NCBI GenBank assembly: GCA_963716565.1 | Contig: OY970318.1 | Coordinates: 644,284 to 708,283, forward strand | Direction of reading: 5' to 3' | Source of the DNA: an uncultured Candidatus Saccharibacteria bacterium | GTDB taxonomy: Bacteria > Patescibacteriota > Saccharimonadia > Saccharimonadales > CAIOMD01 | DNA length: 64,000 nt | In this document: piece after piece, positions 1 through 64,000 of the stretch | How positions within the stretch are numbered: the first letter of the stretch is position 1 | Layout: every line of letters starts with the position of its first letter | Notes under the pieces: generated by a model | Database searches by the model: none | What the model was told of the DNA's origin: nothing | The model's input: only the letters and a program-made list of their open reading frames with translations | Translations under genes and position numbers: made by a program

Positions 1-100
1 GGCAAGGTCAACAATCAGACATAAGGGCACAGTTAGTGTATCTATTGGTAATAGTGATGATTGTTGGTGACACTAAAGAAAAGCACTCTTGTCTAATGAG

Positions 101-1111
101 TTATTTATAACCATTTGGGTTCTTTGACTGCCAATTCCATGTATCTTTGCAACAGTCCAGAATTGACTTTTCGGCTTGCCACTTTAATTTATCTTTGGCC
201 AGCGATGGGTCGGCATAGTAACTGGCAATATCGCCGGGGCGCCTAGGCATAATCTCATAGTTGATTTCTTTACCACTGGCTTGTTTAAAGGCCTTTATCA
301 TTTCTAACACACTTGTGCCACGTCCAGTGCCAATGTTGTAGTAAGTATACACATCTGGCTTGGCGGGATATTCTAGGGCTGCTAAATGAGCTTTTGCCAA
401 GTCTACTACGTGTATGTAATCTCTTACGCCAGTTCCGTCTATGGTATCGTAGTCATCACCAAACACAGGCTGCTGTTTTAATTTGCCAATAGCTACTTGG
501 CTAATATATGGAACTAGGTTGTTAGGGATCCCATTCGGATCCTCGCCAATTTGGCCGGAAGAGTGGGCTCCAATGGGATTAAAATATCTAAGTGACGTAA
601 ATTGCCAACCGTTTTTTGTATTGGCGATATCTTTTAGCATTTGCTCAATCATCAATTTGGTTTGGCCGTAGGGGTTAGTAGCTCTTAGCGGTGCCGACTC
701 TTTTATGGGTACTTTATCTGGGTCGCCGTAAACAGTTGCCGATGAGCTAAAAACAAGCTGTTTAACACCAAATTCTTCCATGAGTTCTAATAATTCTAGA
801 GTGCCAGCAAGATTATTGCGGTAGTAAAGTAGGGCCTTGCTAACTGACTCGCCGACGGCTTTTAGTCCCGCAAAGTGTATTACGGCGCTAAATATATTTT
901 CTTCAAATACTTTGTGAAATTTCTTGTAATCTCGAATATCTAATTTATAAAACTTCACTTTCTTGCCAGTGACTTTTTCGACACGACTTATTGCTTCTTG
1001 GCTACTGTTAGATAGATTGTCTACAATAACAACATCATAGCCTTCGTTTAATAATTCAACTGTTGTATGGCTACCGATATAACCAGCGCCACCAGTAACT
1101 AGAATATTCAT
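101..1111 (-). CDS. galE: UDP-glucose 4-epimerase
   Basis: 336-aa ORF with the N-terminal Rossmann motif GGAGYIGSH and the extended-SDR catalytic YGQTK (YxxxK). Full-length GalE-like layout. Confidence 0.9.
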   Translation of the reverse strand: MNILVTGGAGYIGSHTTVELLNEGYDVVIVDNLSNSSQEAISRVEKVTGKKVKFYKLDIRDYKKFHKVFEENIFSAVIHFAGLKAVGESVSKALLYYRNNLAGTLELLELMEEFGVKQLVFSSSATVYGDPDKVPIKESAPLRATNPYGQTKLMIEQMLKDIANTKNGWQFTSLRYFNPIGAHSSGQIGEDPNGIPNNLVPYISQVAIGKLKQQPVFGDDYDTIDGTGVRDYIHVVDLAKAHLAALEYPAKPDVYTYYNIGTGRGTSVLEMIKAFKQASGKEINYEIMPRRPGDIASYYADPSLAKDKLKWQAEKSILDCCKDTWNWQSKNPNGYK

Positions 1112-1116
1112 AGCTG

Positions 1117-1473
1117 TTACCTCTTTGATAAGCGGATTGATATTTCTCTGTGCATTTCATGTACCTTACGTTCCAGGTAGCTTATCCTAGCATAGGCTTG
1201 GTTTGCAACATATAAGGCAAAGATGATTCCTGTAATCTGTATTACGTCAAATAAGCTTAAGGGTTCAGTCTGTGTAAGCTGATGTGAGAACAAGAAACTA
1301 TAGATGGGCTCAGCGAAGATTAACCCAGCGATGATTGCGACCCAGAACGTTAATCGAAAAACTAATTTGCGTCGTTTTATCCTCTTTAATTTATAAGAGA
1401 CTACAGAACTCATTATCCCGGCGGCGACTATCGGTATATTTAAGATAATCAAAAGTAAATATCTACTCACCAA
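1117..1473 (-). CDS. small integral membrane protein (DUF2304-like)
   Basis: 118 aa with 3-4 hydrophobic segments and a charged C-terminal helix. Overlaps the upstream GT2 gene, a pairing typical of DUF2304 next to GT2/rfb genes. Confidence 0.5.
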   Translation of the reverse strand: MVSRYLLLIILNIPIVAAGIMSSVVSYKLKRIKRRKLVFRLTFWVAIIAGLIFAEPIYSFLFSHQLTQTEPLSLFDVIQITGIIFALYVANQAYARISYLERKVHEMHREISIRLSKR

Positions 1474-2167
1474 AAAACTCCTTTGCTCGTCTTTGAGCCA
1501 GCGATTTAACTATATGTAAACCGTTCCAGTTATTTTGACCCTTAGCTATCGAATACGTTGTATATATGGCTTCTATAGGATATTCATCAATGGCCAATCC
1601 TTGTTGTCTAGCCCGCCAAAGCATTTCTGAGCAGAATTCAAAGCCATTGCTTTGCCAACTGAGTGATTGTAGGGCTTTATCGGAAAATATTCTTAAGCCA
1701 GACTGAGAGTCTGTGACTCTAACCCCATATAGCATGGAAGTGTAAATACTCAAGGCGTTATTACCAAACCTCTTTATCTTTGACATCCCAGCGCTGTTAG
1801 TCATCCTGCTCCCGATTAATAGATCTACGGGTTTTTTATTCATTTGTTCTAGCCCTTTGAGCAGGTCTTTGGGGCTATGTTGGCCATCTGCGTCTATAGT
1901 TGCGGCAATTGAAAAATCATTTTGTTTTGCATAAGTTAATCCTGTAGCCGTTGCGCTGCCCACACCATAATTAACTATATGCCTAATCACTTTTACGCCG
2001 GACTTTTTGGCGACCGAATAAGTGTCATCGCGAGAGCCGTCATCAACCACAATTATTTCGTAATTAAAATTTTGGTTACCCAAAACAGTCCTCAGCTCTT
2101 TTATTAATGGCCCAATAGCCTTGGACTCGTTATAAGCTGGTAGTATGATAGCGATTCTATTGGTCAT
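1463..2167 (-). CDS. family 2 glycosyltransferase (polyprenol-phosphate glycosyltransferase-like)
   Basis: 234 aa with GT-A signatures IILPAYNE, VVDDGSRDDT and DADGQH (DXD). Confidence 0.8.
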   Translation of the reverse strand: MTNRIAIILPAYNESKAIGPLIKELRTVLGNQNFNYEIIVVDDGSRDDTYSVAKKSGVKVIRHIVNYGVGSATATGLTYAKQNDFSIAATIDADGQHSPKDLLKGLEQMNKKPVDLLIGSRMTNSAGMSKIKRFGNNALSIYTSMLYGVRVTDSQSGLRIFSDKALQSLSWQSNGFEFCSEMLWRARQQGLAIDEYPIEAIYTTYSIAKGQNNWNGLHIVKSLAQRRAKEFFGE

Positions 2168-2169
2168 TG

Positions 2170-3030
2170 CTAGTTAACTAAGTTACGTAAATAATCCCCA
2201 TAGCCGCTTTTTGCAAACGTCTCGGCCTGTTTTAGGAGTTGATTGTCGTCTATAAAACCTTCGCGCCAAGCGATTTCTTCTATGCAGCCGATTTTGATGC
2301 CTTGACGCTCCTCGATAACCTGAACAAATTGTGAGGCTTGCTGCATGCTAGCAAAGGTGCCAGTGTCTAGCCAGGCTGTACCGCGATCTAGCAAGCAAAC
2401 TTTTAGTTTGCCTCGTTCTAAATAGGCGTTTTGAACTTCGGTGATTTCTATTTCGCCACGAGCGCTTGGCTTTACATTTTTTGCGATTTCTACAGCTTCA
2501 TTATCAAAAAAGTATAGGCCTGGTATGGCGTAGCTACTCTTTGGCTTCACTGGTTTTTCTTCTATGCTAACAACATTCATTTTGTTGTCGAATTCCACAA
2601 CGCCATAACGTTCTGGATCGGAAACTTGATGGCCAAAGATTACGCCGCCATCGGGATTGGTATATTGTTTTAATTTGTCGCCCATCTCGGAACCGTAAAA
2701 GATATTGTCACCCAGTATCATGGCCACTTTATCTTGGCCAATAAAATCGGCTCCTACTATGTAAGCATCGGCCAATCCGCGGGGTGCATCTTGTACTTTA
2801 TATGTGAATTTGCAACCAATTTGCTCGCCGGAGCCAAGCAACTGTTCGAATCGAGGAAGGTCAAGCGGTGTGGAAATTATTAAAATGTCGCGTATGCCGG
2901 CACTCATTAAAGTGCTTAGCGGGTAATAAATCATTGGTTTGTCGTAAACAGGCAATAGCTGCTTGCTGGTTGCCATTGTTATTGGGTAGAGCCTTGTGCC
3001 TGATCCACCAGCTAGTATGATTCCCTTCAT
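2170..3030 (-). CDS. rfbA: glucose-1-phosphate thymidylyltransferase
   Basis: 286 aa. N-terminal MKGIILAGGSGTRLYPIT and full-length RmlA-like sequence; lies in an operon with rfbD/C/B. Confidence 0.92.
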   Translation of the reverse strand: MKGIILAGGSGTRLYPITMATSKQLLPVYDKPMIYYPLSTLMSAGIRDILIISTPLDLPRFEQLLGSGEQIGCKFTYKVQDAPRGLADAYIVGADFIGQDKVAMILGDNIFYGSEMGDKLKQYTNPDGGVIFGHQVSDPERYGVVEFDNKMNVVSIEEKPVKPKSSYAIPGLYFFDNEAVEIAKNVKPSARGEIEITEVQNAYLERGKLKVCLLDRGTAWLDTGTFASMQQASQFVQVIEERQGIKIGCIEEIAWREGFIDDNQLLKQAETFAKSGYGDYLRNLVN

Positions 3031-3893
3031 TTTTTGAGCTCCTTATTTAGGTAAGTTTTTAAATCGTCTTGCCAGTTATGTGATTTAAATCCGACTCCAT
3101 GAATTTTAGATAAATTAAGAGTACTTTGCAAAGGCCTAGGGGCAATATTTTCTTTACCCGCAAAGTATTCTTTGGTTGATATGCCCGTTACTTTGGCGCT
3201 AAGACTGGCTTGTTCATAAATCTTTTTAGCAAAATCAGCCCACGAAACTGATTCGCCGTCGTTACTGACGTTATATGTGCCATATGGCACGCTAGTAGAA
3301 AGCAGATGGTCGATAGCTCTAACTAATTCAGCCGTAAAGGTAGGGCGACCAATTTGGTCTGATACAACTGACGGGTTTATGCCCTTATTAGCTAAATCTA
3401 ACATTGTTCTAACAAAGTTTTTACCGTCGCCAATAACCCAACTGGTTCTAACCAAATAATGTCTAGGGGCTAAACTAACAGCTATGTCTCCGGCTGCCTT
3501 AGTGGCGCCATAAACACTTAACGGGCTGAGTGCTTCATCTTCATCGTGGCTATCTTTTTGGCCATCGAATACGTAGTCTGTAGAAATATGAACCAACACA
3601 ATATCGTGTTTAGCCGTGACTCTTACTAAATTAGCTAAAGCTTTGGCATTAATTTGCCATGCCAAACTACGGCCTTCGGGCGTTTCGGCGCCATCAACAT
3701 TGGTGTAAGCGGCGGCGTTGATTAACACATCCACGCTAGACCAATCAAAGCTATCTACTTGTTTTGGGTCGCAGATATCAAGTTCTTTGGAATCAGTTGC
3801 TATTGCGCCGGGGTACTTTTTTTGTAAAGCTAGGCCCAATTGACCATTGCCGCCAGTTATAAGTATATTTTTTGGATTCATATTAATCCTCAA
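3027..3893 (-). CDS. rfbD: dTDP-4-dehydrorhamnose reductase
   Basis: 288 aa with ILITGGNGQLG (Rossmann), STDYVFDG and YGATK motifs. 4-nt overlap with rfbA. Confidence 0.88.
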   Translation of the reverse strand: MRINMNPKNILITGGNGQLGLALQKKYPGAIATDSKELDICDPKQVDSFDWSSVDVLINAAAYTNVDGAETPEGRSLAWQINAKALANLVRVTAKHDIVLVHISTDYVFDGQKDSHDEDEALSPLSVYGATKAAGDIAVSLAPRHYLVRTSWVIGDGKNFVRTMLDLANKGINPSVVSDQIGRPTFTAELVRAIDHLLSTSVPYGTYNVSNDGESVSWADFAKKIYEQASLSAKVTGISTKEYFAGKENIAPRPLQSTLNLSKIHGVGFKSHNWQDDLKTYLNKELKK

Positions 3894-4470
3894 AAGGAGT
3901 TATGTCTTTTAGGAGTGGTTGTTGGCGATCTTTGTCTGAAATTATGGCTTGGCCTAACGGTATGGGCCATTTAATTGCCAGGCCTGGGTCGGCTAAATTG
4001 GCATGGGTATAGTGAGCATCTGCAGACCAATGGGCGTCTACTAGGTAAACATAGTCGACATTGTTCGACAAGGCTTGGTAGGAATTGCCGCAACCCTTTG
4101 GTACGTATAGGGCTTTTTGTGGGGTAAGCTCAAAAGTTTCGACTACTCCAAAAGTTTCGCCTTTGCGCAAGTCTACAATGGCACAGAATGCTTTGCCCCG
4201 GGTTAGGGTTATGTATTTATTCCACGGCTCGGCATGAATACCGCGAGTGGCACCTAACTGTTCGTTAGACGAAGCATTACACTGAACAATCTTAAAATCT
4301 TTGGGGAAGCCTAGCGTAACCAACTTTTCTAGCTGAAAAGATTCTTTAAACCAGCCTCGTTCATCGCCAATGACTGCTAAGTCTATTAGTAACAAGCCAG
4401 GTATCTTTGTTTTGTGAACGGCTAAGTTGCGGTTTGCGTAAAGCGAAGAATCGTAATTATTAAACTGCAT
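3883..4470 (-). CDS. rfbC: dTDP-4-dehydrorhamnose 3,5-epimerase
   Basis: RmlC-like cupin (GDERGWFKESF, HAEPW). I place the start at the internal ATG at 4470 (MQFNNYD...), 2 nt downstream of the rfbB stop. The longer ORF-track N-terminus runs antisense-free through the rfbB 3' end and looks like read-through. Confidence 0.85.
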   Translation of the reverse strand: MQFNNYDSSLYANRNLAVHKTKIPGLLLIDLAVIGDERGWFKESFQLEKLVTLGFPKDFKIVQCNASSNEQLGATRGIHAEPWNKYITLTRGKAFCAIVDLRKGETFGVVETFELTPQKALYVPKGCGNSYQALSNNVDYVYLVDAHWSADAHYTHANLADPGLAIKWPIPLGQAIISDKDRQQPLLKDITPFED

Positions 4471-4471
4471 A

Positions 4472-5473
<1,002 letters not shown>

Positions 5474-5529
5474 CTATATTTTAACTTAAAAATTGTGAAT
5501 TTACTCCCTAAAAAGTGTAATATTACTAC

Positions 5530-6564
5530 ATGATTGTAGTAATTATCGCTGGCGGTTCGGGTACGCGCCTGTGGCCGCTGTCTACTAAGGGCTATCCGAA
5601 GCATCTATTAAAACTAACCAACGATAAAAGTATGTTGCAGAATACCTTTAGTCGGGTAAGCAGAGTGACATCGCTAGATAAGATTTTTGTTATAACAGAA
5701 ATATCGCATGTTGAGCATGTATATGAGCAACTAGCAGGGTTGAAAAAAGAGAATATATTAATTGAACCAGGTCGACGTGGTACGGCGTCGTGTTTAATTT
5801 ATGCCTTGAGCGAAATTAAAAAACGCGGGTTGCCAGATGAGCCAATATTATTTCACTGGGCAGATCATTTAATTAGAGACGAAGAGTCTTTCGCGTCTAC
5901 AATTTTACGGGCTGGCGAAGTGGCCGAGTCAGAGCAGAAGCTGGTATTTGTTGGGATAGATCCAACTTATCCGGCAACTTGCTTTGGCTATGTTGAGCGT
6001 GGCGAGCCTGTTAAAAATTGGCAAGAAGTTTATGAAGTAGTTAGGTTTAAAGAAAAGCCTGACCAAGAAACGGCCCAAGAGTTTTTGGCTAGTGGCCGAT
6101 ATGCTTGGAACACCGGTTATTTGGTTGGCACGACTGTTACTTTTGAGAGAGAACTTAAAATGCACTCCGAAGAACTTTGGCAGAACTATCAGAAGCTACT
6201 TGCAAACGATAATTTAGAAAAAACCTACCTGGATTTTGAAAATAATCCGTTAGAATATATATTTTCCGAAAAAGTTAAAGACGGCCTTGTTATTCTTTGT
6301 AGTTTTGATTGGATGGACGTTGGTTCGTTTAACGACCTGCACGATGTTAGCGCTAAGGACGAAAAGGGTAATCACGTTAAGGGTGAAAAGATAATTATAG
6401 ACGAAGTAACTAATAGTTTTATTCGCAACGAAACCGAAGTGCCACTAGCAGTTATTGGTTTAGATAATGTAGTTGTGGTGAACTCGCCAAACGGTGTTTT
6501 GGTGGTAAACAAAAACTTTGCCCAAAAAGTTAGCGACGTAGCCAAGAAAATCCAGAGTAATTAA
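5530..6564 (+). CDS. mannose-1-phosphate guanylyltransferase-like nucleotidyltransferase
   Basis: 344 aa. IIAGGSGTRLWPLS N-terminal NTP-transferase motif with ManC/CpsB-like length and pattern, and no C-terminal isomerase domain. Confidence 0.75.
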   Translation: MIVVIIAGGSGTRLWPLSTKGYPKHLLKLTNDKSMLQNTFSRVSRVTSLDKIFVITEISHVEHVYEQLAGLKKENILIEPGRRGTASCLIYALSEIKKRGLPDEPILFHWADHLIRDEESFASTILRAGEVAESEQKLVFVGIDPTYPATCFGYVERGEPVKNWQEVYEVVRFKEKPDQETAQEFLASGRYAWNTGYLVGTTVTFERELKMHSEELWQNYQKLLANDNLEKTYLDFENNPLEYIFSEKVKDGLVILCSFDWMDVGSFNDLHDVSAKDEKGNHVKGEKIIIDEVTNSFIRNETEVPLAVIGLDNVVVVNSPNGVLVVNKNFAQKVSDVAKKIQSN

Positions 6565-6587
6565 CTTTAGTAGAAATTAATAAATTC

Positions 6588-8423
6588 TTATTCTACAGTA
6601 ACCGATTTGGCTAGGTTGCGGGGCCTGTCTATGTCTAGCTTTTTTGCCAAAGCAACATAGTAGGCAAAAAGCTGTACAATAACGGCCTCTAATATTGGGG
6701 AGCATTGATCAAGTGTATTTGGAATTGTAATTATGTCGTCAGCCAGGCTTTGGAGTTTGCGTGCATTCTTGCTAGTACTGACAGCAATTATTTTGCCGCC
6801 CCTAGCTTTAATTTCTTGCATGTTAGATATGACTTTATCGCTTAATTCTTTACCATCTGCTAAGGCGAATGTAGGAAAGTCTTTATCTATCATGGCTAGT
6901 GGACCATGTTTCATCTCGCCAGCAGCATAGCCTTCGGCATGGATATAAGAAACTTCCTTTAGTTTTAGTGCTCCTTCCAAGGCAACCGGATATTCGTAGC
7001 CACGGCCGATGAATAAGAAATCACGATACTTTTTATATTTGTTAGCAATTTTTCTGATATCTTCGGCCTGCAGCAGTAGATGTTCGAGCTTATTAGGAAC
7101 GGCTACAATTTCTTTTAGGAGTTTGTGGAATAAGGGACTCTTTCCTTTGCCAAGCTTGAGCGCTATTAAAGTTAACACAGTAACTTGGGCAATAAAGGCT
7201 TTGGTGGAAGCGACGGATATTTCTGGGCCGGCGTGGCAGTATACTCCAGCATCAGTAATGCGCGAGATAGTTGAGCCTGGCGCATTAACTATACCTAAGC
7301 GTAGGATCCCGCTGCTTTCTACCTTTTTTAAAGCTGCTATAGTATCGGCCGTTTCGCCTGATTGTGAAATAGCCAGCATGGCAGTTTTGTTAGACAGCGG
7401 CTCGTTGCGATATTTGAATTCGGATGCTAGCTGAACTTCTACGGGGATTTGAGCAATTTCTTCTAACAAATATTCCCCAACTAAGCCGGCGTAATAAGAT
7501 GTACCGCAAGCTACAATTAATATCCGGTCAATTTCTTGTAGCCGGTTTTCTACCCGTTCTAGACCACCCAGCTTAACGCTGTTAGATTCTAAATTAGCTC
7601 GACCCAATATGGCCGATTGCACCGTTTTTGGGGCGTCAAAAATTTCTTTTAGCATGTAATGAGCAAAACCACCCAGGCTTGTCTTGATACTCTCGAGCTC
7701 TATTTGCTCTGGTTGGTGGTTAACGATTTTATTCTGTTTAAAGTTTTTAATTTTATATTTGTCTTTTGTAACAATTGCCAGTTCGTAATCTTCGAGGTAG
7801 ACAATCTTTTTTGCAGTATCGGCAACTGCTGAGGCATCTGAGCCAACCATCATGGCCGACTTGCTGATGCCAATTGCTAGTGGGCTGGAGAGTTTGGCAA
7901 TGTAGATATTATTGGGGTTGATCTTGGTAATCATGGCAATGGCATAGGCGCCTTCGAGTTTTTGGATGGCTGATTCAAAGGCTTTTTCGATATTGCCCGT
8001 TTTTTTGTAGAAGTAATCTATAAGCTGTGGAATCACTTCGGTATCAGTATTGGATAGAAAAGTATATCCATCTTTGGTTAATAATTCTTTAATAGCTTGG
8101 TAATTTTCGATTATGCCGTTATGCACTACAAAGATAGTGCCATCATTATTGCTGTGTGGGTGGGCGTTTATTTTTGTAGGTGCACCATGGGTTGCCCAAC
8201 GAGTGTGCCCAATAGCTAGGGGGATTGATGGTAGCCCGAGTGAGCTTATCTCTTTTTCTAGATTTTCGACTCGGCCGGCTTGTTTAACATTGTAAAAGCG
8301 ATTCTGTTTATCGCAAACTGCTATTCCGGCCGAATCATAGCCGCGGTATTCTAAATTATTTAAACCATTTATAACTGCCTTTACGCCATCGTTCTTGCCA
8401 ATATAACCTACAATTCCGCACAT
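6588..8423 (-). CDS. glmS: glutamine--fructose-6-phosphate aminotransferase (isomerizing)
   Basis: 611 aa. Starts MCGIVGYIG (Cys nucleophile after Met), has two SIS-domain regions, and ends LAKSVTVE. Confidence 0.93.
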   Translation of the reverse strand: MCGIVGYIGKNDGVKAVINGLNNLEYRGYDSAGIAVCDKQNRFYNVKQAGRVENLEKEISSLGLPSIPLAIGHTRWATHGAPTKINAHPHSNNDGTIFVVHNGIIENYQAIKELLTKDGYTFLSNTDTEVIPQLIDYFYKKTGNIEKAFESAIQKLEGAYAIAMITKINPNNIYIAKLSSPLAIGISKSAMMVGSDASAVADTAKKIVYLEDYELAIVTKDKYKIKNFKQNKIVNHQPEQIELESIKTSLGGFAHYMLKEIFDAPKTVQSAILGRANLESNSVKLGGLERVENRLQEIDRILIVACGTSYYAGLVGEYLLEEIAQIPVEVQLASEFKYRNEPLSNKTAMLAISQSGETADTIAALKKVESSGILRLGIVNAPGSTISRITDAGVYCHAGPEISVASTKAFIAQVTVLTLIALKLGKGKSPLFHKLLKEIVAVPNKLEHLLLQAEDIRKIANKYKKYRDFLFIGRGYEYPVALEGALKLKEVSYIHAEGYAAGEMKHGPLAMIDKDFPTFALADGKELSDKVISNMQEIKARGGKIIAVSTSKNARKLQSLADDIITIPNTLDQCSPILEAVIVQLFAYYVALAKKLDIDRPRNLAKSVTVE

Positions 8424-9544
8424 TTGTCCTCCAAGAATTTAATAATATTATTTGCAAAATTCTGTTGGCTGAATTCCTGAGCTTTGGCTGTTAAATCGGT
8501 TTGTTTAAATTTAGAGGCATCAAATTTTTTAATAGCGTCTACGAGCGAATCAAGTGTTTGACGTTCAAAAAACATACCAGTCTTACCAGGCACAACATAA
8601 TCTAAAGCACCACCGTCTTTGTAGGCAATTACTGGCGTACCGGCCGCCATAGCCTCTACTGGCGTGATGCCAAAATCTTCTACACCAGGAAATATGAAGG
8701 CTTCTGAGCTAGCAAAATAATCTACCATTTCGGTATCTGACACATTGGTAAAAAACTGAATAGTAGGGCCAGTCATTTTTACTAAATTTTTATGCTCCGG
8801 GCCAAACCCTATTATTTTTAGTGGTACTTCAAGTTTATTGCAGGCTTTGATTGCCAGATCGATTCTCCTATATGGAACCTGTCGCCCAGTAATAACGAAG
8901 CCATTTTTAGGGGTTTGGATTTTACAATCTGAAACTTGGAAACGGGCTATATCTACAGGCGGATGGATAACTATTGAATCACGATTATAGTATTTTTTAA
9001 TATCTTCTTTTATATGATTGGAGTTAGCAATAAAATAATCTGGCCTTTGAGCTACTTTATAATCCCATTTACGCATTGGGCCGGCAAATATTTTAAGGCC
9101 CAACCTAGCTAATGGGTTTAACCAACCAAACCCGGGGCTTTTTAAATACTCGTTATAGCGGCTCCAGTAATAATGGGTAGGGGCGTGACAGTAAGTTATA
9201 TGTATAGCGCCCGGTTTTAATTTTTTTATCGCCTTAGCTTCGGCTCCACTAGAACTAATAACTAGGTCGTATTCTTGTAAATCTAAATTCTCAAACGTGA
9301 AACGCCTTAATACTGGCAAAAGCTTGCGAAAGGTATTGTTTTTGGGTAGCTTCTGCAGCCAGGTTGTGCGAATGTCGGCGCCTTTAAAGCAGTCAAATTT
9401 TGTTGGGCTATATTGCGAAGTATAAATTGGAGCACTCGGAAACAGCTTGTGAAGCTCTAAGACAACTCGCTCGGCCCCGCCAATAGAAGTTAGCCAGTCG
9501 CAGACGATGGCAACTTTTAAATCTTTTAGCTTACTTTGCGCCAT
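8408..9544 (-). CDS. family 4 (GT-B) glycosyltransferase
   Basis: 378 aa with a C-terminal EX7E-type motif region (FPGVEDFGITPVEAMAAGTPVIA). Confidence 0.75.
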   Translation of the reverse strand: MAQSKLKDLKVAIVCDWLTSIGGAERVVLELHKLFPSAPIYTSQYSPTKFDCFKGADIRTTWLQKLPKNNTFRKLLPVLRRFTFENLDLQEYDLVISSSGAEAKAIKKLKPGAIHITYCHAPTHYYWSRYNEYLKSPGFGWLNPLARLGLKIFAGPMRKWDYKVAQRPDYFIANSNHIKEDIKKYYNRDSIVIHPPVDIARFQVSDCKIQTPKNGFVITGRQVPYRRIDLAIKACNKLEVPLKIIGFGPEHKNLVKMTGPTIQFFTNVSDTEMVDYFASSEAFIFPGVEDFGITPVEAMAAGTPVIAYKDGGALDYVVPGKTGMFFERQTLDSLVDAIKKFDASKFKQTDLTAKAQEFSQQNFANNIIKFLEDKCAEL

Positions 9545-10961
9545 TGCCTGTAAGTACGTTTATTACGGTGCGGAATAATATCTTAATATCTAGCCAGAAG
9601 CTCCAGTTTTCTACGTAGTACAAATCGATAGAACGGCGTTCTTCGAAGCTGATGTCGCGGCGGCCAGAGATTTGAGCCAAGCCAGTTAGGCCGGATTTAA
9701 CACTCAGGATGATATCTTTAAAAACATAGTTATCTAATTCACTCGGTACCAATGCCCTTGGGCCAACCCAACTAATATTGCCCTTTAAGATGTTGAATAT
9801 CTGGGGAAGTTCGTCCAGGCTGGTCTTGCGTAAGAACCGACCAACTCTTGTAACGCGGGGATCATTTTTAATGTAATCGCCATTGGCTCGATATTTTTCG
9901 GCTAAATTTGGTTTGCCCATTTTAGCAAAGGCTTCTTCTGGGCTTAGGCCTGAATAGGTTTTTTTATGAGTTCTGAATTTATAAATCTTAATTGGCGTGT
10001 TAAAGCGGCTAAGACGTTGTTGTTTAAAAACGATTGGCCCAAAATCCGACAGTTTAATGGTGATGGCAATAAGTACGTAAATTGGCGATAAAATAATGAT
10101 GGCAAAAAGTGACACGAAAATGTCAAATAAGCGCTTGGCTATACGCGCCCAGCCAGTTAAGGCGGTTCTGCTAACCGAAACTACTGGTAAGCCCTGAAAG
10201 AGCTCAACATCGATTTTATTGCTTAGCATGCCTTCATGGGTGGGTATGTATTTAAAGGCAGCGTGGCTAGACTGAGCGGCCGCTAAGGCAGCGTCAGCCT
10301 TTTGGCTGTCGTGCGATAGCCCGGCAAATAGCACGGTATGAATGTTTAGCTTTGCGATTTTACTCAAAGCCTCATCAAAGTCTTGATACTGATGCCCTTT
10401 GAACTTTTCTAACTGTTGGCTGGAGCACAAAGCCACAACCTTATAGCCCGTACGAGCTGGATGGTTAATGTAGCTGATTAAGTTATTTACCACCTTGCCG
10501 TCACCAATAATAAAGACATTGTTGATGCCTATGCCCCAGCGCCACATTGTCATTCGGCTAGATCTTAATAGGGTACGCACTAAAATTGAAAACAAAAGGC
10601 CAATAGCAGCGCCATAAACTGGCACTAACCGAGCCGGGAAAATAGCAGTATCGGCGGCGAAGTCATAGGTTATCATCAGCATAATGCCAATTAAGCAGCC
10701 AACAAACAGGCCGCCGATTTCCCGCCATCTATAATCGTAAATAGCTTTACGGTATAAGCCCAGAAGGGCAAAAATAATTATCCAGACCGGTAACAAGGTT
10801 AGCCATATTCTTAAGTAGTCAAAGGCAGCTATTTGGTTAATTAAAGGTCTAGGGTCAAAGGTAACGCGCAGTACATAAGCAATTACAAAAGCTGCCAGTA
10901 ATGCCAAAAAATCACCCACAATTAGCGTAAAAGCATATACAACCGAGGCATTATTTTTCAT
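9531..10961 (-). CDS. polyprenyl-phosphate glycosylphosphotransferase (priming sugar transferase, WbaP/CpsE-like)
   Basis: 476 aa. N-terminal multi-TM region plus a C-terminal bacterial sugar-transferase domain ([18 protein letters not shown]..., [22 protein letters not shown]). Confidence 0.85.
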
Positions 10962-11034
10962 GGACTACATTGATTATAACAAAGGAGGCGCCAAGTTAGT
11001 GGCGTACCAAGCTGCAAGGTAAAAATATATTTAC

Positions 11035-11868
11035 TTGGCTTTTAGTGCTAAAATACAGTTTAAGATGCCAATAACAGAGAAGAAATCTTTTACCAGGGCC
11101 AAAAGAAAAAGCTTAAAATCTGCCAGATACGATAAAGATATTGCTAGTGAGCTTAACGGTAGTGATTACGATGTTATAACTAAGCCGTCTAGCCAGCTAA
11201 CTTACCAATTTATGGCAGATTATATTTCTAACGTTGCGCCAAATCTGCTAAAAAAAGACCTAAACGATATTCGTATACTCGACTGGGGTTGTGGAAAAGG
11301 CCATGTAAGTTATCTACTAAGCAAAAAGGGTGCCAAAGAGATTACTTATTGTGAAGTTGATAATTATCCGCACCGCCAATTATGGCCTCAAAATAAGACT
11401 CTAAAATACGTACCCTTAAAACATGATTGGCAATTGCCATTTAAGGACTCAGATTTTGACATTGTTCTGTCGGTGGGGGTTTTAGAACACGTACCATTTG
11501 ATTACAAATCGCTAGAAGAAATATCAAGAGTACTCCAGCCAAAAGGTGTCTTTATGTGTTTTAACTTACCAAGTTCTATGGGTTGGATACACCGAGTTAG
11601 CCATTTGCGGAAAAATTATTATCACGACAGGCTTTATAGCAAGAAGGAAGTAAAGAATCTTTTAAAAAGAGCTGGCCTAAAACCACTACACATCTGGCGC
11701 AGACAGCTGTTCCCTAAATTGACAGTAAATTATTCTCACCCAGTATTCTTTGAAAAATTAGATAACTTTTTAACTACCTATACGCCACTAAGGCTGTTTG
11801 CTACAAGCATTGAATTTATTGCCGTTAAGCAAACTTGCCACACTTCTGAGCAAGTAAATTCTTTATAG
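11035..11868 (+). CDS. class I SAM-dependent methyltransferase
   Basis: 277 aa with the ILDWGCGKG (motif I) Rossmann-fold MTase pattern. The start is uncertain: TTG at 11035 or ATG at 11065. Confidence 0.7.
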   Translation: MAFSAKIQFKMPITEKKSFTRAKRKSLKSARYDKDIASELNGSDYDVITKPSSQLTYQFMADYISNVAPNLLKKDLNDIRILDWGCGKGHVSYLLSKKGAKEITYCEVDNYPHRQLWPQNKTLKYVPLKHDWQLPFKDSDFDIVLSVGVLEHVPFDYKSLEEISRVLQPKGVFMCFNLPSSMGWIHRVSHLRKNYYHDRLYSKKEVKNLLKRAGLKPLHIWRRQLFPKLTVNYSHPVFFEKLDNFLTTYTPLRLFATSIEFIAVKQTCHTSEQVNSL

Positions 11869-11871
11869 CTA

Positions 11872-13299
11872 TTAATCTGTTTTTGCTGCTAAGCCTAAAA
11901 CAATGCCGGCTAGGAGCCAAACGTAGATGGTATTTATATAAGTGCCAAAAAAACCGTATTGGACCAAAAGGGCAATCATTAGTGAGGTTGCCGTAACGCA
12001 AAGCAAGGGGCTCTTTTTTAGGCCGTTTTTAAGCAGTTGCCAGATGCCGCTGACATAAATTAGCAAAAAGGCCACTAGCCCAAATATGCCTAGCTCGGCC
12101 AAGATAAGAATGTAGTAAATATAAACAGTTAAGTTGGATGGCGCAGTTGAATCAACGTTTTCTACTACATACGGGCCAAGATTGCCGGCGCCCACACCTG
12201 AGATGATAGTTGCATAATTACTGCGCCAAGCTTGCAAAGCTAAATCGGCTGCCCCAAGGCGGTCGCTAGTGGATGCTTCGATTAAGCCTGGCGATACAAA
12301 TTCTTCGACGCTAATACACGTTGGTGGAGTTGATTCGGTCGTCTCTGTTGGCACTTCTGGGGCTATCTTATCTGGCAGGCTCAATAAACCCAAAGAAACA
12401 TGTTCCAAGATGGTATTGGTGGTGTCGTAGGCAATGTTTGGAGTATTGCGGTAGCGCCAACTGGCCGAAGCAATCATCAAGCCAAAGCTAGCTAGGGCAC
12501 AGGCGATAACTAGACCTAGGCTTAAAATGGCCCTTTTGACATCTAACTTTTTTGAAATAGCTAACAAAACGGCAAAAACTATTAGGCCGGCAACTACCGC
12601 CCCGTAAGCTCCCCTTGAAAAGGTTAAAGTAATGGTTAACGAAACAAGTAGTAGCGATGCCAGGCTCAGGCGGCTTTTGTTTTTGTAAAAAACAGCCAGG
12701 CTAACAAAGAAGAAAGGTAGCAGTGCATTGGCCAAAAATAATGGCTCGGCTGCTAATAAATTAACCCGCGGAAAGCCAAAGATATCGCCCATACATCCCC
12801 TACAGGCAATTCCCAGCGTATTGTCGCTAAAAGTACCAAAAACAAATTGGCCCAAGCCTAAGGCGCCATAAATTATTCCCGCATAAAGCAATAGCTTAAT
12901 TATTAGCGGGTACGTTTTTTGAGCCAGTTCGTAACGTATATACCACCAGCCAGCCAGCACCAAAGCTAGTAAAAATAAGATTGATACCGTTAGTAGTAAG
13001 CTGCGCGCTTGGTTTATAACGCTCAATTGCCCGGTAATGGCTACCAAAGCCAGAATGACAATACTTAAAAAGGCTAGTTTATTTTGTTCGTATAGCCCCC
13101 GAATTTTTAAAAGTATACCCTTGGCGCACAAAAGTACAAAAAGTACCGCCAAAACTTGGTAAAGGCCTATCCTAAAAGACGTGAAATCGTATGCCGGCAA
13201 AGCAATAGAGGGATATTTAGATAGCGGCATGCCAATAATTAAGGCAATGAATAGCCAAAAGCGAAGGCGGGCGAAGGTAATTTTTGTCATTGATACCAT
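11872..13299 (-). CDS. O-antigen ligase/polymerase-like polytopic membrane protein
   Basis: 475 aa with at least 10 hydrophobic segments and a central extracytoplasmic loop. The context (glycan cluster) and topology fit Wzy_C/O-antigen-ligase-like proteins. Confidence 0.6.
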   Translation of the reverse strand: MVSMTKITFARLRFWLFIALIIGMPLSKYPSIALPAYDFTSFRIGLYQVLAVLFVLLCAKGILLKIRGLYEQNKLAFLSIVILALVAITGQLSVINQARSLLLTVSILFLLALVLAGWWYIRYELAQKTYPLIIKLLLYAGIIYGALGLGQFVFGTFSDNTLGIACRGCMGDIFGFPRVNLLAAEPLFLANALLPFFFVSLAVFYKNKSRLSLASLLLVSLTITLTFSRGAYGAVVAGLIVFAVLLAISKKLDVKRAILSLGLVIACALASFGLMIASASWRYRNTPNIAYDTTNTILEHVSLGLLSLPDKIAPEVPTETTESTPPTCISVEEFVSPGLIEASTSDRLGAADLALQAWRSNYATIISGVGAGNLGPYVVENVDSTAPSNLTVYIYYILILAELGIFGLVAFLLIYVSGIWQLLKNGLKKSPLLCVTATSLMIALLVQYGFFGTYINTIYVWLLAGIVLGLAAKTD

Positions 13300-13331
13300 T
13301 TTACCTTAATCGAGTAACAATTTTTTCTCTT

Positions 13332-13530
13332 GCTACTTTTGCTGTCAAAAGTAGCCAAAACCACTGGGCTGCGTTTTCTCTTGATCAACCTACTGGTCAA
13401 GCCAAACAACAGCCTCGATAACTCGGCAAAATTTTATCAACTTAAGACCATTTTGCCTCAAGCATCTCTTCGGCCTAGATGTTGTTTGTTTGACGTAAAG
13501 CCATCAGGATAAAGCCGATGCCCAGACCCG
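13332..13530 (+). ncRNA. candidate structured RNA, copy 1 (unassigned family)
   Basis: Intergenic. Hairpin 13332-13355; closing helix CTGGGC 13364-69 / GCCCAG 13520-25; helix 13403-11 / 13480-88; apical helix 13425-32 / 13450-57; 5' hairpin 13380-87 / 13394-13401. Every helix covaries with copy 2. Confidence 0.6.
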
Positions 13531-13662
13531 ACGAGCTGCATTGATAACAGACAGTCTATACCATAAGAGTAAGTTTTTGTTTCTTTAATGCTCTTTAGCC
13601 AACAATGGCTCCGGCCCAGACCTATTTTCTAACATCCAACATCTAGCGTCTAACATCCATTT

Positions 13663-14124
13663 ATGCTAATGTTAAAAACAAGAACATTTTCAAAACAAAA
13701 TATGAGCAGAAAGACTAAAAAACTTCTTATACAGTTTGCCGAATACATGATTGCCGGCGGTGCTTATTTTTGGAGCGGCTATTTTATTATTGTTTTTCTA
13801 ACCCCAGTGATTGGACTGTGGTGGGCAAATATCTTGGGCAACGGCGTAGGCATAACTGTTAATTTTATATTAGAGCGCTACTGGGTGTTTAAAAGCAGCA
13901 AACAGCGCCACGTTACCGAAGTATCTGCTCGCTACATTATTTTTACGGCCTGTAACTTTATAATTAATTATCTTATTTTAAGATGGTTGCAGTCTGTTGG
14001 CATTGATGTGGCGGTTGGGCAGTTTATTGCTTCGGGCTTCTTTACTATTTGGAACTACTTTTGGTACCGTTTTTGGGTATTTAAAGGCAAGCCGCACTTG
14101 CACAGGATAAGACACCATGCCTGA
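13663..14124 (+). CDS. GtrA family membrane protein
   Basis: 153 aa with 4 TM segments and a GtrA-like pattern (YxxAGGxxF..., ERYWVFK, FxWxRFWVFK). Confidence 0.8.
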   Translation: MLMLKTRTFSKQNMSRKTKKLLIQFAEYMIAGGAYFWSGYFIIVFLTPVIGLWWANILGNGVGITVNFILERYWVFKSSKQRHVTEVSARYIIFTACNFIINYLILRWLQSVGIDVAVGQFIASGFFTIWNYFWYRFWVFKGKPHLHRIRHHA

Positions 14125-14569
14125 TGACAATAAAATAAGACCAACCAAAAAACAGAGGGCCTTGCTAGAATTTATTGCTCAATTTATTGCCGAACATGGC
14201 TATAGCCCTTGCTACCGCGAGATTATGACTGGGCTAGGCTATACGTCTGTAGCTACGGTTTCGTTGCACGTCACTAGTTTGATAAAAAGGGGTCATTTGC
14301 AAAAGCGCGATCGTTCGGCCCGCTCGCTAGAGGTTGTTTCGGAAGAGATTATTAAGATGACTCCAATGCAGCCAATTAAGGCGGCCGACGAAAAATGGCT
14401 AGTAGACATTGTAGAATCCAGATTTACCCATCACGAGAATTGCCAAGATCTGACCCAAAGAGAAATTGATAATTTATTTGTATTAGTGGGGGCACTGCGG
14501 GTGTTGGGTCTAGAAGAAGCGGCCCGCAGTTTTATACCACGGCTGGGCAGTATTAAGAATAAGAAATAA
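14117..14569 (+). CDS. LexA N-terminal (winged-helix) DNA-binding domain protein lacking the S24 peptidase domain
   Basis: 150 aa. Residues ~10-75 (KKQRALLEFIAQFIAEHGYSPCYREIMTGLGYTSVATVSLHVTSLIKRGHLQK) match the LexA DNA-binding domain pattern. The C-terminal half shows no Ser/Lys S24 signature. 8-nt overlap (ATGCCTGA) with GtrA. Confidence 0.65.
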   Translation: MPDDNKIRPTKKQRALLEFIAQFIAEHGYSPCYREIMTGLGYTSVATVSLHVTSLIKRGHLQKRDRSARSLEVVSEEIIKMTPMQPIKAADEKWLVDIVESRFTHHENCQDLTQREIDNLFVLVGALRVLGLEEAARSFIPRLGSIKNKK

Positions 14570-14574
14570 CTTTT

Positions 14575-14790
14575 GCAACCTTTTGTCCGCCAAAAGGTTG
14601 CGCCAAAACCACTGGGCTGCTTTTTGGCCTTGGAATAACCTGTAGCCAAGCGCCACAACAGCCTGCGGGACTCCCTAACGGTCGGCCAAAACTTCTATCA
14701 ATCTTTCAAAGAAAAAGTTTTGGCAAGTCCTCGGCTTTAATGTTGTGGCTTTGGCCAGTTTATCCAGGCCCAAAAAGATGCCCAGACCCG
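14575..14790 (+). ncRNA. candidate structured RNA, copy 2 (unassigned family)
   Basis: Starts 6 nt after the LexA-like stop. Hairpin 14575-14601; CTGGGC 14612-17 / GCCCAG 14780-85; helix 14620-27 / 14770-77; helix 14652-60 / 14741-49; apical helix 14685-93 / 14716-24. Confidence 0.6.
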
Positions 14791-14860
14791 ATAATCGCAT
14801 CGCCGGCAAGGTAACGCCCTGTTAGTATCGTCAGTACCGACGGATAATGGTGTCGCATGG

Positions 14861-14888
14861 TTGTTATTCAAAGATATTATGTTATAAT
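14861..14888 (+). promoter_or_regulatory. sigma70-like promoter candidate
   Basis: TTGTTA (14861-66), 16-nt spacer, TATAAT (14883-88), located upstream of the 14955 ORF. Confidence 0.4.
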
Positions 14889-14954
14889 AAACAAAGAGAA
14901 TCCAAAATAGCCTTGCCTAATGTGAGGCTTTGTACCTTAGGAGGCGGAAAAAGC

Positions 14955-15302
14955 ATGGACGAGTGGCAACGAGTTGCGCTGCAAGACTTCCTGCGGGCGA
15001 AGGAGCTTCTGGTCGGAGGCCAGATGACTAGGTGGTTTCATTTTCACCCGTCTTTGCCGCCAATAGTGGCGATGATCGTAGACATCGAAGATGTTCGTCA
15101 TGATGGCACTGACTACAGGGATATAATCGTTAGAACCGAGCACTTCGTTTCGACGGTTCCCGATGGCCCGGTCTTTGCCCTGAAAGACTTCGAGTTCGAG
15201 GTCAATCCGCCAGGCGCTTGCTGCATCTGCCATGCTTGCGCGAGTCTCTGGGTGGTAGCGGTTCCCCTAAAGGGTCTCGTACATCTTCAGTACCGAGCCT
15301 AG
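14955..15302 (+). CDS. hypothetical protein (115 aa, Cys cluster CCICHAC)
   Basis: AGGAGG at 14939-44 lies 10 nt upstream of the ATG at 14955. The ORF is visibly more GC-rich than its neighbours, and I recognise no family. The long antisense ORF is judged spurious. Confidence 0.4.
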   Translation: MDEWQRVALQDFLRAKELLVGGQMTRWFHFHPSLPPIVAMIVDIEDVRHDGTDYRDIIVRTEHFVSTVPDGPVFALKDFEFEVNPPGACCICHACASLWVVAVPLKGLVHLQYRA

Positions 15303-15318
15303 CAGGCAGTATCGTACA

Positions 15319-15355
15319 GGTCGCAAAGGACCCCACAAGAGGGTCCGATGCGACC
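15319..15355. terminator. strong stem-loop between convergent genes
   Basis: GGTCGCA-aa-GGACCC-cacaaga-GGGTCC-ga-TGCGACC (13 bp), sitting between the 15302 stop (+) and the 15394 stop (-). Confidence 0.55.
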
Positions 15356-15393
15356 CTCTTAATATTATGCGAATATATTTAGGCAGCGACCGT

Positions 15394-15927
15394 TTAGCGG
15401 AGAGTTTTGTTGGCGGCTAAGTCGATTAGGGTGGATGGTTCAATAGGCATTGAACCATTGTCTACGTAAATGTCTACTTGGTCACCAAAGTAAGCTTTGG
15501 CTTGGGCGATAGTAGTGGCCGGGGGCAGACCTTCGGGGTTGGCACTAGGGGCAATTAACGGGCCAGTTTGGCGGATGAGCTCACGAAGCTCGTCATTGTT
15601 GGGCAGTCGCAGAGCTATTTCTTTTAGGCCCTTAGCCGGGTAGCTGGGCCTAGGTTTGTTTAGAGGGAAGACTAAGCTGTTGGGGCCGGGCCAGTATTTT
15701 TTAGCTGAGTCTATACATTCTTTATCTATGTCAAAATCTTTAAGTTGTTCAAGGTCGGAAATTAAGATTATGCAAGGCTTACTAATATCGCGACTTCTAA
15801 TTTTATAAACTTTTTTGACTGCGTCTTGGTTGGAAGCCTTGGCCACAATGCCATAAATAGTGTCGGTTGGAATAACCGCCACTTTGCCAGAGTTCAAAAC
15901 ATCCGCAACGTCTAAATAATTAATCAT
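15394..15927 (-). CDS. tsaC: L-threonylcarbamoyladenylate synthase (YrdC/TsaC family)
   Basis: 177 aa. YrdC-domain pattern (PTDTIYGIVAKA..., KIRSRDISKPCIILISD, SANPEG). Confidence 0.85.
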   Translation of the reverse strand: MINYLDVADVLNSGKVAVIPTDTIYGIVAKASNQDAVKKVYKIRSRDISKPCIILISDLEQLKDFDIDKECIDSAKKYWPGPNSLVFPLNKPRPSYPAKGLKEIALRLPNNDELRELIRQTGPLIAPSANPEGLPPATTIAQAKAYFGDQVDIYVDNGSMPIEPSTLIDLAANKTLR

Positions 15928-15972
15928 CGGTCACAATAATATCAGAAGTGAGTCAATCGCTAAAGGATATAG

Positions 15973-16692
15973 CTACAGGCACTGGTTGGTCGGGCCGTTA
16001 ACAAGCTCTACGGTAGTAATGTTAGAGGTGAACGAATTAGGCGCCGAAATTATTAAATGAGCCTCACCACTAGTTCTGTCTACTTGCCAGTTGCCTAGAG
16101 TAAGTTCTAGGGCATAAGGGGTTACTGGCAAGGTGCCGGCGCTACTAAAGGTTAATGAACTCCAAGAAGGAACTAACATTGGTGGGTCTTGAATCCACTT
16201 ATAATTTACGGTTCCAGGGGCATTGGTTGTTATCGTGCCAACGTACGTAAACGAATGTGTATACGGGAAGGTCATGCCGTCAAATTCATAACAGCTGGCG
16301 TTTGGCGTTACCTGGGCGGCCGTTACGGCAAATAACGGGAAGGGTGTTGGTGTTGGGGTTGGAGTCGAAGCTGGGGTTGGAGTTGGGCTACTGTTGCCAC
16401 CAGAACTTGGAGTTGGGGTAGCGGTTGGTGTAGATGAATTGGCAGTTGGAGTTGGCGTTGACGTTGACGTGGGAGTGGCCGTAGGATGGCTTGAATTATT
16501 TGCAGTAGTTCCATTAGTAGCACTTGGCTCAGTCTGATCATCACCTTTAATAACAAACAAATACAACACTAGGCCTATTGCTGCCAATATCAGCAATGCT
16601 GGCAAAATAAACTTGAGGCTTAAAAGCTTCTTATAGCCCTTTTCGTTGGTTGTAGATTTGTTAATATTTGGTTCTAATTTTGTTTCACTCAT
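15973..16692 (-). CDS. membrane-anchored hypothetical protein with Pro/Thr-rich linker
   Basis: 239 aa. N-terminal TM helix, then a long PTATPTSTSTPTPT... low-complexity linker, then a C-terminal globular domain with 2 Cys. Confidence 0.6.
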   Translation of the reverse strand: MSETKLEPNINKSTTNEKGYKKLLSLKFILPALLILAAIGLVLYLFVIKGDDQTEPSATNGTTANNSSHPTATPTSTSTPTPTANSSTPTATPTPSSGGNSSPTPTPASTPTPTPTPFPLFAVTAAQVTPNASCYEFDGMTFPYTHSFTYVGTITTNAPGTVNYKWIQDPPMLVPSWSSLTFSSAGTLPVTPYALELTLGNWQVDRTSGEAHLIISAPNSFTSNITTVELVNGPTNQCL

Positions 16693-16773
16693 GTTTTTAT
16701 TTCACTTTGCTTAATACTAATAACATAAGCATAAACACTATAACTGTCAATAGGAAGTGCCATGTCTTTGGCG

Positions 16774-16802
16774 TTGACTAAAGGCCATTTTACCCCTATA
16801 AT
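16774..16802 (+). promoter_or_regulatory. sigma70-type promoter for tRNA-Asn
   Basis: TTGACT (16774-79), 17-nt spacer, TATAAT (16797-16802), about 45 nt upstream of the tRNA. Confidence 0.6.
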
Positions 16803-16849
16803 TTGCCAAAGGTTAGCCTTGCGCGGGGCCAGTACGTTATTTTAGATAT

Positions 16850-16924
16850 TCCGGAGTAGCTCAATGGTGGAGCAAGAAGCTGTTAACTTCGAGGTTGCCG
16901 GTTCGAGCCCGGCCTCCGGAGCCA
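16850..16924 (+). tRNA. tRNA-Asn (anticodon GTT), CCA encoded
   Basis: Manual cloverleaf: acceptor TCCGGAG/CTCCGGA, D arm GCTC..GAGC, anticodon loop CTGTTAA, T arm GCCGG-TTCGAGC-CCGGC, discriminator G, CCA. Confidence 0.9.
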
Positions 16925-16925
16925 A
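16910..16925 (+). repeat. attL-like direct repeat (tRNA-Asn 3' end)
   Basis: CGGCCTCCGGAGCCAA is identical to 29574-29589. Confidence 0.7.
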
Positions 16926-16933
16926 AGCAAGCA

Positions 16934-16977
16934 GCCAAATGACGTGACCGTGTTCCTAGACCGTTCACTCATTTGGC
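16934..16977. repeat. 44-bp imperfect palindrome at the island's left edge
   Basis: GCCAAATGA...TCATTTGGC outer arms (9 bp perfect), with inner arms partly symmetric around TTCCTAG. Confidence 0.5.
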
Positions 16978-17028
16978 CTCTTGTACGGAAACGATTTGCT
17001 GAATAAGATTTTAAGTACCTTTAACATC

Positions 17029-17054
17029 GGAACCGCCAGAAATGGCGGTTTTTG
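17029..17054 (+). terminator. intrinsic terminator
   Basis: AACCGCC-agaaat-GGCGGTT followed by TTTT. Confidence 0.6.
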
Positions 17055-17134
17055 ATTCATTAACTCCTGCGCTTGGTTCTAGAACCGACCGTAAGCTATA
17101 TGAGAATCAAGCAGTACAAAGGCTGACTGTGTTC

Positions 17135-18148
17135 CTAGACCAATATCGTTTTTTGAAAGTATAGCGGTGTCTCTTCTTCTATTGCCGGCAGCGCTTGTCG
17201 AGCCAGTAATCGTTCGCTTGCTTTTTCTATTATGGCTCGCTGTTTAAGACCTTGTTGGTTGGCTATAATTATGCGCTCGGCAGAATAGTCTGCGGATACC
17301 ATCAACTTTCTACCATTAAGGATTATGCGGCAACTTGTATTTTGAAGTACTGCTTCAATCGTCTTCGTGGCTTCATTGGCGGAGAACACATCACGCTGTA
17401 ATTGGGTGTTAATTACAACCGTATTGATGCTGGGGTTGTTCTTAAGGTATTCGACTATTTTTGCTCGCTGATGATCGTTTACGGCATAGATGTGTGGTAT
17501 AACTGGCACGCCCAACTTGCTAAGTTCATGAACATAGGAGAGCGACTTATTCAAGTTGATTAACTGGCCCATGGGGCACTCATGTAAGAATAGCGAAAAA
17601 TTCATACCAGTGACGGCATAGAAGCCGCCTTTAGCTATCTCTTGAAAAAGTGATATTTCATGTTTATCAAACCATAGTTTTTCGATGACGACATCTATAT
17701 AGCTACTAAAGAGTACAATCTTTTTGCCTCGAAACGCTGGTCTATCTAATGCAGATAGAGATATGTGGACACCATCACGCATATAGTAGTGCCCCCAACG
17801 CAATTTGGGCTTGGTACTTAGTATATCCTTAAGGTTTATGCCAACTATTTTAGGGAATAGTTCTGGGTCCCAATCAAAGCATCCTGAAGGTACCACAACT
17901 AATTCATCTGGCATCACTGGTGAGCCGGTCATTATGGGCTTATTGGCAAAGTCCAATCCGCCAGCGTCTGCTATATACTCCTGCAAGTTAGTGCTATGAC
18001 AATCTACGATGCCCCGATTATCGCCAGGGCATCGCTCACGCACCAGTGCCTTTTCGTCCTTTGCTATGAGATTGGGTGCACATGAACTCGCGTCACAATA
18101 AGCACTGGCAAACAGAGAGACCTGGTTGCTATCGCTTGATCTCCGCAT
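17135..18148 (-). CDS. hypothetical protein (Cys-rich N-terminus + alpha/beta domain)
   Basis: Start chosen at ATG 18148 (MRRSSDS...), overlapping the upstream ORF by 20 nt. I cannot assign a family confidently; it vaguely recalls DUF4417-type proteins of mobile elements, unverified. Confidence 0.5.
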   Translation of the reverse strand: MRRSSDSNQVSLFASAYCDASSCAPNLIAKDEKALVRERCPGDNRGIVDCHSTNLQEYIADAGGLDFANKPIMTGSPVMPDELVVVPSGCFDWDPELFPKIVGINLKDILSTKPKLRWGHYYMRDGVHISLSALDRPAFRGKKIVLFSSYIDVVIEKLWFDKHEISLFQEIAKGGFYAVTGMNFSLFLHECPMGQLINLNKSLSYVHELSKLGVPVIPHIYAVNDHQRAKIVEYLKNNPSINTVVINTQLQRDVFSANEATKTIEAVLQNTSCRIILNGRKLMVSADYSAERIIIANQQGLKQRAIIEKASERLLARQALPAIEEETPLYFQKTILV

Positions 18149-18602
18149 AGCGTACGCCTTTTTTATCAACCACTTCAGCATAGTTGTATGCATAGCCCAT
18201 ACCGGCACATTGCTTCACTATTTTGTGTTGTAGCGTAGTCAATTGACCAACTATTGTGCCGGCAACAGTCTTTAGCAGCTGTTTGTCTAAGATCAACTTG
18301 GTACCAATCGACACCGTTTGGTTGCTTAGTTTAGTATCGAAGGCTAGCGGGCAGACATTATTGATGTCTACCGGTTGCGCGTCGGATCCTATACCGCCGC
18401 CCGTGCCTACAACACTACTATTTGATTTTGGCCTATTAATGACAGGCCGGTCATTTGATTTTCGTGCTACTGATGAGCCCATGTGGAAAACCTTCATCCT
18501 ATTCTGCGGTTGGTATTGACCGCTTATATTAGAGCTTGATAGGATAGAAGGTATACGAGGGTAAGATTCTTGTATACCTAAGATGCCAGTTACCGCTGGC
18601 AT
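18129..18602 (-). CDS. hypothetical protein (Gly/Ser-rich N-terminal half)
   Basis: The ORF is open to 18650. ATG 18602 (MPAVTG...) has AAGGAAAG just upstream, and other starts are possible. No recognisable family. Confidence 0.4.
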   Translation of the reverse strand: MPAVTGILGIQESYPRIPSILSSSNISGQYQPQNRMKVFHMGSSVARKSNDRPVINRPKSNSSVVGTGGGIGSDAQPVDINNVCPLAFDTKLSNQTVSIGTKLILDKQLLKTVAGTIVGQLTTLQHKIVKQCAGMGYAYNYAEVVDKKGVRYAEIKR

Positions 18603-18787
18603 CTTTCCTTTTCCAGCTTGGTTTAAATACTGGATAGACATCCAGCTCACAGAGTCTCAAATTTTATTTTGATTCTCTGACGTTATTTTAGCAGATATGC
18701 ATAAAATAAGCAAGCCAGAGGTATCGTTATGTGCGTATAAATACTCTACAAAGGCACTGATAGAGATTTATATCTTCAAGAAAAGTA

Positions 18788-18816
18788 TTGATTTATAATA
18801 CATAATATGGTATATA
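18788..18816 (+). promoter_or_regulatory. promoter candidate giving a near-leaderless mRNA
   Basis: TTGATT (18788-93), 17-nt spacer, TATATA (18811-16). The ATG at 18827 has no SD. Confidence 0.4.
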
Positions 18817-18826
18817 TGTATATATT

Positions 18827-19093
18827 ATGGATATAAATGAACAAAATAGTGGCTATAGGAAAGATATGTATACCCCCGAAGCACGTAAGGCGCGTTTTAA
18901 GAGGATTGCGGAAAAACGAACAAACAGAATCCTCAATGATATTCGTTTGATTGGTAACACCGGCAACAAGACTTTATATAGCTATGATCAGGCAGATGTA
19001 GATAAAATTTTTACAATTATTGATACAAAATTAACAGAAACCCGGTCCAGGTTTAAGACATCAAAAAAAGAAAAGCCGTTTACGCTTGACTAA
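18827..19093 (+). CDS. hypothetical small basic protein
   Basis: 88-aa, Lys/Arg-rich helical ORF. No family recognised. Confidence 0.45.
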   Translation: MDINEQNSGYRKDMYTPEARKARFKRIAEKRTNRILNDIRLIGNTGNKTLYSYDQADVDKIFTIIDTKLTETRSRFKTSKKEKPFTLD

Positions 19094-19099
19094 TGCGCC

Positions 19100-20374
19100 C
19101 TAAGGCTTCATGAACAGTAGGGATCCATTCTTGATGCTTAACCGCGTAATAAGACCACAAGCGAAAGCTGTTTTTTCACATTCGGTTCCTTTTGATAAGA
19201 CATATCTTGAGTATTCAATTAGGGGAGTATCTAGTTCTACCTCGATTTTGTAGTGGTTAAGAAGTGTTCTCGTAACACCAAGATGTTTCTCTATTTTCGC
19301 GCGCAATTTGTCAGTGATTTCAATTTTGTCATAATTCTTTTCGATGAATTCTTGTATTAGTGTACATAGGTTATTCTCGTTTATATATTTCTCTTGGCAA
19401 TTCGGGTCTACTCGTTTTGTACAGTTGTAATAGACATGACGATTAATTTCACCGTTCTTTAACTTCTTGAATTTCTCCTGTGCGGTTATATCTGCCCCGC
19501 AGCGTCCGCATTTCAGTAAACCACGGAATGCAAACTGTTTTGATCCCCAAATGCCTTTGTAGGTGCCTCTAGTTTGCTGAACAAGCTCAAATAGCTCTTT
19601 AGATATTAGTGGTTTATGCGAACCCTTGAACCACTTACCTGAACCTTCCGGATATTCAAACTCTCCGTAGTAAAAGGTTGTAGTCAGAATAATAAATATT
19701 TGGCTAAGAGTAATTGGTCTCCCTGAACGATTTGTGAAGCTTTGATTGTCAAACCAATCTTTTAATCTTCTGCCGCTCCAGCCATCTTGCCCAGCTTTTC
19801 TAAACATTTCGGCTATTATTTCTGCTCGCTCCGGGTCGGGGATTATGTCTTTTATGCCTCCAAAATGGCGGTTCATATAACCCAGTGGAGCCGCTCCGGG
19901 TCGCCAACCCATTTCGCACTTTGCCTTAATCCCTCTTTTGACATTCACGCTTTTGTTATCGTTTTCTAGTTTTGCTTGCGAGCAAAGGATCATCAGTAAG
20001 AATTTTTCATTTGGGTTGTTGGTAAACGTTTGTGAATATGTACGAATGTGTAGTAGCTTACCTTGATCCATTAAGTCGACTATCGATCCTAAGTCGCCAG
20101 CATTCCTGCTAAGACGATCGGGTGCCCATGTGAGCACAGCATTGTATTCTTTATTACGTAATCCTTCGAGTAACTGGTTGTAAGTGGGTCGTTGCCCAGA
20201 TTCTTTGGCAGAATGGCTTTCCTGGAGTTCGCAAACAATACTCAACTGTTCGTTCTCTGCTAAAGCTCGCATTTCTTTTAACTGTGAGTCGATGCTCATA
20301 GTTTGTCGCTCATCCGATTCGCTTGACTTACGGGCATATAGACAATATTTAAGTTCTGGCGCTTTTGTTTCCAT
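19100..20374 (-). CDS. large serine recombinase (resolvase/invertase N-terminal domain + recombinase domain + zinc ribbon)
   Basis: 424 aa. N-terminal YARKSSESDERQ..SIDSQ catalytic-Ser region, a central recombinase domain, and CGRCGADITAQEK...YYNC Cys pairs. Confidence 0.85.
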   Translation of the reverse strand: METKAPELKYCLYARKSSESDERQTMSIDSQLKEMRALAENEQLSIVCELQESHSAKESGQRPTYNQLLEGLRNKEYNAVLTWAPDRLSRNAGDLGSIVDLMDQGKLLHIRTYSQTFTNNPNEKFLLMILCSQAKLENDNKSVNVKRGIKAKCEMGWRPGAAPLGYMNRHFGGIKDIIPDPERAEIIAEMFRKAGQDGWSGRRLKDWFDNQSFTNRSGRPITLSQIFIILTTTFYYGEFEYPEGSGKWFKGSHKPLISKELFELVQQTRGTYKGIWGSKQFAFRGLLKCGRCGADITAQEKFKKLKNGEINRHVYYNCTKRVDPNCQEKYINENNLCTLIQEFIEKNYDKIEITDKLRAKIEKHLGVTRTLLNHYKIEVELDTPLIEYSRYVLSKGTECEKTAFACGLITRLSIKNGSLLFMKP

Positions 20375-20423
20375 AGTAGGACAAAGAATACCGCGATAGT
20401 TACTGAAGTCTAGCCCAAATTGA

Positions 20424-21071
20424 CTACTTAATAGGGCAAAAGAGTCCTTTGTACTTCTGTTGGTCTATGTCGTGATCCATTAGTATCTCTAATAAATTAT
20501 CTAGGGAATTTTTAACAGAGTCGAGGTAATACGCATCACTTCTAGCATCAAAACCATTTTCAGTCCACGCAAGAACGGCCATGCCGAGTATACTGCAAGT
20601 TTTTATTTCTACACCCAGCACTTCTTTTATGTCTTTAACGACATTCCAATAATCAGTTCTGTTATTGGGAAAATCCCAACAAATAACAAGAGGTATTAGA
20701 TTATCGCGTTTTATTCCACGTCTACTTACTAATACCGCTATGTCATCTAAGAGATTTCGTGGTGCGTCTAAGACTGCGGTTGACGGTATCTCAACCTCAC
20801 AGACTATTTTATGGTCGTTACTTGGGTCATCAATAAGTACATCGTATCTTTCATTTACATCACCCTTGCGAGGGAAATGCGCCTCTAGACCTAATTTGTC
20901 ACAAAGAGCTTTAATTAAGTATCTAAAACCATTTGGGTCTAGTTTTAGCCGTTGATAACTTGACACCAACAGATCCATCTTTTGGCTTAAATCAAAGTCA
21001 TTGTTTACAAGCTCCGAAATATAGTCTTTCTCTTCGGGCTTCGACTGTTGTTTAGTTTTATAGATTTGCAA
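20424..21071 (-). CDS. restriction endonuclease small subunit candidate (PD-(D/E)XK-like)
   Basis: 215 aa. The segment ERYDVLIDDPSNDHKIVCEVEIPS aligns by eye with ERFDVIIPDKKFSIPVEVKSP in the C-terminus of the adjacent 588-aa protein, so the two nuclease domains are paralogous. Confidence 0.5.
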   Translation of the reverse strand: MQIYKTKQQSKPEEKDYISELVNNDFDLSQKMDLLVSSYQRLKLDPNGFRYLIKALCDKLGLEAHFPRKGDVNERYDVLIDDPSNDHKIVCEVEIPSTAVLDAPRNLLDDIAVLVSRRGIKRDNLIPLVICWDFPNNRTDYWNVVKDIKEVLGVEIKTCSILGMAVLAWTENGFDARSDAYYLDSVKNSLDNLLEILMDHDIDQQKYKGLFCPIK

Positions 21072-22824
21072 AGCTAATTACTCCTCTCACGTCCGAAAAA
21101 TCAGAAATTAGATAGTTCTTGTCGTTCAATAGACAGTAATACGCTGCCGAGAGAAGAATATCCATATCTGCTATAGCTATATTGACGCCATACAAAGTAT
21201 GAATATCCTCTATCAGTTTATAAACATCAGAGCGTTCGTTTGGTATGTTATATCCGACTGCAAAGGTGCTAATTTCAGGAATAGTAGGGTAGTATTTACC
21301 ATATCTTGAAAGCAAAACAACCTTGTTTTCTAAAGCTTGCCGTACGGCTTTCACTGAGAGCATTACCTCTTCTGTTGGCGATTTAACTTCTACTGGGATT
21401 GAGAATTTTTTATCCGGGATAATGACATCAAATCGCTCGTTATTTACGCCTGCCTGTGGCGCTCTAGCGTCCAAGCCAAAAATAATTTGAAATAACTCAG
21501 CCACAAATGGGTAAAACTCCATCTGCTTCATAGTGATGGCCTTGCCGCTCATAACCCTAATTGCGTCGTGTGTATCGTTCTTGCAGTCATTCAATGTTTC
21601 TAGTAATTCATGCTTGGCACTGTTACGTTTCGCGGTAGTGGTATGAACTACCCCGATTGACTTGTCCGATTTAAAAGTATAGCCAATGGCGGTAGACCGA
21701 CTCACCGCGAAGTCTACAGTCTTATCTCCGATATCAGTTTCGTAATCGGGCAGTACATCTTTTATGCTTTGTTTATCAAAGTATTGGTAGGGAGAAAATA
21801 GCACCTTTTTTGCTCCAAAGGTTTCTGCAATTTCATTGATCTCAACCTCCATAGCGTCGAGCTCCTCATCAACAAGAAAGTCTGCTCTCCTTAACATTTG
21901 GAGAAAGCCTACTTTAGAAACCGAATTGATTATTGTTTGATCTTTTTCTAGTAGTACGCTTCCATTAATGGAGGCAACCTCGTCTAGCCATGCAATCAAT
22001 GCAGTACCTTTGGGGGTAATTTTTAGGAAATCTTTTTTCGAGCCATAGACGTTGCTGATATCCTTTTTTAGCCATCCGCAAAAAACCAAGGCAGAAATAA
22101 CAAACCGAGTGTAGTTTCTCATTGTATTTATTTCGATTCCGAGATCGTGTGATAATTTTTTCAGCTCTGCTTTGAGGTTGGAGTATTTCTTTGTGATTCG
22201 AAGATTTTTAATCGTATCGGACGTATTCTCAATTTCATCATTGTTATATCCATTCGATAAATTCATTGGTCCGATTAAAATTTCATCTCGACAAATTTCA
22301 CCGTCCAGTAGCGACACAGTCCTCATGATACTAACAAACGGCTTGTTAATATCGCGGAACTTAACGTCCAATATCTTGTTAGGATAATTTATGCCAAGTA
22401 AACATTGTTCGAACAATTTACCAGACGACTCCCCAGCAGTGGCAACGTGGACACCTAGGAATGTGAAATTAAATCTTAATGCAGCATCCTCGCTGGAAAC
22501 AATCCAGCCCAAGAAACGATAAACCTCAGCGTACATTTTGGCTTGGTTATATAAAGGGTTCCTAGACGTATCTTTTCGCTCATATGATTTTTCAAGTGCT
22601 TGTGCTCCAATATAGCCGGATGAGCTTGCAACATTCTCAGCTACCATAATGTCTGCCATATTGTTCAGATCGAAAGATTGAGCATTAGCTAAGTTGGCAT
22701 AGAGTAGCTTGAAGATGTTAATCAGCTGGCTAATATCTGACCCTGGGTTGGGAAATCTGATCATATCCCTGTCATTATAGTTCAGGCAAGAGTCGGCTAC
22801 AAACTCACAAAAATTATTTTGCAA
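21058..22824 (-). CDS. restriction endonuclease large subunit candidate (N-terminal recognition region + C-terminal PD-(D/E)XK nuclease)
   Basis: 588 aa. C-terminal D...EVK motif (FDVIIPD...PVEVKSP). In an operon directly after two DNA MTases, and overlaps the small-subunit gene by 14 nt. Confidence 0.55.
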   Translation of the reverse strand: MQNNFCEFVADSCLNYNDRDMIRFPNPGSDISQLINIFKLLYANLANAQSFDLNNMADIMVAENVASSSGYIGAQALEKSYERKDTSRNPLYNQAKMYAEVYRFLGWIVSSEDAALRFNFTFLGVHVATAGESSGKLFEQCLLGINYPNKILDVKFRDINKPFVSIMRTVSLLDGEICRDEILIGPMNLSNGYNNDEIENTSDTIKNLRITKKYSNLKAELKKLSHDLGIEINTMRNYTRFVISALVFCGWLKKDISNVYGSKKDFLKITPKGTALIAWLDEVASINGSVLLEKDQTIINSVSKVGFLQMLRRADFLVDEELDAMEVEINEIAETFGAKKVLFSPYQYFDKQSIKDVLPDYETDIGDKTVDFAVSRSTAIGYTFKSDKSIGVVHTTTAKRNSAKHELLETLNDCKNDTHDAIRVMSGKAITMKQMEFYPFVAELFQIIFGLDARAPQAGVNNERFDVIIPDKKFSIPVEVKSPTEEVMLSVKAVRQALENKVVLLSRYGKYYPTIPEISTFAVGYNIPNERSDVYKLIEDIHTLYGVNIAIADMDILLSAAYYCLLNDKNYLISDFSDVRGVISFANL

Positions 22825-22829
22825 TAGGA

Positions 22830-23636
22830 TTAAGAAGATTGGTCTAAATCAAGAGCTGTAGGCTCGTAGGTGGATTTTGAGATTCTGTCCTTAGCCATTT
22901 GAACATATTCGGGGTTTAGCTCTATGCCGACATAGTTCCTATGATTCTTTTTGGCACTCACGCACTCACTTCCGGATCCAGCGAATGGTACTAGCACCAA
23001 GTCACCTTCATTTGAAAAATGCTTAACAATCTTATCGCATATAGTTAGGGGTTTTTGGGTTGGGTGTGGGTACTTTTCGCCAGCAAACCTTTTACCCGCA
23101 AGCGTTGGTATATCCCATATGTCTCCTGCGTGTTTCCCTAGAGGGTTAGGAGTCCAAACCTTACCATTCTTTATTATTTTATTTTTCAGTCTTTCGGTGC
23201 TCAAGTATGGCTCTCTGATTTGGTGGTATGTGTAACCATTTCCTTTATGGAACCATAATAGTGGTTCGTACGTAGCTGCCGGACGATTTTTATAGGGAGA
23301 AAAGCCGTTCTTATAGTGCCAAATAAACATTCTTCCATAATCGAACCCAAGGTCATAAAGCATTTTCTGTATGTAGCCTATGTTGTGGTGTATCCCGTAG
23401 ACAAATATCGAACCACCATCTTTTAATACTCTATGTGACTCACTTAGCCACTTTTCAGACCATTTCAGCCACACATCTCGATCATTTAGAGTCCACTTTA
23501 TGCCCACTTGGAATTCTTTATCCTTTTCCATGCCATAAGGAGGATCGGCAATAATCAGGTCAATGCTACTATCGTCTATTTTCTTCAATAGTTTCACCAC
23601 ATCGCCCTGATGTACTTGGTTACTTTTTAGCATCAC
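22830..23636 (-). CDS. DNA methyltransferase (N6-A/N4-C type, beta-class motif order)
   Basis: 268 aa. DPPYG (motif IV) near the N-terminus and VPFAGSGSE (motif I) near the C-terminus. Confidence 0.85.
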   Translation of the reverse strand: MMLKSNQVHQGDVVKLLKKIDDSSIDLIIADPPYGMEKDKEFQVGIKWTLNDRDVWLKWSEKWLSESHRVLKDGGSIFVYGIHHNIGYIQKMLYDLGFDYGRMFIWHYKNGFSPYKNRPAATYEPLLWFHKGNGYTYHQIREPYLSTERLKNKIIKNGKVWTPNPLGKHAGDIWDIPTLAGKRFAGEKYPHPTQKPLTICDKIVKHFSNEGDLVLVPFAGSGSECVSAKKNHRNYVGIELNPEYVQMAKDRISKSTYEPTALDLDQSS

Positions 23637-24483
23637 TATCCTTGGTACTTTGTAGAATTATTATGTACTGATGGTGCATGTTTGGCACATACGAATAGGG
23701 GTAACCATAGGGAAATATTTTTTTATGTCTTTGGTATAGCACGGTCATCCCCTTAAGCTTAAATTCGCCAGAATCTTCAATCTTTTTTGCGAGGTCGGCA
23801 TGAAATAGATAAAACTGATCTTTATGTCTGAAATCGCTCACAACGATACACATATATTTTTTTGGTTTCAGTATTCTTCCGCAATCAATGAAAAATTTAG
23901 AGAGTATGTCAATAAAATCTTCGTAATTTTCTATATTGGCAAGATCCTCTTTTAGCTCACTATAGTTCAGGTCAAGATTATTGGCCTGTCTCTCCTTAGT
24001 TTTGTGGTCAGGCTTTTTGTTTAAGATAGTCCAGTAAGGTGGGCTTGTTACAAGAAGATCGACGCTGTTATCTTTCAGCTTTTTAATCTCTTTTATTGAA
24101 TCACCGTGAATCACTCTTTGCTCGGATGAATCATCTACTTCTTTGTCTAATCTTTCAAGGCTCAAATCGTAGAACTTTTCAACAAGCTCAATTCCTACTC
24201 CTTTTCGCCCCTCAATTGCAGCAGCCTTGAGCGTAGAAGCGACCCCCAGAAATGGATCGAATACCGTATCGCCTTTTTTTGTGAAGAACCTTATAAGCCG
24301 AGCAACATCTTGAAATGAGTATGGTGCTGGGTGCATTTTCTCTATTTTTGCATCGTCATGTCCAGCACCGAGACCTTTTTGTACAAATACAGAAATTGTC
24401 TCAGGTAGCCACTCTTTTGCAGTCAAATCATTGAGCTTATTGACGAGTTTTCGTTTAGGTTTTTCGTTATTTTCTTCTAGCAT
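23620..24483 (-). CDS. DNA methyltransferase (N6-A/N4-C type, motif I before motif IV)
   Basis: 287 aa. VFDPFLGVAST (motif I-like) at ~aa 75 and TSPPYW (motif IV) at ~aa 147. Confidence 0.8.
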   Translation of the reverse strand: MLEENNEKPKRKLVNKLNDLTAKEWLPETISVFVQKGLGAGHDDAKIEKMHPAPYSFQDVARLIRFFTKKGDTVFDPFLGVASTLKAAAIEGRKGVGIELVEKFYDLSLERLDKEVDDSSEQRVIHGDSIKEIKKLKDNSVDLLVTSPPYWTILNKKPDHKTKERQANNLDLNYSELKEDLANIENYEDFIDILSKFFIDCGRILKPKKYMCIVVSDFRHKDQFYLFHADLAKKIEDSGEFKLKGMTVLYQRHKKIFPYGYPYSYVPNMHHQYIIILQSTKDSDAKK

Positions 24484-24528
24484 ACTTAATAGTCTAACAA
24501 TTAATTACAGTTTTGTCTTCCCCTGACT

Positions 24529-24542
24529 AGAACTTATGTTCT
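24529..24542. promoter_or_regulatory. palindromic operator candidate AGAAC-TTAT-GTTCT
   Basis: GAAC-N4-GTTC core about 45 nt upstream of the first MTase start (24483). Confidence 0.35.
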
Positions 24543-24616
24543 GGAATATACAACCACCACATAGAACGTACTGCAATGGTATCAAAAGTCCAGGCTAATA
24601 TCAGCTACTCTTACAA

Positions 24617-25105
24617 CTAGTCCCAAAAAATATCCGTGGAGCCGTAGTCGCCATTTTCCCTGTAACATGTTGCATATAAGTACTTAGGCTTTATTTGAAA
24701 GACATTAAAGCGGGTACCGTCCTTTTCGGTAAAATCAGCGAAATTTAAGGCTGCATGCTGACCAGAGATAACGCTATAAGCCGCACCAGACATATATTTG
24801 TAATCTTGATTTAGGGTAAATTTACAGCCCGAGAAATCCTTTGCCTCGTTATTTATAAACGTTATTCCGTCTGCATTGTATGAAGCACTAACATTTAAAG
24901 TATCTGGGTCGCTAGATACTTTTGTTGGTGTGGGCGTGGAATTTGCTGTTGTTTTGGTCGTTGTCGTATTGTTTTGGCCAGCCTCTTTAGATTTAGAGTC
25001 AATATCGTTAAACGTGCTTACTACCATAGATAGCAGTATTAACATGCCCAAAATAGCCCACCATTTGAAATACCATTTTTTACCCGTTGCTTTATTCTTT
25101 TGCAT
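24617..25105 (-). CDS. membrane-anchored/secreted hypothetical protein
   Basis: 162 aa. N-terminal TM helix, Thr-rich linker (TTTTKTTANSTPTPTK), C-terminal domain with 2 Cys. Confidence 0.55.
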   Translation of the reverse strand: MQKNKATGKKWYFKWWAILGMLILLSMVVSTFNDIDSKSKEAGQNNTTTTKTTANSTPTPTKVSSDPDTLNVSASYNADGITFINNEAKDFSGCKFTLNQDYKYMSGAAYSVISGQHAALNFADFTEKDGTRFNVFQIKPKYLYATCYRENGDYGSTDIFWD

Positions 25106-25290
25106 TTACTTCCTCCGTCTAATTGATGACGCGATCTTGCGAGGAAGTCCATACAAAAAGGACAGCCACGCTAGATTGTCTAGACCAGAGCAAGCAGTGA
25201 TGCCTGCTTTTTCGCGTAGCTGCCCATTTATTGGCACCACTACGCAAGAACAATCTTGCATTGCTGTTTGCTCTGATCTAGACATTTTTA

Positions 25291-25737
25291 TTATATATCA
25301 GTTCTGTTCCTTTCGTCCTCTATCTGTTTTTCTACTTGCTCACGAATCTGGGTAATCATTTTAAGCACCGCTAAGTCGCTTTTAGCTGCAGCGGCGTTTA
25401 GAAGGTCAAATGCAATTGATTCGAAGAATCTCAATCTTTTAAGCTCGGCTACACTCACTCCGGCATATCGCTTGGAATTGTGATCAAGCCAATATCGTAT
25501 GCCTTGCATATTGCCAGAGTTAATAGCTTCCAATAATTTCGACTCTGCAAAATCATTCATTTTGTCACGACCTCGTGCGATCACAGCCTCGGCCTGCTCT
25601 TTGAACCCAGGATTAGACCCGCACCACCTATAAAAGGTGGAGCGAGCAATGCCGACTTTTTTGCAGGCCCTTTCAATGAGTGGATTATCCTCCAGCTCAT
25701 TTAGTATCCGTCTCTGATTTTTATTCCTTGGCTTCAT
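25291..25737 (-). CDS. helix-turn-helix protein (phage terminase-small-subunit/phBC6A51-like HTH)
   Basis: 148 aa. ACKKVGIARSTFYRWCGSNPGFKEQ pattern, typical of phage HTH/terminase-small-like proteins. Confidence 0.55.
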   Translation of the reverse strand: MKPRNKNQRRILNELEDNPLIERACKKVGIARSTFYRWCGSNPGFKEQAEAVIARGRDKMNDFAESKLLEAINSGNMQGIRYWLDHNSKRYAGVSVAELKRLRFFESIAFDLLNAAAAKSDLAVLKMITQIREQVEKQIEDERNRTDI

Positions 25738-27064
25738 GGATTAGCACTCTTTTTATACCAGTCACTTTTTCCCAACGAGCTAGTGCGACTTCGGCATAAA
25801 TTGGCTGTTTCTCCATGGTGTAGCACCGACGCTTCAGTTTTGTTGCTGCTATAAGGGTGCTCCCCGATCCACAGAACGGCTCAACTACCAGGTCATCACG
25901 TTTTGTAAGCACCTTTATGTAAGGTATCAGTATCTCCAGCGGTTTAATGCCAAATATGACACCTTGCCCAGAGCTTTTCTCGTCTGCTGCATTGCGTTCA
26001 ATGAAGTCAGTTGGTTGATATTTTTTACCTTTTTCATAACCCTCCCATTGTGGCTTACCAGCCGTGGCAAAGAGTGCGGTTTCGTAGGTTTCCTGCAAGG
26101 GTTCTTCTTCATCTTCGTGGTTATATGCCACATTGCCACTACCACCGACCATCGCAATGTCATATTTGCTAAAAAACTTGTACTTAGCAGCGAATCCTTG
26201 GTTACGATTTGGCAAATGCCAAACAAGCATGTTTTTTACTTTCCAACCTTGAGCTTCGAAACCTGACCAAATAGTCCGGATGTTCTTCCAATTTTCATAG
26301 CAGATGATACTGAAATCTGGTTTGGCATGATTAGCCACATTTTTCATCCACTTTTCGGTAAAATCCGATGGCAACTCATCAGTGCCTATGTAGCGGCGAT
26401 TTCTTTTGGAACCGAAGCCATCAGTTGGCTTACCGTGCCGCTTAGCGCGAAGATAGTCTAAAATGTACGGCGGGTCAGTAAGGCACATATCCGCCCTGTT
26501 ACCGTTCATGAGTAGGGCGAAGTGTTCAGGGTTCATGCTGTCACCTACCATAAGACGAGATTCGCCAAGTTGGTAGATGTCTCCCGTTTTAGCATTGACA
26601 TCCCTGACTCCGGCTTTGCTGAGAGCCACACGTAAATCGAAGTTATCTGGTTCTTCGTCTACATCAAAGATGTTATCTAGTTCCTCGCTGACCCAACCAA
26701 TATCTACAAGTTCTTTTTCGGTAAAGAGTTCTGCTAAAAGCGCGTTATCAAATTCCCCCAAGTTTTTGTTTAACCGAAGATTTAGCTCTTTTTCTCTTCC
26801 CAGCTCCGGAATGTTTACGTAGACAACAGGCACCTCTGTGTATCCTAGGTCTTTGGCGACCTTAAGCCGAAAATGTCCGCCAATTACAATGTTCTTTCTA
26901 TTCGGCGCTCCATTTACTAGTAATGGATCGACAAATCCAAACCTTTTTATACTATCCACTAATTGCTGGATTGCAGCCTCTGACCATTTTCGAGGATTAT
27001 AGTCTGATGCCTTTAGTTCGTTTATTTTTACTGTTTGTATTTGTAGCTCGTTAGTTTTTGCCAT
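25721..27064 (-). CDS. ParB-like nuclease domain / DNA methyltransferase fusion
   Basis: 447 aa. N-terminal ParB/Srx pattern (NPRKW..., GGHFRLKVAKDLG), then DPPY (CLTDPPYILDY) and a C-terminal EPFCGSGST motif I. Confidence 0.8.
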   Translation of the reverse strand: MAKTNELQIQTVKINELKASDYNPRKWSEAAIQQLVDSIKRFGFVDPLLVNGAPNRKNIVIGGHFRLKVAKDLGYTEVPVVYVNIPELGREKELNLRLNKNLGEFDNALLAELFTEKELVDIGWVSEELDNIFDVDEEPDNFDLRVALSKAGVRDVNAKTGDIYQLGESRLMVGDSMNPEHFALLMNGNRADMCLTDPPYILDYLRAKRHGKPTDGFGSKRNRRYIGTDELPSDFTEKWMKNVANHAKPDFSIICYENWKNIRTIWSGFEAQGWKVKNMLVWHLPNRNQGFAAKYKFFSKYDIAMVGGSGNVAYNHEDEEEPLQETYETALFATAGKPQWEGYEKGKKYQPTDFIERNAADEKSSGQGVIFGIKPLEILIPYIKVLTKRDDLVVEPFCGSGSTLIAATKLKRRCYTMEKQPIYAEVALARWEKVTGIKRVLIHEAKE

Positions 27065-27393
27065 AACAAAAACTCCCTTCGAATTGGATCCATGATATTT
27101 GTAGCAAAAATAAAAAACGTTTCGCTTTGTTAACCATGGCTAACCAAAATTAGTTATTAATCTTGGCTATAAGCCTTTGGTCAACTTGCGAAACGCTTGT
27201 ATCCCGTGAAATTTACACGCAGTTGATAACACCAGTTAAGCATGGGCAGTTGTTAGCTGTCAAAGGTGAAAAACAGAGTAAAAAGCCCACAAATATCACT
27301 TCTGGTGCAAGGTAGTCTATTCTGGGTCCGTGGAATTTACAACAGTTAAAAATTCTTTACTTATTTTGGTAACCAAGCTAGGGTGTGGGCACT

Positions 27394-27858
27394 ATGAAAA
27401 AGCTAAAGTCACAGGATTATTCGGTTTATCTAACTAGCATTGGCTGTGGCCGTTACCAAGTATTTATAAAAAACATATCGTCATCTGCGGATTTTGTGCG
27501 AATTATCATTGGCTATACTGGCATAAAAAATGGGGAACGAGTCGGTAGAATGGTTCGGGAATGGATTATTTCGCCCCTCAAGGCCGAAAATCCCGCAGTG
27601 TTCGTTGAAGAGATATATCAAAACGAACTGCACGCTAAACGATTCTGGGTAGCTTTTCAGGCCGTGAAGCGCACTAAACCTAAAAATATACCGCTTGGCA
27701 TTTTCGCCGCTCTGTCACCAACTCCTAGCAAGTGGTTTAAGACTATCGGCTCAACTACACCTTTTAATATCGAAAGCGTTGGTTCGGCCAAAGACCTAGC
27801 TAAGTTTCCTTTAGCCCCCATGCTTATCTCAGATCCACATAAGAGCAAGATGCTTTAA
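27394..27858 (+). CDS. hypothetical protein
   Basis: ORF with ATG at 27394 (an alternative GTG lies at 27385). No family recognised. Confidence 0.4.
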   Translation: MKKLKSQDYSVYLTSIGCGRYQVFIKNISSSADFVRIIIGYTGIKNGERVGRMVREWIISPLKAENPAVFVEEIYQNELHAKRFWVAFQAVKRTKPKNIPLGIFAALSPTPSKWFKTIGSTTPFNIESVGSAKDLAKFPLAPMLISDPHKSKML

Positions 27859-27888
27859 ATATAAGGTTCGTTATTAGATAATGAGTCT

Positions 27889-28209
27889 ATGACTAGAGAA
27901 AAGTTCAAGTCGATACTACTTTGCAAAGGTTTTAAATTTCAGAAAACAACATTGTCATACCCAGGCTGGCGTGGCGATGAGGATATATACACGCATAAAC
28001 CTGAGTATAAATATACATTCCGAGTTTTTCGGATGAATAGGGATAAGCCCGATTATGGTCTATATGTTGGCATCGGGAACCAATTCAGATTACTCGATTC
28101 AATGGTCGAGCACGATATAGATTTACAAGGTAATACGGGTAGTGATAAAACTATACCGATGTGGACATATGATGCGACCATTGAGCTTATGAAAAGGCTT
28201 AAATCATGA
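27889..28209 (+). CDS. hypothetical protein
   Basis: 106-aa ORF with a 4-nt overlap with the next gene. No family recognised. Confidence 0.45.
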   Translation: MTREKFKSILLCKGFKFQKTTLSYPGWRGDEDIYTHKPEYKYTFRVFRMNRDKPDYGLYVGIGNQFRLLDSMVEHDIDLQGNTGSDKTIPMWTYDATIELMKRLKS

Positions 28210-28631
28210 GTAGTTGGGTCATCTCCTCAAATCCAGAAACATACAACGCCAAGGGTTCACTTGCGGCGAATGACAAGCTGATGGACTGGGTGACTACAAA
28301 CAACTTTGAGGCTGGAGATACGGTATACATATACGAAGTCATTCCACCACGAGGGCGAGGTGGTATTGTCTACAAAACCACCGTTACAAAAACTAATTTA
28401 TCTTTTGAAGAAAAGTTAAAAGACCATGAATTTTGGCCTGGTCATGCATACCCGAATGACGTAACACGGGCACGGTTCAGTAGGCTAAAATTAGCGAGTG
28501 AGCTAAATAGCTATGGCCTGTCGCTCAAGGTACTAAAGGAGCACGGTTTTACTGCTCCGCAAGGCCATGCCTATCTGCTCGACAATAGTCCCAAACTACT
28601 TGCATATATTGAAAGCCAATTTAGTCTATAG
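28206..28631 (+). CDS. PUA/EVE-like domain protein (tentative)
   Basis: 141 aa. The N-terminal pattern W-V-I-S-S-N-P..Y.......DW......F..GD.VYIYE resembles EVE/ASCH-type PUA-like folds. By-eye assignment only. Confidence 0.35.
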   Translation: MSSWVISSNPETYNAKGSLAANDKLMDWVTTNNFEAGDTVYIYEVIPPRGRGGIVYKTTVTKTNLSFEEKLKDHEFWPGHAYPNDVTRARFSRLKLASELNSYGLSLKVLKEHGFTAPQGHAYLLDNSPKLLAYIESQFSL

Positions 28632-29183
28632 TTTCTTGGCTTTCTCAGCATGAATCTTCTGCTCACGCTCTAACACAGCTGCGATATTCTGGTTATCTTT
28701 GCGAAGAATCATATATGGGCCATTAGGGATTGGTCGTGCCTTTATTTCGCCACTACGTATGAGTTTTCGTATTGTCTGAGCATGTAGACCAGATTTCCAC
28801 GATAGGGTGGAGTCTGTGATGCATTTCTTATGATCCCAGTCACCACATAGTGATCCTGGAATTTTGCGTTTATTTACTGCATCTTGGCAATTCATACATT
28901 TGAAGCCCCATTTGTCGTACCAGCCATCGCCCTCATAGACACTTCGGCCACAGAGTGAACAATTACGACCTTTACCTTCGAGCGCAAAACCCTTTGGCTC
29001 GGTTTCGAGCTGCTTTTTTAAAGCACGTTTTGCCATATCCATTTCAACTAAGACATCTACAAAACCTACGAGATTTCTAGCAGCTTCTTCATATTCAGCA
29101 TCTGTTTCATATTTAATGCCTTTTTCGTCACATAGTGCCCTAAACTCCTTCAGGTATTTTTCTGATATCTTGTAATATTTCAT
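28626..29183 (-). CDS. zinc-ribbon + C-terminal HTH protein (possible excisionase/regulator)
   Basis: Start at ATG 29183 (MKYYKISEKY...) with GAAAGGAA upstream. Has CSLCG...CMNC Cys pairs and a C-terminal LHAQTIRKLIRSGEIKA HTH-like segment. Confidence 0.5.
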   Translation of the reverse strand: MKYYKISEKYLKEFRALCDEKGIKYETDAEYEEAARNLVGFVDVLVEMDMAKRALKKQLETEPKGFALEGKGRNCSLCGRSVYEGDGWYDKWGFKCMNCQDAVNKRKIPGSLCGDWDHKKCITDSTLSWKSGLHAQTIRKLIRSGEIKARPIPNGPYMILRKDNQNIAAVLEREQKIHAEKAKKL

Positions 29184-29319
29184 CTGATTGTTCCTTTCGC
29201 TTCTTTTCTTGATAAATGTCGTAGAGCAGTGCCGCAAATGCCAGAGCATCACGTTCCATAAGCTCTTTGCGTGTTAGTGTGTGCGACTTTTGTTTGAGCT
29301 TTTTAGATTTGTATGCCAT
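29140..29319 (-). CDS. small ORF (59 aa) not in the supplied ORF track
   Basis: ATG 29319 is preceded by GGAGG with a 6-nt spacer. Translation is MAYKSKKLKQKSHTLTRKELMERDALAFAALLYDIYQEKKRKEQSDEILQDIRKIPEGV. Overlaps the next gene's start. Confidence 0.35.
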   Translation of the reverse strand: MAYKSKKLKQKSHTLTRKELMERDALAFAALLYDIYQEKKRKEQSDEILQDIRKIPEGV

Positions 29320-29573
29320 AAATAACCTCCGTTATCCAATAAAAATGAGACACTTTTCACTATAGGCGTGCAGTGTCCCATTTGTCTCGTTTTTTGCCCC
29401 ATAACACTGTAGAATGGTTCATGACCGGTATGCGGAGCCAAGAATTAAGAAGGTCAGATTTATCTGGCCTTTTTAATTCTTAGATTCTCGAAGAGAATCG
29501 GCTAGAACCGGATTGCCCGTAGGGCCGGTTCGTGAAGCGATTAGCGGAGATAACGAGCGAAGCAAAGTGCTCT

Positions 29574-29589
29574 CGGCCTCCGGAGCCAA
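29574..29589 (+). repeat. attR-like direct repeat (copy of tRNA-Asn 3' end)
   Basis: CGGCCTCCGGAGCCAA is identical to 16910-16925. A T-arm fragment GCCGGTTCG lies at 29524-32, separated from the repeat by ~40 unrelated nt. Confidence 0.7.
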
Positions 29590-29592
29590 CTA

Positions 29593-30687
29593 CTAAAGTT
29601 GCTTGAGCAGATTTAGCAATTGTGTCGCGACGTACACATTATTAAACTTTAATGCTTGTTCGCGATTGTGTTTGAGCGAATCTATATACGACCTATCGTT
29701 GATTACTTTGCAAATCTGGGCTGCAGCTTCGGCAAAGTCAACTGACTCAATATCGCCAGTCGCTTTGTTGTAGGGAGCTTTAATAACTTCGAGTCCTTCT
29801 ATCTTTTCTGACCCGTTCATCTCGATAATTACTGGGTAGCTTGCGCCTAAATGTAGCGACCCCGAACTTTCACCTGTGCGCACTTTATTGCCATAAAAGT
29901 ACATTTGGGTATTAAAAGTGATTGCCATGTCCTTGGGCTGTTGGTTCTGGGCGTCAACTAGGATGATGTTTTGGCCGTCAACAACTGCGTCAGTATCGGC
30001 AGTATGAGCGTCGCGAAATTCAACATCAACATCTGGGAACAACTGTGCGAATTCTGCTTGAAGCTTATCAATGCCTAGTTCGCTAGCAGGCTTGCCGCCT
30101 AAATACCCTACAACTGTTGCATTGCCAGAACCCTGTTTAAATACCTCACCAATTACTTCTAGAGTATGAGTAGTTGCCCGCATGTCGCCCCATGTAGTGT
30201 GCGTACCAACAACAATTACTTCAGGCTCAGGGTTGAATGGTTCCTTGTCGATATCAAAGAAACCGTGAGGCACAACTTTCTTTACGGCTCTTGGCACATC
30301 GTAGAAGTCATCATCTATGTGCATATCGCCAAGAAAAACTAATCCAAGCTGTCTTGGGCTGTCGGCTAGTAAGTTGTGCAACTCGGGTAGGCGATCTTGG
30401 ATTTCATCTGGTCGGTGTAAGAGCACTACAACCGGACTATCCGGGTTTTCGGTGAGTTCTTTACTTAAAGATTCCATAATGGTTTCGTCATCAGCCCTTG
30501 CATCGGCATTGCCATGAATCTGGAATATTGTACCCCTAGGGGCTTCATTACCGGCTTCTGCAAGCTTTCTAAAACCAGCGGCAAGCATGCCTTCGGTATA
30601 TCGCTCTAAAGTTGCTGCCCCATAAATTTTTATTTCTTTGCTCGAAGAGAGCAGGCGCTCCTTTGAAGTAGGATATGCATCCATCAT
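29593..30687 (-). CDS. hypothetical protein (acidic, 364 aa)
   Basis: Long ORF whose stop lies 4 nt from the att-like repeat. No family recognised. Confidence 0.5.
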   Translation of the reverse strand: MMDAYPTSKERLLSSSKEIKIYGAATLERYTEGMLAAGFRKLAEAGNEAPRGTIFQIHGNADARADDETIMESLSKELTENPDSPVVVLLHRPDEIQDRLPELHNLLADSPRQLGLVFLGDMHIDDDFYDVPRAVKKVVPHGFFDIDKEPFNPEPEVIVVGTHTTWGDMRATTHTLEVIGEVFKQGSGNATVVGYLGGKPASELGIDKLQAEFAQLFPDVDVEFRDAHTADTDAVVDGQNIILVDAQNQQPKDMAITFNTQMYFYGNKVRTGESSGSLHLGASYPVIIEMNGSEKIEGLEVIKAPYNKATGDIESVDFAEAAAQICKVINDRSYIDSLKHNREQALKFNNVYVATQLLNLLKQL

Positions 30688-30757
30688 GCTTGCATGATAG
30701 CAAGATTATTATTTAGCATCAACCAGTTCTCGTTTATAGATTTGCTATTATTAATTT

Positions 30758-32362
30758 GTGATATTACTGCGTGTTTGGCAAAAGTTTACTGCAATAATTA
30801 AACTTATATGGCGGTACAAAAAATATTGGCTGTCGGCCATCTTGCTGATTGTGCTAGCCGGTTTGATTTGGCTGTTGTGGTTCTGGCAATCGGGTGGCTT
30901 ACTATGGCGAGGCACAACTTATTCTAAAGCTTCTGTATTGGGTGTAAATGTTGGTGGATTGGATGTTCTTCAGCTTAATGATCAACTTACACAACTAAAG
31001 ACTGATTTTGAATCTAAAGAAGTTACGCTAGTAAATGGCGAGAATCGTTGGGCTTTTAAGACCACCGATCTTGGCCTAGCCATTGACGAACAGGCTACCG
31101 GGCAAGCCATTTTACGGTTTAATGATTTTAGCCTGACGGATAAATACCGATTGTTAATGGGCCGTATTAGCCCAATAGTTAAACCAGTGGTAATCCTTGA
31201 TAGCACAAAATGCCAAGAGGCTTTAAATGTGATATCGATCCCCCCAGTTGTACCAGTAAACGCAACGGTTTATTTTGAAGGGGAGATAAAGTTAACGGCC
31301 GATATCTCGGGCAGCCAATTTAGCCCAGCTTCGAGTTGCCAAAAGCTGCCCGAGCTATTAGCAGACAATTCTTTTACTACAGATGCTTTCTTAGATACAA
31401 CTCCGGCCCCGATTACCAAAGCCGATTTAGAGGCCAAATTATCACAGATCCAGACCCTTGTTGGGCAACCATTAACTCTGACAAAAGATGCTTACAGCCA
31501 GACATTAACGACAGAACAGCTTTTTGCACTCCTAGAAATAACCAAAAATGACTCTGACGTGCAAGTTGGCTGGTCTTCTGCCAAGCTAGATGAGCTTATC
31601 AACGGAATCGCTGCCCAAGTAGATACTTATAATGCCAGCCCAGCACTGGGGAGCTGCCAGTATTTAGCTAGTAGTGGCGGTAATTGGCTAGACAAAGTTG
31701 CCACCAAGCAGATTTTTGAAGGCTTAGCGACTAATGATTCTCGTTCTTATGCCCTACCAATTGCCTATCACGAATCGGTTATTGGTAATCGTACGCCGGT
31801 GGCCGCGGGTAATAACGGCACAGTTTATTTAACTTTCGACGACGGTATGGGTTATGCCAATCAAATTATGAACACTGTCGCCTGCTATGGTGTTAAAGTA
31901 ACCTTTTTTGAACTTGGTTCTAGAGTTGGCGCCGATGCTGCCGCCTTGCAACGGGCAATTGCCGAGGGCCATGCCGTACAAACGCATGGCTATGAGCATG
32001 CCGTAGGTGATTACGGTAAGCGTAGTTACGATTGGCAGTATAACGACATAAGACAATCAATCGATGCGATTACAAGCGTTACTGGCGTGAGGCCAACGTA
32101 TTTTAGGCCACCAGGTGGAAACAAAAGCGCCGATACTTATGCGGCTGCTGCTGCTAATGGAGTCACGGTTATTTTATGGGGAGTTTCATCTATTGACACT
32201 TCGTGGTTTGGTTCGGATGGCATATGCTCTAACGTATTGAATGGCGCCTATGCTGGAGCTAGTGTTTTAATGCATTCCACTAAACAAAAGACTGCCGATG
32301 CCGTACCTTGTATTATCGAAGGGCTAGCGGCTAGGGGTTTTAATATGCAAGCCCTGCGCTAA
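30758..32362 (+). CDS. membrane-anchored polysaccharide deacetylase (CE4/NodB domain)
   Basis: 534 aa. N-terminal TM helix and a C-terminal NodB pattern (LTFDDG, HGYEH, YFRPPGG). Confidence 0.8.
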   Translation: MILLRVWQKFTAIIKLIWRYKKYWLSAILLIVLAGLIWLLWFWQSGGLLWRGTTYSKASVLGVNVGGLDVLQLNDQLTQLKTDFESKEVTLVNGENRWAFKTTDLGLAIDEQATGQAILRFNDFSLTDKYRLLMGRISPIVKPVVILDSTKCQEALNVISIPPVVPVNATVYFEGEIKLTADISGSQFSPASSCQKLPELLADNSFTTDAFLDTTPAPITKADLEAKLSQIQTLVGQPLTLTKDAYSQTLTTEQLFALLEITKNDSDVQVGWSSAKLDELINGIAAQVDTYNASPALGSCQYLASSGGNWLDKVATKQIFEGLATNDSRSYALPIAYHESVIGNRTPVAAGNNGTVYLTFDDGMGYANQIMNTVACYGVKVTFFELGSRVGADAAALQRAIAEGHAVQTHGYEHAVGDYGKRSYDWQYNDIRQSIDAITSVTGVRPTYFRPPGGNKSADTYAAAAANGVTVILWGVSSIDTSWFGSDGICSNVLNGAYAGASVLMHSTKQKTADAVPCIIEGLAARGFNMQALR

Positions 32363-32431
32363 TTCTAGTTATCAAACGGGCAAATGTTGGTATCTGGTAT
32401 AATCTGCTAGACATTACTAGGGGAATTTAAG

Positions 32432-33298
32432 TTGCTAAAGATAAACGGTAAAAAAGTTAATGGTAAGATTTTTAACACTAAGAACAGCTTATTCTGTTTG
32501 CTTGCTGTTTTTAGTTCTATAAAGAATACAAAAGCTGTATTTTATTCGTTACGCAGAGCCGTAATTGACTGGGGAGTACCGCACTGGAAATATAAAAATG
32601 GGCCGATAGACGTAATCCTAAAAGTAGATGACGAGATGCCGCTAAAAGAATGCACTGGTGTTTATATGTCCTACCTTGTTTATCCGGCAGGAGTAGTCGG
32701 TTTTATTAACCGAGAGTTTGGCCGCCGCAAAGCAAGAGAAGATACTACAAAATTCTTTAACGACTTCGCAAATTTATACATTACCTCGGGAACAGTTTAT
32801 AGGCACACACAAACGACGATGATAAAGCCTGAGGGCGGTGGCTTGGCGATTAGGATTATTAAAAAATTAGTTCCACCCAACTGTATGTTCCCGAGCTTGC
32901 ACGTACAAATAACTTGTCATGCGTTATTTAATGCTGATAGGGTCATCAAAAAATATACCAATGGTAAAGACTACCGACAGTATCAACATTGGCTACACAG
33001 TCAAGCGGTTGATATTATTGAATCTTGCTTAATATCTAAACAGCATGCTTTGGCGGATATTTCGGCCGGTTTTTTTGCTTATGGTGCAGTAACTGAGGGC
33101 TTCAAAGAAAGCGGTATGGTAGAAAGTATTATTAAAGACATGTTCAAAAAGTTAGAAAAAACCGGTGAGATGTCTAAAGAATCTGCGAATAAAGCGAGAA
33201 AAGGCATAGAGCAAATTTACAAAGAATTATTTACGGCCTACAAAAATAGCAACAAAGAACATACTCAAATATTGCTAGATTATATTAATAAGCTGTAA
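32432..33298 (+). CDS. PAP2-like phosphatase superfamily protein (tentative)
   Basis: 288 aa. FPSLHV and SKQHALADISAG resemble PAP2 motifs C2/C3. TTG start. Confidence 0.4.
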   Translation: MLKINGKKVNGKIFNTKNSLFCLLAVFSSIKNTKAVFYSLRRAVIDWGVPHWKYKNGPIDVILKVDDEMPLKECTGVYMSYLVYPAGVVGFINREFGRRKAREDTTKFFNDFANLYITSGTVYRHTQTTMIKPEGGGLAIRIIKKLVPPNCMFPSLHVQITCHALFNADRVIKKYTNGKDYRQYQHWLHSQAVDIIESCLISKQHALADISAGFFAYGAVTEGFKESGMVESIIKDMFKKLEKTGEMSKESANKARKGIEQIYKELFTAYKNSNKEHTQILLDYINKL

Positions 33299-33318
33299 CT
33301 AGTTATTAAGTTGAAAAA

Positions 33319-34341
33319 TTATCTGCCGCTAAAAGAGGCAGAATCGATTAATCCATTGCCAGAGTTATAAACATAGATTTCGGCTCGGTTAGAATAAATG
33401 TAGCCTAGCATATAACCCAAAGAAGGCTGGCCGGTGCCAACAAAATAATATACTCCGTTAATTTGGGCTTTTTGGAAAGAGTGCCAATGTCCTTGTATTA
33501 CAAAGTCGACTCCGTAGCTAGTGAACAAATTAGCTAAATCGCCAACGCCATTAACGGGGTAGTGAAAAATTACGCCCGTAATTCGCTGTTGCGAGGCAGC
33601 ACTTTGTAAATCGGCTGCCAGCCAGTTGTATTGTTCTGAGCCAGCGGCGACAGACGAAGCATAATTATCTAAAACTACCATATGTAAGTTGCCGGTATTA
33701 ATCGAAAACCAATGTTCGTTGCCTGGGTAGCTAAAATTATCAAAATAAACGCTAGAATCTCTTTCGTTATTACCTTGGGCAGAATAAAAATTACGGGTAG
33801 CCCTTAAAGTGGAGGTGACGTTGTTAAAGCGGTTTAAACTATCTGCCGTGCCATCTTCTAGTAGATCACCGGCATGAAAAACGGTATAGGCCGCAGTGCC
33901 AAGAATGTAGTTAACGACCGTTTGATGGTAGGTGTCTTCGGCGTCGGTGTCGGATTGTGAATCGCCATAAAAAGCTACCACGGTTGGAGTTTCGGGTGCT
34001 GGTGTAGGAGTAGCTACTGGAGTAGTTAAAGGTGTTGGCGTGGGTGTCGTTTGGGTGCCCAAAGAGCCGCCACCAGAAGATTGATTGTTGCCAGTGGATT
34101 GGCTGCTTTGAGCATCCGTTTGGCTGCCCACAGAACTATTTGTTATTAAATCTTCAACGGTAGTGCCGGGCTCTAGGTACAATTCCGTAACGTAGGATTT
34201 GGGCAAAACCTTAAAACAATAAAGCCAGGCAAAAGTCGTAATTCCTATAAGCAAAACCGCGAAAACCGCATAAAAGAGCTGGTTCTTTTTTAGATGTTCT
34301 AGCAAGCGTTTAAAAACCGTTTTGGTTTTAAATTTGTTCAC
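33319..34341 (-). CDS. membrane-anchored metallophosphoesterase
   Basis: 340 aa. TM helix, PT-rich linker, then calcineurin-like motifs (GDSQSD, GDLLEDG, GNNE, GHWH). Confidence 0.8.
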   Translation of the reverse strand: MNKFKTKTVFKRLLEHLKKNQLFYAVFAVLLIGITTFAWLYCFKVLPKSYVTELYLEPGTTVEDLITNSSVGSQTDAQSSQSTGNNQSSGGGSLGTQTTPTPTPLTTPVATPTPAPETPTVVAFYGDSQSDTDAEDTYHQTVVNYILGTAAYTVFHAGDLLEDGTADSLNRFNNVTSTLRATRNFYSAQGNNERDSSVYFDNFSYPGNEHWFSINTGNLHMVVLDNYASSVAAGSEQYNWLAADLQSAASQQRITGVIFHYPVNGVGDLANLFTSYGVDFVIQGHWHSFQKAQINGVYYFVGTGQPSLGYMLGYIYSNRAEIYVYNSGNGLIDSASFSGR

Positions 34342-34361
34342 CTCAATATTATAACTGTTTA

Positions 34362-35006
34362 TTGCTTATGTTTGTTAGTCGACCCCAACGCTGTTATGAT
34401 TGGGTGATGACAGAGAAGTTATTTAGTGAAGAGCTAGAGCTCTGGATAAAGAGCAAAAAGCCCAAAACTTTAGCTAGCATAAACGAAGTATTTGGCGAAA
34501 AGAGCTTCGCAATAATCTTCTTTATTCTAATGTGCTTTCCGGCTCTACCTTTACCAACTGGCGGCGTAACCCACATTTTTGAAATTATTGTGATGCTTCT
34601 ATCTTTAGAACTAATTATTGGCCACAGGTCTATTTGGCTGCCTCAAAAATGGCAACATGCTAGTATTGGTCGCACCGCCGAACAGAAAGTAGTCCCTTTT
34701 ATTTATAGGCGACTCAAATGGTTCGAAAAACATTCAAAATCTAGCAGGCATGACCTTATGCAAAATAGAGGCGTACTAAGATTGTGCGGCCTGATGATTT
34801 TTATATTTACGCTGACTGCTTTTATTGCTCCGCCATTTTCTGGGCTAGACACGATACCTTCTTTGGGCGTAGTTGCTATTGCCCTGTCGCTAATTTTAAA
34901 TGACATTAGACTTTTTATAATCGGTAATGTTGCTGGCTGCTTGGGTATATTAGTAGTAGTTGGCTTGGGCAAAATTATCGTTGAGCTAGTACAAAAAGCT
35001 TTTTAA
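34362..35006 (+). CDS. exopolysaccharide synthesis ExoD family membrane protein
   Basis: ExoD-like pattern FGEKSFAIIFFILMCFPALPLPTGGVTHIFE.... The start is uncertain (TTG 34362, ATG 34368 or 34407). Confidence 0.7.
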   Translation: MLMFVSRPQRCYDWVMTEKLFSEELELWIKSKKPKTLASINEVFGEKSFAIIFFILMCFPALPLPTGGVTHIFEIIVMLLSLELIIGHRSIWLPQKWQHASIGRTAEQKVVPFIYRRLKWFEKHSKSSRHDLMQNRGVLRLCGLMIFIFTLTAFIAPPFSGLDTIPSLGVVAIALSLILNDIRLFIIGNVAGCLGILVVVGLGKIIVELVQKAF

Positions 35007-35013
35007 TAAAAAA

Positions 35014-36225
35014 GTGAAGAAGTTTCACCTCCCAAAAAATAGTAAAAGAATCAAGCCATTTTTGATAATTGTCGCTTTAACATTAAGTCTGCCTGCCGGC
35101 TATTTTGCCTGGCGGTATTTAGACAACGCTAGTCTGCTAAATATTTCAGTCGGTAATCTATCAAGCTCCAAGCCCAAGCTCGAAACCGATAGAACCGCTA
35201 GGCTAATGGCGGTGGGTGACATGTTAATACACGATGATGTTTATGACGATTTTCGTATTAATAACGGCGACACTTTTGACTTTAGGCCAGCTTTTACTGA
35301 CGTCAAACCAATAATCCAACAGGGCGACTTTAATATTGTTAACGAAGAAACGATACTGGGCGGAGTGGATCTGGGACTAAGCGGTTTGTATGTTGCGAAT
35401 AGTCCGCAAGAACTAGGCGACGCTTTTATTGATACCGGTTTTAACATTATTCAATTAGCGAATAACCATGCTTATGACAGAGGCTTGGCTGGTATGACTA
35501 ATACTCTGAGTTTTTGGCAGCAGCATCAGCAAGAAGCGATAACGTCTGGAGTTTACGATAGCCAAGAAACCCGAGATGCAACGCCAGTTATTGAAAAGAA
35601 CGGCATTAAGCTGGCATTTTTAAGCTATACCTTTGGTAGCAATCGTGGCAGCGGCCCCAATTCATTTAATCTTAATATTATCAATAAGGAGCTAATTCGC
35701 TCTGACGTTGAAAGGGCAAAGAGCGTAGCCGATGTAATCGTTGTAGGCTTGCATTGGGGTGTCGAAAAAGATAGAGAGCCCTCTAGCGAACAACGTGAAC
35801 TAGCTCAATTCTTGGCTAGCATTGGTGTTGATATTATCTTTGGAACTCATCCGCATGTTCTGCAACCGCCAGAATGGATTGTAGGGAGTGATAACCACAA
35901 GACTTTCGTGATGTACTCGCTTGGCAATTTTTTATCTATACACACCGAAGACCCGCTCTATACGCTAACTGGCGCCATTATGGGTTTGGACATAGTAAAG
36001 AGTGCGAACGGCGAAATTAATTTAAGAGACCCTTTTGCAGTGCTGACTTGGAATTACTTCACAGCTGCCGAAACTAATTTTAAGGTTATGCCCTTTGATA
36101 CGGTAACCCAGGCAGACTTTTGGTGGGGTGATTGGGCTGGCCATAAAGTAAATATGGAAACTTTTATTACCCAAAAAATACCAGATTTACAAATCCTTGG
36201 TTTAAAAGATTTTAAGACTTTATAA
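35014..36225 (+). CDS. CapA family (PGA_cap) metallophosphatase-like protein
   Basis: 403 aa. N-terminal TM helix with MAVGDMLIHDD, ANNHAYDRG, GLHWGVE and THPH motifs. Confidence 0.8.
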   Translation: MKKFHLPKNSKRIKPFLIIVALTLSLPAGYFAWRYLDNASLLNISVGNLSSSKPKLETDRTARLMAVGDMLIHDDVYDDFRINNGDTFDFRPAFTDVKPIIQQGDFNIVNEETILGGVDLGLSGLYVANSPQELGDAFIDTGFNIIQLANNHAYDRGLAGMTNTLSFWQQHQQEAITSGVYDSQETRDATPVIEKNGIKLAFLSYTFGSNRGSGPNSFNLNIINKELIRSDVERAKSVADVIVVGLHWGVEKDREPSSEQRELAQFLASIGVDIIFGTHPHVLQPPEWIVGSDNHKTFVMYSLGNFLSIHTEDPLYTLTGAIMGLDIVKSANGEINLRDPFAVLTWNYFTAAETNFKVMPFDTVTQADFWWGDWAGHKVNMETFITQKIPDLQILGLKDFKTL

Positions 36226-36227
36226 AC

Positions 36228-36947
36228 TTACAGTAATAACTCGTAGCTGCCGGTTATAAAGATACCGTTGATATCGCCATCTTCGTTGATACAGAACGAT
36301 ACAACATAGCCGTCGGACGACTGGCCAACTAAGTGTGGGTGAGTATCTTCATCTACATAAACGTCAGATACTGTGAAGTAGTCGCCATACCAACCGGCTG
36401 CATAGCTAGCTAGTGTAGCGGCATCTAAGTTGAAGTCCCATGTTCCTATTGCTCCAGATAGGTAGTCTAAATCGGCTATGGCTTCTGCGGGGGTTCTGTC
36501 GCCGGCATATTCGGTAGCCGCATAAATTACATAAACCGAGTCGGCCATATAGCCTTCTAGTGCAGCGGTGTTCATGGTATCGATAGCAGCCGCAACGTTT
36601 TCGGCCATTGTTTCTGAAACTAGCGGTGTGGCGGTTGGCGTTGGTGTTGGAGTAGGGTCGCTGTCGTCTAGACCGAGCAGCCTATTTAGACGCGATACAT
36701 TCTTTTTAGAAGTAGCTAACTCATCTTGTAGGCTGGTAACTCGAGCGGACTGCTCTTTGTTTGAGTTATTTTTTTCAAAATACTGCCAACCCAAAAACCC
36801 AGTGCTAGCCGCCAAAACTACAACTGCGGTCGACAGCCCTACCACTAAGCCGCTAGCTTTTGCTTTTGGTTTAGGAGCAACAGTTTTTTCGGCCTCAACC
36901 ACTTCCTTCTTTTCTTCTTTTACACTTTCTTTCTTAACTTCTTCCAT
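36228..36947 (-). CDS. membrane-anchored hypothetical protein with PTPTPT linker
   Basis: 239 aa. Lys/Glu-rich N-terminus, TM helix, coiled segment, DPTPTPTPTATP linker, acidic C-terminal domain. Confidence 0.6.
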   Translation of the reverse strand: MEEVKKESVKEEKKEVVEAEKTVAPKPKAKASGLVVGLSTAVVVLAASTGFLGWQYFEKNNSNKEQSARVTSLQDELATSKKNVSRLNRLLGLDDSDPTPTPTPTATPLVSETMAENVAAAIDTMNTAALEGYMADSVYVIYAATEYAGDRTPAEAIADLDYLSGAIGTWDFNLDAATLASYAAGWYGDYFTVSDVYVDEDTHPHLVGQSSDGYVVSFCINEDGDINGIFITGSYELLL

Positions 36948-37159
36948 AAAATCCTCCCTTTGCTTAAGATTATAACCTTAAACGCTTTAAAAATCGAAAT
37001 TAGTAAACTTAAAGGCAGCCGATACGCCTGGCATGATCAAGGTATGCATGACATAGGCCAGCGTTCGCAATGAAAGGGGGCTACAGCTTTTTGATTGATG
37101 TAGTAAATACTTTTGAAACTCACTAAAAAAGCTTTATGATGAGACTATTAACAATTTAA

Positions 37160-37258
37160 GTAGCTTGTTTAAGTAGTGGAATCACGTGTGAATCGTGAGC
37201 TGTGCCGCAACTGTAAGGGAGTTTTAACTCTCAAGCCAGATACGCCTAAGCAAGAAAA
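37160..37258 (+). promoter_or_regulatory. cobalamin riboswitch (short class lacking the peripheral extension)
   Basis: GTGGAA..CGTGTGAATCG..GCTGTGCCGCAACTGTAAGGG matches the conserved core (GGGAA..GGTGnnAAnCC..GCnGnnCCCGCnACTGTAA). AAGCCAGATACGCCT is a B12-box-like element. P1 pairs 37164-73 with 37245-54. Confidence 0.75.
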
Positions 37259-37286
37259 TTTTCCGAGCAGAAAAATGGTGTTTTTG

Positions 37287-37314
37287 AAAACTACCGCTTG
37301 GAGGTAGTTTTTTA
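37287..37314 (+). terminator. riboswitch expression-platform terminator
   Basis: AAAACTACC-gcttgga-GGTAGTTTT followed by a T-run. AAAGGAGG and the ATG at 37350 lie downstream. Confidence 0.7.
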
Positions 37315-37349
37315 TTTGCCAAATTTCTTTTTACGGAAAGGAGGCTAAT

Positions 37350-37745
37350 ATGCAGAAAAAAATATTAATTGCAATCATTACGACGGTTGTTTTGGGGGCT
37401 TGTGGCTGGGGTTTATATGGCATCACTAATAATGCCAATGTTGTCCAGTCGCCGGCTCAGGCTGAAGATGCAACCCTCACAAGCGGTATTCAAATATCGC
37501 CCGATGGCAAGTTGGTTGCTTATGATGGCGTTGCCGGCGAAACAGCCTTGGCAACCCTTAAAAAGCTAACATCTGCCGAAGCTACTCCCGAAGGATTCGT
37601 AACATCAATTAATGGGCTTGTTGCGGACGACTCTAAGAGCGAATTCTGGGCCTTTTACGTAAATGGCCAGCAGGCAGCAGTTGGTGCTGGCGACTATAAT
37701 TCGATTGCCGGTGATAAAATCGAATGGAAGCTGGAGAGCTTTTAA
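37350..37745 (+). CDS. DUF4430 (transcobalamin-like) lipoprotein/secreted B12-binding protein candidate
   Basis: 131 aa. Signal/TM with Cys (LGAC), and a C-terminal pattern GFVTSINGL...FWAFYVNG...G...Y....GD.IEWK typical of DUF4430. Confidence 0.7.
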   Translation: MQKKILIAIITTVVLGACGWGLYGITNNANVVQSPAQAEDATLTSGIQISPDGKLVAYDGVAGETALATLKKLTSAEATPEGFVTSINGLVADDSKSEFWAFYVNGQQAAVGAGDYNSIAGDKIEWKLESF

Positions 37746-38312
37746 ATGCAAAAATTAAAAAAGATGATTCAACAAGATGGTGCCATTAAATTGCTAATCG
37801 CTTTAAGTTTGGTGGTTTTTGCGATTTTATTTAGGCTGTTGCCACACCCAGCCAACTTTGCGCCTATTGGGGCTATAGCTATTTTTGGCGGAGCAATATT
37901 ACCCAGACGATGGGCTTTAAGCTTGCCGCTGGCCGCCATGATAGTTAGTGACTTAATTATAGGTTTGCATCCACTGGTGTGGGTAACTTGGGGTAGCTTT
38001 TTAGTTATTGCTCTAGCTAGCAATCATTTTTTGCACAAAATTAACCCATCTAGAGTCATTGGTGCCAGTTTAAGCGCATCGGTTTTCTTTTTTGTTGTTA
38101 CTAACTTTGCAGTTTGGGCTCAAGGTTGGCTCTACCCAATTACCGCTCAAGGTCTGGCTAACTGTTATATAAACGCTTTGCCATTTTTTAGGAACACACT
38201 GCTTGGAGATCTAATTTTTAGCGCTGTGCTGTTTGGTGCCTACGCCTTAGTTTATAGATATGCTCTCAAAGGCAAGGGTAGTCTTAAGATTGCCACTGCC
38301 AAAAGCCTATAG
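37746..38312 (+). CDS. ECF S-component-like membrane protein (DUF6580/CbrT-like), probable corrinoid uptake
   Basis: 188 aa with 5-6 TM segments and FRLLPHPANFAPIGAIAIFGGA near the N-terminus. The start overlaps the DUF4430 stop (TAAATG), and the gene sits under the cobalamin riboswitch. Confidence 0.55.
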   Translation: MQKLKKMIQQDGAIKLLIALSLVVFAILFRLLPHPANFAPIGAIAIFGGAILPRRWALSLPLAAMIVSDLIIGLHPLVWVTWGSFLVIALASNHFLHKINPSRVIGASLSASVFFFVVTNFAVWAQGWLYPITAQGLANCYINALPFFRNTLLGDLIFSAVLFGAYALVYRYALKGKGSLKIATAKSL

Positions 38313-38315
38313 CCT

Positions 38316-39992
38316 TTAAGAATAATGAGACTGTAAATACTCTAAGTGTTTTTCACGGAAACGCTTAAACTCGGTTTTATTAAAGCCATTGTGTTTAATA
38401 AAGGCACCAATCTTTTCGCTGCCAATATAGTGGGGCATCATAACATAAGCTGCGCCGGCTTCGTAAAGTTCAGAGGCCTGGTTTGCCGAATCGGCAGCGC
38501 AAACAAATACGGCATTGGGATTAGTACGCTCTAACCAGCCAACCAAAAATAGGTTGGTGTCGTGGTCGCTAACTGTAGAAACTATCAGCTTGGCGTGGGC
38601 CATGTTTAGTTCGCTCAACAGCTCTAAGTCGGTAACGTCGCCGTAGATAAAGTTAATATCTTGGCTAGATAGAATATCAACAACTTCTGGGTCGTAGTCG
38701 ACAACCACAAACTTTTTGCCCATTTGTTCCATAACCCTAATAAACTCGCTGCCACCTTTTTTATAGCCGAACAAAATCATATCGAAGTTTTGAATATTGG
38801 AGTTTTCTTGCTTGGTCTTGCGTCTTTCGAACAGCGTTAGATTACGTTGCAGCAGATTATATAAATTGGTGCTGTAGGTCATAAGGTAGGCCGAGAAAGC
38901 AATGGTAACCAGCGAAACGATAGTGATGATGTTTACGATATCACCACGGATTAAGCCTTGTTGTACGCCCAAAACTACCAGTACAATCGAAAATTCACTA
39001 GTTTGGGTTATGGCTGTGCTTACCCTAAAGCCGGTATTTTTGGTGTAACCTAAAATACCCATTAGGCCCATAGTAATAAGTGGCTTAAAGAGCATAACAA
39101 TGGCACAAAAGATAACCACTGGCAGCCATACGGCGCCGAAGTTATCAAAGCTAAGCCGGGTGCCCAAAACAATAAAGAATACCACTACAAAGAAATCCCT
39201 TAAGGGTCTTAAGCGGGCGGCAATCTCTTGGGCGTAGGGTAGGCCCGCCAAAGCAACGCCAGCAAACAAAGCGCCGACTTCTATAGAAAAGCCTAATTGT
39301 TCAAATAATGCGGCCGCCCCAAAACCCCAACCAATAGCGAATAAAAACAGAAACTCTTGGCTGTTGGCAATAAGCTTGCTCATTTTTGGCAATATCAAGT
39401 AGCTAATCAAGAACATGGGGATGATAATTAGCGCTCCCTTGCCAGCTAAAGCTAGTAAAGTAGTTGCCGAAAAGCTACCGCCGCTTCTAGCAGCCACAAA
39501 GATCAGAACAATAGATGCCAAAACATCTTGAATTAGCAGAATACCGATAGTAATTTTGCCGTACAAACGGGTGTGCTCTTTTTTGTCAGATAATATTTTT
39601 AAAACGATAATTGTACTGCTAAAAGCTAAAGCTAGGCCAACAAATACGCTTTCGGTTTTGTTGTATCCAAACATTCGCCCAGCTGCGAAGCCAGCGATTG
39701 TTGTTAGGGTCATCTGCACTAACCCGGCAATGGCCGCGACCCTACCGACTTCTCGGATTACTCGAGGGTTTAGGCCGAGGCCGATAATGAATAGCAGAAG
39801 GGCGATGCCAATACTAGCGAAGATATCAATTGTTTGGCTGCTAGTTGAGGAGTTGAATAATGATGGCCCAACAATTAGGCCAGTTAAAATGTACCCAATA
39901 ATTAGAGGCTGCCTAATAAGGCGCATTATCAATGCAATCACAGCTCCGATGGCTATGACTACGCTAAGCTCAGTAAAAAAATCCGCATTCAT
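38316..39992 (-). CDS. cation:proton antiporter with C-terminal RCK/TrkA-N domain (Kef-type)
   Basis: 558 aa. About 12 TM segments of a Na+/H+ exchanger-like domain plus a C-terminal Rossmann region (ILFGYKKGGSEF..VVVDYDPE). Confidence 0.8.
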   Translation of the reverse strand: MNADFFTELSVVIAIGAVIALIMRLIRQPLIIGYILTGLIVGPSLFNSSTSSQTIDIFASIGIALLLFIIGLGLNPRVIREVGRVAAIAGLVQMTLTTIAGFAAGRMFGYNKTESVFVGLALAFSSTIIVLKILSDKKEHTRLYGKITIGILLIQDVLASIVLIFVAARSGGSFSATTLLALAGKGALIIIPMFLISYLILPKMSKLIANSQEFLFLFAIGWGFGAAALFEQLGFSIEVGALFAGVALAGLPYAQEIAARLRPLRDFFVVVFFIVLGTRLSFDNFGAVWLPVVIFCAIVMLFKPLITMGLMGILGYTKNTGFRVSTAITQTSEFSIVLVVLGVQQGLIRGDIVNIITIVSLVTIAFSAYLMTYSTNLYNLLQRNLTLFERRKTKQENSNIQNFDMILFGYKKGGSEFIRVMEQMGKKFVVVDYDPEVVDILSSQDINFIYGDVTDLELLSELNMAHAKLIVSTVSDHDTNLFLVGWLERTNPNAVFVCAADSANQASELYEAGAAYVMMPHYIGSEKIGAFIKHNGFNKTEFKRFREKHLEYLQSHYS

Positions 39993-40308
39993 TTTTTGTT
40001 TACCTTAACCTTAATAAGCATACAGTAAAACATTCCTACTGGGCAATCTTATGGCCGTCTCAATACAAAATGACCTTGACTTTAGGTTAAGCGTTTTGCT
40101 AGAATCAACCTCATTGTCCTAGTCGGGAGACAAAAATTAAAAAAAGAAAAAGGTAAGAGCTTTATTAAGTGACGCCTTAAAAAATACACACTGTTAAGTG
40201 AGGCTTTTTATGCTCATAAAAATCAAAAATCACCGTTCGAAGTCTTATTATATTGACGTCAAAGTCAAGCCGGCTTCTTGGCAGATTTACATTGAATATT
40301 AAACTTTA

Positions 40309-40935
40309 CTAATTGGCGCTAGTTTGCAGGACGGCTTCGATTTTAGCCGAAAAACCCTCTAGGGTGTTGATGTCGTTATTGTCAAGCTTCTCGCCATTCA
40401 AAAAATAAGTTGGCGTACCTTCAACGCCAACTTTGCTGCTGGCTGTTTTATCGGCATTAATAGTGCCATTAACGGTTTCGCTGGCATAGTCTGAACTAAA
40501 CCGGCCGAGATCTAGGCCTAAGCTACTGGCATACTGTTCAAATGTAGTTTGAGGGTTACTGGCTGCCGACCAGCTGTCTTGATTTTCGTAAAGCATATCG
40601 TGCATCTCAAAGAATTTACCCTGTAAGCCAGCAGCTTCGGCCGCTCTAGCAGCCGCTCTGGCATTGGGGTGGATGCTATCGATAGGAAAATGCTTAAAAG
40701 TAAGGGTAATTTGGTTAGGATATTTTTCTAAGATTTGTTTTTCTAGGTAGTAGAACGGACGGCAAACGGGGCACTGGAAGTCGCCGTACACTGTTATCTC
40801 TACCGGGCCGCTGCCTCGAACATGGTTGCTAACGCTACCGCTAGTATCTGTGGAATTTCTACCCTTTGTAAATATAAATAGACCACCCAAGCCTAAGATT
40901 AGTATGGCTAGTACCACTAAAAAGCGTTTATCCAC
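40309..40935 (-). CDS. DsbA-family thiol:disulfide oxidoreductase
   Basis: 208 aa. TM anchor, CPVC active site and a thioredoxin fold with GTPTYFLNG. Confidence 0.8.
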   Translation of the reverse strand: MDKRFLVVLAILILGLGGLFIFTKGRNSTDTSGSVSNHVRGSGPVEITVYGDFQCPVCRPFYYLEKQILEKYPNQITLTFKHFPIDSIHPNARAAARAAEAAGLQGKFFEMHDMLYENQDSWSAASNPQTTFEQYASSLGLDLGRFSSDYASETVNGTINADKTASSKVGVEGTPTYFLNGEKLDNNDINTLEGFSAKIEAVLQTSAN

Positions 40936-41079
40936 AATCCCTCCAACAAATTAATTTACAGCGGCTATTGTAACAGTTTTGGCCAAAAATAAGGCCACCT
41001 TTTTAGATTTTGTCATAGCCATCCCAACATAAAAAGCATTATTTTATTTTGGGATGGCTATAGTTATGCTACCTTAGTA

Positions 41080-42117
41080 ATGAAGCTTATGATTCAAATT
41101 ATTTTGTTAGTCGCCAGTATCTTATTAACATTCTTTATTGTGCTGTTAATTAGAAGTTTTGAGTACATGACTGTTAGGGAATTAAAGCGGCAGTCACTTG
41201 CTGGTAATCCGTATGCCAAGGTTGTCTATCCGGTGAGAGCCTATGGCATTCAGCTATGGATTATATTGTGGTCTTGGCAGGGCATATTAACTTCGGGAAT
41301 AATCTTGCTGTTACACATTATGGTTGGATCAGTCTGGACGCTAGTTATCAGCATACCGTTAATTATTTTGGTTCATGCGGTTTTACCATGGAGCCGTTGG
41401 CCCAAACCGAGCCTTCATTTAGCAGCCATTGCTAGCCCAATCATTGAAAGGATACTTAAAATTACTTATCCGGTCTTACAGTTCGGGGAAAAAGCCGTTG
41501 GTAAATGGATACAACCGGAGCCGATTTTACTAATTCAAAGTAAAGATGAACTGCTAGAAATATTACGGCACAATGCCGAAGAGTTTGATCATGTTAACCC
41601 CGACGAACTAAAAATTGCCGAAAAAGCGCTTGTTTTTGGTGATAAGTTAATTGGCGACCATATGACGCCCTTAAAAGATGTTTGTTTTGTAAAGGCTGAA
41701 GAGCAATTAACGCCGGTGGTGCTTGGTGAACTGCACGATAGTGGCCATTCACGGTTCCCGGTAATTCGTGGCACCAATCAAAACATTGTTGGTACCTTAT
41801 TCATAAAAGACGCCCTGCAGATAAAAGATCTAAAAAGAGCTTTTGAAGTAATGCGTCCAGACGTTTATTTTATTAATGAACATCAAACTCTAGACCATGC
41901 CCTAAAGGCTTTTGTTAAGGTTCGACACCACATGTTTGTAGTTGTTAATGAATTTGAAGACGTAGTTGGCGTGCTATCGGTAGAAGATGTTTTAGAACAG
42001 ATAATTGGCCGGCAAATGGGTGATGAGTTTGAGCAATTTGACGATAAAAAAGTTGTAGCCAAACATCATCTACCAGAAAAGCCAGCAGAACCAGAAACGG
42101 TTGCTCATAACGTCTAG
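41080..42117 (+). CDS. CNNM/DUF21 transmembrane domain + CBS-pair protein (hemolysin/CorC family)
   Basis: 345 aa. 4 TM segments at the N-terminus, then two CBS-like repeats (HDSGHSRFPVI..., HHMFVVVNEFEDVVGVLSVEDVLEQI). Confidence 0.75.
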   Translation: MKLMIQIILLVASILLTFFIVLLIRSFEYMTVRELKRQSLAGNPYAKVVYPVRAYGIQLWIILWSWQGILTSGIILLLHIMVGSVWTLVISIPLIILVHAVLPWSRWPKPSLHLAAIASPIIERILKITYPVLQFGEKAVGKWIQPEPILLIQSKDELLEILRHNAEEFDHVNPDELKIAEKALVFGDKLIGDHMTPLKDVCFVKAEEQLTPVVLGELHDSGHSRFPVIRGTNQNIVGTLFIKDALQIKDLKRAFEVMRPDVYFINEHQTLDHALKAFVKVRHHMFVVVNEFEDVVGVLSVEDVLEQIIGRQMGDEFEQFDDKKVVAKHHLPEKPAEPETVAHNV

Positions 42118-42143
42118 CAGCCTATCTGTTATAATTAGCTTTA

Positions 42144-43454
42144 ATGAGAACATTAGCCAAAGATATAGCTAGTCAAGCCGATAAAAAAGTTACTTTATCT
42201 GGCTGGCTGCACAAAAAAAGATTGCTGGGCGGATTAACTTTTATTAACTTACGTGACCGATCGGGCGTTGCCCAGGTTTTGGTTGAAGATAAAGACGAAG
42301 TCGAAAAACTAAGAGGCCTACAAATTGGCACGGTCATGTCGGTTACGGGCAAGGTTTTTAAAGACGAACGAGCTCCGGGTGGCGCCGAGTTGCACGAGGC
42401 CACAATTGACGTTTTAGTGCCAGTTACCGATACGCCTCCACTAGAAATTGATAAACCCCTAGATCACCAGTCGGAAAACCTAGACACTTTATTTGAGTAT
42501 CGGGTAGTAGGCTTGCGCAACCTGCAAGAAACCGCCATTTTTAAAATCCGTTCCGAAGTAAACCGTTTTATTAGGGAGTATCTTTGGGCCAATGACTTTG
42601 TAGAGATGCAGACTCCTAAGCTAGTAGCTGGAGCAACCGAAGGTGGCGCCGAAGTTTTTAAATTAGATTATTTTGGCCAAGAAGCCACTTTAGCCCAAAG
42701 CCCGCAGTTTTATAAGCAGATTATGGTTGGCGTCTTTGAAAGAGTGTTTGAAATTGGGCCAGCTTACCGAGCGGAGTTATCGGCTACAACCCGGCACGTC
42801 ACCGAGGTGACGATGTTAGATATAGAAATGGGCTTTATAGAAAAGCACGGTGACGTGTTAGATATGGTTCAGGGCCTAGTTTACGAAGCATCCCAAAGAG
42901 TTTTTAAAGATTGTGCCGAGCAGGTAAAGCGGCTGAATCTACAGCCCATAAAACTAAAGCCCGAATTCCCACGCTTTAGTGTTGCCGAAATCCACGAGCT
43001 TTACACTAAAGCTACCAAGAATGACACAACTAACGAAAAAGATTTAATCCCTGACGAAGAAAAATGGATATGTGAGTACGCTAAAGAAAAGTTTGGCTGC
43101 GAAGCTGTTTTTGCAACCGATTTCCCCATAGAAGCTATGAAGTTTTACCACGGCATTAACCCCGACAATCCTAAAACTGCACTTTGGGCGGACCTATTGT
43201 TTAGAGGCGTAGAAATTGCTACTTGCCCAGTTCGTGAGCACCACTACGAAAAGCTGATTCAGCAAATGAAGCAAGCTGGCCTAGATATTAACCATCCTGG
43301 CTATAAGTACTACTTGCAAGCTTTTCAATACGGCTTGCCAATGCATGGCGGCTGTGGTTTTGGAATCGATCGTTTTGTGCAAAAACTTTTGGGCCTAGCC
43401 AACGTTAAAGAAGCTATTTTGTTCCCGCGAGATATCAATCGTTTAGCGCCTTAA
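42144..43454 (+). CDS. aspS: class IIb aminoacyl-tRNA synthetase, archaeal-type aspartate--tRNA ligase (possibly non-discriminating)
   Basis: 436 aa. N-terminal OB anticodon-binding domain, QSPQFYKQ, YRAE...TRH (motif 2) and GGCGFGIDR (motif 3). By eye I cannot fully exclude AsnRS. Confidence 0.7.
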   Translation: MRTLAKDIASQADKKVTLSGWLHKKRLLGGLTFINLRDRSGVAQVLVEDKDEVEKLRGLQIGTVMSVTGKVFKDERAPGGAELHEATIDVLVPVTDTPPLEIDKPLDHQSENLDTLFEYRVVGLRNLQETAIFKIRSEVNRFIREYLWANDFVEMQTPKLVAGATEGGAEVFKLDYFGQEATLAQSPQFYKQIMVGVFERVFEIGPAYRAELSATTRHVTEVTMLDIEMGFIEKHGDVLDMVQGLVYEASQRVFKDCAEQVKRLNLQPIKLKPEFPRFSVAEIHELYTKATKNDTTNEKDLIPDEEKWICEYAKEKFGCEAVFATDFPIEAMKFYHGINPDNPKTALWADLLFRGVEIATCPVREHHYEKLIQQMKQAGLDINHPGYKYYLQAFQYGLPMHGGCGFGIDRFVQKLLGLANVKEAILFPRDINRLAP

Positions 43455-43483
43455 ATTATCTTTTAGAATGCTACAATTAAAAC

Positions 43484-44044
43484 ATGATAAAAAGATTGCT
43501 AGCTATTGGTTTGATTTGCCTGGGATTTGTTGCTCTGCCAGTGCTAGCCCAAGCCCCAACAACTACAACTGAACGCCTGCAACAAGCAGTAATAGACAAT
43601 AGTATTGCCTTAAACAGCGAGCAGCAAGCAGCCATTACGGCTAAGTGCTTAAACGCTCAAACGATTTTGTACAAAATTCAAAGAGGTACCGATTCGCTTA
43701 TTGAAGAACGCTATACGTTATATACAACTATCCAACAAGAGCTTCAGGCCATCAAGTTAAGGATGGTTAGGCAGGGGGCTGATGCGTCAGAAACCGATTT
43801 ACTAACCGGGAAAATACAGCAAGCCTTAGAAGATTTTGGCGTAAAAGCCGAAGATTATGAGCTGGCATTGTCGGACGTAATTAGCGTTAACTGCCAGCAA
43901 CAGCCGGTATTATTCCAAGCCGGCATGGTAGTCATGAGATTAAAAAGAGCATTGTTGCTAGATTCGTCTTTGCAACTCAAAGCAGTTATGCAAAATGCCG
44001 ATGACGATGTTTTTGGGCAGCTAAAAAGAAGGCTGGTAATTTAG
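43484..44044 (+). CDS. secreted hypothetical protein
   Basis: 186 aa. Signal peptide (LPVLAQA), helical, 2 Cys. Confidence 0.5.
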   Translation: MIKRLLAIGLICLGFVALPVLAQAPTTTTERLQQAVIDNSIALNSEQQAAITAKCLNAQTILYKIQRGTDSLIEERYTLYTTIQQELQAIKLRMVRQGADASETDLLTGKIQQALEDFGVKAEDYELALSDVISVNCQQQPVLFQAGMVVMRLKRALLLDSSLQLKAVMQNADDDVFGQLKRRLVI

Positions 44045-44046
44045 CC

Positions 44047-44370
44047 ATGGCCGATAAATCACCAACTGAAGCTATAAAAGGCCTTAATCCAACCGTGGCT
44101 ATAGCTCTGGCTATTTTAATAGCCTCTGCCATGGTTTTGGGCACTACGCTTGGCTTTTTACGTTCTGATGCCTACACAACGGTAAAGCAGATACAACTTG
44201 GTATTGAGACTACTGAATCAATGGACCGAACTGGCCTAGACATTACTAGCCCTATAAACGCCATTGATATTGATGATTATGCCAATAGTATTGACCAGCG
44301 CATAAAACTGATTGACGATTATGCTGATTTTGGGCCACAGGCCGTATCGGACGCTCAGTTAGGGCTGTGA
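44047..44370 (+). CDS. small membrane protein, hypothetical
   Basis: 107 aa with one TM helix. Adjacent to, and probably co-transcribed with, 43484-44044. Confidence 0.45.
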   Translation: MADKSPTEAIKGLNPTVAIALAILIASAMVLGTTLGFLRSDAYTTVKQIQLGIETTESMDRTGLDITSPINAIDIDDYANSIDQRIKLIDDYADFGPQAVSDAQLGL

Positions 44371-45657
44371 TTTAGCCAAACTCTGTTTTAGCCATTCATC
44401 TAAGCTGTTGCCGCCGCCTCCGGCCAGGCAAATAACTAAGTCACCGCTTGAAGCATGTTGTTTAATGGCTTCTAGTAGAGCGTCGTTTTTATTGGCAGCC
44501 ACAGCATTAGTTTGGGAGCTTAATTTAGAGATTAAATACTCTGGCGTTAATACTTCTTGGGCAGGGTTTTCGCGGGCCAAGTAGCTGGGCACCCAGTAAA
44601 CCTTTTTGACCGGCTCAAAGACGTGGTAGTAGGCGTCTTGCATATAATGCTGACGCCGATTAGTCAGTGGTTCGTATACGGCCACAACTCGGTCGGATAG
44701 TTCGCTGGCCATTTGTAAGGTTGCAGCAATTTCTTCGGGAGTATGGGCATAGTCACTGTAGATATTGGTAGCTATTTGTTCAAAGCGCCTAGATATGCCA
44801 GGGAAGGCGTTAACGGCATCCGTTACCTTGTCGTTTTCGAGTTGCAGGCAACTACCGATAGCCTTAGCCGCCAACCAACCGTTTTGCCGATTGTGTAGCC
44901 CGGGCAACTTAATTGAACTTAGCTTTTCGTCTGCAATATCGATTATTTTTAATTTGTCGCTGGGTTCTAGGCTAAGACACTTCGCGTCTCTATCAAAAAT
45001 AAAAGCTGTTTGGCTTTGACTAATGAACTGTCTAAAAGCTTGGCTGTAATCGTCAGCCGTTGGATAAACATCGTGGTGATCCCAATCAACAGAAGTGATG
45101 ATACTTAGGTAGGGTTTGAAGGCTAAAAAGTTACGGTCAAACTCATCGCATTCATAAACAAAGTATTGAGCATTTGGGTCGTAGTGCCCCATATCTTTTT
45201 TATTGGCACCAAGGCCTATTTTAGCGCCAACTGAGTAGCTCACGGGGATATTTAACTGATTCAGAATCCAAACCGTCATAGCCGTAGTGGTAGACTTGCC
45301 GTGCGTGCCAGCTATGGCAATCAATTTTAGATTATGTTCATTGATTAGAGTGTTCAAAAACTCGTCGCGCTTGCTAAATTTAATGCCATTTTGTTTAGCG
45401 AACTGTAGTTCGGCGTTGTTGGGATCAAAGAATATGGCCGATGAAAAAACTATCCAATCAATTGGGCGCTGCTGGTGTTCTAAGGCTATTTGCTGGGCAG
45501 ATTGCCCAATGTGTAACTCTACACCCTTAGCCTTTAGTATTTCTGTATACTGGCTAGCTTGCATATCTGAACCAGAGACATCATAGCCAGCTTGATGGGC
45601 AATTAAGGCCAAAGGCCCGATGCCGGCGCCACCAATACCCGAAAAGTAGACATGCAT
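44359..45657 (-). CDS. murC: UDP-N-acetylmuramate--L-alanine ligase (Mur ligase family)
   Basis: 432 aa. N-terminal FSGIGGAGIGPLALIAHQAGYDVSGSD, a GTHGKSTTT P-loop and a Mur ligase C-terminal domain. By eye I cannot exclude Mpl. Confidence 0.8.
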   Translation of the reverse strand: MHVYFSGIGGAGIGPLALIAHQAGYDVSGSDMQASQYTEILKAKGVELHIGQSAQQIALEHQQRPIDWIVFSSAIFFDPNNAELQFAKQNGIKFSKRDEFLNTLINEHNLKLIAIAGTHGKSTTTAMTVWILNQLNIPVSYSVGAKIGLGANKKDMGHYDPNAQYFVYECDEFDRNFLAFKPYLSIITSVDWDHHDVYPTADDYSQAFRQFISQSQTAFIFDRDAKCLSLEPSDKLKIIDIADEKLSSIKLPGLHNRQNGWLAAKAIGSCLQLENDKVTDAVNAFPGISRRFEQIATNIYSDYAHTPEEIAATLQMASELSDRVVAVYEPLTNRRQHYMQDAYYHVFEPVKKVYWVPSYLARENPAQEVLTPEYLISKLSSQTNAVAANKNDALLEAIKQHASSGDLVICLAGGGGNSLDEWLKQSLAKSQP

Positions 45658-45765
45658 ACCATTAATCTTAACCCATTAGCTTTCGGGCGACAAACCCCTT
45701 GGCTAATGCCATGGGCGTTTGATTTCTGCTACTATAAAAGCATAAGCTTCTGAAACAACTACAAA

Positions 45766-46380
45766 ATGAGCATTCATACTTTTTACGGCAAATGGCACCA
45801 CTATCGAGTTATCTCTTTGGTGAGTATAGTTGCAGGCCTAATAATCAGTTCTGGCATTTGCGTTTACGGTCTAAGACAAAATAATTTAACGATGACTCGC
45901 TTGCGTCAGGCCGTTTATGCAACCGATCAGGCCGACGGTGACCTTGAGACAGCCTTGAACAACCTAAGGCAATTCGTTTACGGTCACATGAACACCGATT
46001 TAAGAGTAGGCGATAGCACTGAACCGCCAATTCAACTAGTTAATGAATTCAATCGAGCCGTCGAAGCCGAAAGGGCTAGGGTTGCTGCCTTAACGGGTAC
46101 GGCTAATCAGGTTTATGTTGATGCCCAAAGGCAGTGCGAGGTCTCTAGTGTGCCGTTAACGGTTAGGGCCCAGTGTATTCAAAGCTATGTGTCTTCCCAT
46201 GCTTCAAATTTACCAGAACTAAATTTACCACCCAAAGAAGCTTACACCTTTGATTTTGCCAGCCCCACTTGGTCGCCAGACTTAGCCGGCTGGTCATTAC
46301 TAATCGCAATTGCTTTTGCGGTATTGCTCATTATTAGATTAATAACCGGTTTGTTTATTGGCAGGTATCTAAAACAATAA
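45766..46380 (+). CDS. membrane protein, hypothetical (N- and C-terminal TM helices)
   Basis: 204-aa ORF. No family recognised. Confidence 0.5.
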   Translation: MSIHTFYGKWHHYRVISLVSIVAGLIISSGICVYGLRQNNLTMTRLRQAVYATDQADGDLETALNNLRQFVYGHMNTDLRVGDSTEPPIQLVNEFNRAVEAERARVAALTGTANQVYVDAQRQCEVSSVPLTVRAQCIQSYVSSHASNLPELNLPPKEAYTFDFASPTWSPDLAGWSLLIAIAFAVLLIIRLITGLFIGRYLKQ

Positions 46381-46405
46381 CCCCCCGTTATTAACGGAGG
46401 GTTAT
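46377..46405. terminator. stem-loop between convergent genes
   Basis: ATAACCCCCCGT-tatta-ACGGAGGGTTAT, imperfect. Confidence 0.45.
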
Positions 46406-46425
46406 ATTGCTCGTAACGCTGAGTA

Positions 46426-47016
46426 TTATCTAGTAGTCGACGGTGTTGGGGTAGAAGTAGGAGTTGGAGTAGTTGCGGTACCATTCTTTTGGTATTCGCG
46501 GATAGCGGTTACTACTTGGCCATCTTCCTTTAAGTTTTCCCAGAACATTACAGTATCTTTAGAAATATACATAGCATCTTCTGGGCCATGGATCTCGCTG
46601 CCAAGCTTGGCAAGGGAAATCTGTTGTTGAGCAGTGGTTTCTGCGTCGGATGGCTGAACGGTAGTTACTCTTACATAATAAATATCAGTAAGTTTGTAGT
46701 AGTCTTTGTTTAGCTGACTAAGCTTACCAAAATAGACTTGCCCGTCGGCACTATTTAAGAATACTGCCTGGTACTGGTTATCTTTGGCTTCTGATAAATC
46801 AGCAGAGCTATTGCCGTATACAAAAACATATACAACTAGAGCTACTAGTAGCACGGCTACGCAAGCTAACAGTAAGGCCGAGAAAGCCCTAAAGCCCTTG
46901 CCCTTAAAACCTAATTTTTTTGCTCTCCCTGTTAGGGGTTGTGGAACGGGACCGCCCACATTAGTTCGATTTACGGCCGGTGCAGGATGCCCAACTCGAT
47001 TCAAATAGTCACTCAT
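46426..47016 (-). CDS. membrane-anchored hypothetical protein with C-terminal PT-rich tail
   Basis: 196 aa. TM helix at ~aa 45-70, ending in TTPTPTSTPTPSTTR. Confidence 0.55.
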   Translation of the reverse strand: MSDYLNRVGHPAPAVNRTNVGGPVPQPLTGRAKKLGFKGKGFRAFSALLLACVAVLLVALVVYVFVYGNSSADLSEAKDNQYQAVFLNSADGQVYFGKLSQLNKDYYKLTDIYYVRVTTVQPSDAETTAQQQISLAKLGSEIHGPEDAMYISKDTVMFWENLKEDGQVVTAIREYQKNGTATTPTPTSTPTPSTTR

Positions 47017-47183
47017 AGTCTCCCTTTACCTCTTTTATGTTGCTAATGCTTGTAAAAGCAGTGTAACCCAAAGCATTAGCTATTAATCAAGTAGTTTTAC
47101 AAAAAAATAAAAAAAGTGTTGACAAGAGCAAAACTAACAGAGTATGTTAGGAGTACAACTAACAGTGTAAGAAGGAGATTAAA

Positions 47184-47390
47184 GTGGCCTATCAGCACAC
47201 GAACTCAAAAGGGGTAACCTACTTCTTGAATTCCAAGGAAGTTACCTTGCGCGGTGGCAAAAAGCAAACCATTTATTACTTCAGCAAGGACAAGAGAGCC
47301 GAGACAATCGATGCTCTACCAGCAGGTTTTATGGTCAACGAAAACCCACGCAATGGTTTCTTGACCATCAAGCGCAAAAAAAACAAGTAA
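47184..47390 (+). CDS. small basic hypothetical protein
   Basis: 68 aa. GTG start with AAGGAG 8 nt upstream, a TTGACA promoter-like hexamer at ~47121, and a terminator immediately downstream. Confidence 0.5.
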   Translation: MAYQHTNSKGVTYFLNSKEVTLRGGKKQTIYYFSKDKRAETIDALPAGFMVNENPRNGFLTIKRKKNK

Positions 47391-47402
47391 AGTCTATAAA
47401 AT

Positions 47403-47435
47403 AAAAAGGACCGCTCTTAAAAAGCGGTCCTTTTT
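47403..47435. terminator. bidirectional intrinsic terminator
   Basis: AAAAAGGACCGCT-cttaaaa-AGCGGTCCTTTTT. Confidence 0.8.
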
Positions 47436-47456
47436 ATGATGATAAGCTATTAACCA

Positions 47457-48211
47457 ATGAAAGATATTGTTAAAGTCCAAAACCTAACAAACAGTACAAC
47501 GGACAAACAGTTGTAGACCATATCTCTTTTTCGGTTAAGCAAGGAGAGGTCTTTGGTATCTTAGGGCCTAACGGCGCCGGTAAGACCACTACCCTAGAAA
47601 TGATCGAAACTATTCGCCCGATAGATGAAGGCAGTGCTCATATTAATGGCATCGACGTCTCTAAAGATCCCCAAAAAGTAAAATATATTATTGGCGTTCA
47701 GCCACAGATCCCGGCTTTTCAAGATAAGAGTAAACTTAAAGAAGTTATAGAAATGTTTGCGGCCGCTTACGGCGAAAAAGCCGACTACAAGACTTTGTTA
47801 GACGATGTTGATTTATTAGATAGGGCTGACTCTTATGTCGAACAACTGTCTGGTGGTCAAAAACAGCGCTTAAGTATTGCCGTTTCGCTGGTACACAATC
47901 CCAAAGTCTTTTTTATGGATGAGCCCACTACCGGGTTAGATCCACAAGCTCGTCGCCATTTGTGGGAGCTAGTAAAAAGCATCAATGCCAAAGGGGTCAC
48001 CGTAATCATCACTACTCACTATATGGAAGAGGCCGAAATGCTCTGTGACAGAGTGGCCATTATGGACAACGGCAAGATTGTTGCCCTAGATTCACCCAAA
48101 GTCTTGATTAAGCAATTGCTGGCTAGGGGCTTCAAAAAGAAGCATATCGTAGAGCAGGCTAATCTAGAAGATGTCTTTATTGATTTAACCGGTCACCATT
48201 TAAGGGATTAA
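47457..48211 (+). pseudogene. ABC transporter ATP-binding protein, interrupted by a 1-nt deletion
   Basis: MKDIVKVQNLT (frame of ATG 47457) stops at 47514. A different frame continues KQYNGQTVVDHISFSVKQGEVFGILGPNGAGKTT (Walker A) through LSGGQ and Walker B. The frames join at the A-run 47489-91. Confidence 0.75.
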
Positions 48212-48212
48212 C

Positions 48213-49321
48213 ATGAAAAAATCACTGCGTACAGTTCTTAACTTTTTCTCGTCTTAATGCCAAGCGGTTCTTTAGGGACAAGCTGGCTATTTTCTTCACC
48301 ATTATCTTCCCGCTGATATTTTTACTGATTTTCGGTCTGATGTATAAGAGCAATGCCAGCATATCTTTTAAAGTTGCTCTTATAAATGAATCTAGCAGTT
48401 CTTACTGCTCAATCGTTTGTTGAGCAGTCTGCTCAGAATAAGTTATTAAAAATTGATAAAAATATTACCTCACTCGATGGTGCCGATGAAAAAATGATGC
48501 GTGGCGAGCTTGATGCTACTTTAGTATTGCCGCAAGATTTCGGCCAGACAAAAAACAGCGCTTCTCCTTCTGGCCAGTTGCAAGTTTATTACAACGAAAA
48601 CGCTGCCCAGGCCGCCCAGACATTGGCTTCGGTGCTGCAGGAGCAGTTTAAGGCCATTAATTCCCAATTTACAGACATAGAAATGCCATTTAGCGTAGCC
48701 ACCGTTTCTACAAATAAAAGTGGCTCCAAGCCTTTTGATTTTGCCTTTGCCGGCTTGTTGGGTTTTTCGATCATTGGCTTGGGTATCTTTGGGCCGGTCA
48801 ATGTGTTCCCGGAGCTTAAAAAACAGGGTATTTTGCGCCGCTTGCATACAACTCCAATTAAAGTTTGGCAGTATTTCTTGTCTAATGTGCTGTCTCAGAT
48901 CTTAATCGGCATTATTGCCATAGCTATTTTATTTGCCTTTGCCGTAACTGTTTTTGATTTAAAAATGGCTGGGAACTTCTTTGGCTTTACGGCTTTTGTG
49001 TTGCTGGGTATTTTTACTATTTATGGCATTGGCTTGGCGGTCGGTGGCTGGGCTAAGAACGAACGGCAGGCTGCGCCGTTGGCCAACCTAGTAGTGTTCC
49101 CAATGATGTTTTTATCTGGTACATTCTTTCCGCGTTTTTTGATGCCAGATTGGATACAGCATATTTCTGGCTACTTACCGTTAACACCGGTAATTGATGG
49201 TATCCGGCTAATCGTAACCGAAGGTAAGGGGTTGTTAGAAATCGGTCCGCAGATTGGCTTGGTGGCAATCTGGGCAGTTGTTATTTATATTATTGCTTTT
49301 CGCGTGTTCCGCTGGGAATAG
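48213..49321 (+). pseudogene. ABC-2 type permease, interrupted by two 1-nt insertions
   Basis: MKKSLRTVLNFF (ATG 48213) shifts at the T-run 48243-47 into ...RLNAKRFFRDKLAIFFTIIFPLIF...ALINESS. It shifts again between 48386 and 48423 into the 311-aa ORF, which carries the ABC-2 membrane domain. Confidence 0.7.
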
Positions 49322-49353
49322 ACAACCACCACATATGATGCTATAACAATAGT

Positions 49354-50076
49354 ATGACTGGCGATATACATTTTGATCGCGATCCTGCCGGCAAAGGTGA
49401 TATTGGTGGTCCGGAGCCATCGAGTGTCTACAGTTGGGATGAATATGGTCCCGAGCCCGAGTTTATTTATTTTCCAGAAAGTGTTCCGGAGCCAGATCAA
49501 GAAAGAACAATGCCGTTGTTTAGCGACAAAGGTGCCGAAAAGGCTTTAGTGGGCAAAGAGGCTAGGCGAGAGGATGAGTTAGACTTGATAGGTTGGGTTA
49601 AATTCCGCTACCCGTTCTTTTTTAGAGATCTGCAGGCAGTCCAAAACCATGTCACCGGCCACAATGTTGTTACAGAAGGTGCTCCTGATACAGGAGAGGG
49701 CCAAGTTGTTCCCACAGAAGACGCTTCCGACGAAGTAGTTGAGAGCAAGCTAGAGATGAATCAAGAACAAAAAGAAGAATTTGGTAGGTTGATGGATATG
49801 GGTCAATTCGGCGCAGTAGAAGCCGAACAAAAGGCAAGGGCAAAATATCCCGCAAAAAAAGATATTCTACCTGTGCAAGAAATTGTGCCCGATAACATCT
49901 CGAGTTTTGTTGAGGAAATTAGAGGGCATTGTTTGTCGGAAGAATATGGCAATCTAAATGGTATGTGTGCCCGTATAGTCTCGGCAAGCTCAAGAAAAGA
50001 GATATCTACAGTTGAGGCCGAAGTATTGTTGCGCCTTATTGGTCGCTGTCTTCCCCCTAGCCCAGAATCAAGTTAA
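49354..50076 (+). CDS. acidic hypothetical protein
   Basis: 240-aa, Pro/Glu-rich ORF. No family recognised. Confidence 0.45.
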   Translation: MTGDIHFDRDPAGKGDIGGPEPSSVYSWDEYGPEPEFIYFPESVPEPDQERTMPLFSDKGAEKALVGKEARREDELDLIGWVKFRYPFFFRDLQAVQNHVTGHNVVTEGAPDTGEGQVVPTEDASDEVVESKLEMNQEQKEEFGRLMDMGQFGAVEAEQKARAKYPAKKDILPVQEIVPDNISSFVEEIRGHCLSEEYGNLNGMCARIVSASSRKEISTVEAEVLLRLIGRCLPPSPESS

Positions 50077-50087
50077 GATGGTAGCTA

Positions 50088-51044
50088 GTGCAAAATCTTA
50101 TAAATAATTTATCGAAACCATTCTTTGTATTGGCGCCAATGGACGATGTTACCGACACCGTCTTCCGCCAGATTATTGCTAGTTGTGCTAAACCGGATTT
50201 ATTTGTTACCGAATTCGTAAATGTGGATGGCTTGCAAAGCCCCGGCCGAAACAAATTATTGCCAAAACTGCAATTTAGTTCTAAAGAGCGTCCCATCTTT
50301 GCCCAAATCTGGGGCAAACAGCCACAAAATTACCTTAAGACAGCTTCTGAGCTAGTTAAGATGGGTTTTAGCGCCGTCGATGTGAATATGGGCTGTCCTG
50401 ATAAATCCGTGGTTAAAAACGGTTGTGGCTCGGCTTTAATAAATAATCGCGAGCTAGCGGCCGAAATAATTGCGGCTACTAAAAAAGGCGTGGCTGGTAA
50501 AGTGCCGGTTAGCGTTAAAATCCGCACTGGCTTTAATAAAGTAGATTTTAGCTGGCCAGAGTTTATCTTAAGCCAAGGCGTAGATATGCTAACCGTACAC
50601 GGGCGTACTACCAAAGAAATGAGCAAAGTGCCAGCCCGCTGGGAAGATATTGGTAAAATCCGTGAAATGCGCGATAAAATTGCGCCTAATACTCTAATTG
50701 TTGGCAACGGCGACGTTGTGAACCGTCAGCAAGGCGAAGAACTAGCTAAAAAGTATAAATTAGATGGCATTATGATTGGCCGTGGCGCTTTGGCTAACCC
50801 GTTTGTATTTGCCAAAACCGATGAATGGGCAGAACTCATATCCAAGCAGAAAATTGAGCTTTATAAAAAACACGTTGAGCTATTTGCCAAAACTTGGCCC
50901 AACGGCGAACGTTCTATTCAAACCCTTAAAAAATTCGCCAAAGCCTACATTAACGGGTTCGATGGTGCATCTGATTTGCGAGCTAAAATTATGCAACAAG
51001 ATTCGCTAAACGATATGCTAAAAGCACTCGAGCCTCTGCTATGA
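50088..51044 (+). CDS. dus: tRNA-dihydrouridine synthase
   Basis: 318 aa. Dus TIM-barrel pattern (LAPMDDVTDTVFR, DVNMGCP, VKIR, HGRT). Non-ATG start. Confidence 0.85.
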   Translation: MQNLINNLSKPFFVLAPMDDVTDTVFRQIIASCAKPDLFVTEFVNVDGLQSPGRNKLLPKLQFSSKERPIFAQIWGKQPQNYLKTASELVKMGFSAVDVNMGCPDKSVVKNGCGSALINNRELAAEIIAATKKGVAGKVPVSVKIRTGFNKVDFSWPEFILSQGVDMLTVHGRTTKEMSKVPARWEDIGKIREMRDKIAPNTLIVGNGDVVNRQQGEELAKKYKLDGIMIGRGALANPFVFAKTDEWAELISKQKIELYKKHVELFAKTWPNGERSIQTLKKFAKAYINGFDGASDLRAKIMQQDSLNDMLKALEPLL

Positions 51045-51051
51045 TAAAAAG

Positions 51052-52014
51052 ATGAAAAAAATCGAAGATATAAAAACAGTTGCCATAATCGGCGGCGGTC
51101 ATATGGGTAGCGGTATTGCTATGGTTTTTGCCAGCGCTGGCTACCAGGTTAATCTTTTTAGTCGCACGGCCGAAACTTTGCAAGAGGCTATGCAGGTTAT
51201 GAAGAGTGATCTTGCCTTTTTAGCCGAACGTGGTTTAGGCAAATTAGAAGAAGTTGATGCAACTCTAGCCAGAGTCAATTGTACCCAAGACATGGAAGCG
51301 GCTGCCAAAGATGCCGATTATGTGTTGGAGTGTGTGGCCGAAAATATGGAACTCAAGCAGAATATTTTTAAGCAGTTAGACGAGATCTGTAAGCCAGATG
51401 CCATTATTGCTACTAACACTTCTGTTATGAGCCCTACCGAAATTGCCAGCAAATCTGAGCACCGCGAGAGAATGCTAGCTACTCACTGGTGGCATCCGCC
51501 ATTCTTAATTCCACTAGTAGAAGTGGTACAAACCGCCGAAACGGCCGATTGGGTAATTGATGTAACCATGCAGCTGCATAAAGCTATTGGCAAGCGCCCT
51601 ATTCATGTCAAAAAAGACGTGCCAGGTTTTGTAGCTAATCGCTTACAGCATGCCCTAAAAAGGGAAGCGATATCAATCGTGGAGCGTGGCATTGCCGATG
51701 CCGAAACGGTAGACGAAAGTATAAAATACAGCTTTGGGATGCGTTTGCCGGTGGTTTCTACGCTAGAAAATTCCGACATGGTTGGGCTAGATTTAACCCT
51801 ATCGATTCACGAGTATTTGTTGAAACACTTAGAAGATTCGCACGAGCCGTCGCCGTTATTAAAAGAAAAAGTCGCCAAGGGCGAACTGGGCTTTAAAACG
51901 GGTGGCGTAGGCTTTAAAAAATGGACACCCGAAGAGCAAGAAACCTTGCGTAACGCCATGCTCGAAGATCTCACCAAAAGAGTTTTAGAAATACGTAAGA
52001 ATCAGCAAGTCTAG
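51052..52014 (+). CDS. 3-hydroxyacyl-CoA dehydrogenase family protein
   Basis: 320 aa. N-terminal VAIIGGGHMGSGIA NAD-binding motif and a 3HCDH N+C domain pattern (TNTS, PGFVANR). Confidence 0.75.
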   Translation: MKKIEDIKTVAIIGGGHMGSGIAMVFASAGYQVNLFSRTAETLQEAMQVMKSDLAFLAERGLGKLEEVDATLARVNCTQDMEAAAKDADYVLECVAENMELKQNIFKQLDEICKPDAIIATNTSVMSPTEIASKSEHRERMLATHWWHPPFLIPLVEVVQTAETADWVIDVTMQLHKAIGKRPIHVKKDVPGFVANRLQHALKREAISIVERGIADAETVDESIKYSFGMRLPVVSTLENSDMVGLDLTLSIHEYLLKHLEDSHEPSPLLKEKVAKGELGFKTGGVGFKKWTPEEQETLRNAMLEDLTKRVLEIRKNQQV

Positions 52015-52026
52015 CTTTTGGCAATC

Positions 52027-52055
52027 TTGACTATCTGCTAGCAACAGAGTAGAAT
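52027..52055 (+). promoter_or_regulatory. sigma70-type promoter upstream of the tRNA(CAU) pair
   Basis: TTGACT (52027-32), 17-nt spacer, TAGAAT (52050-55). I see no comparable promoter directly upstream of the intact copy at 52220. Confidence 0.55.
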
Positions 52056-52069
52056 TGGCTTTGCCTCAA

Positions 52070-52194
52070 TGCGGGGTAGAGCAGTGGCAGCTCGTGTGGC
52101 TCATAATCGAGCGTTTAGCGAGATTATATGACGAGCCCAAGGCAACGGCTTAAATAAAGTTGCCCTGGCGCGAAGCTATATAACCACAAGGTCG
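52070..52194 (+). pseudogene. truncated, interrupted copy of the initiator-like tRNA(CAU)
   Basis: 52070-52106 is identical to 52220-52256 (tRNA nt 1 through the anticodon loop). A 73-nt insert (52107-52179) is flanked by ATAA on both sides. 52180-52194 is identical to 52253-52267. No T arm or 3' acceptor strand. Confidence 0.75.
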
Positions 52195-52219
52195 CATTAG
52201 CACTTTTTACAAACTATAT

Positions 52220-52294
52220 TGCGGGGTAGAGCAGTGGCAGCTCGTGTGGCTCATAACCACAAGGTCGTAGGTTCGAATCCTACCCCCGCGACCA
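52220..52294 (+). tRNA. tRNA-Met (anticodon CAT), initiator-like
   Basis: Manual cloverleaf. The sequence closely parallels E. coli tRNA-fMet (GCGGGG...GCAGCTCG...GGCTCATAACC...AAGGTCG.AGGTTC.AATCC...CCCCGC), with a weak U1-G72 pair and encoded CCA. Confidence 0.85.
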
Positions 52295-52330
52295 AGAATA
52301 AAGACTCATCTTTTGATGGGTCTTTATTCT
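52295..52330. terminator. long hairpin / bidirectional terminator
   Basis: AGAATAAAGAC-TCATC-tttt-GATGG-GTCTTTATTCT, between the tRNA (+) and the stop of the 52332 gene (-). Confidence 0.7.
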
Positions 52331-52331
52331 A

Positions 52332-52769
52332 TTAGTCTCTGTTTAAAAAGAAATTGAACCAGGCTTGCCAATTTTGGATGATTCTTGGGGTTGAGCTAAC
52401 CTTGGCAGCCGCCACTTCTTCTGGTGTGGCAATATCGGGGTGGGTGTATCTGTTGGCTACTTCGGTTGGCACAGATATGAATTGTTCGCCGGGCAAGGCC
52501 TTGCCAAAGTACTTACGAGCTGCTAATTCTATAAAGGCATCGGTTTTGTAATATTGGTTTTTTAAGGCCATATTTACGGTTTCTTGTTCTAAAACTCCAA
52601 CTTCTTGGCCCAAAGCGCTAATTTGTCTTTCTATTTCATAATTCTTTTGAATAGCTTTTATACTGCTCCAGGTAACCGATAAAGTAACGATTAATAAGAT
52701 GTAAAGCCCAACATTACGGACGTCTAGCAGGGTTTTAAGTGTTTGGTTATTTTTGATTTTTTTAAGCAT
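52332..52769 (-). CDS. septum formation initiator (FtsB/DivIC family) protein
   Basis: 145 aa. N-terminal TM helix followed by a coiled coil (IERQISALGQEVGVLEQE...) and YIE-like ARKYFG. Confidence 0.7.
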   Translation of the reverse strand: MLKKIKNNQTLKTLLDVRNVGLYILLIVTLSVTWSSIKAIQKNYEIERQISALGQEVGVLEQETVNMALKNQYYKTDAFIELAARKYFGKALPGEQFISVPTEVANRYTHPDIATPEEVAAAKVSSTPRIIQNWQAWFNFFLNRD

Positions 52770-52789
52770 CTTTTTACATTATAACAATT

Positions 52790-52819
52790 TTGTAAAACTC
52801 ACCTCTGTTTTGTTATACT
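52790..52819 (+). promoter_or_regulatory. promoter candidate for tRNA(CAU) 52852
   Basis: TTGTAA (52790-95), 18-nt spacer, TATACT (52814-19). Confidence 0.4.
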
Positions 52820-52834
52820 TACTAACTGAAAGAG

Positions 52835-52940
52835 TTTAAAAAACTGATGACGGGGGCGTAGCTCAGTGGTTAGAGCAGTTGGCTCATAACTAATTGGTCG
52901 CAGGTTCAAGTCCTGCCGCCCCCACCATCAGTTTTTTAAA
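52835..52940. repeat. perfect 15-nt inverted repeat bracketing the tRNA
   Basis: TTTAAAAAACTGATG (52835-49) and CATCAGTTTTTTAAA (52926-40). The right arm starts inside the CCA end. Confidence 0.8.
52852..52927 (+). tRNA. tRNA with CAT anticodon (elongator Met or Ile2/lysidine)
   Basis: Manual cloverleaf: acceptor GGGGGCG/CGCCCCC, D arm GCTC..GAGC, anticodon loop CTCATAA, T arm GCAGG-TTCAAGT-CCTGC, encoded CCA. Confidence 0.85.
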
Positions 52941-52942
52941 TC

Positions 52943-52971
52943 AAAAAGCTCCTCTTGCGAGGAGCTTTTTT
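52943..52971. terminator. bidirectional intrinsic terminator
   Basis: AAAAAGCTCCTC-ttgc-GAGGAGCTTTTTT. Confidence 0.8.
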
Positions 52972-52998
52972 GTTATCAATAGTTTAAAAAACTACTAA

Positions 52999-53305
52999 TT
53001 ATCTGCGGAAAGATCCGCCACGGTTGCCACCACCAAAGTCTTGGCGGGGTCGGTCTTCGCGTGGGCGAGCTTCGTTTACAACGATATCGCGACCATCGAG
53101 GTCCTTACCATTCATAGCGGCTTCAGCAGCTTTGCCTTCAGCGTCATCTTCAAACTCCACAAAGCCAAAACCTTTAGAACGGCCACTGTCGCGATCTTTC
53201 ACAACAGTTGCGCTAACGATTTTGCCGTAAGGAGCAAAAGCAGCTTCTAAGGCTAGCGTCATCGGTAGCCCATGCTAGACTGCCAATAAATAACTTGTAT
53301 GCCAT
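52999..53305 (-). pseudogene. RRM-type RNA-binding protein with a +1-nt frameshift near codon 20
   Basis: ATG 53305 encodes MAYKLFIGSLAWATDDASL (RNP2 LFIGSL), then hits a stop after a frame change. The ORF from 53262 carries the rest (EAAFAPYGKIVSA...KGFGFVEF RNP1). Removing one base at ~53248 restores a canonical RRM. Confidence 0.7.
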
Positions 53306-53477
53306 ATTGTTTCAATTTACCTTCTTGTTCTTAACTAACCGCAAGACGACCTCGTCTGTTCTCGCACCTTAAGATCCTTGCGGCCTAAGAAGAGACAAAA
53401 CCTTGCTACGCGTAAGTAAAGCATATTTTAGGTAAATAAACAATAGAGGTTACGGAGTGATGAATAATGGCTCGTTG

Positions 53478-54029
53478 CTAAGATTGCGGGTTGGCTTTTA
53501 GGTACTTTTCCATCATTACGTCGTAGCCGTCGGTTTCTTCATCTGTTTTATCAATGCCAAGTTCGTTTAAAAGTGCCCAGAGTTCGGCAATAACAGTTGC
53601 ATTATCGGCATCGCGGCCCATGATTTTTTCTACTTCAATAAAAGTTCCAAGTCGCTCAACCTTATCAAAACAGATCTCTAAATCGCCAAACTTAGCTTTT
53701 TGCCTAATTTTTGTAAGGTCAGAGTAGGGCGCAAAGCCCATCTCATCAATAATGGCTCGCATTTCGGTTGCATCTTTTACTTCGGTCTCGTGCTCGATAT
53801 TGTCCAGCTGGCCAACCACCGAACGCTTAAGTGTAAAAAGATGTCGGTTGTCGTTCTCGGTGCGGATACGCAGCCAATTATGCTGATTGTCGTCGCCGTC
53901 AAATCCTGGAGGCCCAAAAACTTGGTCGCGTTGCTTTATGGGTGGGCTTAGTTTTATGCCCTTTGCCTCTAAAGCTTTTAGCAAGCTGGCTTCGTCGCGA
54001 ACTCTGGCTTTTATTTCAATTTCTCTCAT
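53478..54029 (-). CDS. CYTH domain protein (class IV adenylate cyclase/triphosphatase family)
   Basis: 183 aa starting MREIEIKARV (ExExK signature), with a CYTH-like beta-barrel pattern. Confidence 0.7.
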   Translation of the reverse strand: MREIEIKARVRDEASLLKALEAKGIKLSPPIKQRDQVFGPPGFDGDDNQHNWLRIRTENDNRHLFTLKRSVVGQLDNIEHETEVKDATEMRAIIDEMGFAPYSDLTKIRQKAKFGDLEICFDKVERLGTFIEVEKIMGRDADNATVIAELWALLNELGIDKTDEETDGYDVMMEKYLKANPQS

Positions 54030-54031
54030 GA

Positions 54032-54520
54032 TTATCCCTGATTAGACTTAATAATTTCAATCGCTCTAGTAATTATTCTGTCGCCGATTTTACCCCAGTC
54101 AAAATACTTTTTATAGTCCGCTGGGTTAATTAATTTAATTTCTTTAATACCTTTGGCTGGGTCGCCAGTAAATTCACCAAGCGACTCGACAATGCAAGCG
54201 TATCGAAGTTGGTAGATGTTTTCGCTGGCTGAGTATTGGTAGCCAATCGGCCAGCATTTAACAACTTGCATATTAGATTCCTCTTGGACTTCTCTTTTAA
54301 GAGTTTCTTCAAACTTTTCACCGGGCTCAACCGTGCCGCCAATTAAACCCCAATTATTTTTTTGGCCACCGAAACCAATAACTAATTTGCCATCACAAAA
54401 ACAGGCGCCATAGACTTGCCGACATTTTTCATAAGGTAACTTGTCAAAAGAATCAGCATCCTCGTAAACGATATTTATCTTTTGACCTGAATGAACAAAA
54501 CTACCCGTTATTCTCATCAT
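54032..54520 (-). CDS. NUDIX hydrolase
   Basis: 162 aa with the Nudix box GGTVEPGEKFEETLKREVQEESNM. Confidence 0.85.
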   Translation of the reverse strand: MMRITGSFVHSGQKINIVYEDADSFDKLPYEKCRQVYGACFCDGKLVIGFGGQKNNWGLIGGTVEPGEKFEETLKREVQEESNMQVVKCWPIGYQYSASENIYQLRYACIVESLGEFTGDPAKGIKEIKLINPADYKKYFDWGKIGDRIITRAIEIIKSNQG

Positions 54521-54572
54521 CCTATCTTATCACTAACTTCTATCATCCAACATCTATCGTCTATCGTCTAAA

Positions 54573-55970
54573 TCAAGCGCAGCTAATTTTGTCGGCGGCT
54601 ACACGAATAGCTTCCGACCAAGTGGGGAATGGGTGAACGGTTTTAGATATTTCGCAGGCGTGCATTTTGTGCCTGATTGCTAAGGTTAATTCCTGTAATA
54701 TTTCGCTGGCACATGGCGATACGATGCTGGCTCCTAACAAAATACCGGTGTGGGTAGCCACTAATTTTACAAAACCGTTGCTGTAATTGTTAGTTATGGC
54801 TTTGCCTATGATGCCAATTGGTGCTACAGCCGTTTGATACGGCTGCCCAGACATGATTAATTCATGTTCGTTTTTACCTACGCTGGCGATTTCTGGTGTT
54901 CCGAATAAACAGGTGGGGATGGCCGAATAATCCATAGCTATCTTTTTACGGTGGTACAAGTTATGTACAGCCACTCTGGCTTCTTGAATAGCGGCGTGAC
55001 TATGCAGGGTTTTATATTGCCCAGCCACATCGCCAACGGCGTAAATGTGCTGGCGGCTAGTTTGCATAAAATGATTTACCTGAATGCCGCTTTTAGAACA
55101 ATTCAGCCCGGTGTTCTCTATGCCAATATCGATATTTGGCATTTTACCGGTTGCAACCATGATTTCATCTGTGAATACTCGGTATTCCTTGCCGGCTTGC
55201 TTGTAAAATACGGCTTTACGGTTTTGGTCACCAACAACGCTAATTATTTGGGCCGCGGTACTAACTTTTACGTCTCTGGCTATTAAGGCTGCTTCGGCGC
55301 CATCGCTGACCTCAGTATCGTCGTAAGGCAGAATGTGGTCGCACTGTTCAATAATATGAATTTTTACACCGAATGAACTATAAATATTGGCATATTCGTA
55401 GGCTACCGCTCCGCCACCGATTATCAACAAGCTTCTTGGCAAAACTGGTGGCCGAATAGCTTGGCGGTAGGTTATAAATCCGGTTTCGGATAATCCAGGG
55501 ATCGACGGAATAATTGGGCTACTGCCAGTTGCAATAATATAGTTTTTGGCACAATAGCGTCGTTGAGCTACGTTAATTATCCAAGGGCTAATGAAATGAG
55601 CATGACCCTTAATGACCGAAATTCCCTCAGACTTGAACATAGTTGCTTCGTCGTTAAGGCCGGCGCTGGCCATGGCTTTTTCTTGCCAAGCCAAAACGCG
55701 TTGGTAATTGTAGCTAACGCCAACAACTTGTATACCGTAAACAGCTGCGTTGCGAAAAGCGTCTAGAATTTGGGCAGTTTGTAGCAATGCTTTGGTAGGC
55801 ACAGAATTACTGACTAGATTTTCGCCACCGAGTTTATGAGATTCAATTAAGGCGACTCTTTTGCCTTCTTGAGCGGCCAAATGGGCGCACAAGCCACCGC
55901 CAGCACCGCTGCCAATAACTATTAGGTCAAAATCGAATCGCTTGGGTTTTCTGGGTTTGTCTGAATACAT
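54573..55970 (-). CDS. pyridine nucleotide-disulfide oxidoreductase (dihydrolipoyl dehydrogenase-like) lacking the redox-active CxxxxC
   Basis: 465 aa. FAD motif VIGSGAGGG, a second Rossmann region (IIGGGAVAYE) and a dimerisation domain with HPFPTWSE. The expected GGTCLNxGCxPSK is GGENLVSNSVPTK. Confidence 0.75.
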   Translation of the reverse strand: MYSDKPRKPKRFDFDLIVIGSGAGGGLCAHLAAQEGKRVALIESHKLGGENLVSNSVPTKALLQTAQILDAFRNAAVYGIQVVGVSYNYQRVLAWQEKAMASAGLNDEATMFKSEGISVIKGHAHFISPWIINVAQRRYCAKNYIIATGSSPIIPSIPGLSETGFITYRQAIRPPVLPRSLLIIGGGAVAYEYANIYSSFGVKIHIIEQCDHILPYDDTEVSDGAEAALIARDVKVSTAAQIISVVGDQNRKAVFYKQAGKEYRVFTDEIMVATGKMPNIDIGIENTGLNCSKSGIQVNHFMQTSRQHIYAVGDVAGQYKTLHSHAAIQEARVAVHNLYHRKKIAMDYSAIPTCLFGTPEIASVGKNEHELIMSGQPYQTAVAPIGIIGKAITNNYSNGFVKLVATHTGILLGASIVSPCASEILQELTLAIRHKMHACEISKTVHPFPTWSEAIRVAADKISCA

Positions 55971-55979
55971 TGCTTATCC

Positions 55980-56249
55980 TTACCACATTATACGGTGATG
56001 TAAATAAAAGTAGCCAGCATGAGGTTCTAAATTAGATAAATATTTGCCTACCTCTTTGCGGATATCATGAGTAGTAACCTCGGTCTTTTTAGCCATCCAG
56101 TCATTAACATTTTTGGTAACTTGTCTGGCGATTGACTCGGCGGTGCTTTTTGGGGCGTGTACGGCTAGGCAAGAGGCATAAATACTAGCAAAAACCTTTT
56201 GTTCTTCGTAATGCTCGCTTTTGCCCGAGCGCTTAATTACATGCGTCAT
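55980..56249 (-). CDS. stand-alone ATP-cone domain protein
   Basis: 89 aa. VIKRSGKSEHYEEQKVFASI... matches the ATP-cone pattern (VIKRDGxxExFxxxKI). No zinc ribbon or RNR domain attached. Confidence 0.6.
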   Translation of the reverse strand: MTHVIKRSGKSEHYEEQKVFASIYASCLAVHAPKSTAESIARQVTKNVNDWMAKKTEVTTHDIRKEVGKYLSNLEPHAGYFYLHHRIMW

Positions 56250-56944
56250 GGCATAACTCCTATACTGCCATTGAGTATGAGCAAAATCAGCCAGCCTAAA
56301 ACTATCTGTACCAAAGACAAACTTAGGCGCATCATGGCGCCGTTATCGTTCTTCCACTTTAACAACGCGCTAATGCGAAAGCCTTTAAGTATTTGTTGGT
56401 AGATAAATATCAAAGGCAAAACCAGGCACGAAGCTGGCAATAGCATCCATTGTGGTACTTGTGGAGTTAGCAAGGCAACAATCGTGGCCAGAGCTAGAAG
56501 CTGTAAGCCAATACTGCCAAGCGATATCAAATAGGCCGACAAACTCAACACTAAGGCGCTACTGGTACTATGTTTTTTTACCGTGTGCTTGTGTAAAAAG
56601 TCGTGCCAAACAGAGGGCACTTTAAAGTGCAGCCTTGGCCAAAAATAGTTTTTTAACGAAATTGTCCCCCACAAAATAACTAAACCGCTAACTACAAGTG
56701 CGGATATTTGTAGAGCCTTGTCGGGCAGGTGCCCGAGTACAAGAACCAACACTACGCCTAGTAAGGCAGTTGCTAGCCAGTAGACTGTTAAGTAAGTAGA
56801 AGCTACATTATGAACTTTGGCTTTGGCGTGGCCCTTGCCTAAAGTGCCAGCCAACAGAGCCGAAAATACCGATAAATTAAACGGATTTAAAGATAACAAC
56901 AAGCCAACGGCAAAGAGCAGTACCAGCATATTTATACTACTCAT
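56246..56944 (-). CDS. polytopic membrane protein (DsbD/CcdA- or GAP-like topology, no conserved Cys)
   Basis: 232 aa with ~6 TM segments and a 4-nt overlap with the ATP-cone gene. The family assignment is tentative. Confidence 0.4.
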   Translation of the reverse strand: MSSINMLVLLFAVGLLLSLNPFNLSVFSALLAGTLGKGHAKAKVHNVASTYLTVYWLATALLGVVLVLVLGHLPDKALQISALVVSGLVILWGTISLKNYFWPRLHFKVPSVWHDFLHKHTVKKHSTSSALVLSLSAYLISLGSIGLQLLALATIVALLTPQVPQWMLLPASCLVLPLIFIYQQILKGFRISALLKWKNDNGAMMRLSLSLVQIVLGWLILLILNGSIGVMP

Positions 56945-57198
56945 TAGCTTATCACTCCGTTAGTGGCGGTTAAAATAGTTTCTTGCATATTTACTAAAGC
57001 CGTAGCAAACAAAACCCCGCTTACCAACAAAATAATTATTACTATTAAAACAAAGCAATATTGCTTAACATCGGCGTTACGTTTGAATAGGCCAGCTAGC
57101 AAAAATAAGAATAAAAGAGCAATCGCTCCACCACCAACAGCTCTGGTGCTAAGCTCTAGAATTGACGCGCCGGCTGTATCGATAATTAAATCCCACAT
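56944..57198 (-). CDS. small membrane protein
   Basis: 84 aa with 2 TM helices. Its stop overlaps the next gene's start (ATGA). Confidence 0.45.
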   Translation of the reverse strand: MWDLIIDTAGASILELSTRAVGGGAIALLFLFLLAGLFKRNADVKQYCFVLIVIIILLVSGVLFATALVNMQETILTATNGVIS

Positions 57199-57278
57199 CG
57201 CTAGTTTTGCTCTCTCTTATAAAAAACTATATCATTGTTATAAGCTTAAGAGCAATCAGCGTTTAAAAACTTCTATAT

Positions 57279-58331
57279 ATGGCCGACCCAAAACCAGTAA
57301 CCAAACTGTGGTATCAAGTTTCTGTAGCCGAAACAGCGGCCTTTTTTGATACAAGTTTGAAAAAAGGATTAAGCGGCGAGTCGGTTGCTAGGCGCTTAAA
57401 GCGCTTTGGCGAAAACACTAATCCATTTGTACCTGATCAAATTGAGCGTTTATGCAAGGTTAGCGTTATTAGAAACGACAAATTGCAAACCGTGAGCCTT
57501 AACCATGTTGCACTAGGTGACATCGTGTCCCTAAAAGTTGGCGATAGAGTACCGGCCGATTTACGTCTTTTTAAGGTCAGTCACCTAGAAATTGACGAAA
57601 CAGCATTAGGAACAAACGGTTTGCCAACTGCTAAAAACACCTACGCCATCGCTAAAAAGGAACCGCTAGTCCGCCAAAAATGCATGGCCTTTTGCGGCAC
57701 TTTTGTAGCAAAAGGCCAGGGGCTGGGAATCGTTGTAGCTTATGGGGCCAAAGTTGCTTATTTGCCACCGCTAAAGCAACTAAAATCTTTAAAGAATAAT
57801 CTAAGCGCTCGACGCTTAAAACGTTTTGGTGTAGTTGCTAGCGGTTTACAAGATTTAGGCGTATTGCCAAAGGTAGAGTTAATAATTTTTGATACTGACT
57901 TGCCAGACCAAGCTATTGGCGACCTGGTGCGCAAAATACAACTAATAAAAAATATTCCTTGCAAGTTTATTACCAGTAGCGCCCAGGCCAAAAGATTGGC
58001 CCAAGAACTTACTGGCGCAGAAATGGTGGAAGCCGATAAATTGACCAAGCAAACCGCTCAGCAAATAGCTGAATCTGTTAATAGGGCTCAGTTTATTACT
58101 AACATCGACGAAATAAATAGCTTAAAAATTTTACGGATTTTACGTGACGATGGTGAAAAGATTGCCTGGGTTACTGATGGTAAAAAGGCAACATCGGCCA
58201 CTCAAGTTGCCGATATATCAATTGTTATTGTGAGCGATGCAAGTAGGGATGATGTCGTCTTTAAGGCTGGTCTAATTTTGCCAAGATTCGAAGCTTCGGT
58301 ATTGTCAAGTATTTTCTACAACAGAAAGTAA
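57279..58331 (+). CDS. TM-less, catalytically degenerate P-type ATPase homolog
   Basis: 350 aa. Cation_ATPase_N-like N-terminus (WYQVSVAETAAFFDTSLKKGLS), an actuator-domain segment (GDIVSLKVGDRVPADLRL...IDETALGTNGLP), and a P-domain remnant with FDTDLP in place of DKTGT. No hydrophobic TM segments. Confidence 0.6.
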   Translation: MADPKPVTKLWYQVSVAETAAFFDTSLKKGLSGESVARRLKRFGENTNPFVPDQIERLCKVSVIRNDKLQTVSLNHVALGDIVSLKVGDRVPADLRLFKVSHLEIDETALGTNGLPTAKNTYAIAKKEPLVRQKCMAFCGTFVAKGQGLGIVVAYGAKVAYLPPLKQLKSLKNNLSARRLKRFGVVASGLQDLGVLPKVELIIFDTDLPDQAIGDLVRKIQLIKNIPCKFITSSAQAKRLAQELTGAEMVEADKLTKQTAQQIAESVNRAQFITNIDEINSLKILRILRDDGEKIAWVTDGKKATSATQVADISIVIVSDASRDDVVFKAGLILPRFEASVLSSIFYNRK

Positions 58332-58342
58332 GCATAATCTTC

Positions 58343-58372
58343 TTGACTATTTGGAAAGATTATGTATATAAT
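58343..58372 (+). promoter_or_regulatory. strong sigma70-type promoter
   Basis: TTGACT (58343-48), 18-nt spacer, TATAAT (58367-72). Confidence 0.6.
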
Positions 58373-58423
58373 AACATCATTGCTATAAAAAGCAAAAAAT
58401 CAAACAAAAAGAAGGGGTAAACT

Positions 58424-58507
58424 ATGCGCGAAGTTCAACTTGGCTATGAGCTTACTCCTACAAGCAATCAGGCGGTTTCGAGGTTCGATAACCTCTTAAT
58501 GGCCTAA
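58424..58507 (+). CDS. 27-codon small ORF inside a ~185-nt stand-alone transcription unit (could instead be an sRNA)
   Basis: ATG 58424 with GAAGGGG 6 nt upstream. Translation is MREVQLGYELTPTSNQAVSRFDNLLMA. Flanked by the promoter at 58343-72 and the terminator at 58536-63. Confidence 0.3.
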   Translation: MREVQLGYELTPTSNQAVSRFDNLLMA

Positions 58508-58535
58508 GCGGGCGTAGGACGTAAGCGCCTAAAAA

Positions 58536-58563
58536 GGACCAGGCGAAGGCCGGGTCTTTTTTT
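58536..58563 (+). terminator. intrinsic terminator
   Basis: GACC-a-GGC-gaag-GCC-g-GGTC followed by T7. Confidence 0.65.
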
Positions 58564-58622
58564 AGTCAGACTTGAACAGACGCACGGTGTTAGACTAACT
58601 TCGTTATTCCAACACCTGCTAT

Positions 58623-58651
58623 TTATTGTCAAATTCAAAATTTGACAATAA
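58623..58651. repeat. perfect 13-bp inverted repeat with 3-nt spacer
   Basis: TTATTGTCAAATT-caa-AATTTGACAATAA. Confidence 0.8.
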
Positions 58652-58663
58652 TCTGCTCCCTTC

Positions 58664-58692
58664 GGTCGCAGGTTCAAGTAGCGCCCACACCA
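58664..58692 (+). pseudogene. tRNA 3' fragment related to tRNA(CAU) 52852
   Basis: GGTCGCAGGTTCAAGT (16 nt) is identical to 52898-52913. The fragment then continues AGCGCCCACACCA, where the intact gene has CCTGCCGCCCCCACCA. Confidence 0.6.
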
Positions 58693-58730
58693 AGTAAAAA
58701 GCCCAGTTAAAAACTAGGCTTTTTACTTGG
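58690..58730. terminator. 14-bp hairpin / bidirectional terminator
   Basis: CCAAGTAAAAAGCC-(13-nt loop)-GGCTTTTTACTTGG. The arms include the CCA of the + fragment and of the - strand tRNA. Confidence 0.7.
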
Positions 58731-58804
58731 TACCGGGGGTGAGACTTGAACTCGCGACCTCAGGCTTATGAGTCCTGCGCTCTAACCAGCTGAGCTACCC
58801 CGGC
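58728..58804 (-). tRNA. tRNA with CAT anticodon (elongator Met or Ile2/lysidine)
   Basis: Manual cloverleaf on the minus strand: GCCGGGG...CTCATAA...GCGAG-TTCAAGT-CTCAC-CCCCGGT-A-CCA. It has a G1-U72 pair, one mismatch in the anticodon stem and one in the T stem. Confidence 0.75.
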
Positions 58805-59042
58805 GCGGCGTCACAATTCGTTCTTGTTATTCGCTATTAAATTATCTCTTAATAACCAATTTAATAGCAAATTTTTACGAACGATTGTTCCTTTCAAATT
58901 TGCAAACAGCTTAGCTTGGTTTACAAATTTGCATGAAGCGCAGACTACTATAGCAGATTCCCCTCTGTTAATCCAGAATATATACCTAAAGATGGTTCAA
59001 AGATTCTCGCTCGTTATGGTAGTTTGTTCTAAACTGGTTATT

Positions 59043-59714
59043 ATGAAACTGAAGTTGATTGATAAAAAAGCTGAAGAGTCTGATGTAACAGCTTTTATTT
59101 TTGAGTCAGCCAAGCCCATATCTTGGCAGGCGGGGCAATATATTCACTATACGTTGTGGCACAACAATGCCGACGATCGTGGCTTTGAGCGCTGGTTTAC
59201 CATTTCTTCGCCGCCTTTTAGCAAAAATCCGGCCATTACTACCAGATTCTTTGGCGATAAAAGCAGCTCATTCAAAAAAGCGCTTTTTGCATTGCCAATT
59301 GGCGGACAGATAGAGGCCGATAAACCAGATGGCAAGTTTGTTTTAAACCCCAAAGCCAGCCAACATGTATTTGTCGCTGGCGGTATTGGCATAACGCCGT
59401 TTTATGCCATGCTTAAACAGCTTGATCACGACAGACAAGTTCCCAAAATCACTCTATTTTATGCCAACAGCAATAAAGATGTTGTTTTTAAAAAAGAGCT
59501 GGATGGCATTGCCAAACGCTACAAGCAACTAACGGTTCAATATTTTATTGGCGAACGTATTTCTAACGCTGATTTTGAGCCGTTTACAGGTGATAGCGAA
59601 TGTGTTTTTTATATCTCTGGCCCAGAAGCTATGGTAGAAGCCTACAGAATTAGCTTAAGAAAAATGGGCGTAAAAAGACGCAAGATTAAAACAGACTACT
59701 TCCCCGGGTATTAA
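59043..59714 (+). CDS. ferredoxin-NADP reductase-like FAD/NAD(P)-binding oxidoreductase
   Basis: Start at ATG 59043 (MKLKLIDKK...). Has RWFTISSPP (RxYS-type FAD motif) and VAGGIGITPF (NAD(P) motif). The ORF-track N-terminal extension overlaps the tRNA and is rejected. Confidence 0.75.
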   Translation: MKLKLIDKKAEESDVTAFIFESAKPISWQAGQYIHYTLWHNNADDRGFERWFTISSPPFSKNPAITTRFFGDKSSSFKKALFALPIGGQIEADKPDGKFVLNPKASQHVFVAGGIGITPFYAMLKQLDHDRQVPKITLFYANSNKDVVFKKELDGIAKRYKQLTVQYFIGERISNADFEPFTGDSECVFYISGPEAMVEAYRISLRKMGVKRRKIKTDYFPGY

Positions 59715-59781
59715 CTTGTTAGGACTTTGACAATAACGATATAGTATTGTATATTAAGTCGCATATTTAAGGAGTTATTTC

Positions 59782-60723
59782 GTGAGCGAACAAATACCAG
59801 AAACCGACGCCGAAAGCGAAGAAAGATACATAAAAACCTTTGGCATAGGCGAAAGGCCCGCCAGTGAGATTTGTCTAAACTTTGGCAATGCCCAACTGCA
59901 GATTCGCCAAGAAGGTGCAATGATCTGTGCCTTTAGTTTTGATGGCGTCCCAATTTTAACGAGTCCCATCGAAAGCTTGCAAAGTTATTTAGATGCAGAA
60001 AATAACCCAGCACCTGATTTTGTTCAACCGGCAAAGCCAGACGCAGCCCACACCATGTTGCCCGTAAGTAAAAGTGACTTTGCTCCTCAGCATGGCACTA
60101 GTCGTTATGGCGATTACAAAATTGAGTCTTCACAACCTAACAAAGTTTGCTTGAGTTACACGGATAGATTATATAATCTTGGCCACCTAAAGACCTTTGA
60201 AATTATTCCGCGCAGCCTAGATGAGCACGGTGGCTTAGTAGTCGTTGATGAAGTAATGAATTTAAGCGATAAAGAACAAGGCGTTAGTGTTGGCGAGCAT
60301 TATTATTTTGCTTGCCCAGAAGATGAGATTGCCGATATTGAGCTTATTGATGTTGGCGGCCAGCATCGTCCAATTAGAGCAATGTACAGGGATGGCCACG
60401 AAGTAGAGGGGACGATGGCCGATTTTTGGCCAGCACTGCAACAAGAACAAGGTGAAGCCTTCTATACAAATCTGCCAGGAGGTAATCAAGAGATTCGTTT
60501 TGCCGATGGTCGCGTGGTTGGACTAAAGGCGGCAGCTAAAATGTTACCCGGGCGGCATGTTGACTTAATGATTTGGCACCGCAAAGATGCCGATACTATC
60601 TGTTTTGAGCCAGTTTGTGGTACTCAAAGAACTGCTGCCGGCGTATTTCATAACCAAGAAATTATCTTAAAGCCCGGCGAAAGCCTAAAGTTTACTACTG
60701 GCATCGATGTGCTCAGAGTTTAG
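59782..60723 (+). CDS. aldose 1-epimerase/mutarotase-like protein (tentative)
   Basis: 313 aa, beta-rich, with an ICFEPVCG segment resembling the xCxEP motif of the glucose-6-phosphate 1-epimerase-like family. GTG start. Confidence 0.45.
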   Translation: MSEQIPETDAESEERYIKTFGIGERPASEICLNFGNAQLQIRQEGAMICAFSFDGVPILTSPIESLQSYLDAENNPAPDFVQPAKPDAAHTMLPVSKSDFAPQHGTSRYGDYKIESSQPNKVCLSYTDRLYNLGHLKTFEIIPRSLDEHGGLVVVDEVMNLSDKEQGVSVGEHYYFACPEDEIADIELIDVGGQHRPIRAMYRDGHEVEGTMADFWPALQQEQGEAFYTNLPGGNQEIRFADGRVVGLKAAAKMLPGRHVDLMIWHRKDADTICFEPVCGTQRTAAGVFHNQEIILKPGESLKFTTGIDVLRV

Positions 60724-60768
60724 TGACAAAGACAAAACAAATATCTTTTAGTTGCTATTATTAGAGGC

Positions 60769-61677
60769 ATGGATGATATGCGTCTTACCTTGCCGGTTGG
60801 CAAATATATCGTGGCTGTGTCGGGCGGTGTAGACTCGGTTGTGTTATTGGATTTGTTATCTAATGTCCAACATCCAACATCCAACGTCCAACTCATCGTG
60901 GCCCACTTTGACCATGGCATAAGAGATGATTCTAAAAAAGACGCCGATTTTGTAAAAGATCTAGCTAAAAAATACAAACTGCCTTTTGAGCTTGGCGAAG
61001 GCCAGCTGGGCAAAGATGCTAGCGAAGCCATGGCGCGTGATAAACGCTACAATTTTTTAAAAGCTGTTCAGCAAAAACATCAAGCCACTGCCATTATTAC
61101 GGCCCACCACCAAGATGATTTAATCGAAACAAGTGTTATTAACTTGTTGCGCGGTACTGGCCGAAGGGGATTAAGCTCACTCAAAAGCCGCAGCGAAATT
61201 CTGCGCCCGTTGCTGGACTATTCTAAAAAACAACTACTCGACCACGCCAAGAAACATGAGCTAGAATGGCGCGAAGATTCTACTAACGAAGATACCAAAT
61301 ATCTGCGCAACAAAGTCCGCAAAGATATAGTGCCTAAAATGAAGCCAGCAGACAGAGACAAATGGCTAAACATTTTGCGCCAAGCCGATATTCATAACGA
61401 AAAACTAGATAAAGAAATCGACATTTTGCTACGCCATGGCCTACATAAGGGGCAACTAGTTTTAAATCGGCAGTGGTTTACGATGTTGCCACACGATCTG
61501 GCCAAAGAAGTGTTGCTGGCAATCTTTTATAAGGCTGGGGCAACCGATATAGATAGAAGCACCCTAGAACGACTAAGCGTGCAAATTAAAACTCTGCCTG
61601 GTGGTAAAACTTTGCAAGCTCCTGGCTTTGACATTATGCTAACCAAACGCAATGCTCGATTTAAGGGTAGAAACTAG
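60769..61677 (+). CDS. tilS: tRNA(Ile)-lysidine synthetase
   Basis: 302 aa. PP-loop VAVSGGVDS, AHFDHGIR and HHQDD motifs. Confidence 0.88.
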   Translation: MDDMRLTLPVGKYIVAVSGGVDSVVLLDLLSNVQHPTSNVQLIVAHFDHGIRDDSKKDADFVKDLAKKYKLPFELGEGQLGKDASEAMARDKRYNFLKAVQQKHQATAIITAHHQDDLIETSVINLLRGTGRRGLSSLKSRSEILRPLLDYSKKQLLDHAKKHELEWREDSTNEDTKYLRNKVRKDIVPKMKPADRDKWLNILRQADIHNEKLDKEIDILLRHGLHKGQLVLNRQWFTMLPHDLAKEVLLAIFYKAGATDIDRSTLERLSVQIKTLPGGKTLQAPGFDIMLTKRNARFKGRN

Positions 61678-61702
61678 CTACAATAGAGTATAATAAACCG
61701 CT

Positions 61703-63571
61703 ATGGATAAGAAACTTCCCCAATTACAAAAACCCAGCGCTCGCAAGAAGACCATTAAAAACATAGGCTTTTTGCTAATTTTGGCAATTATTGGTTTTGC
61801 CATTTATTTTGGCTACAACCAGCCCGAAAACCTAACCGAAAAATCCTATAGCGATGTTATCAGCCGGGCCAACAAGGGCGAAATATCCAAGCTAGAAATT
61901 AAAGGCGAAGAAGTAAAAATTACCCTAAAAGGCCAAGATAAGCCAACCGAAAAAACCCGCATTCAAGCTGGTGCCGATTTGTATAACGAAGTTGGCGGCC
62001 TAACTAACCTTGATGTGCAGGTAGACTTTAAGCCAACTTCAAGTAGCAGCGCCACCTGGACGGCTATTTTAATAAACCTCTTGCCGGTAATAATTATTGT
62101 TTTAGTTTTGGTATTTATGATGCGCAGTGCTCAGGGCCAGGGCAATCAAGCTTTGGGCTTTGGCAAGAGCAGCGCCAGATTATACGGCAATGAAAAATCG
62201 AGTGTTAAATTTGCCGACGTAGCCGGCAGCGCCGAAGCCAAGCAAGATTTGGCCGAAGTTGTAGAGTTCTTAAAGTTCCCCAAAAAGTTCCAAAATGTAG
62301 GGGCTAAAATCCCCAAGGGTGTTTTGCTAGTTGGTTCACCTGGTACCGGTAAAACTTTGCTAGCTAGGGCTGTAGCCGGTGAAGCCAATGTGCCTTTCTT
62401 TAGTATTTCTGGTTCGGAATTTGTAGAAATGTTTGTTGGTGTTGGCGCCAGCCGTGTGCGCGACCTGTTCGCTAAAGCCAAAAAGAATGCTCCCTGCATT
62501 ATCTTTATAGACGAAATCGACGCTGTTGGGCGACGCCGTGGTTCTGGAATGGGCGGTGGTCATGACGAGCGTGAGCAAACTCTAAACCAGATTTTAGTAG
62601 AAATGGACGGTTTTGAACAAGAACAAAACGTGATCGTGCTAGCTGCCACTAACCGAATGGACGTCTTAGACCCAGCCTTGCTTAGACCAGGCCGTTTTGA
62701 TAGGCGGGTAACCATTCCGTTGCCAGACCGCAAAGACCGCTTAGAAATCTTAAAAGTTCATTTTGCCAAAAAGCCACTGGGTAAAGATGTTAATTTAGAT
62801 AACTTAGCCGCTAAAACAGCCGGAACAAGTGGTGCCGACTTAGCTAACATCGCTAACGAAGCCGCTATTGTGGCAGCCCGGGCTAATCGCCTAGAAATTA
62901 AAGATAGCGATGTTACCGAAGCGTTCGAAAAAGTAGCCATTGGCCCAGAAAGAAAAAACAAGATTTTAAGCGAAAAAGAAAAAGAAATGACCGCTTACCA
63001 CGAAGCTGGGCATGCTGTTGTAGGCCATGTTTTGCCAGATAGCGATATGGTTCATAAAGTTACCATTATTCCGCGCGGCATGGCTGGCGGCGTTACTTGG
63101 TTCTTGCCTCCCGAAGATAAAAGCTATCATTCAATAGTTGAATTTAAGGATATCTTAGCTAGAATGCTGGGTGGCCGCATGGCCGAAGAGGTTATTTATG
63201 GTCCAGACAGGGTAACAACTGGTTCGGGCGATGATTTACGCAAGGCTGCCGAACTGGCCCGCGAAATGGTTGTAGAGCAGGGTATGGGCAAGAAATTGCG
63301 CCACCAAGTATTCCATAGCGAAGACGGTATGATGATGGAAAAACTGGTTCACGAACGCCAATATTCCGAAGATACCGCCAAGCTAATAGATAACGAAGTG
63401 GAACAGCTAATAAGCGAAGCTGCCAATCGTGCCAAGTTGGTAATAAAAGCTAATCCCAAGCCGTTAGAAGTTCTAAAAAAGGCCTTGCTAGAAAAAGAAA
63501 CCGTTGAAGCCGACGAAGTTTTGCAACTTCTAAAAGACAGCAAGTTGCCGAAAGAGGCCACCCAGTACTAG
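61703..63571 (+). CDS. ftsH: ATP-dependent zinc metalloprotease FtsH
   Basis: 622 aa. Two TM segments, AAA+ Walker A GSPGTGKT, Walker [12 protein letters not shown], and zinc motif HEAGHA. Confidence 0.93.
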
Positions 63572-63622
63572 TTTTTGTCGCAAAAGTTCACTAAACACCT
63601 ATATAATAAAAACTAAGTAAAA

Positions 63623-64000
63623 ATGAATCGTTTTTTCGGACGCGCCAACAAAAAATTATCGCTAAGCTCAGCTGCCATGCTGTTGGCTAGTACTGCTTTT
63701 GTGGGTACGGTTTTGGGCATTCTACGCACCAAATTGATTAATGCCAACTTTAATAACTTTGAATCAGACGCCTACTTTGCGGCTTTTAAGATTCCAGATT
63801 TTGTATTTTTTACTCTGGCCTCGGGGGCACTGAGCGTAGCCTTTTTACCGATTTTAAGTGAGCGCTTGCACGCCAATAAGCAGTCGGCCTGGAACGTTGC
63901 CAGCTATATATTAAACGCCTTGGCGGGCGTGGCGTTTATCTTGGCAATCTTAATTATTGTTTTTGCCCAACCATTGTTGCAGCATATCGTAGCCCCTGGC
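63623..64000 (+). CDS. murJ: lipid II flippase MurJ (5' part, runs off the window)
   Basis: ATG 63623. Translation MNRFFGRANKKLSLSSAAMLLASTAFVGTVLGILRTKLINANFNNFESDAYFAAFKIPDFVFFTLASGALSVAFLP matches the MurJ/MviN N-terminus. Open to the end of the window. Confidence 0.8.
   Translation, partial: MNRFFGRANKKLSLSSAAMLLASTAFVGTVLGILRTKLINANFNNFESDAYFAAFKIPDFVFFTLASGALSVAFLPILSERLHANKQSAWNVASYILNALAGVAFILAILIIVFAQPLLQHIVAPG

Follow-up and report, generated by a model that had tools for sequence, protein, structure and literature searches.

Two non-coding segments on the + strand of the 64-kb window (the whole 64,000-nt stretch of DNA analysed here) are copies of a structured element, which we call W1 (13328-13535) and W2 (14572-14795). 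We take them to be members of an undescribed family of non-coding structured interspersed repeats with a single-strand fold, a reading to which we give a probability of about one half. Its members known to date come from a few environmental Saccharibacteria (Saccharimonadia) only: across at least seven genomes or contigs there are 12 full copies, all of them intergenic, a further copy that is truncated and two solo 3′-end remnants. Two observations carry this interpretation: selection keeps the fold of one strand, and near-identical strains differ by gain, loss and overwriting of elements, which also occur in tandem and decay.

W1 (covariance model R1, 174 bits, E 6e-48) lies between a wzy-like gene on the - strand and the divergent gtrA on the + strand. 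It opens with a 5′ hairpin (GCTACTTTTG/CAAAAGTAGC, 13332-13355), followed by the linker CAAAACCA (13356-13363), a rod (13364-13525) closed by CTGGGC (13364-13369) and GCCCAG (13520-13525), and an ACCC tail (13526-13529). The corresponding parts of W2 (150 bits, E 3e-41), likewise on the + strand, are a 5′ hairpin at 14575-14601, a closing helix formed by CTGGGC (14612-14617) and GCCCAG (14780-14785), and an ACCC tail at 14786-14789; its apical hairpin is the longest in the family. Both segments, and the sequence islands that they share, had been recognized in the first-pass annotation, and both points were confirmed, the islands including exact 18- and 15-mers. CCAAAACCACTGGGCTGC occurs exactly twice in the window (13355 and 14603), compared with 0.04 matches in shuffled sequence even when three mismatches are tolerated, and GATGCCCAGACCCGA also occurs exactly twice (13517 and 14777); ACAACAGCCT, TATCAA and ATGTTGT are common to the two copies as well. 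None of 200 shuffles folds as well as W1 (-60.7 kcal/mol, z -4.3) or W2 (-93.7 kcal/mol, z -8.0). A full-model covariance scan with filters off returned no copies in the window other than these two. There is no conserved ORF within the element: W1 contains one of 60 aa and W2 contains none.

Across the family, the unit is 185-225 nt long, and full copies score 100-202 bits against R1. A short hairpin at the 5′ end is joined by a CAAAAC linker to a long imperfect rod; a hypervariable hairpin caps the rod, and the unit ends in an ACCC tail. The 5′ hairpin has the stem ACUUUNG/CNAAAGU, and a second hairpin is sometimes found 5′ of it. The base of the rod is invariant (CUGGGC-UG-CG opposite CG-AU-GCCCAG), resulting in a conserved 2x2 internal loop and a bulged C. 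In the consensus structure, pairing along the rod is nearly unbroken: its internal loops are small, and the sole large loop is the apical junction. An apical hairpin forms in 10 of 11 copies, and its sequence is unrelated from one copy to the next.

The pairing is held by compensatory changes. An independent alignment of seven copies (MAFFT and RNAalifold) yielded 55 pairs, and compensatory changes occur at 22 of these. In an 11-copy alignment, 91.4% of cells pair, compared with 37-47% when the partners are slid, and double changes occur at 33 of 55 pairs; 0/500 shuffles reach the observed values. The central claim of the first-pass annotation, a conserved single-strand fold maintained by compensatory substitution, is supported by this covariation. 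Four of its five helices hold across 11-12 homologues, as the 5′ hairpin, the CTGGGC/GCCCAG closing helix with its extension, the long-range helix caaacaaca/tgttgtttg and the apical hairpin were all reproduced. The fifth, a local hairpin drawn as cttgatca/tggtcaag in W1 and ccttgg/ccaag in W2, was not supported, as those bases pair better across the rod than with each other. Local pairing of this CTTGA/TCAAG region is possible in 78% of cells, no better than in shuffles; paired across the rod, the same bases match in 93% of cells, with 0/500 shuffles reaching the score. Unpaired positions are conserved too: CAAAAC, ACUC, UCAAACA and ACCC persist across distant species, and these single-stranded motifs, together with the loop and bulge at the rod base, are invariant in species that have no synteny in common (loci L031, L011 and L048 compared with the window).

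These features suggest that the functional form is a folded single strand, either RNA or ssDNA. The + sense proposed at first pass, which had been argued from wobble pairs, receives moderate support. G-U pairs recur on the + strand at fixed alignment columns (51/240, 59/233, 70/224, 80/215 and 99/193), while A-C cells are scattered (34 G-U versus 19 A-C overall). Summed folding energies, on the other hand, are equal or slightly better for the - strand (-883 versus -850 kcal/mol). A G-T wobble would, moreover, suit ssDNA just as well. Comparing the orientation of the elements with local GC skew was uninformative, as the lexA-locus group and L031 are concordant and L011 and L048 discordant.

Comparison between strains reveals turnover at these sites. 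L051 comes from a strain whose gtrA-lexA DNA is 92% identical to that of the window, yet about 32 nt stand there in place of the ~350-nt W1 block. Its W2 site carries a mosaic copy, with arms resembling those of W1 and a 5′ hairpin identical to that of W1, but an apical loop and 3′ flank like those of W2. The contig of L051 stops at the 3′ end of this copy and L176 begins just beyond, which suggests that the repeat breaks metagenome assemblies at this locus. Loci L002-L005 have overlapping genes or gaps of 13-107 nt at both the W1 and W2 sites, and in most relatives neither site has room for an element. A second indel pair is formed by L052, which has a copy after VIT1, and L173, where, as in L174, VIT1 and sua5 are just 3 nt apart. 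In L001, three copies lie within 2.6 kb, two of them in tandem 87 nt apart, and L173 contains a 3′-truncated copy. The three L001 copies are 85-89% identical to one another, compared with 79-84% to copies at the same sites elsewhere. The initial description of two paralogues missed a wider interspersed family marked by polymorphism, tandem and truncated copies and exchange between copies.

Copies cluster within 0.1-3.4 kb of one another and keep one orientation per locus (2/2 in the window, 3/3 in L001, 2/2 in L031). Their contexts are diverse: between wzy and gtrA, behind the lexA-like gene, VIT1 or rpsT, within an rml operon, and by T4SS and PIN genes. No gene family is consistently adjacent among copies with listed flanks. 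In seven of the 12, the start lies 5-48 nt past a co-directional stop codon, and another four sit in a divergent promoter region; two copies (L031b and L173) are antisense to both neighbors.

Around W1 and W2 themselves, the wzy-like gene (11872-13299, - strand) encodes a Wzy_C/O-antigen-ligase-like membrane protein (Pfam PF04932, E 3.6e-5, under the gathering score); its start codon is 29 nt from the 5′ end of W1, and its position is kept in relatives. The GtrA and LexA-like genes that the first-pass annotation placed between the two copies were borne out by Pfam: gtrA (PF04138) runs on the + strand from 13663 or 13703 to 14124 and is overlapped by the lexA-like gene (14117-14569, +), whose product has a LexA_DNA_bind domain only. 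This pair is kept across Saccharimonadia whether the repeat is present or not (3050 homologues, and gene order in the loci). The W2 hairpin begins 5-6 nt after the lexA-like stop at 14569, in agreement with the earlier reading, and the promoter-like element noted downstream of W2 was also found (TTGTTA-16-TATAAT, 14861-14888). The latter belongs to an accessory unit (14861-15302, +) that also includes an RBS and an orphan 115-aa ORF, orf115 (14955-15302, +), with only three homologues found; a terminator-like hairpin follows at about 15340-15362. This unit is outside the repeat, and its arrangement recurs in the L051/L176 strain.

Between W1 and gtrA, a pattern scan and reading of the flanks identified a solo 3′-end remnant, GGCTCCGGCCCAGACC (13607-13622, +), about 85 nt downstream of W1 and similar to an element's final ~16 nt. 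A counterpart of this remnant stands behind copy b of L001 (L001 ~2628-2646), and duplicated CCAGACC(C) cores bracket inserts of 80-90 nt after both W1 and L001b. The remnant is followed by degenerate heptad repeats (TCTAACA TCCAACA TCTAGCG TCTAACA TCCA..., 13628-13659, +), which are missing along with W1 in L051. Heptads of this kind, in one orientation or the other, also adjoin copies of the element at L001, L173 and L175. No conserved promoter upstream or terminator downstream of the elements was found.

Searches against known families were negative. A scan of 13200-14950 with Rfam 15 (4227 models), a check the first-pass annotation had suggested, produced no gathering-level match on either strand and nothing relevant at E<=10. 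The best sub-threshold matches, RefA5 (22 bits; gathering score 91) and HTH-XRE (17 bits; gathering score 50), cover the 5′ hairpin only. The same negative result on both strands agrees with the earlier statement that the element is not RNase P, tmRNA or SRP RNA. Among viral sequences in IMG/VR, an exact 18-mer scan gave 0 matches, and a 14-mer scan gave 120 loci, of which the eight with an upstream CTGGGC had no covariance-model match. blastn of W1 ('distant' mode) against phage and plasmid collections found no match. A two-island pattern scan of genomes returned 42 loci, where only L011 and L031 are real and the other 40 are chance matches in unrelated, non-Saccharibacteria genomes. The metagenome scan added only L048 and L049; L049 appears to be the same sequence as L031, with equal covariance-model scores. 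Searching the rod by eye for sigma-70 -35/-10 pairs (as in a Frpo-like single-strand promoter), the outer 5′ and 3′ flanks for pairing (retron a1/a2-like), and the element for hammerhead-type cores turned up nothing convincing.

With BOX/ERIC-type repeats, the family has in common intergenic copies, a conserved fold, indel polymorphism between strains (the window versus L051, and L052 versus L173) and no coding capacity. We propose that it may propagate or homogenise as a non-autonomous repeat. A factor encoded elsewhere in the genome would recognize the invariant base and the folded single strand, which could be ssDNA exposed at replication or a transcript. Because so many copies closely follow a co-directional stop codon and four lie in divergent promoter regions, the rod would come to lie at an mRNA end when co-transcribed, forming a very stable duplex. 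Such a duplex might be processed, for example by RNase III, or might protect the transcript, as for BOX, ERIC/REP and Correia repeats.

Several results weigh against a repeat. Copy number is low (two in 64 kb) rather than high and dispersed, and the copies are clustered round one locus, not scattered. A proliferating element is not demonstrated, because exact-pattern scans of 596 Gb of genomes plus a metagenome collection gave only the four further loci. No transposase, reverse transcriptase or tyrosine recombinase was found in the window or any fetched locus, as judged by a Pfam scan of 59 window ORFs (nearly all >=120 aa) and the gene tables of the loci; large serine recombinases were the one recombinase type encountered, in the window (4.3 kb away), L004 and L175. 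Target-site duplication does not exceed the chance level: the longest word common to a copy's own 5′ and 3′ flanks averages 4.9 nt, and that common to the flanks of mismatched copies 4.7 nt. An inverted repeat, as in a MITE, is formed by the rod base (CTGGGCTGCG.../...CGATGCCCAG), but it is not terminal, because the conserved 5′ hairpin and linker lie outside it, and no parent IS or transposase with matching ends was found in the window or fetched loci. Nor is there an RVT domain near copies with listed or scanned flanking genes, as would be expected for a retron (msr-msd). Finally, the conserved unpaired nucleotides and fixed G-U positions would be the signature of a functional RNA.

That signature makes it possible, if less probable, that the element is a multi-copy structured ncRNA with a cellular function (it might bind a protein, serve as a sponge or act as a processing/stability module), that it is transcribed from a promoter of its own or liberated from the upstream gene's 3′ UTR, and that its turnover is incidental. 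Strong covariation over ~55 pairs, the motifs, internal loop and bulge that are invariant across non-syntenic species, the recurrent + strand G-U columns and the seven copies just past a co-directional stop codon all fit such an RNA, as does an element identity between genomes (80-89%) at or above that of flanking coding DNA (75-86%). Such an RNA would, however, have to be dispensable, as it is missing at one site in a 92%-identical strain and at both in most relatives, and the tandem, truncated and remnant copies, the lack of a conserved promoter or terminator, the two antisense copies and the folding energies that do not favor the + strand all speak against it. A related and more doubtful idea is a new class of functional structured RNA that is particular to Saccharibacteria/CPR and travels on a mobile or recombining module. 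Its invariant base, made up of the 5′ leader CAAAAC-NN, a helix of 6 bp, the U.U/G.A internal loop, the bulged C and the 3′ ACCC tail, would be a specific site for recognition by a protein or ribozyme. The helix with its 3′ ACCC tail may resemble the end of E. coli 4.5S RNA; the base might be a minihelix mimic cut by RNase P or RNase III, leaving a stable ~170-nt rod RNA that would act in trans.

The elements stand at junctions where accessory genes differ between strains (PIN and YafQ toxin-antitoxin genes, VIT1, orf115), often directly 3′ of an ORF and in a single orientation within each locus, and their base helix, internal loop, bulged base and variable terminal structure recall integron attC sites. 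A recombinase might thus act on the folded strand and insert or excise genes at this hot spot, for which the duplicated CCAGACC(C) cores after W1 and L001b would also speak. This is nevertheless unlikely. The element has no RYYYAAC/GTTRRRY (R''/R') consensus, its closing helix being CTGGGC/GCCCAG with no complementary AAC/GTT boxes; at 185-225 nt it is longer than attC sites, which span 55-141 nt; and no integron integrase or other Phage_integrase-family protein is present in the window or locus tables. Moreover, YafQ and VIT1 are accompanied by a decayed copy only in L173 and by none in L174, the 1.9 kb of L050 contain PIN but no copy, and W1 is not 3′ of any ORF. Still less probable is a cis-regulatory, riboswitch-like leader for the downstream gene (gtrA for W1, orf115 for W2). 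W1, L001a/b and the L175 copy do lie upstream of gtrA or of genes before it, and several loci are polysaccharide-related; across the family, however, downstream genes are unrelated, the next gene is convergent in L001c, L052 and L011, a separate promoter-like site stands between W2 and orf115, the gtrA genes of relatives are taken to be expressed without such a leader, and the apical half is hypervariable with no conserved pocket. The 6S-like layout floated at first pass, in which the two paralogues would bind RNA polymerase, can be set aside almost entirely. Its appeal lies in the length of about 200 nt and the rod-like shape shared with 6S RNA (RF00013), but there is no RF00013 match even at E<=10, the continuous rod has no large central bubble, an additional 5′ hairpin lies outside it, and the element occurs in up to three copies within 2.6 kb, with truncated copies and strain-level absence, whereas 6S RNA is a conserved housekeeping gene, as a rule in single copy.

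Returning to the interspersed repeat, the closest known systems are likewise small structured elements. Pneumococcal BOX and RUP/SPRITE, described as structured, co-transcribed and parasitic-looking (Croucher et al. 2011, PMC3049150), are small, non-coding and modular, with conserved ends, a variable middle and extensive predicted structure; they are intergenic, confined to a narrow clade and inserted at sites that differ between strains, with no transposase of their own, and in each respect resemble the element here. BOX is often co-transcribed with its neighbors (PMC3049150), as our element may be. There is no sequence similarity between them, the present unit is asymmetric (5′ hairpin, linker and rod), and more than 100 dispersed BOX copies contrast with very few copies here, at one locus. 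REPINs are predicted to form hairpins in ssDNA or mRNA (Bertels & Rainey 2011, PMC3116915), and REPIN/REP sequences similarly keep their structure and are met singly, in tandem clusters or as decaying remnants. A RAYT transposase, a single-copy enzyme, mobilises them in trans, a mode that may be proposed for our family too; however, REP doublets are about 100 nt long, with a conserved GTAG-type motif and a linked RAYT gene (PMC3116915), while the present element is twice as long, has an extra 5′ hairpin and is found in far fewer copies. A hairpin-forming repeat is present, and no Y1_Tnp/RAYT match was found in the window or fetched loci. Correia elements of Neisseria, which are bound or cut by RNase III (PMC2649163), and ERIC are also intergenic imperfect palindromes that differ in presence between strains; when co-transcribed they fold into long RNA hairpins, which RNase III can bind or cut and which can alter the expression of neighboring genes. 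Correia elements differ in having terminal inverted repeats, a TA target duplication and IHF sites (PMC2649163), whereas ours has no target duplication and no outward promoter consensus was seen in its rod.

Saccharibacteria genomes are very small and gene-dense, and we found no repeat or structured-RNA/ncRNA family described for Saccharibacteria or Patescibacteria in the literature. A fold of ~200 nt kept by dozens of compensatory changes implies a trans-acting reader of the folded single strand, for which a nuclease, a recombinase or a binding protein is a candidate. The element that it would read turns over between strains at a hot spot for cell-surface polysaccharide and accessory genes. 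If it acts at the level of DNA, the family would point to a system of mobilisation or recombination not yet recognized in CPR bacteria; if as RNA, it would represent a new structured RNA class.

Two + strand segments of the window, singled out by the first-pass annotation as paralogous structured-RNA candidates, have the properties of a small family of structured interspersed repeats. Both are present where it had placed them (W1, 13328-13535; W2, 14572-14795). They share CCAAAACCACTGGGCTGC (at 13355 and 14603; no third match in the window with three mismatches allowed, 0.04 expected), GATGCCCAGACCCGA (at 13517 and 14777), and the smaller sequence islands that had been listed for them. Each is predicted to form a 5′ hairpin and then a long rod, with a minimum free energy of -60.7 kcal/mol for W1 (z -4.3) and -93.7 kcal/mol for W2 (z -8.0), stabilities reached by 0 of 200 shuffles in either case. 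A covariance model (CM) run with filters off across the 64-kb window returned W1 and W2 as its sole matches. The Rfam search proposed in the annotation matched no family in this region at gathering thresholds (Rfam 15), and with E up to 10 gave only partial matches without meaning.

Further copies were found in other genomes and metagenome contigs. Locus L001, whose LexA-like protein is 80% identical, carries three (a, 2078-2286; b, 2373-2559; c, 4508-4692), the first two in tandem with 87 nt between them. A groundwater Saccharibacteria MAG (L031) has two, at 1878-2066 (genome pattern scan) and 5277-5478 (CM search), and CM scores at L049 are the same as those of L031. Single copies come from a Saccharibacteria MAG by pattern scan (L011, 4276-4482, - strand) and from a metagenome scan (L048, 1846-2051, - strand). 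A CM built from seven copies recovered one copy apiece in L051, L052, and L175, and L173 holds a 3′-truncated copy (7098-7300). No element was found in phage, plasmid, and viral-contig collections.

A single architecture is common to all copies. A pyrimidine-rich lead-in precedes a hairpin of 9-12 bp (ACUUUNG/CNAAAGU) and the linker CAAAAC-NN. The rod then begins with an invariant closing helix (CUGGGC/GCCCAG), a conserved 2x2 internal loop (UG/AU), and a CG/CG step with a bulged C, and continues for ~35 more pairs, among them CUUGA/UCAGG and AAACAACA/UGUUGUUU. At its apical junction, conserved ACUC and CUCAAACA flank a hairpin that is hypervariable in length and sequence, and the element ends 3′ in an ACCC tail. 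An extra upstream hairpin, with CAAAAC or a shorter CAA-type tract after it, is found in the more distant copies (L031a, L031b, L048, and L011).

A structure-blind alignment yields 55 consensus pairs, 22 with compensatory changes. This is a fairer test than the 11-copy alignment, which was fitted to the model and in which 91.4% of cells are paired (37-47% with partners slid by 1-3 columns) and 33 of 55 pairs show double-sided changes, values reached by 0 of 500 shuffles. Four of the five helices originally drawn hold up; the fifth, a local hairpin (cttgatca/tggtcaag), is an alternative pairing (78% locally versus 93% across the rod). These comparisons show that a single-strand fold is under selection.

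The folded strand is probably the + strand, as judged from an excess of G-U over A-C cells in that reading (34 versus 19) and from G-U pairs that reappear at set columns, A-C cells being instead scattered or located in the weakest helix. Summed folding energies do not favour the + strand (-850 kcal/mol, against -883 kcal/mol for the - strand). Hairpins of single-stranded DNA also tolerate G-T wobble, and the apical hairpins are mainly Watson-Crick (7 G-U among 110 pairs). The data are compatible with folded RNA or single-stranded DNA, and an RNA form is not implied.

W1 and W2 bracket a GtrA gene (+, PF04138) and a LexA-like gene (14117-14569, +), an assignment borne out by Pfam. The 150-aa LexA-like protein contains the LexA DNA-binding domain alone, and its gene overlaps gtrA by 8 nt. 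It has >3000 homologues, the named sources being Saccharibacteria/Saccharimonadales save one mislabelled bin, and the gene pair is kept in the related Saccharimonadia loci examined; since it also lacks an S24 peptidase domain, a role as SOS repressor is improbable. Pfam identifies a divergent Wzy_C-like gene (-) left of W1 and a Sua5/YrdC gene (-) right of W2, and the order wzy(-) gtrA(+) lexA-like(+) sua5(-) is conserved in relatives. Most of these have no room for the element, as both intergenic gaps in L002-L005 measure 13-107 nt or the genes overlap. Also right of W2 lies an orphan gene, orf115 (14955-15302, +; 115 aa), with a promoter-like site, RBS, and terminator-like hairpin of its own; Pfam detects no domain in it, just three homologues exist among 5.8 billion clustered proteins, and its 1-kb surroundings have a GC content of 48.5% (~42% overall). 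The wzy/gtrA and lexA-like/sua5 junctions (L001, L050, L052, L173-L175) are an accessory-gene hot spot that varies between related strains, housing PIN and YafQ toxin-antitoxin pairs, a VIT1-like gene, a small GIY-YIG protein, and a type I restriction-modification island.

Copies come and go between strains. The gtrA-lexA DNA of the L051 strain is 92% identical to the window, yet its wzy-gtrA gap is ~32 nt versus ~350 nt, the window's block comprising W1, an 85-nt spacer, a solo 3′-end remnant, and heptad repeats; L051 has neither heptads nor W1. Likewise, VIT1 and sua5 are separated by a copy in L052 but by only 3 nt in L173 and L174. The L051 copy occupies the W2 site; it shares the 3′ flank of W2, has a similar apical loop, and is followed by an orf115 homologue on another contig of that strain (L176). 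Its 5′ hairpin is nevertheless identical to that of W1, its arms are W1-like, and it is 88% identical to W1 versus 81% to W2, a pattern that indicates replacement. The three L001 copies are 85-89% identical to one another versus 79-84% to same-site copies of other genomes, which points to concerted evolution. Decay is seen in the truncated L173 copy and in the solo CCAGACC-type 3′ ends that follow W1 and L001b. The repeat also appears to break metagenome assemblies at the lexA-like locus, since the L051 contig ends (1521) at the copy's 3′ end and L176 starts inside the next ORF.

Other small modules adjoin the copies. A conserved GAATTCCAGGTTAAGAACCTGGAAA hairpin lies directly 3′ of two of the three L001 copies (2560-2590, 4693-4720), the one after L001b being flanked by duplicated CCAGACCCAGTAA cores. 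Degenerate heptads (TRGAYGW/TCYAACR, 4-6 units) occur at window 13628-13659 and 60859-60895, at L001 2285-2320, 2650-2685, and 4740-4775, at L173 7035-7075, and at L175 5445-5470. They adjoin most lexA-locus copies, in either orientation, and one block lies inside the tilS-like gene.

We favour, at a probability of about 0.5, a non-autonomous repeat: a factor encoded elsewhere would recognise the folded strand and the invariant base of the rod, and through this recognition the element would spread or be homogenised. A Pfam scan covering almost every window ORF of 120 aa or longer turned up neither a transposase nor a reverse transcriptase or tyrosine recombinase, and target-site duplications are not above chance. 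The one recombinase present, a large serine recombinase (19100-20374), lies in an island-like region (16850-29250) adjoining a tRNA gene (16850-16921). This region also encodes three N6_N4 DNA methylases (one fused to ParB_N), many Pfam-less ORFs, and one protein with a weak, below-cutoff match to HTH_Tnp_1_2, an IS-transposase helix-turn-helix; L004 and L175 carry similar serine recombinases, 3-4 kb away from their lexA-like loci. Elsewhere, a cobalamin riboswitch (RF00174, 37154-37263, +; 36.7 bits, above the gathering score) precedes genes for DUF4430 and DUF6580 proteins (37350-38312).

A functional multi-copy ncRNA is a serious rival, if a doubtful one: unpaired motifs are conserved and G-U pairs are positionally fixed, while neither a conserved upstream promoter, a downstream terminator, nor a conserved ORF was found in the copies and their flanks. 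Seven of 12 copies start 5-48 nt past the stop codon of a gene running in the same direction (in three cases lexA-like, and once each VIT1, rpsT, a cytidylyltransferase-like gene, and a 213-aa ORF), four occupy the divergent wzy/gtrA region, and one (L031b) is antisense to both neighbours; no gene family is consistently adjacent across these contexts. Orientation is uniform within any one locus. An attC-like cassette site is unlikely, a leader function very improbable, and a 6S-like RNA least credible of all. In membership tests, the element's properties did not fit a housekeeping RNA, 6S RNA, riboswitch, retron, or attC array.

The nearest described analogues are the pneumococcal BOX/RUP/SPRITE repeats, structured elements that are confined to a clade, co-transcribed with other sequence, and regarded as parasitic (PMC3049150), REPINs, whose ssDNA or mRNA hairpins are mobilised in trans and which occur as clusters and decaying singlets (PMC3116915), and Correia elements, whose RNA hairpins RNase III binds or cuts (PMC2649163). 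In contrast to these, the Saccharibacteria element is asymmetric (5′ hairpin, linker, rod, ACCC tail), has a very low copy number, and is clustered at one accessory-gene hot spot beside surface-polysaccharide genes. The family is new, with no Rfam entry and no description found by full-text literature searches, although the kind of element is already known; the host phylum is unusual, and the support for the fold is unusually good. As a non-autonomous repeat, it would likely have RNA-level side effects on adjoining transcripts. The structure is real and new, and its genomic behaviour argues against reading it as a new housekeeping RNA.

Follow-up and report, generated by a model that had tools for sequence, protein, structure and literature searches.

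Gene content downstream of the tRNA-Asn gene

The window is a 64,000-nt stretch of contig OY970318.1 (GCA_963716565.1, positions 644,284-708,283 of the forward strand) from an uncultured Candidatus Saccharibacteria bacterium (Saccharimonadales; CAIOMD01), and all coordinates below are window positions. An intact tRNA-Asn(GTT) gene, described in the first-pass annotation of this DNA, was recovered at 16850-16924 (+ strand) by ARAGORN and by Rfam (RF00005, 62 bits). The same annotation had placed a foreign island directly 3′ of this gene. This was borne out by the composition, as the tetranucleotide distance was 0.017-0.023 inside the island and 0.0119 ± 0.0009 outside, and by the lack of the island in two relatives, L115 and L116.

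The sole recombinase of the island is a large serine recombinase of 424 aa (19100-20374, - strand), the proposed integrase, which carries the Resolvase (E 1.2e-21), Recombinase (PF07508, E 4.6e-12) and Zn_ribbon_recom (PF13408, E 6.9e-8) domains and matches a PHROG integrase family at E 2.9e-60. Its YARKSS and DRLSRN motifs can be aligned to solved catalytic domains, that of TP901-1 among them, and a Cys4 ribbon is seen; the closest solved structures match the catalytic domain only (E ~1e-6). Homologues are 70-83% identical, and with these motifs, the ribbon and a length matching theirs the window copy looks intact. The gene does not adjoin the left attachment site (attL) and lies 2.2 kb from it. 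Between the left end and the recombinase are two orphan cargo ORFs of 357 aa (17135-18208) and 173 aa (18129-18650), both on the - strand. Searches of these two with Pfam, PHROGs, NCBIfam and PADLOC gave only one match, far under the cut-off, and tblastn of the first 80 related loci gave none.

Annotation with Pfam, PHROGs and other databases largely reproduced the gene content listed earlier, except that only two genes of the supposed four-gene restriction-modification (R-M) module are demonstrably R-M genes. These encode type II N6/N4 DNA methyltransferases of 268 aa (22830-23636) and 287 aa (23620-24483), both on the - strand, with N6_N4_Mtase at E 9.1e-50 and 1.1e-24 and PADLOC MTase_II at E 3.9e-58 and 4e-34, respectively. 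The other two ORFs, of 215 and 588 aa (20424-22824, - strand), adjoin the methyltransferases and are candidate restriction components; Pfam, NCBIfam and PADLOC returned no significant family match and no recognisable nuclease family for them. They are 81% and 76% identical to the ORFs at the same position in L009, which also stand beside methyltransferases.

Two further genes on the - strand form a backbone shared with related loci. An HTH protein (25291-25737) resembles PHROG small-terminase families (E ~1e-5) and is present in 41 of 80 related loci, and a fusion of ParB-N with a DNA methyltransferase (25721-27064; Pfam ParB_N and N6_N4_Mtase) has approximately 70% identical copies in 43 of the 80. 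Beside the right end, a zinc-ribbon protein with a CxxC...CxxC pattern (28626-29252, - strand) gave a match to HTH_17 below the Pfam cut-off (E 3.9e-4), and for this protein we infer only a candidate role as regulator or directionality factor; no directionality factor was identified in the island. The remaining ORFs are orphans. As had been noted earlier, no phage structural genes were detected in the island with Pfam and PHROGs, and an intact tailed prophage was rejected since the island has no large terminase, portal, capsid or tail genes. Profile searches for a cryptic tyrosine recombinase (Pfam, PHROGs, NCBIfam) found none, nor any Phage_integrase match, among the listed island ORFs.

Island ends and attachment sites

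The first-pass annotation had bounded the island by a 16-nt direct repeat and had read this as a tyrosine-style tRNA duplication beside a serine recombinase. The repeat itself is real: the window contains two exact + strand copies of CGGCCTCCGGAGCCAA (16910-16925 and 29574-29589) and no more, and two matches were found in none of 100 shuffles. The 9-nt copy of the T arm, GCCGGTTCG, is likewise found at 29524-29532. The comparison with relatives, however, separates the repeat from the island. L115 and L116 share the gene order on both flanks with the window, and each has the tRNA-Asn gene without an island and without a recombinase. In L115 the tRNA-Asn gene is followed by approximately 131 nt, then CCGGCCTCCGGAGCCAA and the next gene, and the stretch between tRNA and gene is homologous to window 29441-29589. 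Since L115 carries this stretch without the island, the 16-mer repeat is older than the island. When the window up to 16924 is joined to 29441 onward, it is collinear with L115 across the promoter, the tRNA (1 of 75 positions different), the ~150-nt segment and the 16-mer.

The 16-mer therefore is not the boundary; it forms the 3′ end of an older 148-nt insertion (29442-29589, + strand) that lies outside the island, is present in L115 and not in L116, and was already beside the tRNA when the element arrived. The 3′ 64 nt of this insertion are 92% identical to L115. The real end of the island is a third, imperfect copy of the repeat that had been overlooked, CGGTATGCGGAGCCAA at 29426-29441, so that the island spans 16926-29441 (12,516 bp) and its right end lies 148 bp to the left of the end based on the 16-mer. 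The integration mechanism, singled out earlier as worth attention, is indeed the interesting part of the locus, and the apparent paradox of a tyrosine-type duplication beside a serine recombinase disappears because the element has only a 9-nt core in common with the tRNA.

This core, CGGAGCCAA, is the longest in-register block common to attL and the right attachment site (attR). In attL it lies at 16917-16925 (+ strand) and comprises the final acceptor-stem bases, the discriminator, CCA and one extra base; the tRNA, intact after insertion, is the B arm of the site. From +1 after the tRNA begins the conserved left end of the element, the P′ arm (16926-16988, + strand), a hairpin of approximately 63 nt with the apex motif GACCnnGTTCCTAGACC and an outer stem of 13 bp, 6 pairs of which show compensatory changes. 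A model from which the window was left out matches it at 16926-16982 (E 9.8e-7), and the same sequence directly follows the tRNA in related loci. Further inside are a terminator-like hairpin, GGAACCGCCAGAAATGGCGGTTTTT (17029-17053, + strand), kept in L009, L015, L002, L004 and L118/L120, and a second P′-type motif at 17109-17151 (+ strand; GTTCCTAGACC at 17131-17141; P′ model E 0.0012), approximately 180 nt inside the element, which is also the direct repeat D20. L118 and L120 are independent occupied sites, retrieved via the neighbouring LexA-like gene and not via the recombinase. Both have the P′ arm at +1 (E 2.2e-17) and the second motif at +192. The L118 locus stops 1.3 kb beyond the tRNA, and the island side of L120 is long enough to show, at a distance of 1.7 kb from the tRNA, a recombinase of 423 aa that has the three domains of the window enzyme and adjoins different (type I R-M) cargo.

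The right end is formed by the P arm (29369-29441, + strand), the only significant match of a window-free P-arm model (E 2.3e-15; core model E 8.6e-8). Within it lie the motif GTGTCCCATTTGTCTC and a pseudo-tRNA 3′ end, GGTTCATGACCGGTATGCGGAGCCAA (29416-29441), which has only the core, here at 29433-29441, in common with the tRNA, and the arm fits the family pattern with zero mismatches. The same P arm was found in L002, L006, L011, L010, L022, L081 and L109. It is followed by host DNA, as an attR, in the window, L002, L006 and L011, and by the P′ arm, as an attP-like junction, in the other four; these junctions could all be tandem arrays and not circles, L010 and L022 being chromosomal contigs. 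The window-free models of both arms matched only the expected places. On the host side, the B′ sequence (29441-29480, + strand) forms a hairpin (18-bp stem, -29.8 kcal/mol, z -7.65) which comes after the tRNA in a site without the island, and it aligns with the sequence 3′ of the tRNA in L115.

In six attL/attR pairs the common cores measured 9, 8, 6, 6, 4 and 4 nt, with no long target duplication, and because the pairs share so little the crossover can be located near tRNA positions 72-74. The P arm aligns with the tRNA arm in register, an unusual relation between attP and attB half-sites, and no axis of dyad symmetry around the core stood out in a profile scan. Related elements L002 and L011 have no long tRNA copy at all; L011 has two P arms 570 bp apart. 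In L030 an exact 24-nt tRNA copy lies approximately 165 nt past its P arm, and by analogy with the 16-mer of the window we read it as a probable older event.

The recombinase family and the mode of integration

At least 558 species genomes, most of them with the label Patescibacteria, encode relatives of the recombinase, and the protein is well conserved across this group (50-83% identity). Among 80 fetched loci of these relatives, the nearest downstream tRNA was tail-to-tail with the recombinase in 51 and in the opposite orientation in none, and the tail-to-tail tRNAs were Asn, Met or Gln in all but two. The distance to the tRNA was 310 bp or less in 18 relatives, and any tRNA upstream of the recombinase was seen at only 2 loci across 607 kb of upstream sequence. 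The tRNA type follows the recombinase clade, with Asn and Met at 66% identity or more and Gln below, three loci excepted. Contigs often break beside the recombinase gene. Relatives are also found in IMG/VR viral contigs, adjoining terminase genes. The order in the phage relative L090 is ParB-methyltransferase, small terminase (TerS), large terminase (TerL), two more ORFs and the recombinase, and here the homologue of the small-terminase-like HTH gene of the window precedes the large terminase. Of 114 loci, 43 have a nearly full-length TerL; the window has no TerL match. Another species, L009, shares this TerL-less layout and its cargo at 72% DNA identity, which suggests that the element spreads.

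We consider it probable (about 0.8) that 16926-29441 is an integrative element derived from a Patescibacteria phage backbone and inserted at the end of tRNA-Asn by its own serine recombinase, for which we infer catalysis. The backbone would consist of the ParB-methyltransferase, the small-terminase-like HTH gene and the recombinase; the large terminase and structural genes would have been lost, and the R-M cassette would be carried along. Insertion would proceed by attP × attB recombination, with an attP made up of the P arm, mimicking the T-arm and acceptor end of tRNA-Asn, and the hairpin-forming P′ arm, and an attB made up of the 3′ end of the tRNA-Asn gene and the hairpin after it. Strand exchange would take place within the shared core, approximately at tRNA positions 72-74 (AG or GC) as judged from other family members. 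Exchange there would mean that the tRNA is never broken and no tRNA fragment is displaced, and the P′ hairpin would take the place of the native 3′ trailer or terminator. Excision would require a directionality factor.

The generalisation to the family is one that we favour with less assurance: a large clade of serine integrases in many Patescibacteria-labelled lineages and their phages may have specialised on tRNA 3′ ends, using the P arm as a T-arm/acceptor mimic and exchanging strands at the acceptor-discriminator junction. The clade would target Asn, Met and Gln tRNAs, and relatives adjoin Ser and Arg tRNAs. Because attR resembles attB and attL resembles attP, the elements would be able to stack in tandem. 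This family of tRNA-end-targeting integrases is large and apparently undescribed.

Other origins of the locus were weighed against integration by the serine recombinase. The earlier model, an island of 16926-29589 bounded by the 16-nt repeat and inserted by tyrosine-type exchange, with a cryptic or lost integrase and the serine recombinase as a passenger, draws on a perfect repeat far beyond chance, on a layout like that of Islander-type tRNA islands and on the 24-nt tRNA copy near the distal end of L030. It is nonetheless very improbable, because the 16-mer and the preceding 130 nt lie downstream of tRNA-Asn in island-free L115, the conserved element end stops at 29441, the profile searches found no tyrosine recombinase, and L002 and L011 lack any long tRNA copy. 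Just as improbable is that the host has domesticated the enzyme for DNA rearrangements near tRNA genes and that it is not the integrase of a mobile element. Such a role would fit the very wide distribution and conservation of the protein across Patescibacteria, but the recombinase is missing at this locus in the closest relatives, L115 and L116, is accompanied by variable cargo, lies within an island of foreign composition, occurs beside terminase genes in viral contigs, and is frequently found where contigs break.

The element could also be a dead remnant, that is, an old serine-recombinase insertion now immobile and kept as fixed R-M cargo. Loss of TerL and all structural genes agrees with this, as do the extra orphan genes between the recombinase and attL and the eroded remnants that pile up at this tRNA (the 148-nt segment; the double P arms of L011). 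We regard it as unlikely, though worth keeping in view, as the recombinase has kept its full length and its catalytic motifs, the P arm has no mismatch to the family pattern, both cores are intact, and the TerL-less layout with its cargo recurs in the other species, L009.

The use of tRNA genes as integration targets is taken to be characteristic of tyrosine integrases. If the clade has indeed specialised on tRNA 3′ ends, this working rule would be overturned, and the family would offer ready-made site-specific integration tools for the hard-to-manipulate Patescibacteria, including candidate tools for Saccharibacteria. The window holds one well-delimited member of a family that occurs in hundreds of Patescibacteria species and seems, as a rule, to target tRNA ends. 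Since attB, attP, attL and attR can all be written down, it provides a testable system for the reading of a tRNA gene by a serine integrase. It would also account for a hot spot at which very small genomes turn over their defence genes. The locus is a caution for automated island callers: one that relied on the obvious tRNA repeat would misplace the boundary by 148 bp and be led to the wrong mechanism.

Comparison with known integration systems

Islander-type and P4-like tyrosine islands resemble the present element in that they insert at tRNA gene 3′ ends, leave the tRNA functional and accumulate in tandem. Unlike them, the island has no tyrosine integrase and its crossover falls within the last few bases, displacing no tRNA fragment; the distal end carries no displaced 3′ fragment of the kind that marks an Islander-type island, and the one tRNA fragment nearby belongs to the older event. 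Serine integrases have been paired with such targets before: TIGER predicted 14 of 297 serine-integrase islands at t(m)RNA genes, a use termed unreported and needing proof (Mageeney et al. 2020, PMC7192596). Those 14 islands, like this one, rest on a computational pairing of serine integrase and tRNA target, whereas here the pairing is a property of the whole family, with attP, attL, attR and attB defined.

The island resembles PICI satellites in its size of approximately 12 kb, in having, by annotation, an integrase, a small-terminase-like gene and no structural genes, and in sharing its backbone genes with related full-size phages. Neither a helper phage nor a packaging site nor a capsid-remodelling gene was identified for such a reading, and the layout is equally compatible with a PICI-type satellite and with simple prophage decay.

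In SCCmec and other SCC elements, Ccr serine recombinases use the very last 3′ bases of a conserved gene as their target without inactivating it, and the elements stack in tandem. The island shares the insertion at the extreme 3′ end, the spared gene and the tandem stacks, but its target is a tRNA gene and not rlmH, and its backbone is phage-derived. Identity with Ccr was rejected by the NCBIfam scores, which were 102 bits for CcrB (cut-off 900), 55.5 for CcrA (700) and 50.8 for CcrC (900).

The attP and attB sites of serine integrases are imperfect inverted repeats of 40-50 bp around a central dinucleotide. In contrast to these classical sites, no clear dyad symmetry was detected around the island core. 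The elements of phiC31, Bxb1, A118 and TP901-1 otherwise agree with the island in a three-domain recombinase with a catalytic Ser motif, in a very short att core without a displaced target fragment and, for most relatives of the island, in a recombinase gene beside attP. The island differs from them in its target, which is a tRNA gene 3′ end and no protein-coding gene, and in its P arm, which imitates in register the T-arm and acceptor end of the tRNA.

The island next to tRNA-Asn and its boundaries

The tRNA-Asn(GTT) gene at 16850-16924 was recognized as intact by both ARAGORN and Rfam. The 16-mer CGGCCTCCGGAGCCAA occurs exactly twice in the window, at 16910-16925 and 29574-29589 in direct orientation, a number of matches found in 0 of 100 dinucleotide-preserving shuffles, and a 9-nt copy of the T arm is present at 29524-29532. 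The first-pass annotation, which had proposed an island bounded by this repeat, was thus confirmed for the tRNA and both copies. Family searches likewise bore out the genes it had placed between the repeats: a large serine recombinase of 424 aa (19100-20374, minus strand; Resolvase, Recombinase and zinc-ribbon domains), a ParB-methyltransferase fusion, a small HTH protein resembling the terminase small subunit, a CxxC/HTH_17-like protein of the zinc-ribbon/HTH type, and orphan ORFs. Its four-gene restriction-modification (R-M) module held only for two genes encoding type II methyltransferases, and the other two were not demonstrably R-M. The serine recombinase was indeed the lone recombinase detected, and none of the island ORFs matched a tyrosine recombinase family in Pfam, PHROGs or NCBIfam. 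Two ORFs considered as cryptic tyrosine integrases, one of 357 aa beside the tRNA and one of 364 aa outside the 16-mer repeat, were rejected, having neither integrase family matches nor motifs. Compositional deviation was strong for tetranucleotides (distance 0.017-0.023 in the island versus 0.0119 ± 0.0009 in the rest of the window), whereas GC content was nearly flat (41.0% versus 42.8%) and by itself fails to mark the island.

The window proteins were singletons in exact-sequence look-ups, and such look-ups of the flanking proteins gave no strain without the island. A neighbour conserved in Saccharibacteria is the LexA-like gene at 14117-14569, whose closest homologues led to two loci on large contigs, L115 and L116. 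Both share with the window the gene order GtrA, LexA-like, Sua5 on the left and deacetylase, ExoD, DUF4430, DUF6580, Na/H exchanger, DsbA on the right, and both have tRNA-Asn without the island and without the recombinase. In L116, the Sua5 start codon comes just 15 nt past the tRNA; the L115 tRNA is followed by a hairpin, about 90 further nt, CCGGCCTCCGGAGCCAA and then the Sua5 leader. When the window sequence up to 16924 was joined to that from 29441 onward, it was collinear with L115 from the promoter, across the tRNA and the entire 150-nt segment, and on through the 16-mer. Therefore, the island is 16926-29441 (12,516 bp), its right junction is the arm ending at 29441 (P arm), and the 16-nt repeat is older than its arrival. 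The island beside tRNA-Asn is real, but the 16-mer is not its boundary, since it is already found in the island-free L115. The key to reading the locus is a third, imperfect copy of the 16-mer, CGGTATGCGGAGCCAA, detected by repeat search at 29426-29441.

Two further loci, L118 and L120, were found by the LexA-like neighbour gene, so independently of the recombinase, and both were occupied, with the left arm of the element (P' arm) at +1 (E 2.2e-17). L120, where the island side is long enough, encodes a 423-aa recombinase and type I R-M cargo. At this locus, the recombinase is present in the occupied sites with enough readable sequence (window, L120) and absent from the empty ones.

The region between Sua5 and the deacetylase/ExoD genes differed in every relative examined. 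tRNA-Asn is co-directional with and immediately upstream of Sua5/TsaC in L115 (10776-11550) and L116 (10459-11082), and is oriented the opposite way in the window (15394-16924) and L118. Because tRNA-Asn carries the t6A modification, for which Sua5/TsaC supplies the precursor, the tight linkage may be functional. Elsewhere in the window, a cobalamin riboswitch (37154-37263; Rfam 36.7 bits, gathering score 31.5) lies upstream of the DUF4430/DUF6580 gene pair.

Attachment arms and the recombinase family

Exact repeats of at least 11 nt from the tRNA 3' region were almost absent in 80 related loci, which gave the first hint that the 16-mer is not the attachment site of the family. The 60-70 nt directly 3' of the tRNA, the P' arm, are conserved with the apex motif GACCnnGTTCCTAGACC, and this arm follows the tRNA in Asn and Met loci and in some of the Gln loci. 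The P arm is a pseudo-tRNA 3' end, GGTTC[RW]GACCnG[TC]ATGnnGAGCCA, preceded by GTGTCCCATTTGTCTC; the window matches this pattern at 29416-29440 with zero mismatches. In the window and in the related loci L002, L006 and L011 (twice), unrelated host-like DNA lies behind it, and these are attR sites. In L010, L022, L081 (an IMG/VR contig) and L109 (a metagenome contig of 14.7 kb), the P' arm comes directly after it, without a tRNA, and these junctions are attP-like.

With arm profiles built without the window sequence, the P-arm model had its sole window match at 29369-29441 (E 2.3e-15) and the 27-nt core model matched 29416-29441 (E 8.6e-8); neither the 16-mer nor the region of 29527 was significant. 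Nucleotide similarity to related elements reaches 29441 and then ends, and 29442-29600 had no match in any of 114 loci compared. A second, decayed P arm at 29526-29552, around GCCGGTTCG, was suggested by eye and discarded at E 350. The P' model matched 16926-16982 (E 9.8e-7) and 17109-17151 (E 0.0012). The latter was considered as a tandem-element junction and rejected: no P arm precedes it and L118 and L120 have the same motif at the same distance, and therefore the second P' motif is built into the element. A second GTTCCTAGACC motif lies at 17131-17141, some 180 nt into the element; a terminator-like hairpin (17029-17053), also conserved, sits between the two GTTCCTAGACC-type motifs, and the same spacing is seen in the independent element of L118 (about 12192-12218) and L120 (about 7302-7328). 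The window also has three tRNA-Met genes within 6.6 kb (52220-52294, 52852-52927 and 58728-58804); tRNA-Met is a target of recombinase relatives in other genomes, and the P' model detected no arm beside these three.

The left arm forms a hairpin of about 63 nt from the first base past the tRNA (16926-16988), with counterparts at the equivalent place in nine related loci (L002, L004, L005, L009, L010, L011, L017, L024 and L109). Its 13-bp outer stem shows compensatory changes in 6 pairs over 11 elements, and the apex GACCnnGTTCCTAGACC is nearly invariant. RNAalifold gave no structure over all 22 P' arms and a supported stem on an 11-member subfamily. The hairpin may stand in for the tRNA trailer or terminator, serve as a binding site for a protein, or do both. 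In other recombinase subclades, a different sequence is conserved immediately behind the tRNA, e.g., AGCTTAGTTTAGTATCGAAGGACCTAG and CATATGCTAAGTCAGGTGACTGAC, as in L054, L067 and L072 (3' of tRNA-Gln) and likewise in L055-L057, L059, L061, L076 and L080, suggesting that arm and enzyme co-evolve.

Relatives of the recombinase number in the thousands, the best 120 being 70-83% identical and, where named, labelled Candidatus Saccharibacteria or Saccharimonadales. With one genome scanned per species, at least 558 stretches encode a relative, mostly in metagenome-assembled genomes labelled Saccharibacteria or other Patescibacteria and some labelled otherwise, e.g., Gammaproteobacteria, with database labels taken at face value. 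In the GenBank phage collection there was no close relative (best match 28.8% identity). We oriented the 80 fetched loci with the recombinase on the plus strand. The nearest downstream tRNA was on the minus strand in 51 loci, so that the 3' ends of the two genes face each other, and on the plus strand in none; the gap was 310 bp or less in 18 loci. Among loci with at least 5 kb downstream, 39 of 47 showed such a minus-strand tRNA, and across 607 kb of upstream sequence a tRNA was found in two loci only. The tRNA type tracks recombinase similarity: at 66% identity or more it was Asn (10 loci) or Met (3), and below 66% mainly Gln (35 loci), with three exceptions (Pro, Met and Arg, one each). In IMG/VR contigs with more distant relatives, tRNA-Ser adjoins. 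A ParB-methyltransferase about 70% identical to that of the window (43 of 80 loci) and the small HTH protein (41 of 80) recur upstream of the recombinase, indicating a shared backbone. A metagenome scan with the ParB-methyltransferase gave only six loci, of which L109 was the useful one.

The kind of element and the older 148-nt segment

In L090, a 37-kb IMG/VR contig, the ParB-methyltransferase is followed by the small terminase, the large terminase (E 4.6e-81), two ORFs and the recombinase. A near-full-length large terminase was found in 43 of 114 loci; L081 retains just an 84-aa fragment of it, and it had no match in the window or in the related locus L009. In the window, the methyltransferases and unknown ORFs of 215 and 588 aa fill the slot that separates the small-terminase-like gene from the recombinase. 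L009 has the same cassette in the same slot; the two ORFs are 81% and 76% identical at the protein level, and a 3.5-kb stretch covering them and the recombinase is 72% identical in DNA. The gene order of L090, the loss of the large terminase and the cassette in its place argue that the island derives by reduction from a temperate Patescibacteria phage, lacks the large terminase and now carries defence cargo. Such a derivative could be either a decaying prophage or a satellite still moving; continued mobility is favoured by the full-length recombinase with its catalytic motifs and by two intact cores and two intact arms. In L120 (10185-16686), the element at the same tRNA-Asn has type I R-M genes and an AAA/SMC-like ATPase beside the recombinase, replacing the type II-like cassette, and the slot appears to be an exchange point for defence genes.

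L115 shares the segment to the right of the island (29442-29589) and L116 lacks it; the L115 sequence past the 17-mer resembles that of L116 straight after the tRNA. The segment is therefore an old insertion with a direct repeat of the tRNA 3' end, 16-17 nt long, on either side. It opens with a very stable 18-bp hairpin (z -7.65), which is the B' side of the site used by the island. Over the 3' 64 nt of the segment, identity of the window to L115 (11331-11394) is 92%, and over its 5' part about 60%, versus a genome background of about 77-83% for proteins and about 60% for neighbouring intergenic DNA. As a best guess, the segment is what erosion has left of an earlier element whose identity block was longer, although this leaves the conservation of the 3' half unexplained. 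A functional small RNA is possible; two compensatory changes were noted by eye, the conserved half folds no more stably than its shuffled versions (z about -1), and the segment had no RNA gene call from ARAGORN or from Rfam at gathering thresholds. The window at 29500-29589 reads as T-stem and T-loop start, about 41 unrelated nt, T-stem 3' strand, acceptor 3' strand and CCA. The arrangement seen here recurs in the tRNA-Gln element L030 (2148-2408), with a canonical P arm, about 165 nt opening with a terminator-like hairpin, and an exact 24-nt copy of the tRNA 3' end, which suggests that the arrangement is not a one-off accident.

Proposed integration mechanism and known systems

The shared cores were read by aligning attL and attR in register. 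For tRNA-Asn they were CGGAGCCAA in the window, CGGAGCCA in L011 and GAGCCA in L002, and for tRNA-Gln CAGCCA in L030 and CAGC in L041 and L042. If the position is conserved across the family, strand exchange would occur within AGC, tRNA positions 72-74. Serine integrases need a non-palindromic dinucleotide for polarity, and from this general knowledge AG is more likely than GC as the crossover dinucleotide. The end of the P arm is matched to the target, GAGCCA in Asn elements and CAGCCA in Gln elements, and because the core is identical in element and tRNA, the tRNA would be rebuilt exactly, with no displaced fragment. The serine recombinase is very probably the integrase of the island, and would act on a short core in the last bases of the tRNA, together with a tRNA-mimicking attP arm. 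The predicted attP junction is GGTTCATGACCGGTATGCGGAGCCAA then AGCAAGCAGCCAAATGACG, and the predicted empty attB is CCCGGCCTCCGGAGCCAA then GAATTAAGAAGGTCAGATT. With such a short core, the supposed paradox of a tRNA repeat next to a serine recombinase was wrong in detail.

In this scheme attR would resemble attB and attL would resemble attP, which may, as speculation, explain the tandem arrays in L009, L010, L022 and L036. Arrays or stacked remnants of related elements at one tRNA are seen in L009 (5860-9206 in reverse-complement coordinates), L010 (15630), L022 (12193), L036 (620-719) and L011 (94-118 and 664-688); they comprise P-P' junctions in chromosomal contigs and, in L011, two P arms 570 bp apart.

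The island and the overall finding are real, with the proposed recombination deduced from sequence comparison, and they matter to researchers of mobile elements and of Patescibacteria. In the literature searched, with incomplete coverage, we found no description of a Patescibacteria serine integrase family targeting tRNA genes. The enzyme falls within the sequence definition of large serine recombinases and its sites have the short core of that class, whereas it lies outside the Ccr recombinases (102 bits versus a cut-off of 900), and the element lacks both defining features of tyrosine-integrase tRNA islands. The sites differ from textbook serine-integrase sites in that a dyad-symmetry profile scan for the crossover gave no clear axis and the P arm is in the same register as the tRNA arm, with 18 of 25 bases matching in the window. 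The TIGER survey, according to which t(m)RNA use by serine integrases was unreported before and needs experimental proof, counted such use in 14 of 297 serine-integrase islands, compared with 44.5% for tyrosine integrases (PMC7192596).

Follow-up and report, generated by a model that had tools for sequence, protein, structure and literature searches.

The segment at positions 52070-52194 of the DNA analysed here (64,000 nucleotides from an uncultured Candidatus Saccharibacteria bacterium, hereafter the window) is, in the reading that we prefer and that as a whole we consider to have somewhat better than an even chance of being correct, a non-functional remnant of a tRNA-fMet-type gene, comprising positions 1-48 of the tRNA and lying behind the ancestral promoter. 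Under this reading, it is the relic of a disrupted gene copy that later gained an insertion associated with the CAU loop and that is now a co-transcribed leader removed by RNase P. The feature itself is real and heritable, and the best description of it is an insertion-bearing, broken copy of an initiator-type tRNA gene that has become the transcribed leader of the functional copy. The sequence comparisons demonstrate the anatomy of the leader, its homologies, its distribution and its conservation; its transcription, its processing, the order of events and its origin we infer. Among known arrangements, the locus is best described as a variant of the 'tDNA plus displaced fragment' scar, unusual in that the 5' fragment is locked between the promoter and the gene, that this is the case in several species, and that the leader shows unexplained conservation.

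The initiator tRNA is essential, and its gene is usually single-copy in genomes of ~0.8 Mb. Here, the expression of this tRNA seems to need read-through, followed by removal, of its own fossil copy. Should the leader be no more than a scar, it would clearly exemplify the repeated breakage and replacement of tRNA(CAU) genes in CPR bacteria, with insertions associated with the anticodon loop surviving in redundant copies only. If, on the other hand, its conservation reflects selection, we would be dealing with a self-derived leader of a new kind, one with control over tRNA maturation. There is also an implication for genome annotation, in that the standard tRNA finders are silent on tRNA fragments of this kind.

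Anatomy of the locus

The features of the locus are as follows.

52027-52055, plus strand: sigma-70-type promoter TTGACT-17-TAGAAT (10/12 match in the promoter scan)
52070-52106, plus strand: block A of the partial copy, with the 5' acceptor strand, the D arm, the 5' strand of the anticodon stem and the loop CTCATAA (37/37 identical to the intact gene)
52107-52179, plus strand: insert X, with two hairpins, one able to pair with the pseudo-anticodon arm and the other GGCAAC..GTTGCC, and with GGCGCGAAGCTAT as its tail
52180-52194, plus strand: block B of the partial copy, raw positions 34-48 (ATAACCACAAGGTCG; 15/15 identical), homology stopping at the first T-stem base
52195-52219, plus strand: spacer Y (CATTAGCACTTTTTACAAACTATAT), 25 nt, conserved, predicted to be single-stranded, a likely 5'-processing context
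52220-52294, plus strand: intact initiator-like tRNA(CAU), CCA encoded (ARAGORN; Rfam RF00005)
52295-52330, plus strand: terminator-like hairpin, common to the tRNA and the convergent DivIC/FtsB-like gene (inverted repeat with 16-nt arms, 94% complementary)
52332-52769, minus strand: DivIC/FtsB-like gene, convergent

An earlier note on this DNA had described a truncated tRNA copy with a 73-nt insert, ATAA at both borders of the insert and a 25-nt gap before the intact gene, and direct sequence comparison bears out this description in every detail. Block A corresponds to 52220-52256 of the intact gene (tRNA nucleotides 1-37) and block B to 52253-52267 (nucleotides 34-48); the 37-mer of block A occurs exactly twice in the 64-kb window, with 0 occurrences expected (100 shuffles). 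Because the same 4-nt repeat, ATAA, is found on both sides of the 73-nt insert X (52103-52106 and 52180-52183), the insertion point is ambiguous between raw positions 33 and 37 of the tRNA. The similarity to the tRNA ends after 52194, leaving the partial copy with neither a T arm nor a 3' acceptor strand, and the 25 nt of Y separate its end from the intact gene. The check with ARAGORN that the earlier note had envisaged and a search with Rfam yield a single tRNA at this locus, the intact one at 52220-52294; neither program makes a call on the partial copy (in the case of Rfam, even at E<=10). The 113 nt between block A and the intact tRNA (52107-52219) contain no ORF.

The intact gene scores 65.6 bits against Rfam RF00005 and is folded by ARAGORN into a cloverleaf with a CAU anticodon, and, as far as its sequence traits go, 'initiator-like' is a fair description of it. 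The initiator trait A11:U24 can be read from the sequence, and the 1:72 pair is a weak U1-G72 wobble (U1/U72 in the counterpart from L001; relatives are denoted here by L and a number). In the E. coli initiator tRNA, there is a C-A mismatch at 1:72. Three G:C pairs in the anticodon stem are typical of initiators; the stem in question, UGUGG/CCACA, has only two G:C pairs plus a U:A pair, not three consecutive G:C pairs, and this two-G:C stem is common to all 21 relatives. The entire tRNA is 75/75 identical in L016 and L022. The window also encodes, according to ARAGORN, an elongator-type tRNA(CAU) at 52852-52927 and a third tRNA(CAU) at 58728-58804 on the minus strand.

Promoter, and probable transcription and processing

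The site at 52027-52055 is the only plus-strand promoter-like sequence that the promoter scan detects between the 3-hydroxyacyl-CoA dehydrogenase gene and the tRNA, and it is conserved in relatives. The scan and the promoters of the relatives thus uphold the earlier suggestion that the intact tRNA most probably lacks a promoter of its own and is transcribed with a 150-nt leader derived from itself. Two other possibilities can be discarded. A promoter within spacer Y is not found by the scan, and the sole -10-like sequence there, TATATT, would put the start inside the tRNA; as for a leader peptide encoded by the 9-codon ORF in X (ATG at 52128), the ATG is absent from the other leaders.

Transcription would run from this promoter through the leader and the tRNA to the terminator, the hairpin at 52295-52330 being similar to both terminators of L017, and would produce a precursor of roughly 230 nt, from which an RNase P cut at 52219/52220 would free a leader of roughly 150 nt. 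The single-stranded, A/U-rich spacer Y, which structure prediction leaves unpaired in all four leader folds, may assist this cleavage. Structure prediction places X, in the precursor's minimum-energy fold, in a duplex with the pseudo-anticodon arm and leaves the native cloverleaf of the downstream tRNA intact. Given that the 5' strand of the leader is identical to the tRNA's own, it could in principle compete for the 3' acceptor strand, and the 'outer' stem that would form between leader nucleotides 1-7 and the 3' strand of the tRNA represents, as far as can be modelled, a potential cost or a potential control point.

The E. coli metZWV locus is a polycistronic, tandem initiator tRNA operon that is processed by RNase P. 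The likeness to operons of the metZWV type consists in one promoter, several tRNA-like units per precursor and the endonucleolytic 5' maturation of the downstream unit; the difference is that here the upstream unit is truncated, interrupted and unable to yield a tRNA.

Distribution of the leader and the ancestral state of the locus

The 37-mer of block A is found in 14 species of GTDB Saccharibacteria/Patescibacteria, with one copy per genome, and all these species have, a few bases before the intact gene, a promoter of the type TTGACT..TATTAT. The syntenic loci of closer relatives were located via the homologues of the flanking 3-hydroxyacyl-CoA dehydrogenase and DivIC/FtsB genes, and three of these, L022, L023 and L024, lack the leader: their intact tRNA comes immediately after the same promoter and a -10-to-+1 spacer that is near-identical. 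In particular, the spacer TAGAATTGGCTTTGCCTCAA that precedes the partial copy in the window matches the spacer TAGAATTGGCTTTGCCTTAT of L022, which is there joined to |TGCGGGG of the intact tRNA. Thus, in 17 other species (the 14 from GTDB plus L022, L023 and L024), the promoter is located directly before the intact gene, which puts the partial copy in the ancestral position of the gene; the derived part, by the same sequence comparison, is spacer Y together with the intact copy.

In three other species (L017/L018, L025 and L016), the same promoter is followed by a partial copy, namely a tRNA-derived leader of ~116 nt, with the layout tRNA nucleotides 1-13, hairpin, 17-23, hairpin, 25-48, Y, tRNA. 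The leader of L017 and L025 consists of TGCGGGGTAGAGC, a 16-nt hairpin, GGCAGCT, a ~30-nt hairpin, CGTGTGGC, a mutated loop and (T/C)ACAAGGTCG, followed by Y and the intact tRNA, and L016 has a related, more eroded version. In all four lineages, the homology to the tRNA breaks at the same base, raw position 48 (..AAGGTCG / ..AGGGTC in L017, L025 and L016). Spacer Y, which is absent from the leaderless relatives, ends in ACAAACTATAT (11/11 identical in the window, L016, L017 and L025); more broadly, Y of the window matches that of L016 at 18/18 positions and that of L017 at 20/25. Insert X was not found in the leader-bearing relatives L017/L018, L025 and L016, which have lineage-specific G+C-rich hairpins at other positions instead (the D loop and position 24-26), and a CAU-like anticodon loop in the leader is confined to the window. 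Among the tRNA-fMet loci compared, the 73-nt insert thus occurs in the lineage of the window only.

Since this leader layout is common to other species, one of which was assembled twice (the leaders of L017 and L018 come from independent assemblies and are 116/116 identical), the feature is inherited and is no assembly artefact. From the alignments, we conclude that the arrangement of tRNA positions 1-48, Y and tRNA predates these species and that X joined an already redundant fragment in the lineage of the window. The comparison of the locus across relatives that the earlier note had called for reveals the same architecture in independent assemblies; a recent local accident is no longer tenable as an explanation, the partial copy and the spacer being common to at least three other species. 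The presence of the leader is discordant with the DivIC phylogeny: L017 has a leader, whereas L024, at 91% amino acid identity to L017, is without one. A scan of a metagenome collection for the junction of X and the tRNA gave 0 matches, as did a scan for the spacer-plus-tRNA start, although the latter pattern occurs in L017, which comes from a JGI sample, so that this collection is uninformative.

Insert X and its homologues

Insert X is unique within the 64-kb window. Its homologues are found in two distant Saccharibacteria, L003 (6716-6806, minus strand) and L007 (5463-5554, plus strand), where the X-like sequence and the 3' half of an elongator tRNA-Met come after an intact tRNA-Met. The last 12 nt of X together with ATAACC find an 18/18 exact match in both; the local alignment scores of X with these sequences are 24-25, compared with 13 +/- 2 for shuffled sequences (0/500 shuffles reach the observed values), and X is the top match in the 64-kb window of an HMM built from L003 and L007 alone (E=0.094), the alignment covering it from one end to the other. 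The junction of the homologues, GCGCGAAGCTAT|ATAACC, is located in a dead copy of an elongator tRNA-Met and is the same anticodon-loop junction as that of X; at the left, their junction is GGCT|ACCTAT, without ATAA. Searches of the region 51950-52400 revealed no Rfam family for X at E<=10, and four of five viral-contig scans gave no match, likewise a phage BLAST search, the fifth scan matching unrelated phage tRNA clusters only.

On these alignments, X is a member of a small family of sequences joined to the CAU-loop ATAACC in dead, redundant copies of two distinct tRNA genes; therefore, X would be a piece of something that inserts or recombines at this loop. The idea, put forward earlier, of a scar left by an element targeting the anticodon loop has gained support from these significant homologues, which occupy the identical junction of a different tRNA(CAU) gene in two species. 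The companion idea that ATAA is a target-site duplication has lost ground, given its absence from the left junction of the homologues (GGCT|ACCTAT). As to its class, X may be the att arm of an island, a decayed intron or a small insertion element. The MITE-like variant of the last possibility fits the ATAA repeat, which is present at both ends of X; terminal inverted repeats and further copies were not found in the 64-kb window, and the homologues in the two other genomes, at the same target, have a left junction without ATAA.

In L007, a 5' tRNA fragment (GGGCTGTAGCTCAGTGGTTAAAGCGG..) is located at 5317-5345, just upstream of the intact tRNA-Met, which is then followed by the X-like remnant with the 3' half, a nested arrangement that resembles the tRNA-fMet locus.

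Conservation of the leader and its possible function

The leaders of L017 and L025 are identical at 106/116 positions (91%), without indels, as opposed to 55-57% identity at the third codon positions of the DivIC and dehydrogenase genes of the same pair, the neighbouring spacer and terminator of which cannot be aligned. Moreover, no lineage shows a difference between the tRNA-derived blocks of the leader and the live tRNA. Such conservation is too high for plain junk and, unexplained as it is, counts against a pure relic. Both the conservation and the patchy presence of the leader could be accounted for by selection acting on it, and equally by lateral exchange for which the invariant tRNA serves as the anchor; the four distinct sequences are compatible with either.

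So could the leader be a selected cis-acting RNA that gates the folding or the RNase P maturation of the initiator tRNA, or else a decoy for some factor with affinity for the tRNA body? We regard this as unlikely, even if it draws on the conservation of the leader relative to silent sites and on the near invariance of Y. The 'outer' and native acceptor-stem folds are about isoenergetic (-75.0 vs -76.2 kcal/mol in the window, -76.8 vs -76.1 in L017, -72.5 vs -72.2 in L016 and -75.1 vs -68.5 in L025, outer vs native), but equilibrium predictions are unreliable for RNAs of ~200 nt. In L017 and L025, the predicted fold includes a D-loop hairpin that can locally sequester the GCGGGGU of the leader, and the comparison of the two hairpins shows a single C-A mismatch, in L025; no compensatory changes, however, were found among the four distinct leader sequences, and the leader folds are no stabler than those of shuffled sequences (z of -1.0 to -2.0). 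Furthermore, the 17 relatives without a leader, the closest ones included, manage without such an RNA, the inserts vary between lineages, and the leader loop is CAU-like in the window only. That the tRNA-derived leader is specifically a selected RNA switch, in which the identical 5' strand competes for the single 3' acceptor strand and thereby tunes the supply of initiator tRNA in a cell with an ultra-small genome, we consider quite improbable. Under such a scheme, the precursor would split between the processable native fold and the dead-end 'outer' fold, and the balance would be set by the lineage-specific hairpins or by X.

Origin of the interrupted copy

If the leader is a relic, as we prefer to think, an older event at a rearrangement-prone locus would have placed an intact tRNA copy, preceded by the 25-nt spacer, behind position 48 of the original gene. 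Candidates for this founding event are a partial duplication and the arrival of a replacement copy, whether by insertion or by exchange. The old 5' part, needless as a tRNA, would then have collected insertions, X in the lineage of the window and the G+C-rich hairpins in the others. No integrase or other recombinase is encoded between the partial copy and the intact tRNA.

A different provenance is suggested by the group I introns (Rfam RF00028, 66-70 bits) that interrupt the elongator tRNA-Met(CAU) at 33/34 (GGCT|CA..) in L002, L022 and L009, two of the three with an HNH-like ORF. The partial copy could accordingly be what is left of an intron-containing tRNA-fMet gene, X being an internally deleted group I intron, after an intronless copy had taken over. 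This scenario strikes us as distinctly unlikely. Group I introns that interrupt tRNA genes are frequent among Patescibacteria, and the site known for tRNA-fMet is 33/34 (PMC13011429). The X-like remnants of L003 and L007 begin with GGCT|ACCTA, a 9-mer that is also present inside the L022 and L009 introns, and the X hairpin AGGCAACG..AAAGTTG is similar to the last hairpin of the L002 intron. Nevertheless, Rfam finds no match in X or in the L003 and L007 remnants (E<=5-10), in contrast to the 66-70 bits of RF00028 on L002 and L022; an nhmmer profile of the three introns likewise finds none in X or the remnants, and neither does a covariance model of the intron 3' end. The local alignment scores of X with the introns are at the level of shuffled sequences, and only one of 12 remnant-versus-intron comparisons exceeds most shuffles (L003 remnant with L002 intron, 11/500), which is not notable for 12 tests. 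The splice-site bases (a 5' exon ending in U and an intron ending in G) are missing, given that all five registers allowed by ATAA end the insert in T or A, and the 'dead' 3' junction GCTAT|ATAACC that two different tRNA genes have in common is not what independent decay would yield. Compared with the anticodon-loop group I introns of bacteria (cyanobacterial tRNA-fMet at 33/34, and Patescibacteria), X thus shares the location in the anticodon loop of a CAU tRNA but is only 73 nt long, has no catalytic core, no U / omega-G pair and no detectable similarity, and resides in a truncated host copy.

The three introns occupy 2258-2896 of L022 (minus strand), ~1134-1806 of L009 (plus strand) and 3947-4258 of L002 (minus strand), and the genes that contain them are missed by ARAGORN. 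Those of L022 and L009 harbour an antisense ORF of 123 aa whose match to HNH is weak (E=0.0016). The core motifs of the introns look IC3-like. A 2026 survey of complete genomes reports no IC-type tRNA introns in Patescibacteria (PMC13011429).

The alternative of an integrative-island scar concerns the nature of X and of the fragment alike. A 5' tDNA fragment located upstream of a tDNA in the same orientation is a recognised configuration, seen in 159/3919 islands in Islander (PMC4383910), and this same-orientation fragment is what we find at the present locus; an integrase and an island body (>=2 kb) between the fragment and the gene are lacking. The likeness extends to the correct side on which the end fragment lies and to the break of homology in the anticodon loop (PMC4383910), and also to the joining of the X family to the loop core of different tRNA(CAU) genes, as would be the case for related attP arms. 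The differences are that only 113 nt separate the fragment from the tDNA, with neither an integrase nor an island body, that the fragment retains both sides of the loop (1-37 and 34-48), and that a host promoter rather than an island promoter appears to drive the intact gene. The interpretation of X as an island att arm fits the conserved junction, the 'fragment plus tDNA' signature and the recombination activity of the locus, with no integrase present.

A tandem duplication in its simple form, one of the origins considered in the earlier note, is unlikely because the flanks of the two copies, TTGCCTCAA and AAACTATAT on the 5' side, are unrelated; X, moreover, is not repeated. An assembly artefact or a strain-level tandem-duplication polymorphism is hardly credible, for although exact repeats 150 nt apart are the kind of pattern that mis-assembly can make, three species, represented by four other independent assemblies, have the homologous leader architecture, the two copies differ in their 5' flanks, which are unrelated, and X is single.

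Rearrangements at the tRNA-fMet locus

Several observations bear on the history of this locus in other Saccharibacteria. In the closest relative, L022, a 526-aa large serine recombinase (Resolvase and Recombinase domains; 3523-5103, minus strand) overlaps the 3' end of the tRNA-fMet gene, and in L015, which is on the same contig, an inverted 13-nt fragment of the tRNA 3' end (3474-3486) adjoins the dehydrogenase gene. This combination suggests integration at the tRNA, or an inversion there. The usual tDNA-targeting integrases are not serine recombinases.

Three of the seven syntenic loci (L022, L023 and L025) have the whole cassette of promoter and tRNA-fMet gene inverted with respect to the DivIC and dehydrogenase genes that flank it; in the window, L016, L017 and L024, it is not inverted. 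In L017, a stretch of ~50 nt from the 3' end of the 3-hydroxyacyl-CoA dehydrogenase gene is present twice (4411-4461 and 5387-5437), and the duplicated gene ends flank a ~920-nt insertion with a 274-aa ORF, the signature of an insertion that restores the gene end. Interrupted 3' portions of tRNA-fMet lie downstream of the live gene in L016, L017, L023, L024 and L025. The recombinase, the fragments, the inversions and the duplicated gene end together make a recombinational origin of the partial copy plausible. The ORFs that adjoin the locus in L016 and L017 contain no recombinase domains and are unrelated to each other, and therefore the notion of an element carrying its own tRNA is unproven. 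Precise loss via the 13-37-nt direct repeat would restore the leaderless form, which could explain the patchy distribution of the leader.

Many Saccharibacteria possess a G+C-rich 'trailer' downstream of the tRNA-fMet gene and its terminator; the window has none. It is found at 5730-5850 of L017, 1625-1880 of L023, 1660-1815 of L025 and 4470-4602 of L016, and in two copies at 500-860 of L024 (minus strand), and related trailers are present in L004, L006, L007, L012 and L013. The trailer reads like a 3' portion of tRNA-fMet with hairpin and T-loop insertions and ends in ..CCCCGCGACCA. Between L023 and L025, it is 91% identical over 186 nt, with silent sites near saturation, and it matches no Rfam family, tmRNA included. 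It may represent an RNA gene that has escaped recognition, or else a scar of a second kind. Within the T-loop region of the tRNA-fMet 3' fragment, L016 and L023 have an 89-nt segment (4494-4582 and 1765-1853, respectively; 90% identical) in opposite orientations, which suggests a small invertible or mobile element.

Two further features of the window deserve mention. Beside the minus-strand tRNA(CAU) at 58728-58804, there is a second tRNA fragment, at 58662-58692 on the plus strand, a degenerate 3' fragment of an elongator-type tRNA-Met that matches at GGTCGCAGGTTCAAGT (16/16) and continues as ..GCCCACACCA. Finally, the segment 37154-37263 (plus strand) matches the cobalamin riboswitch aptamer model (RF00174) at 36.7 bits, barely over the gathering score of 31.5, in a CPR genome.
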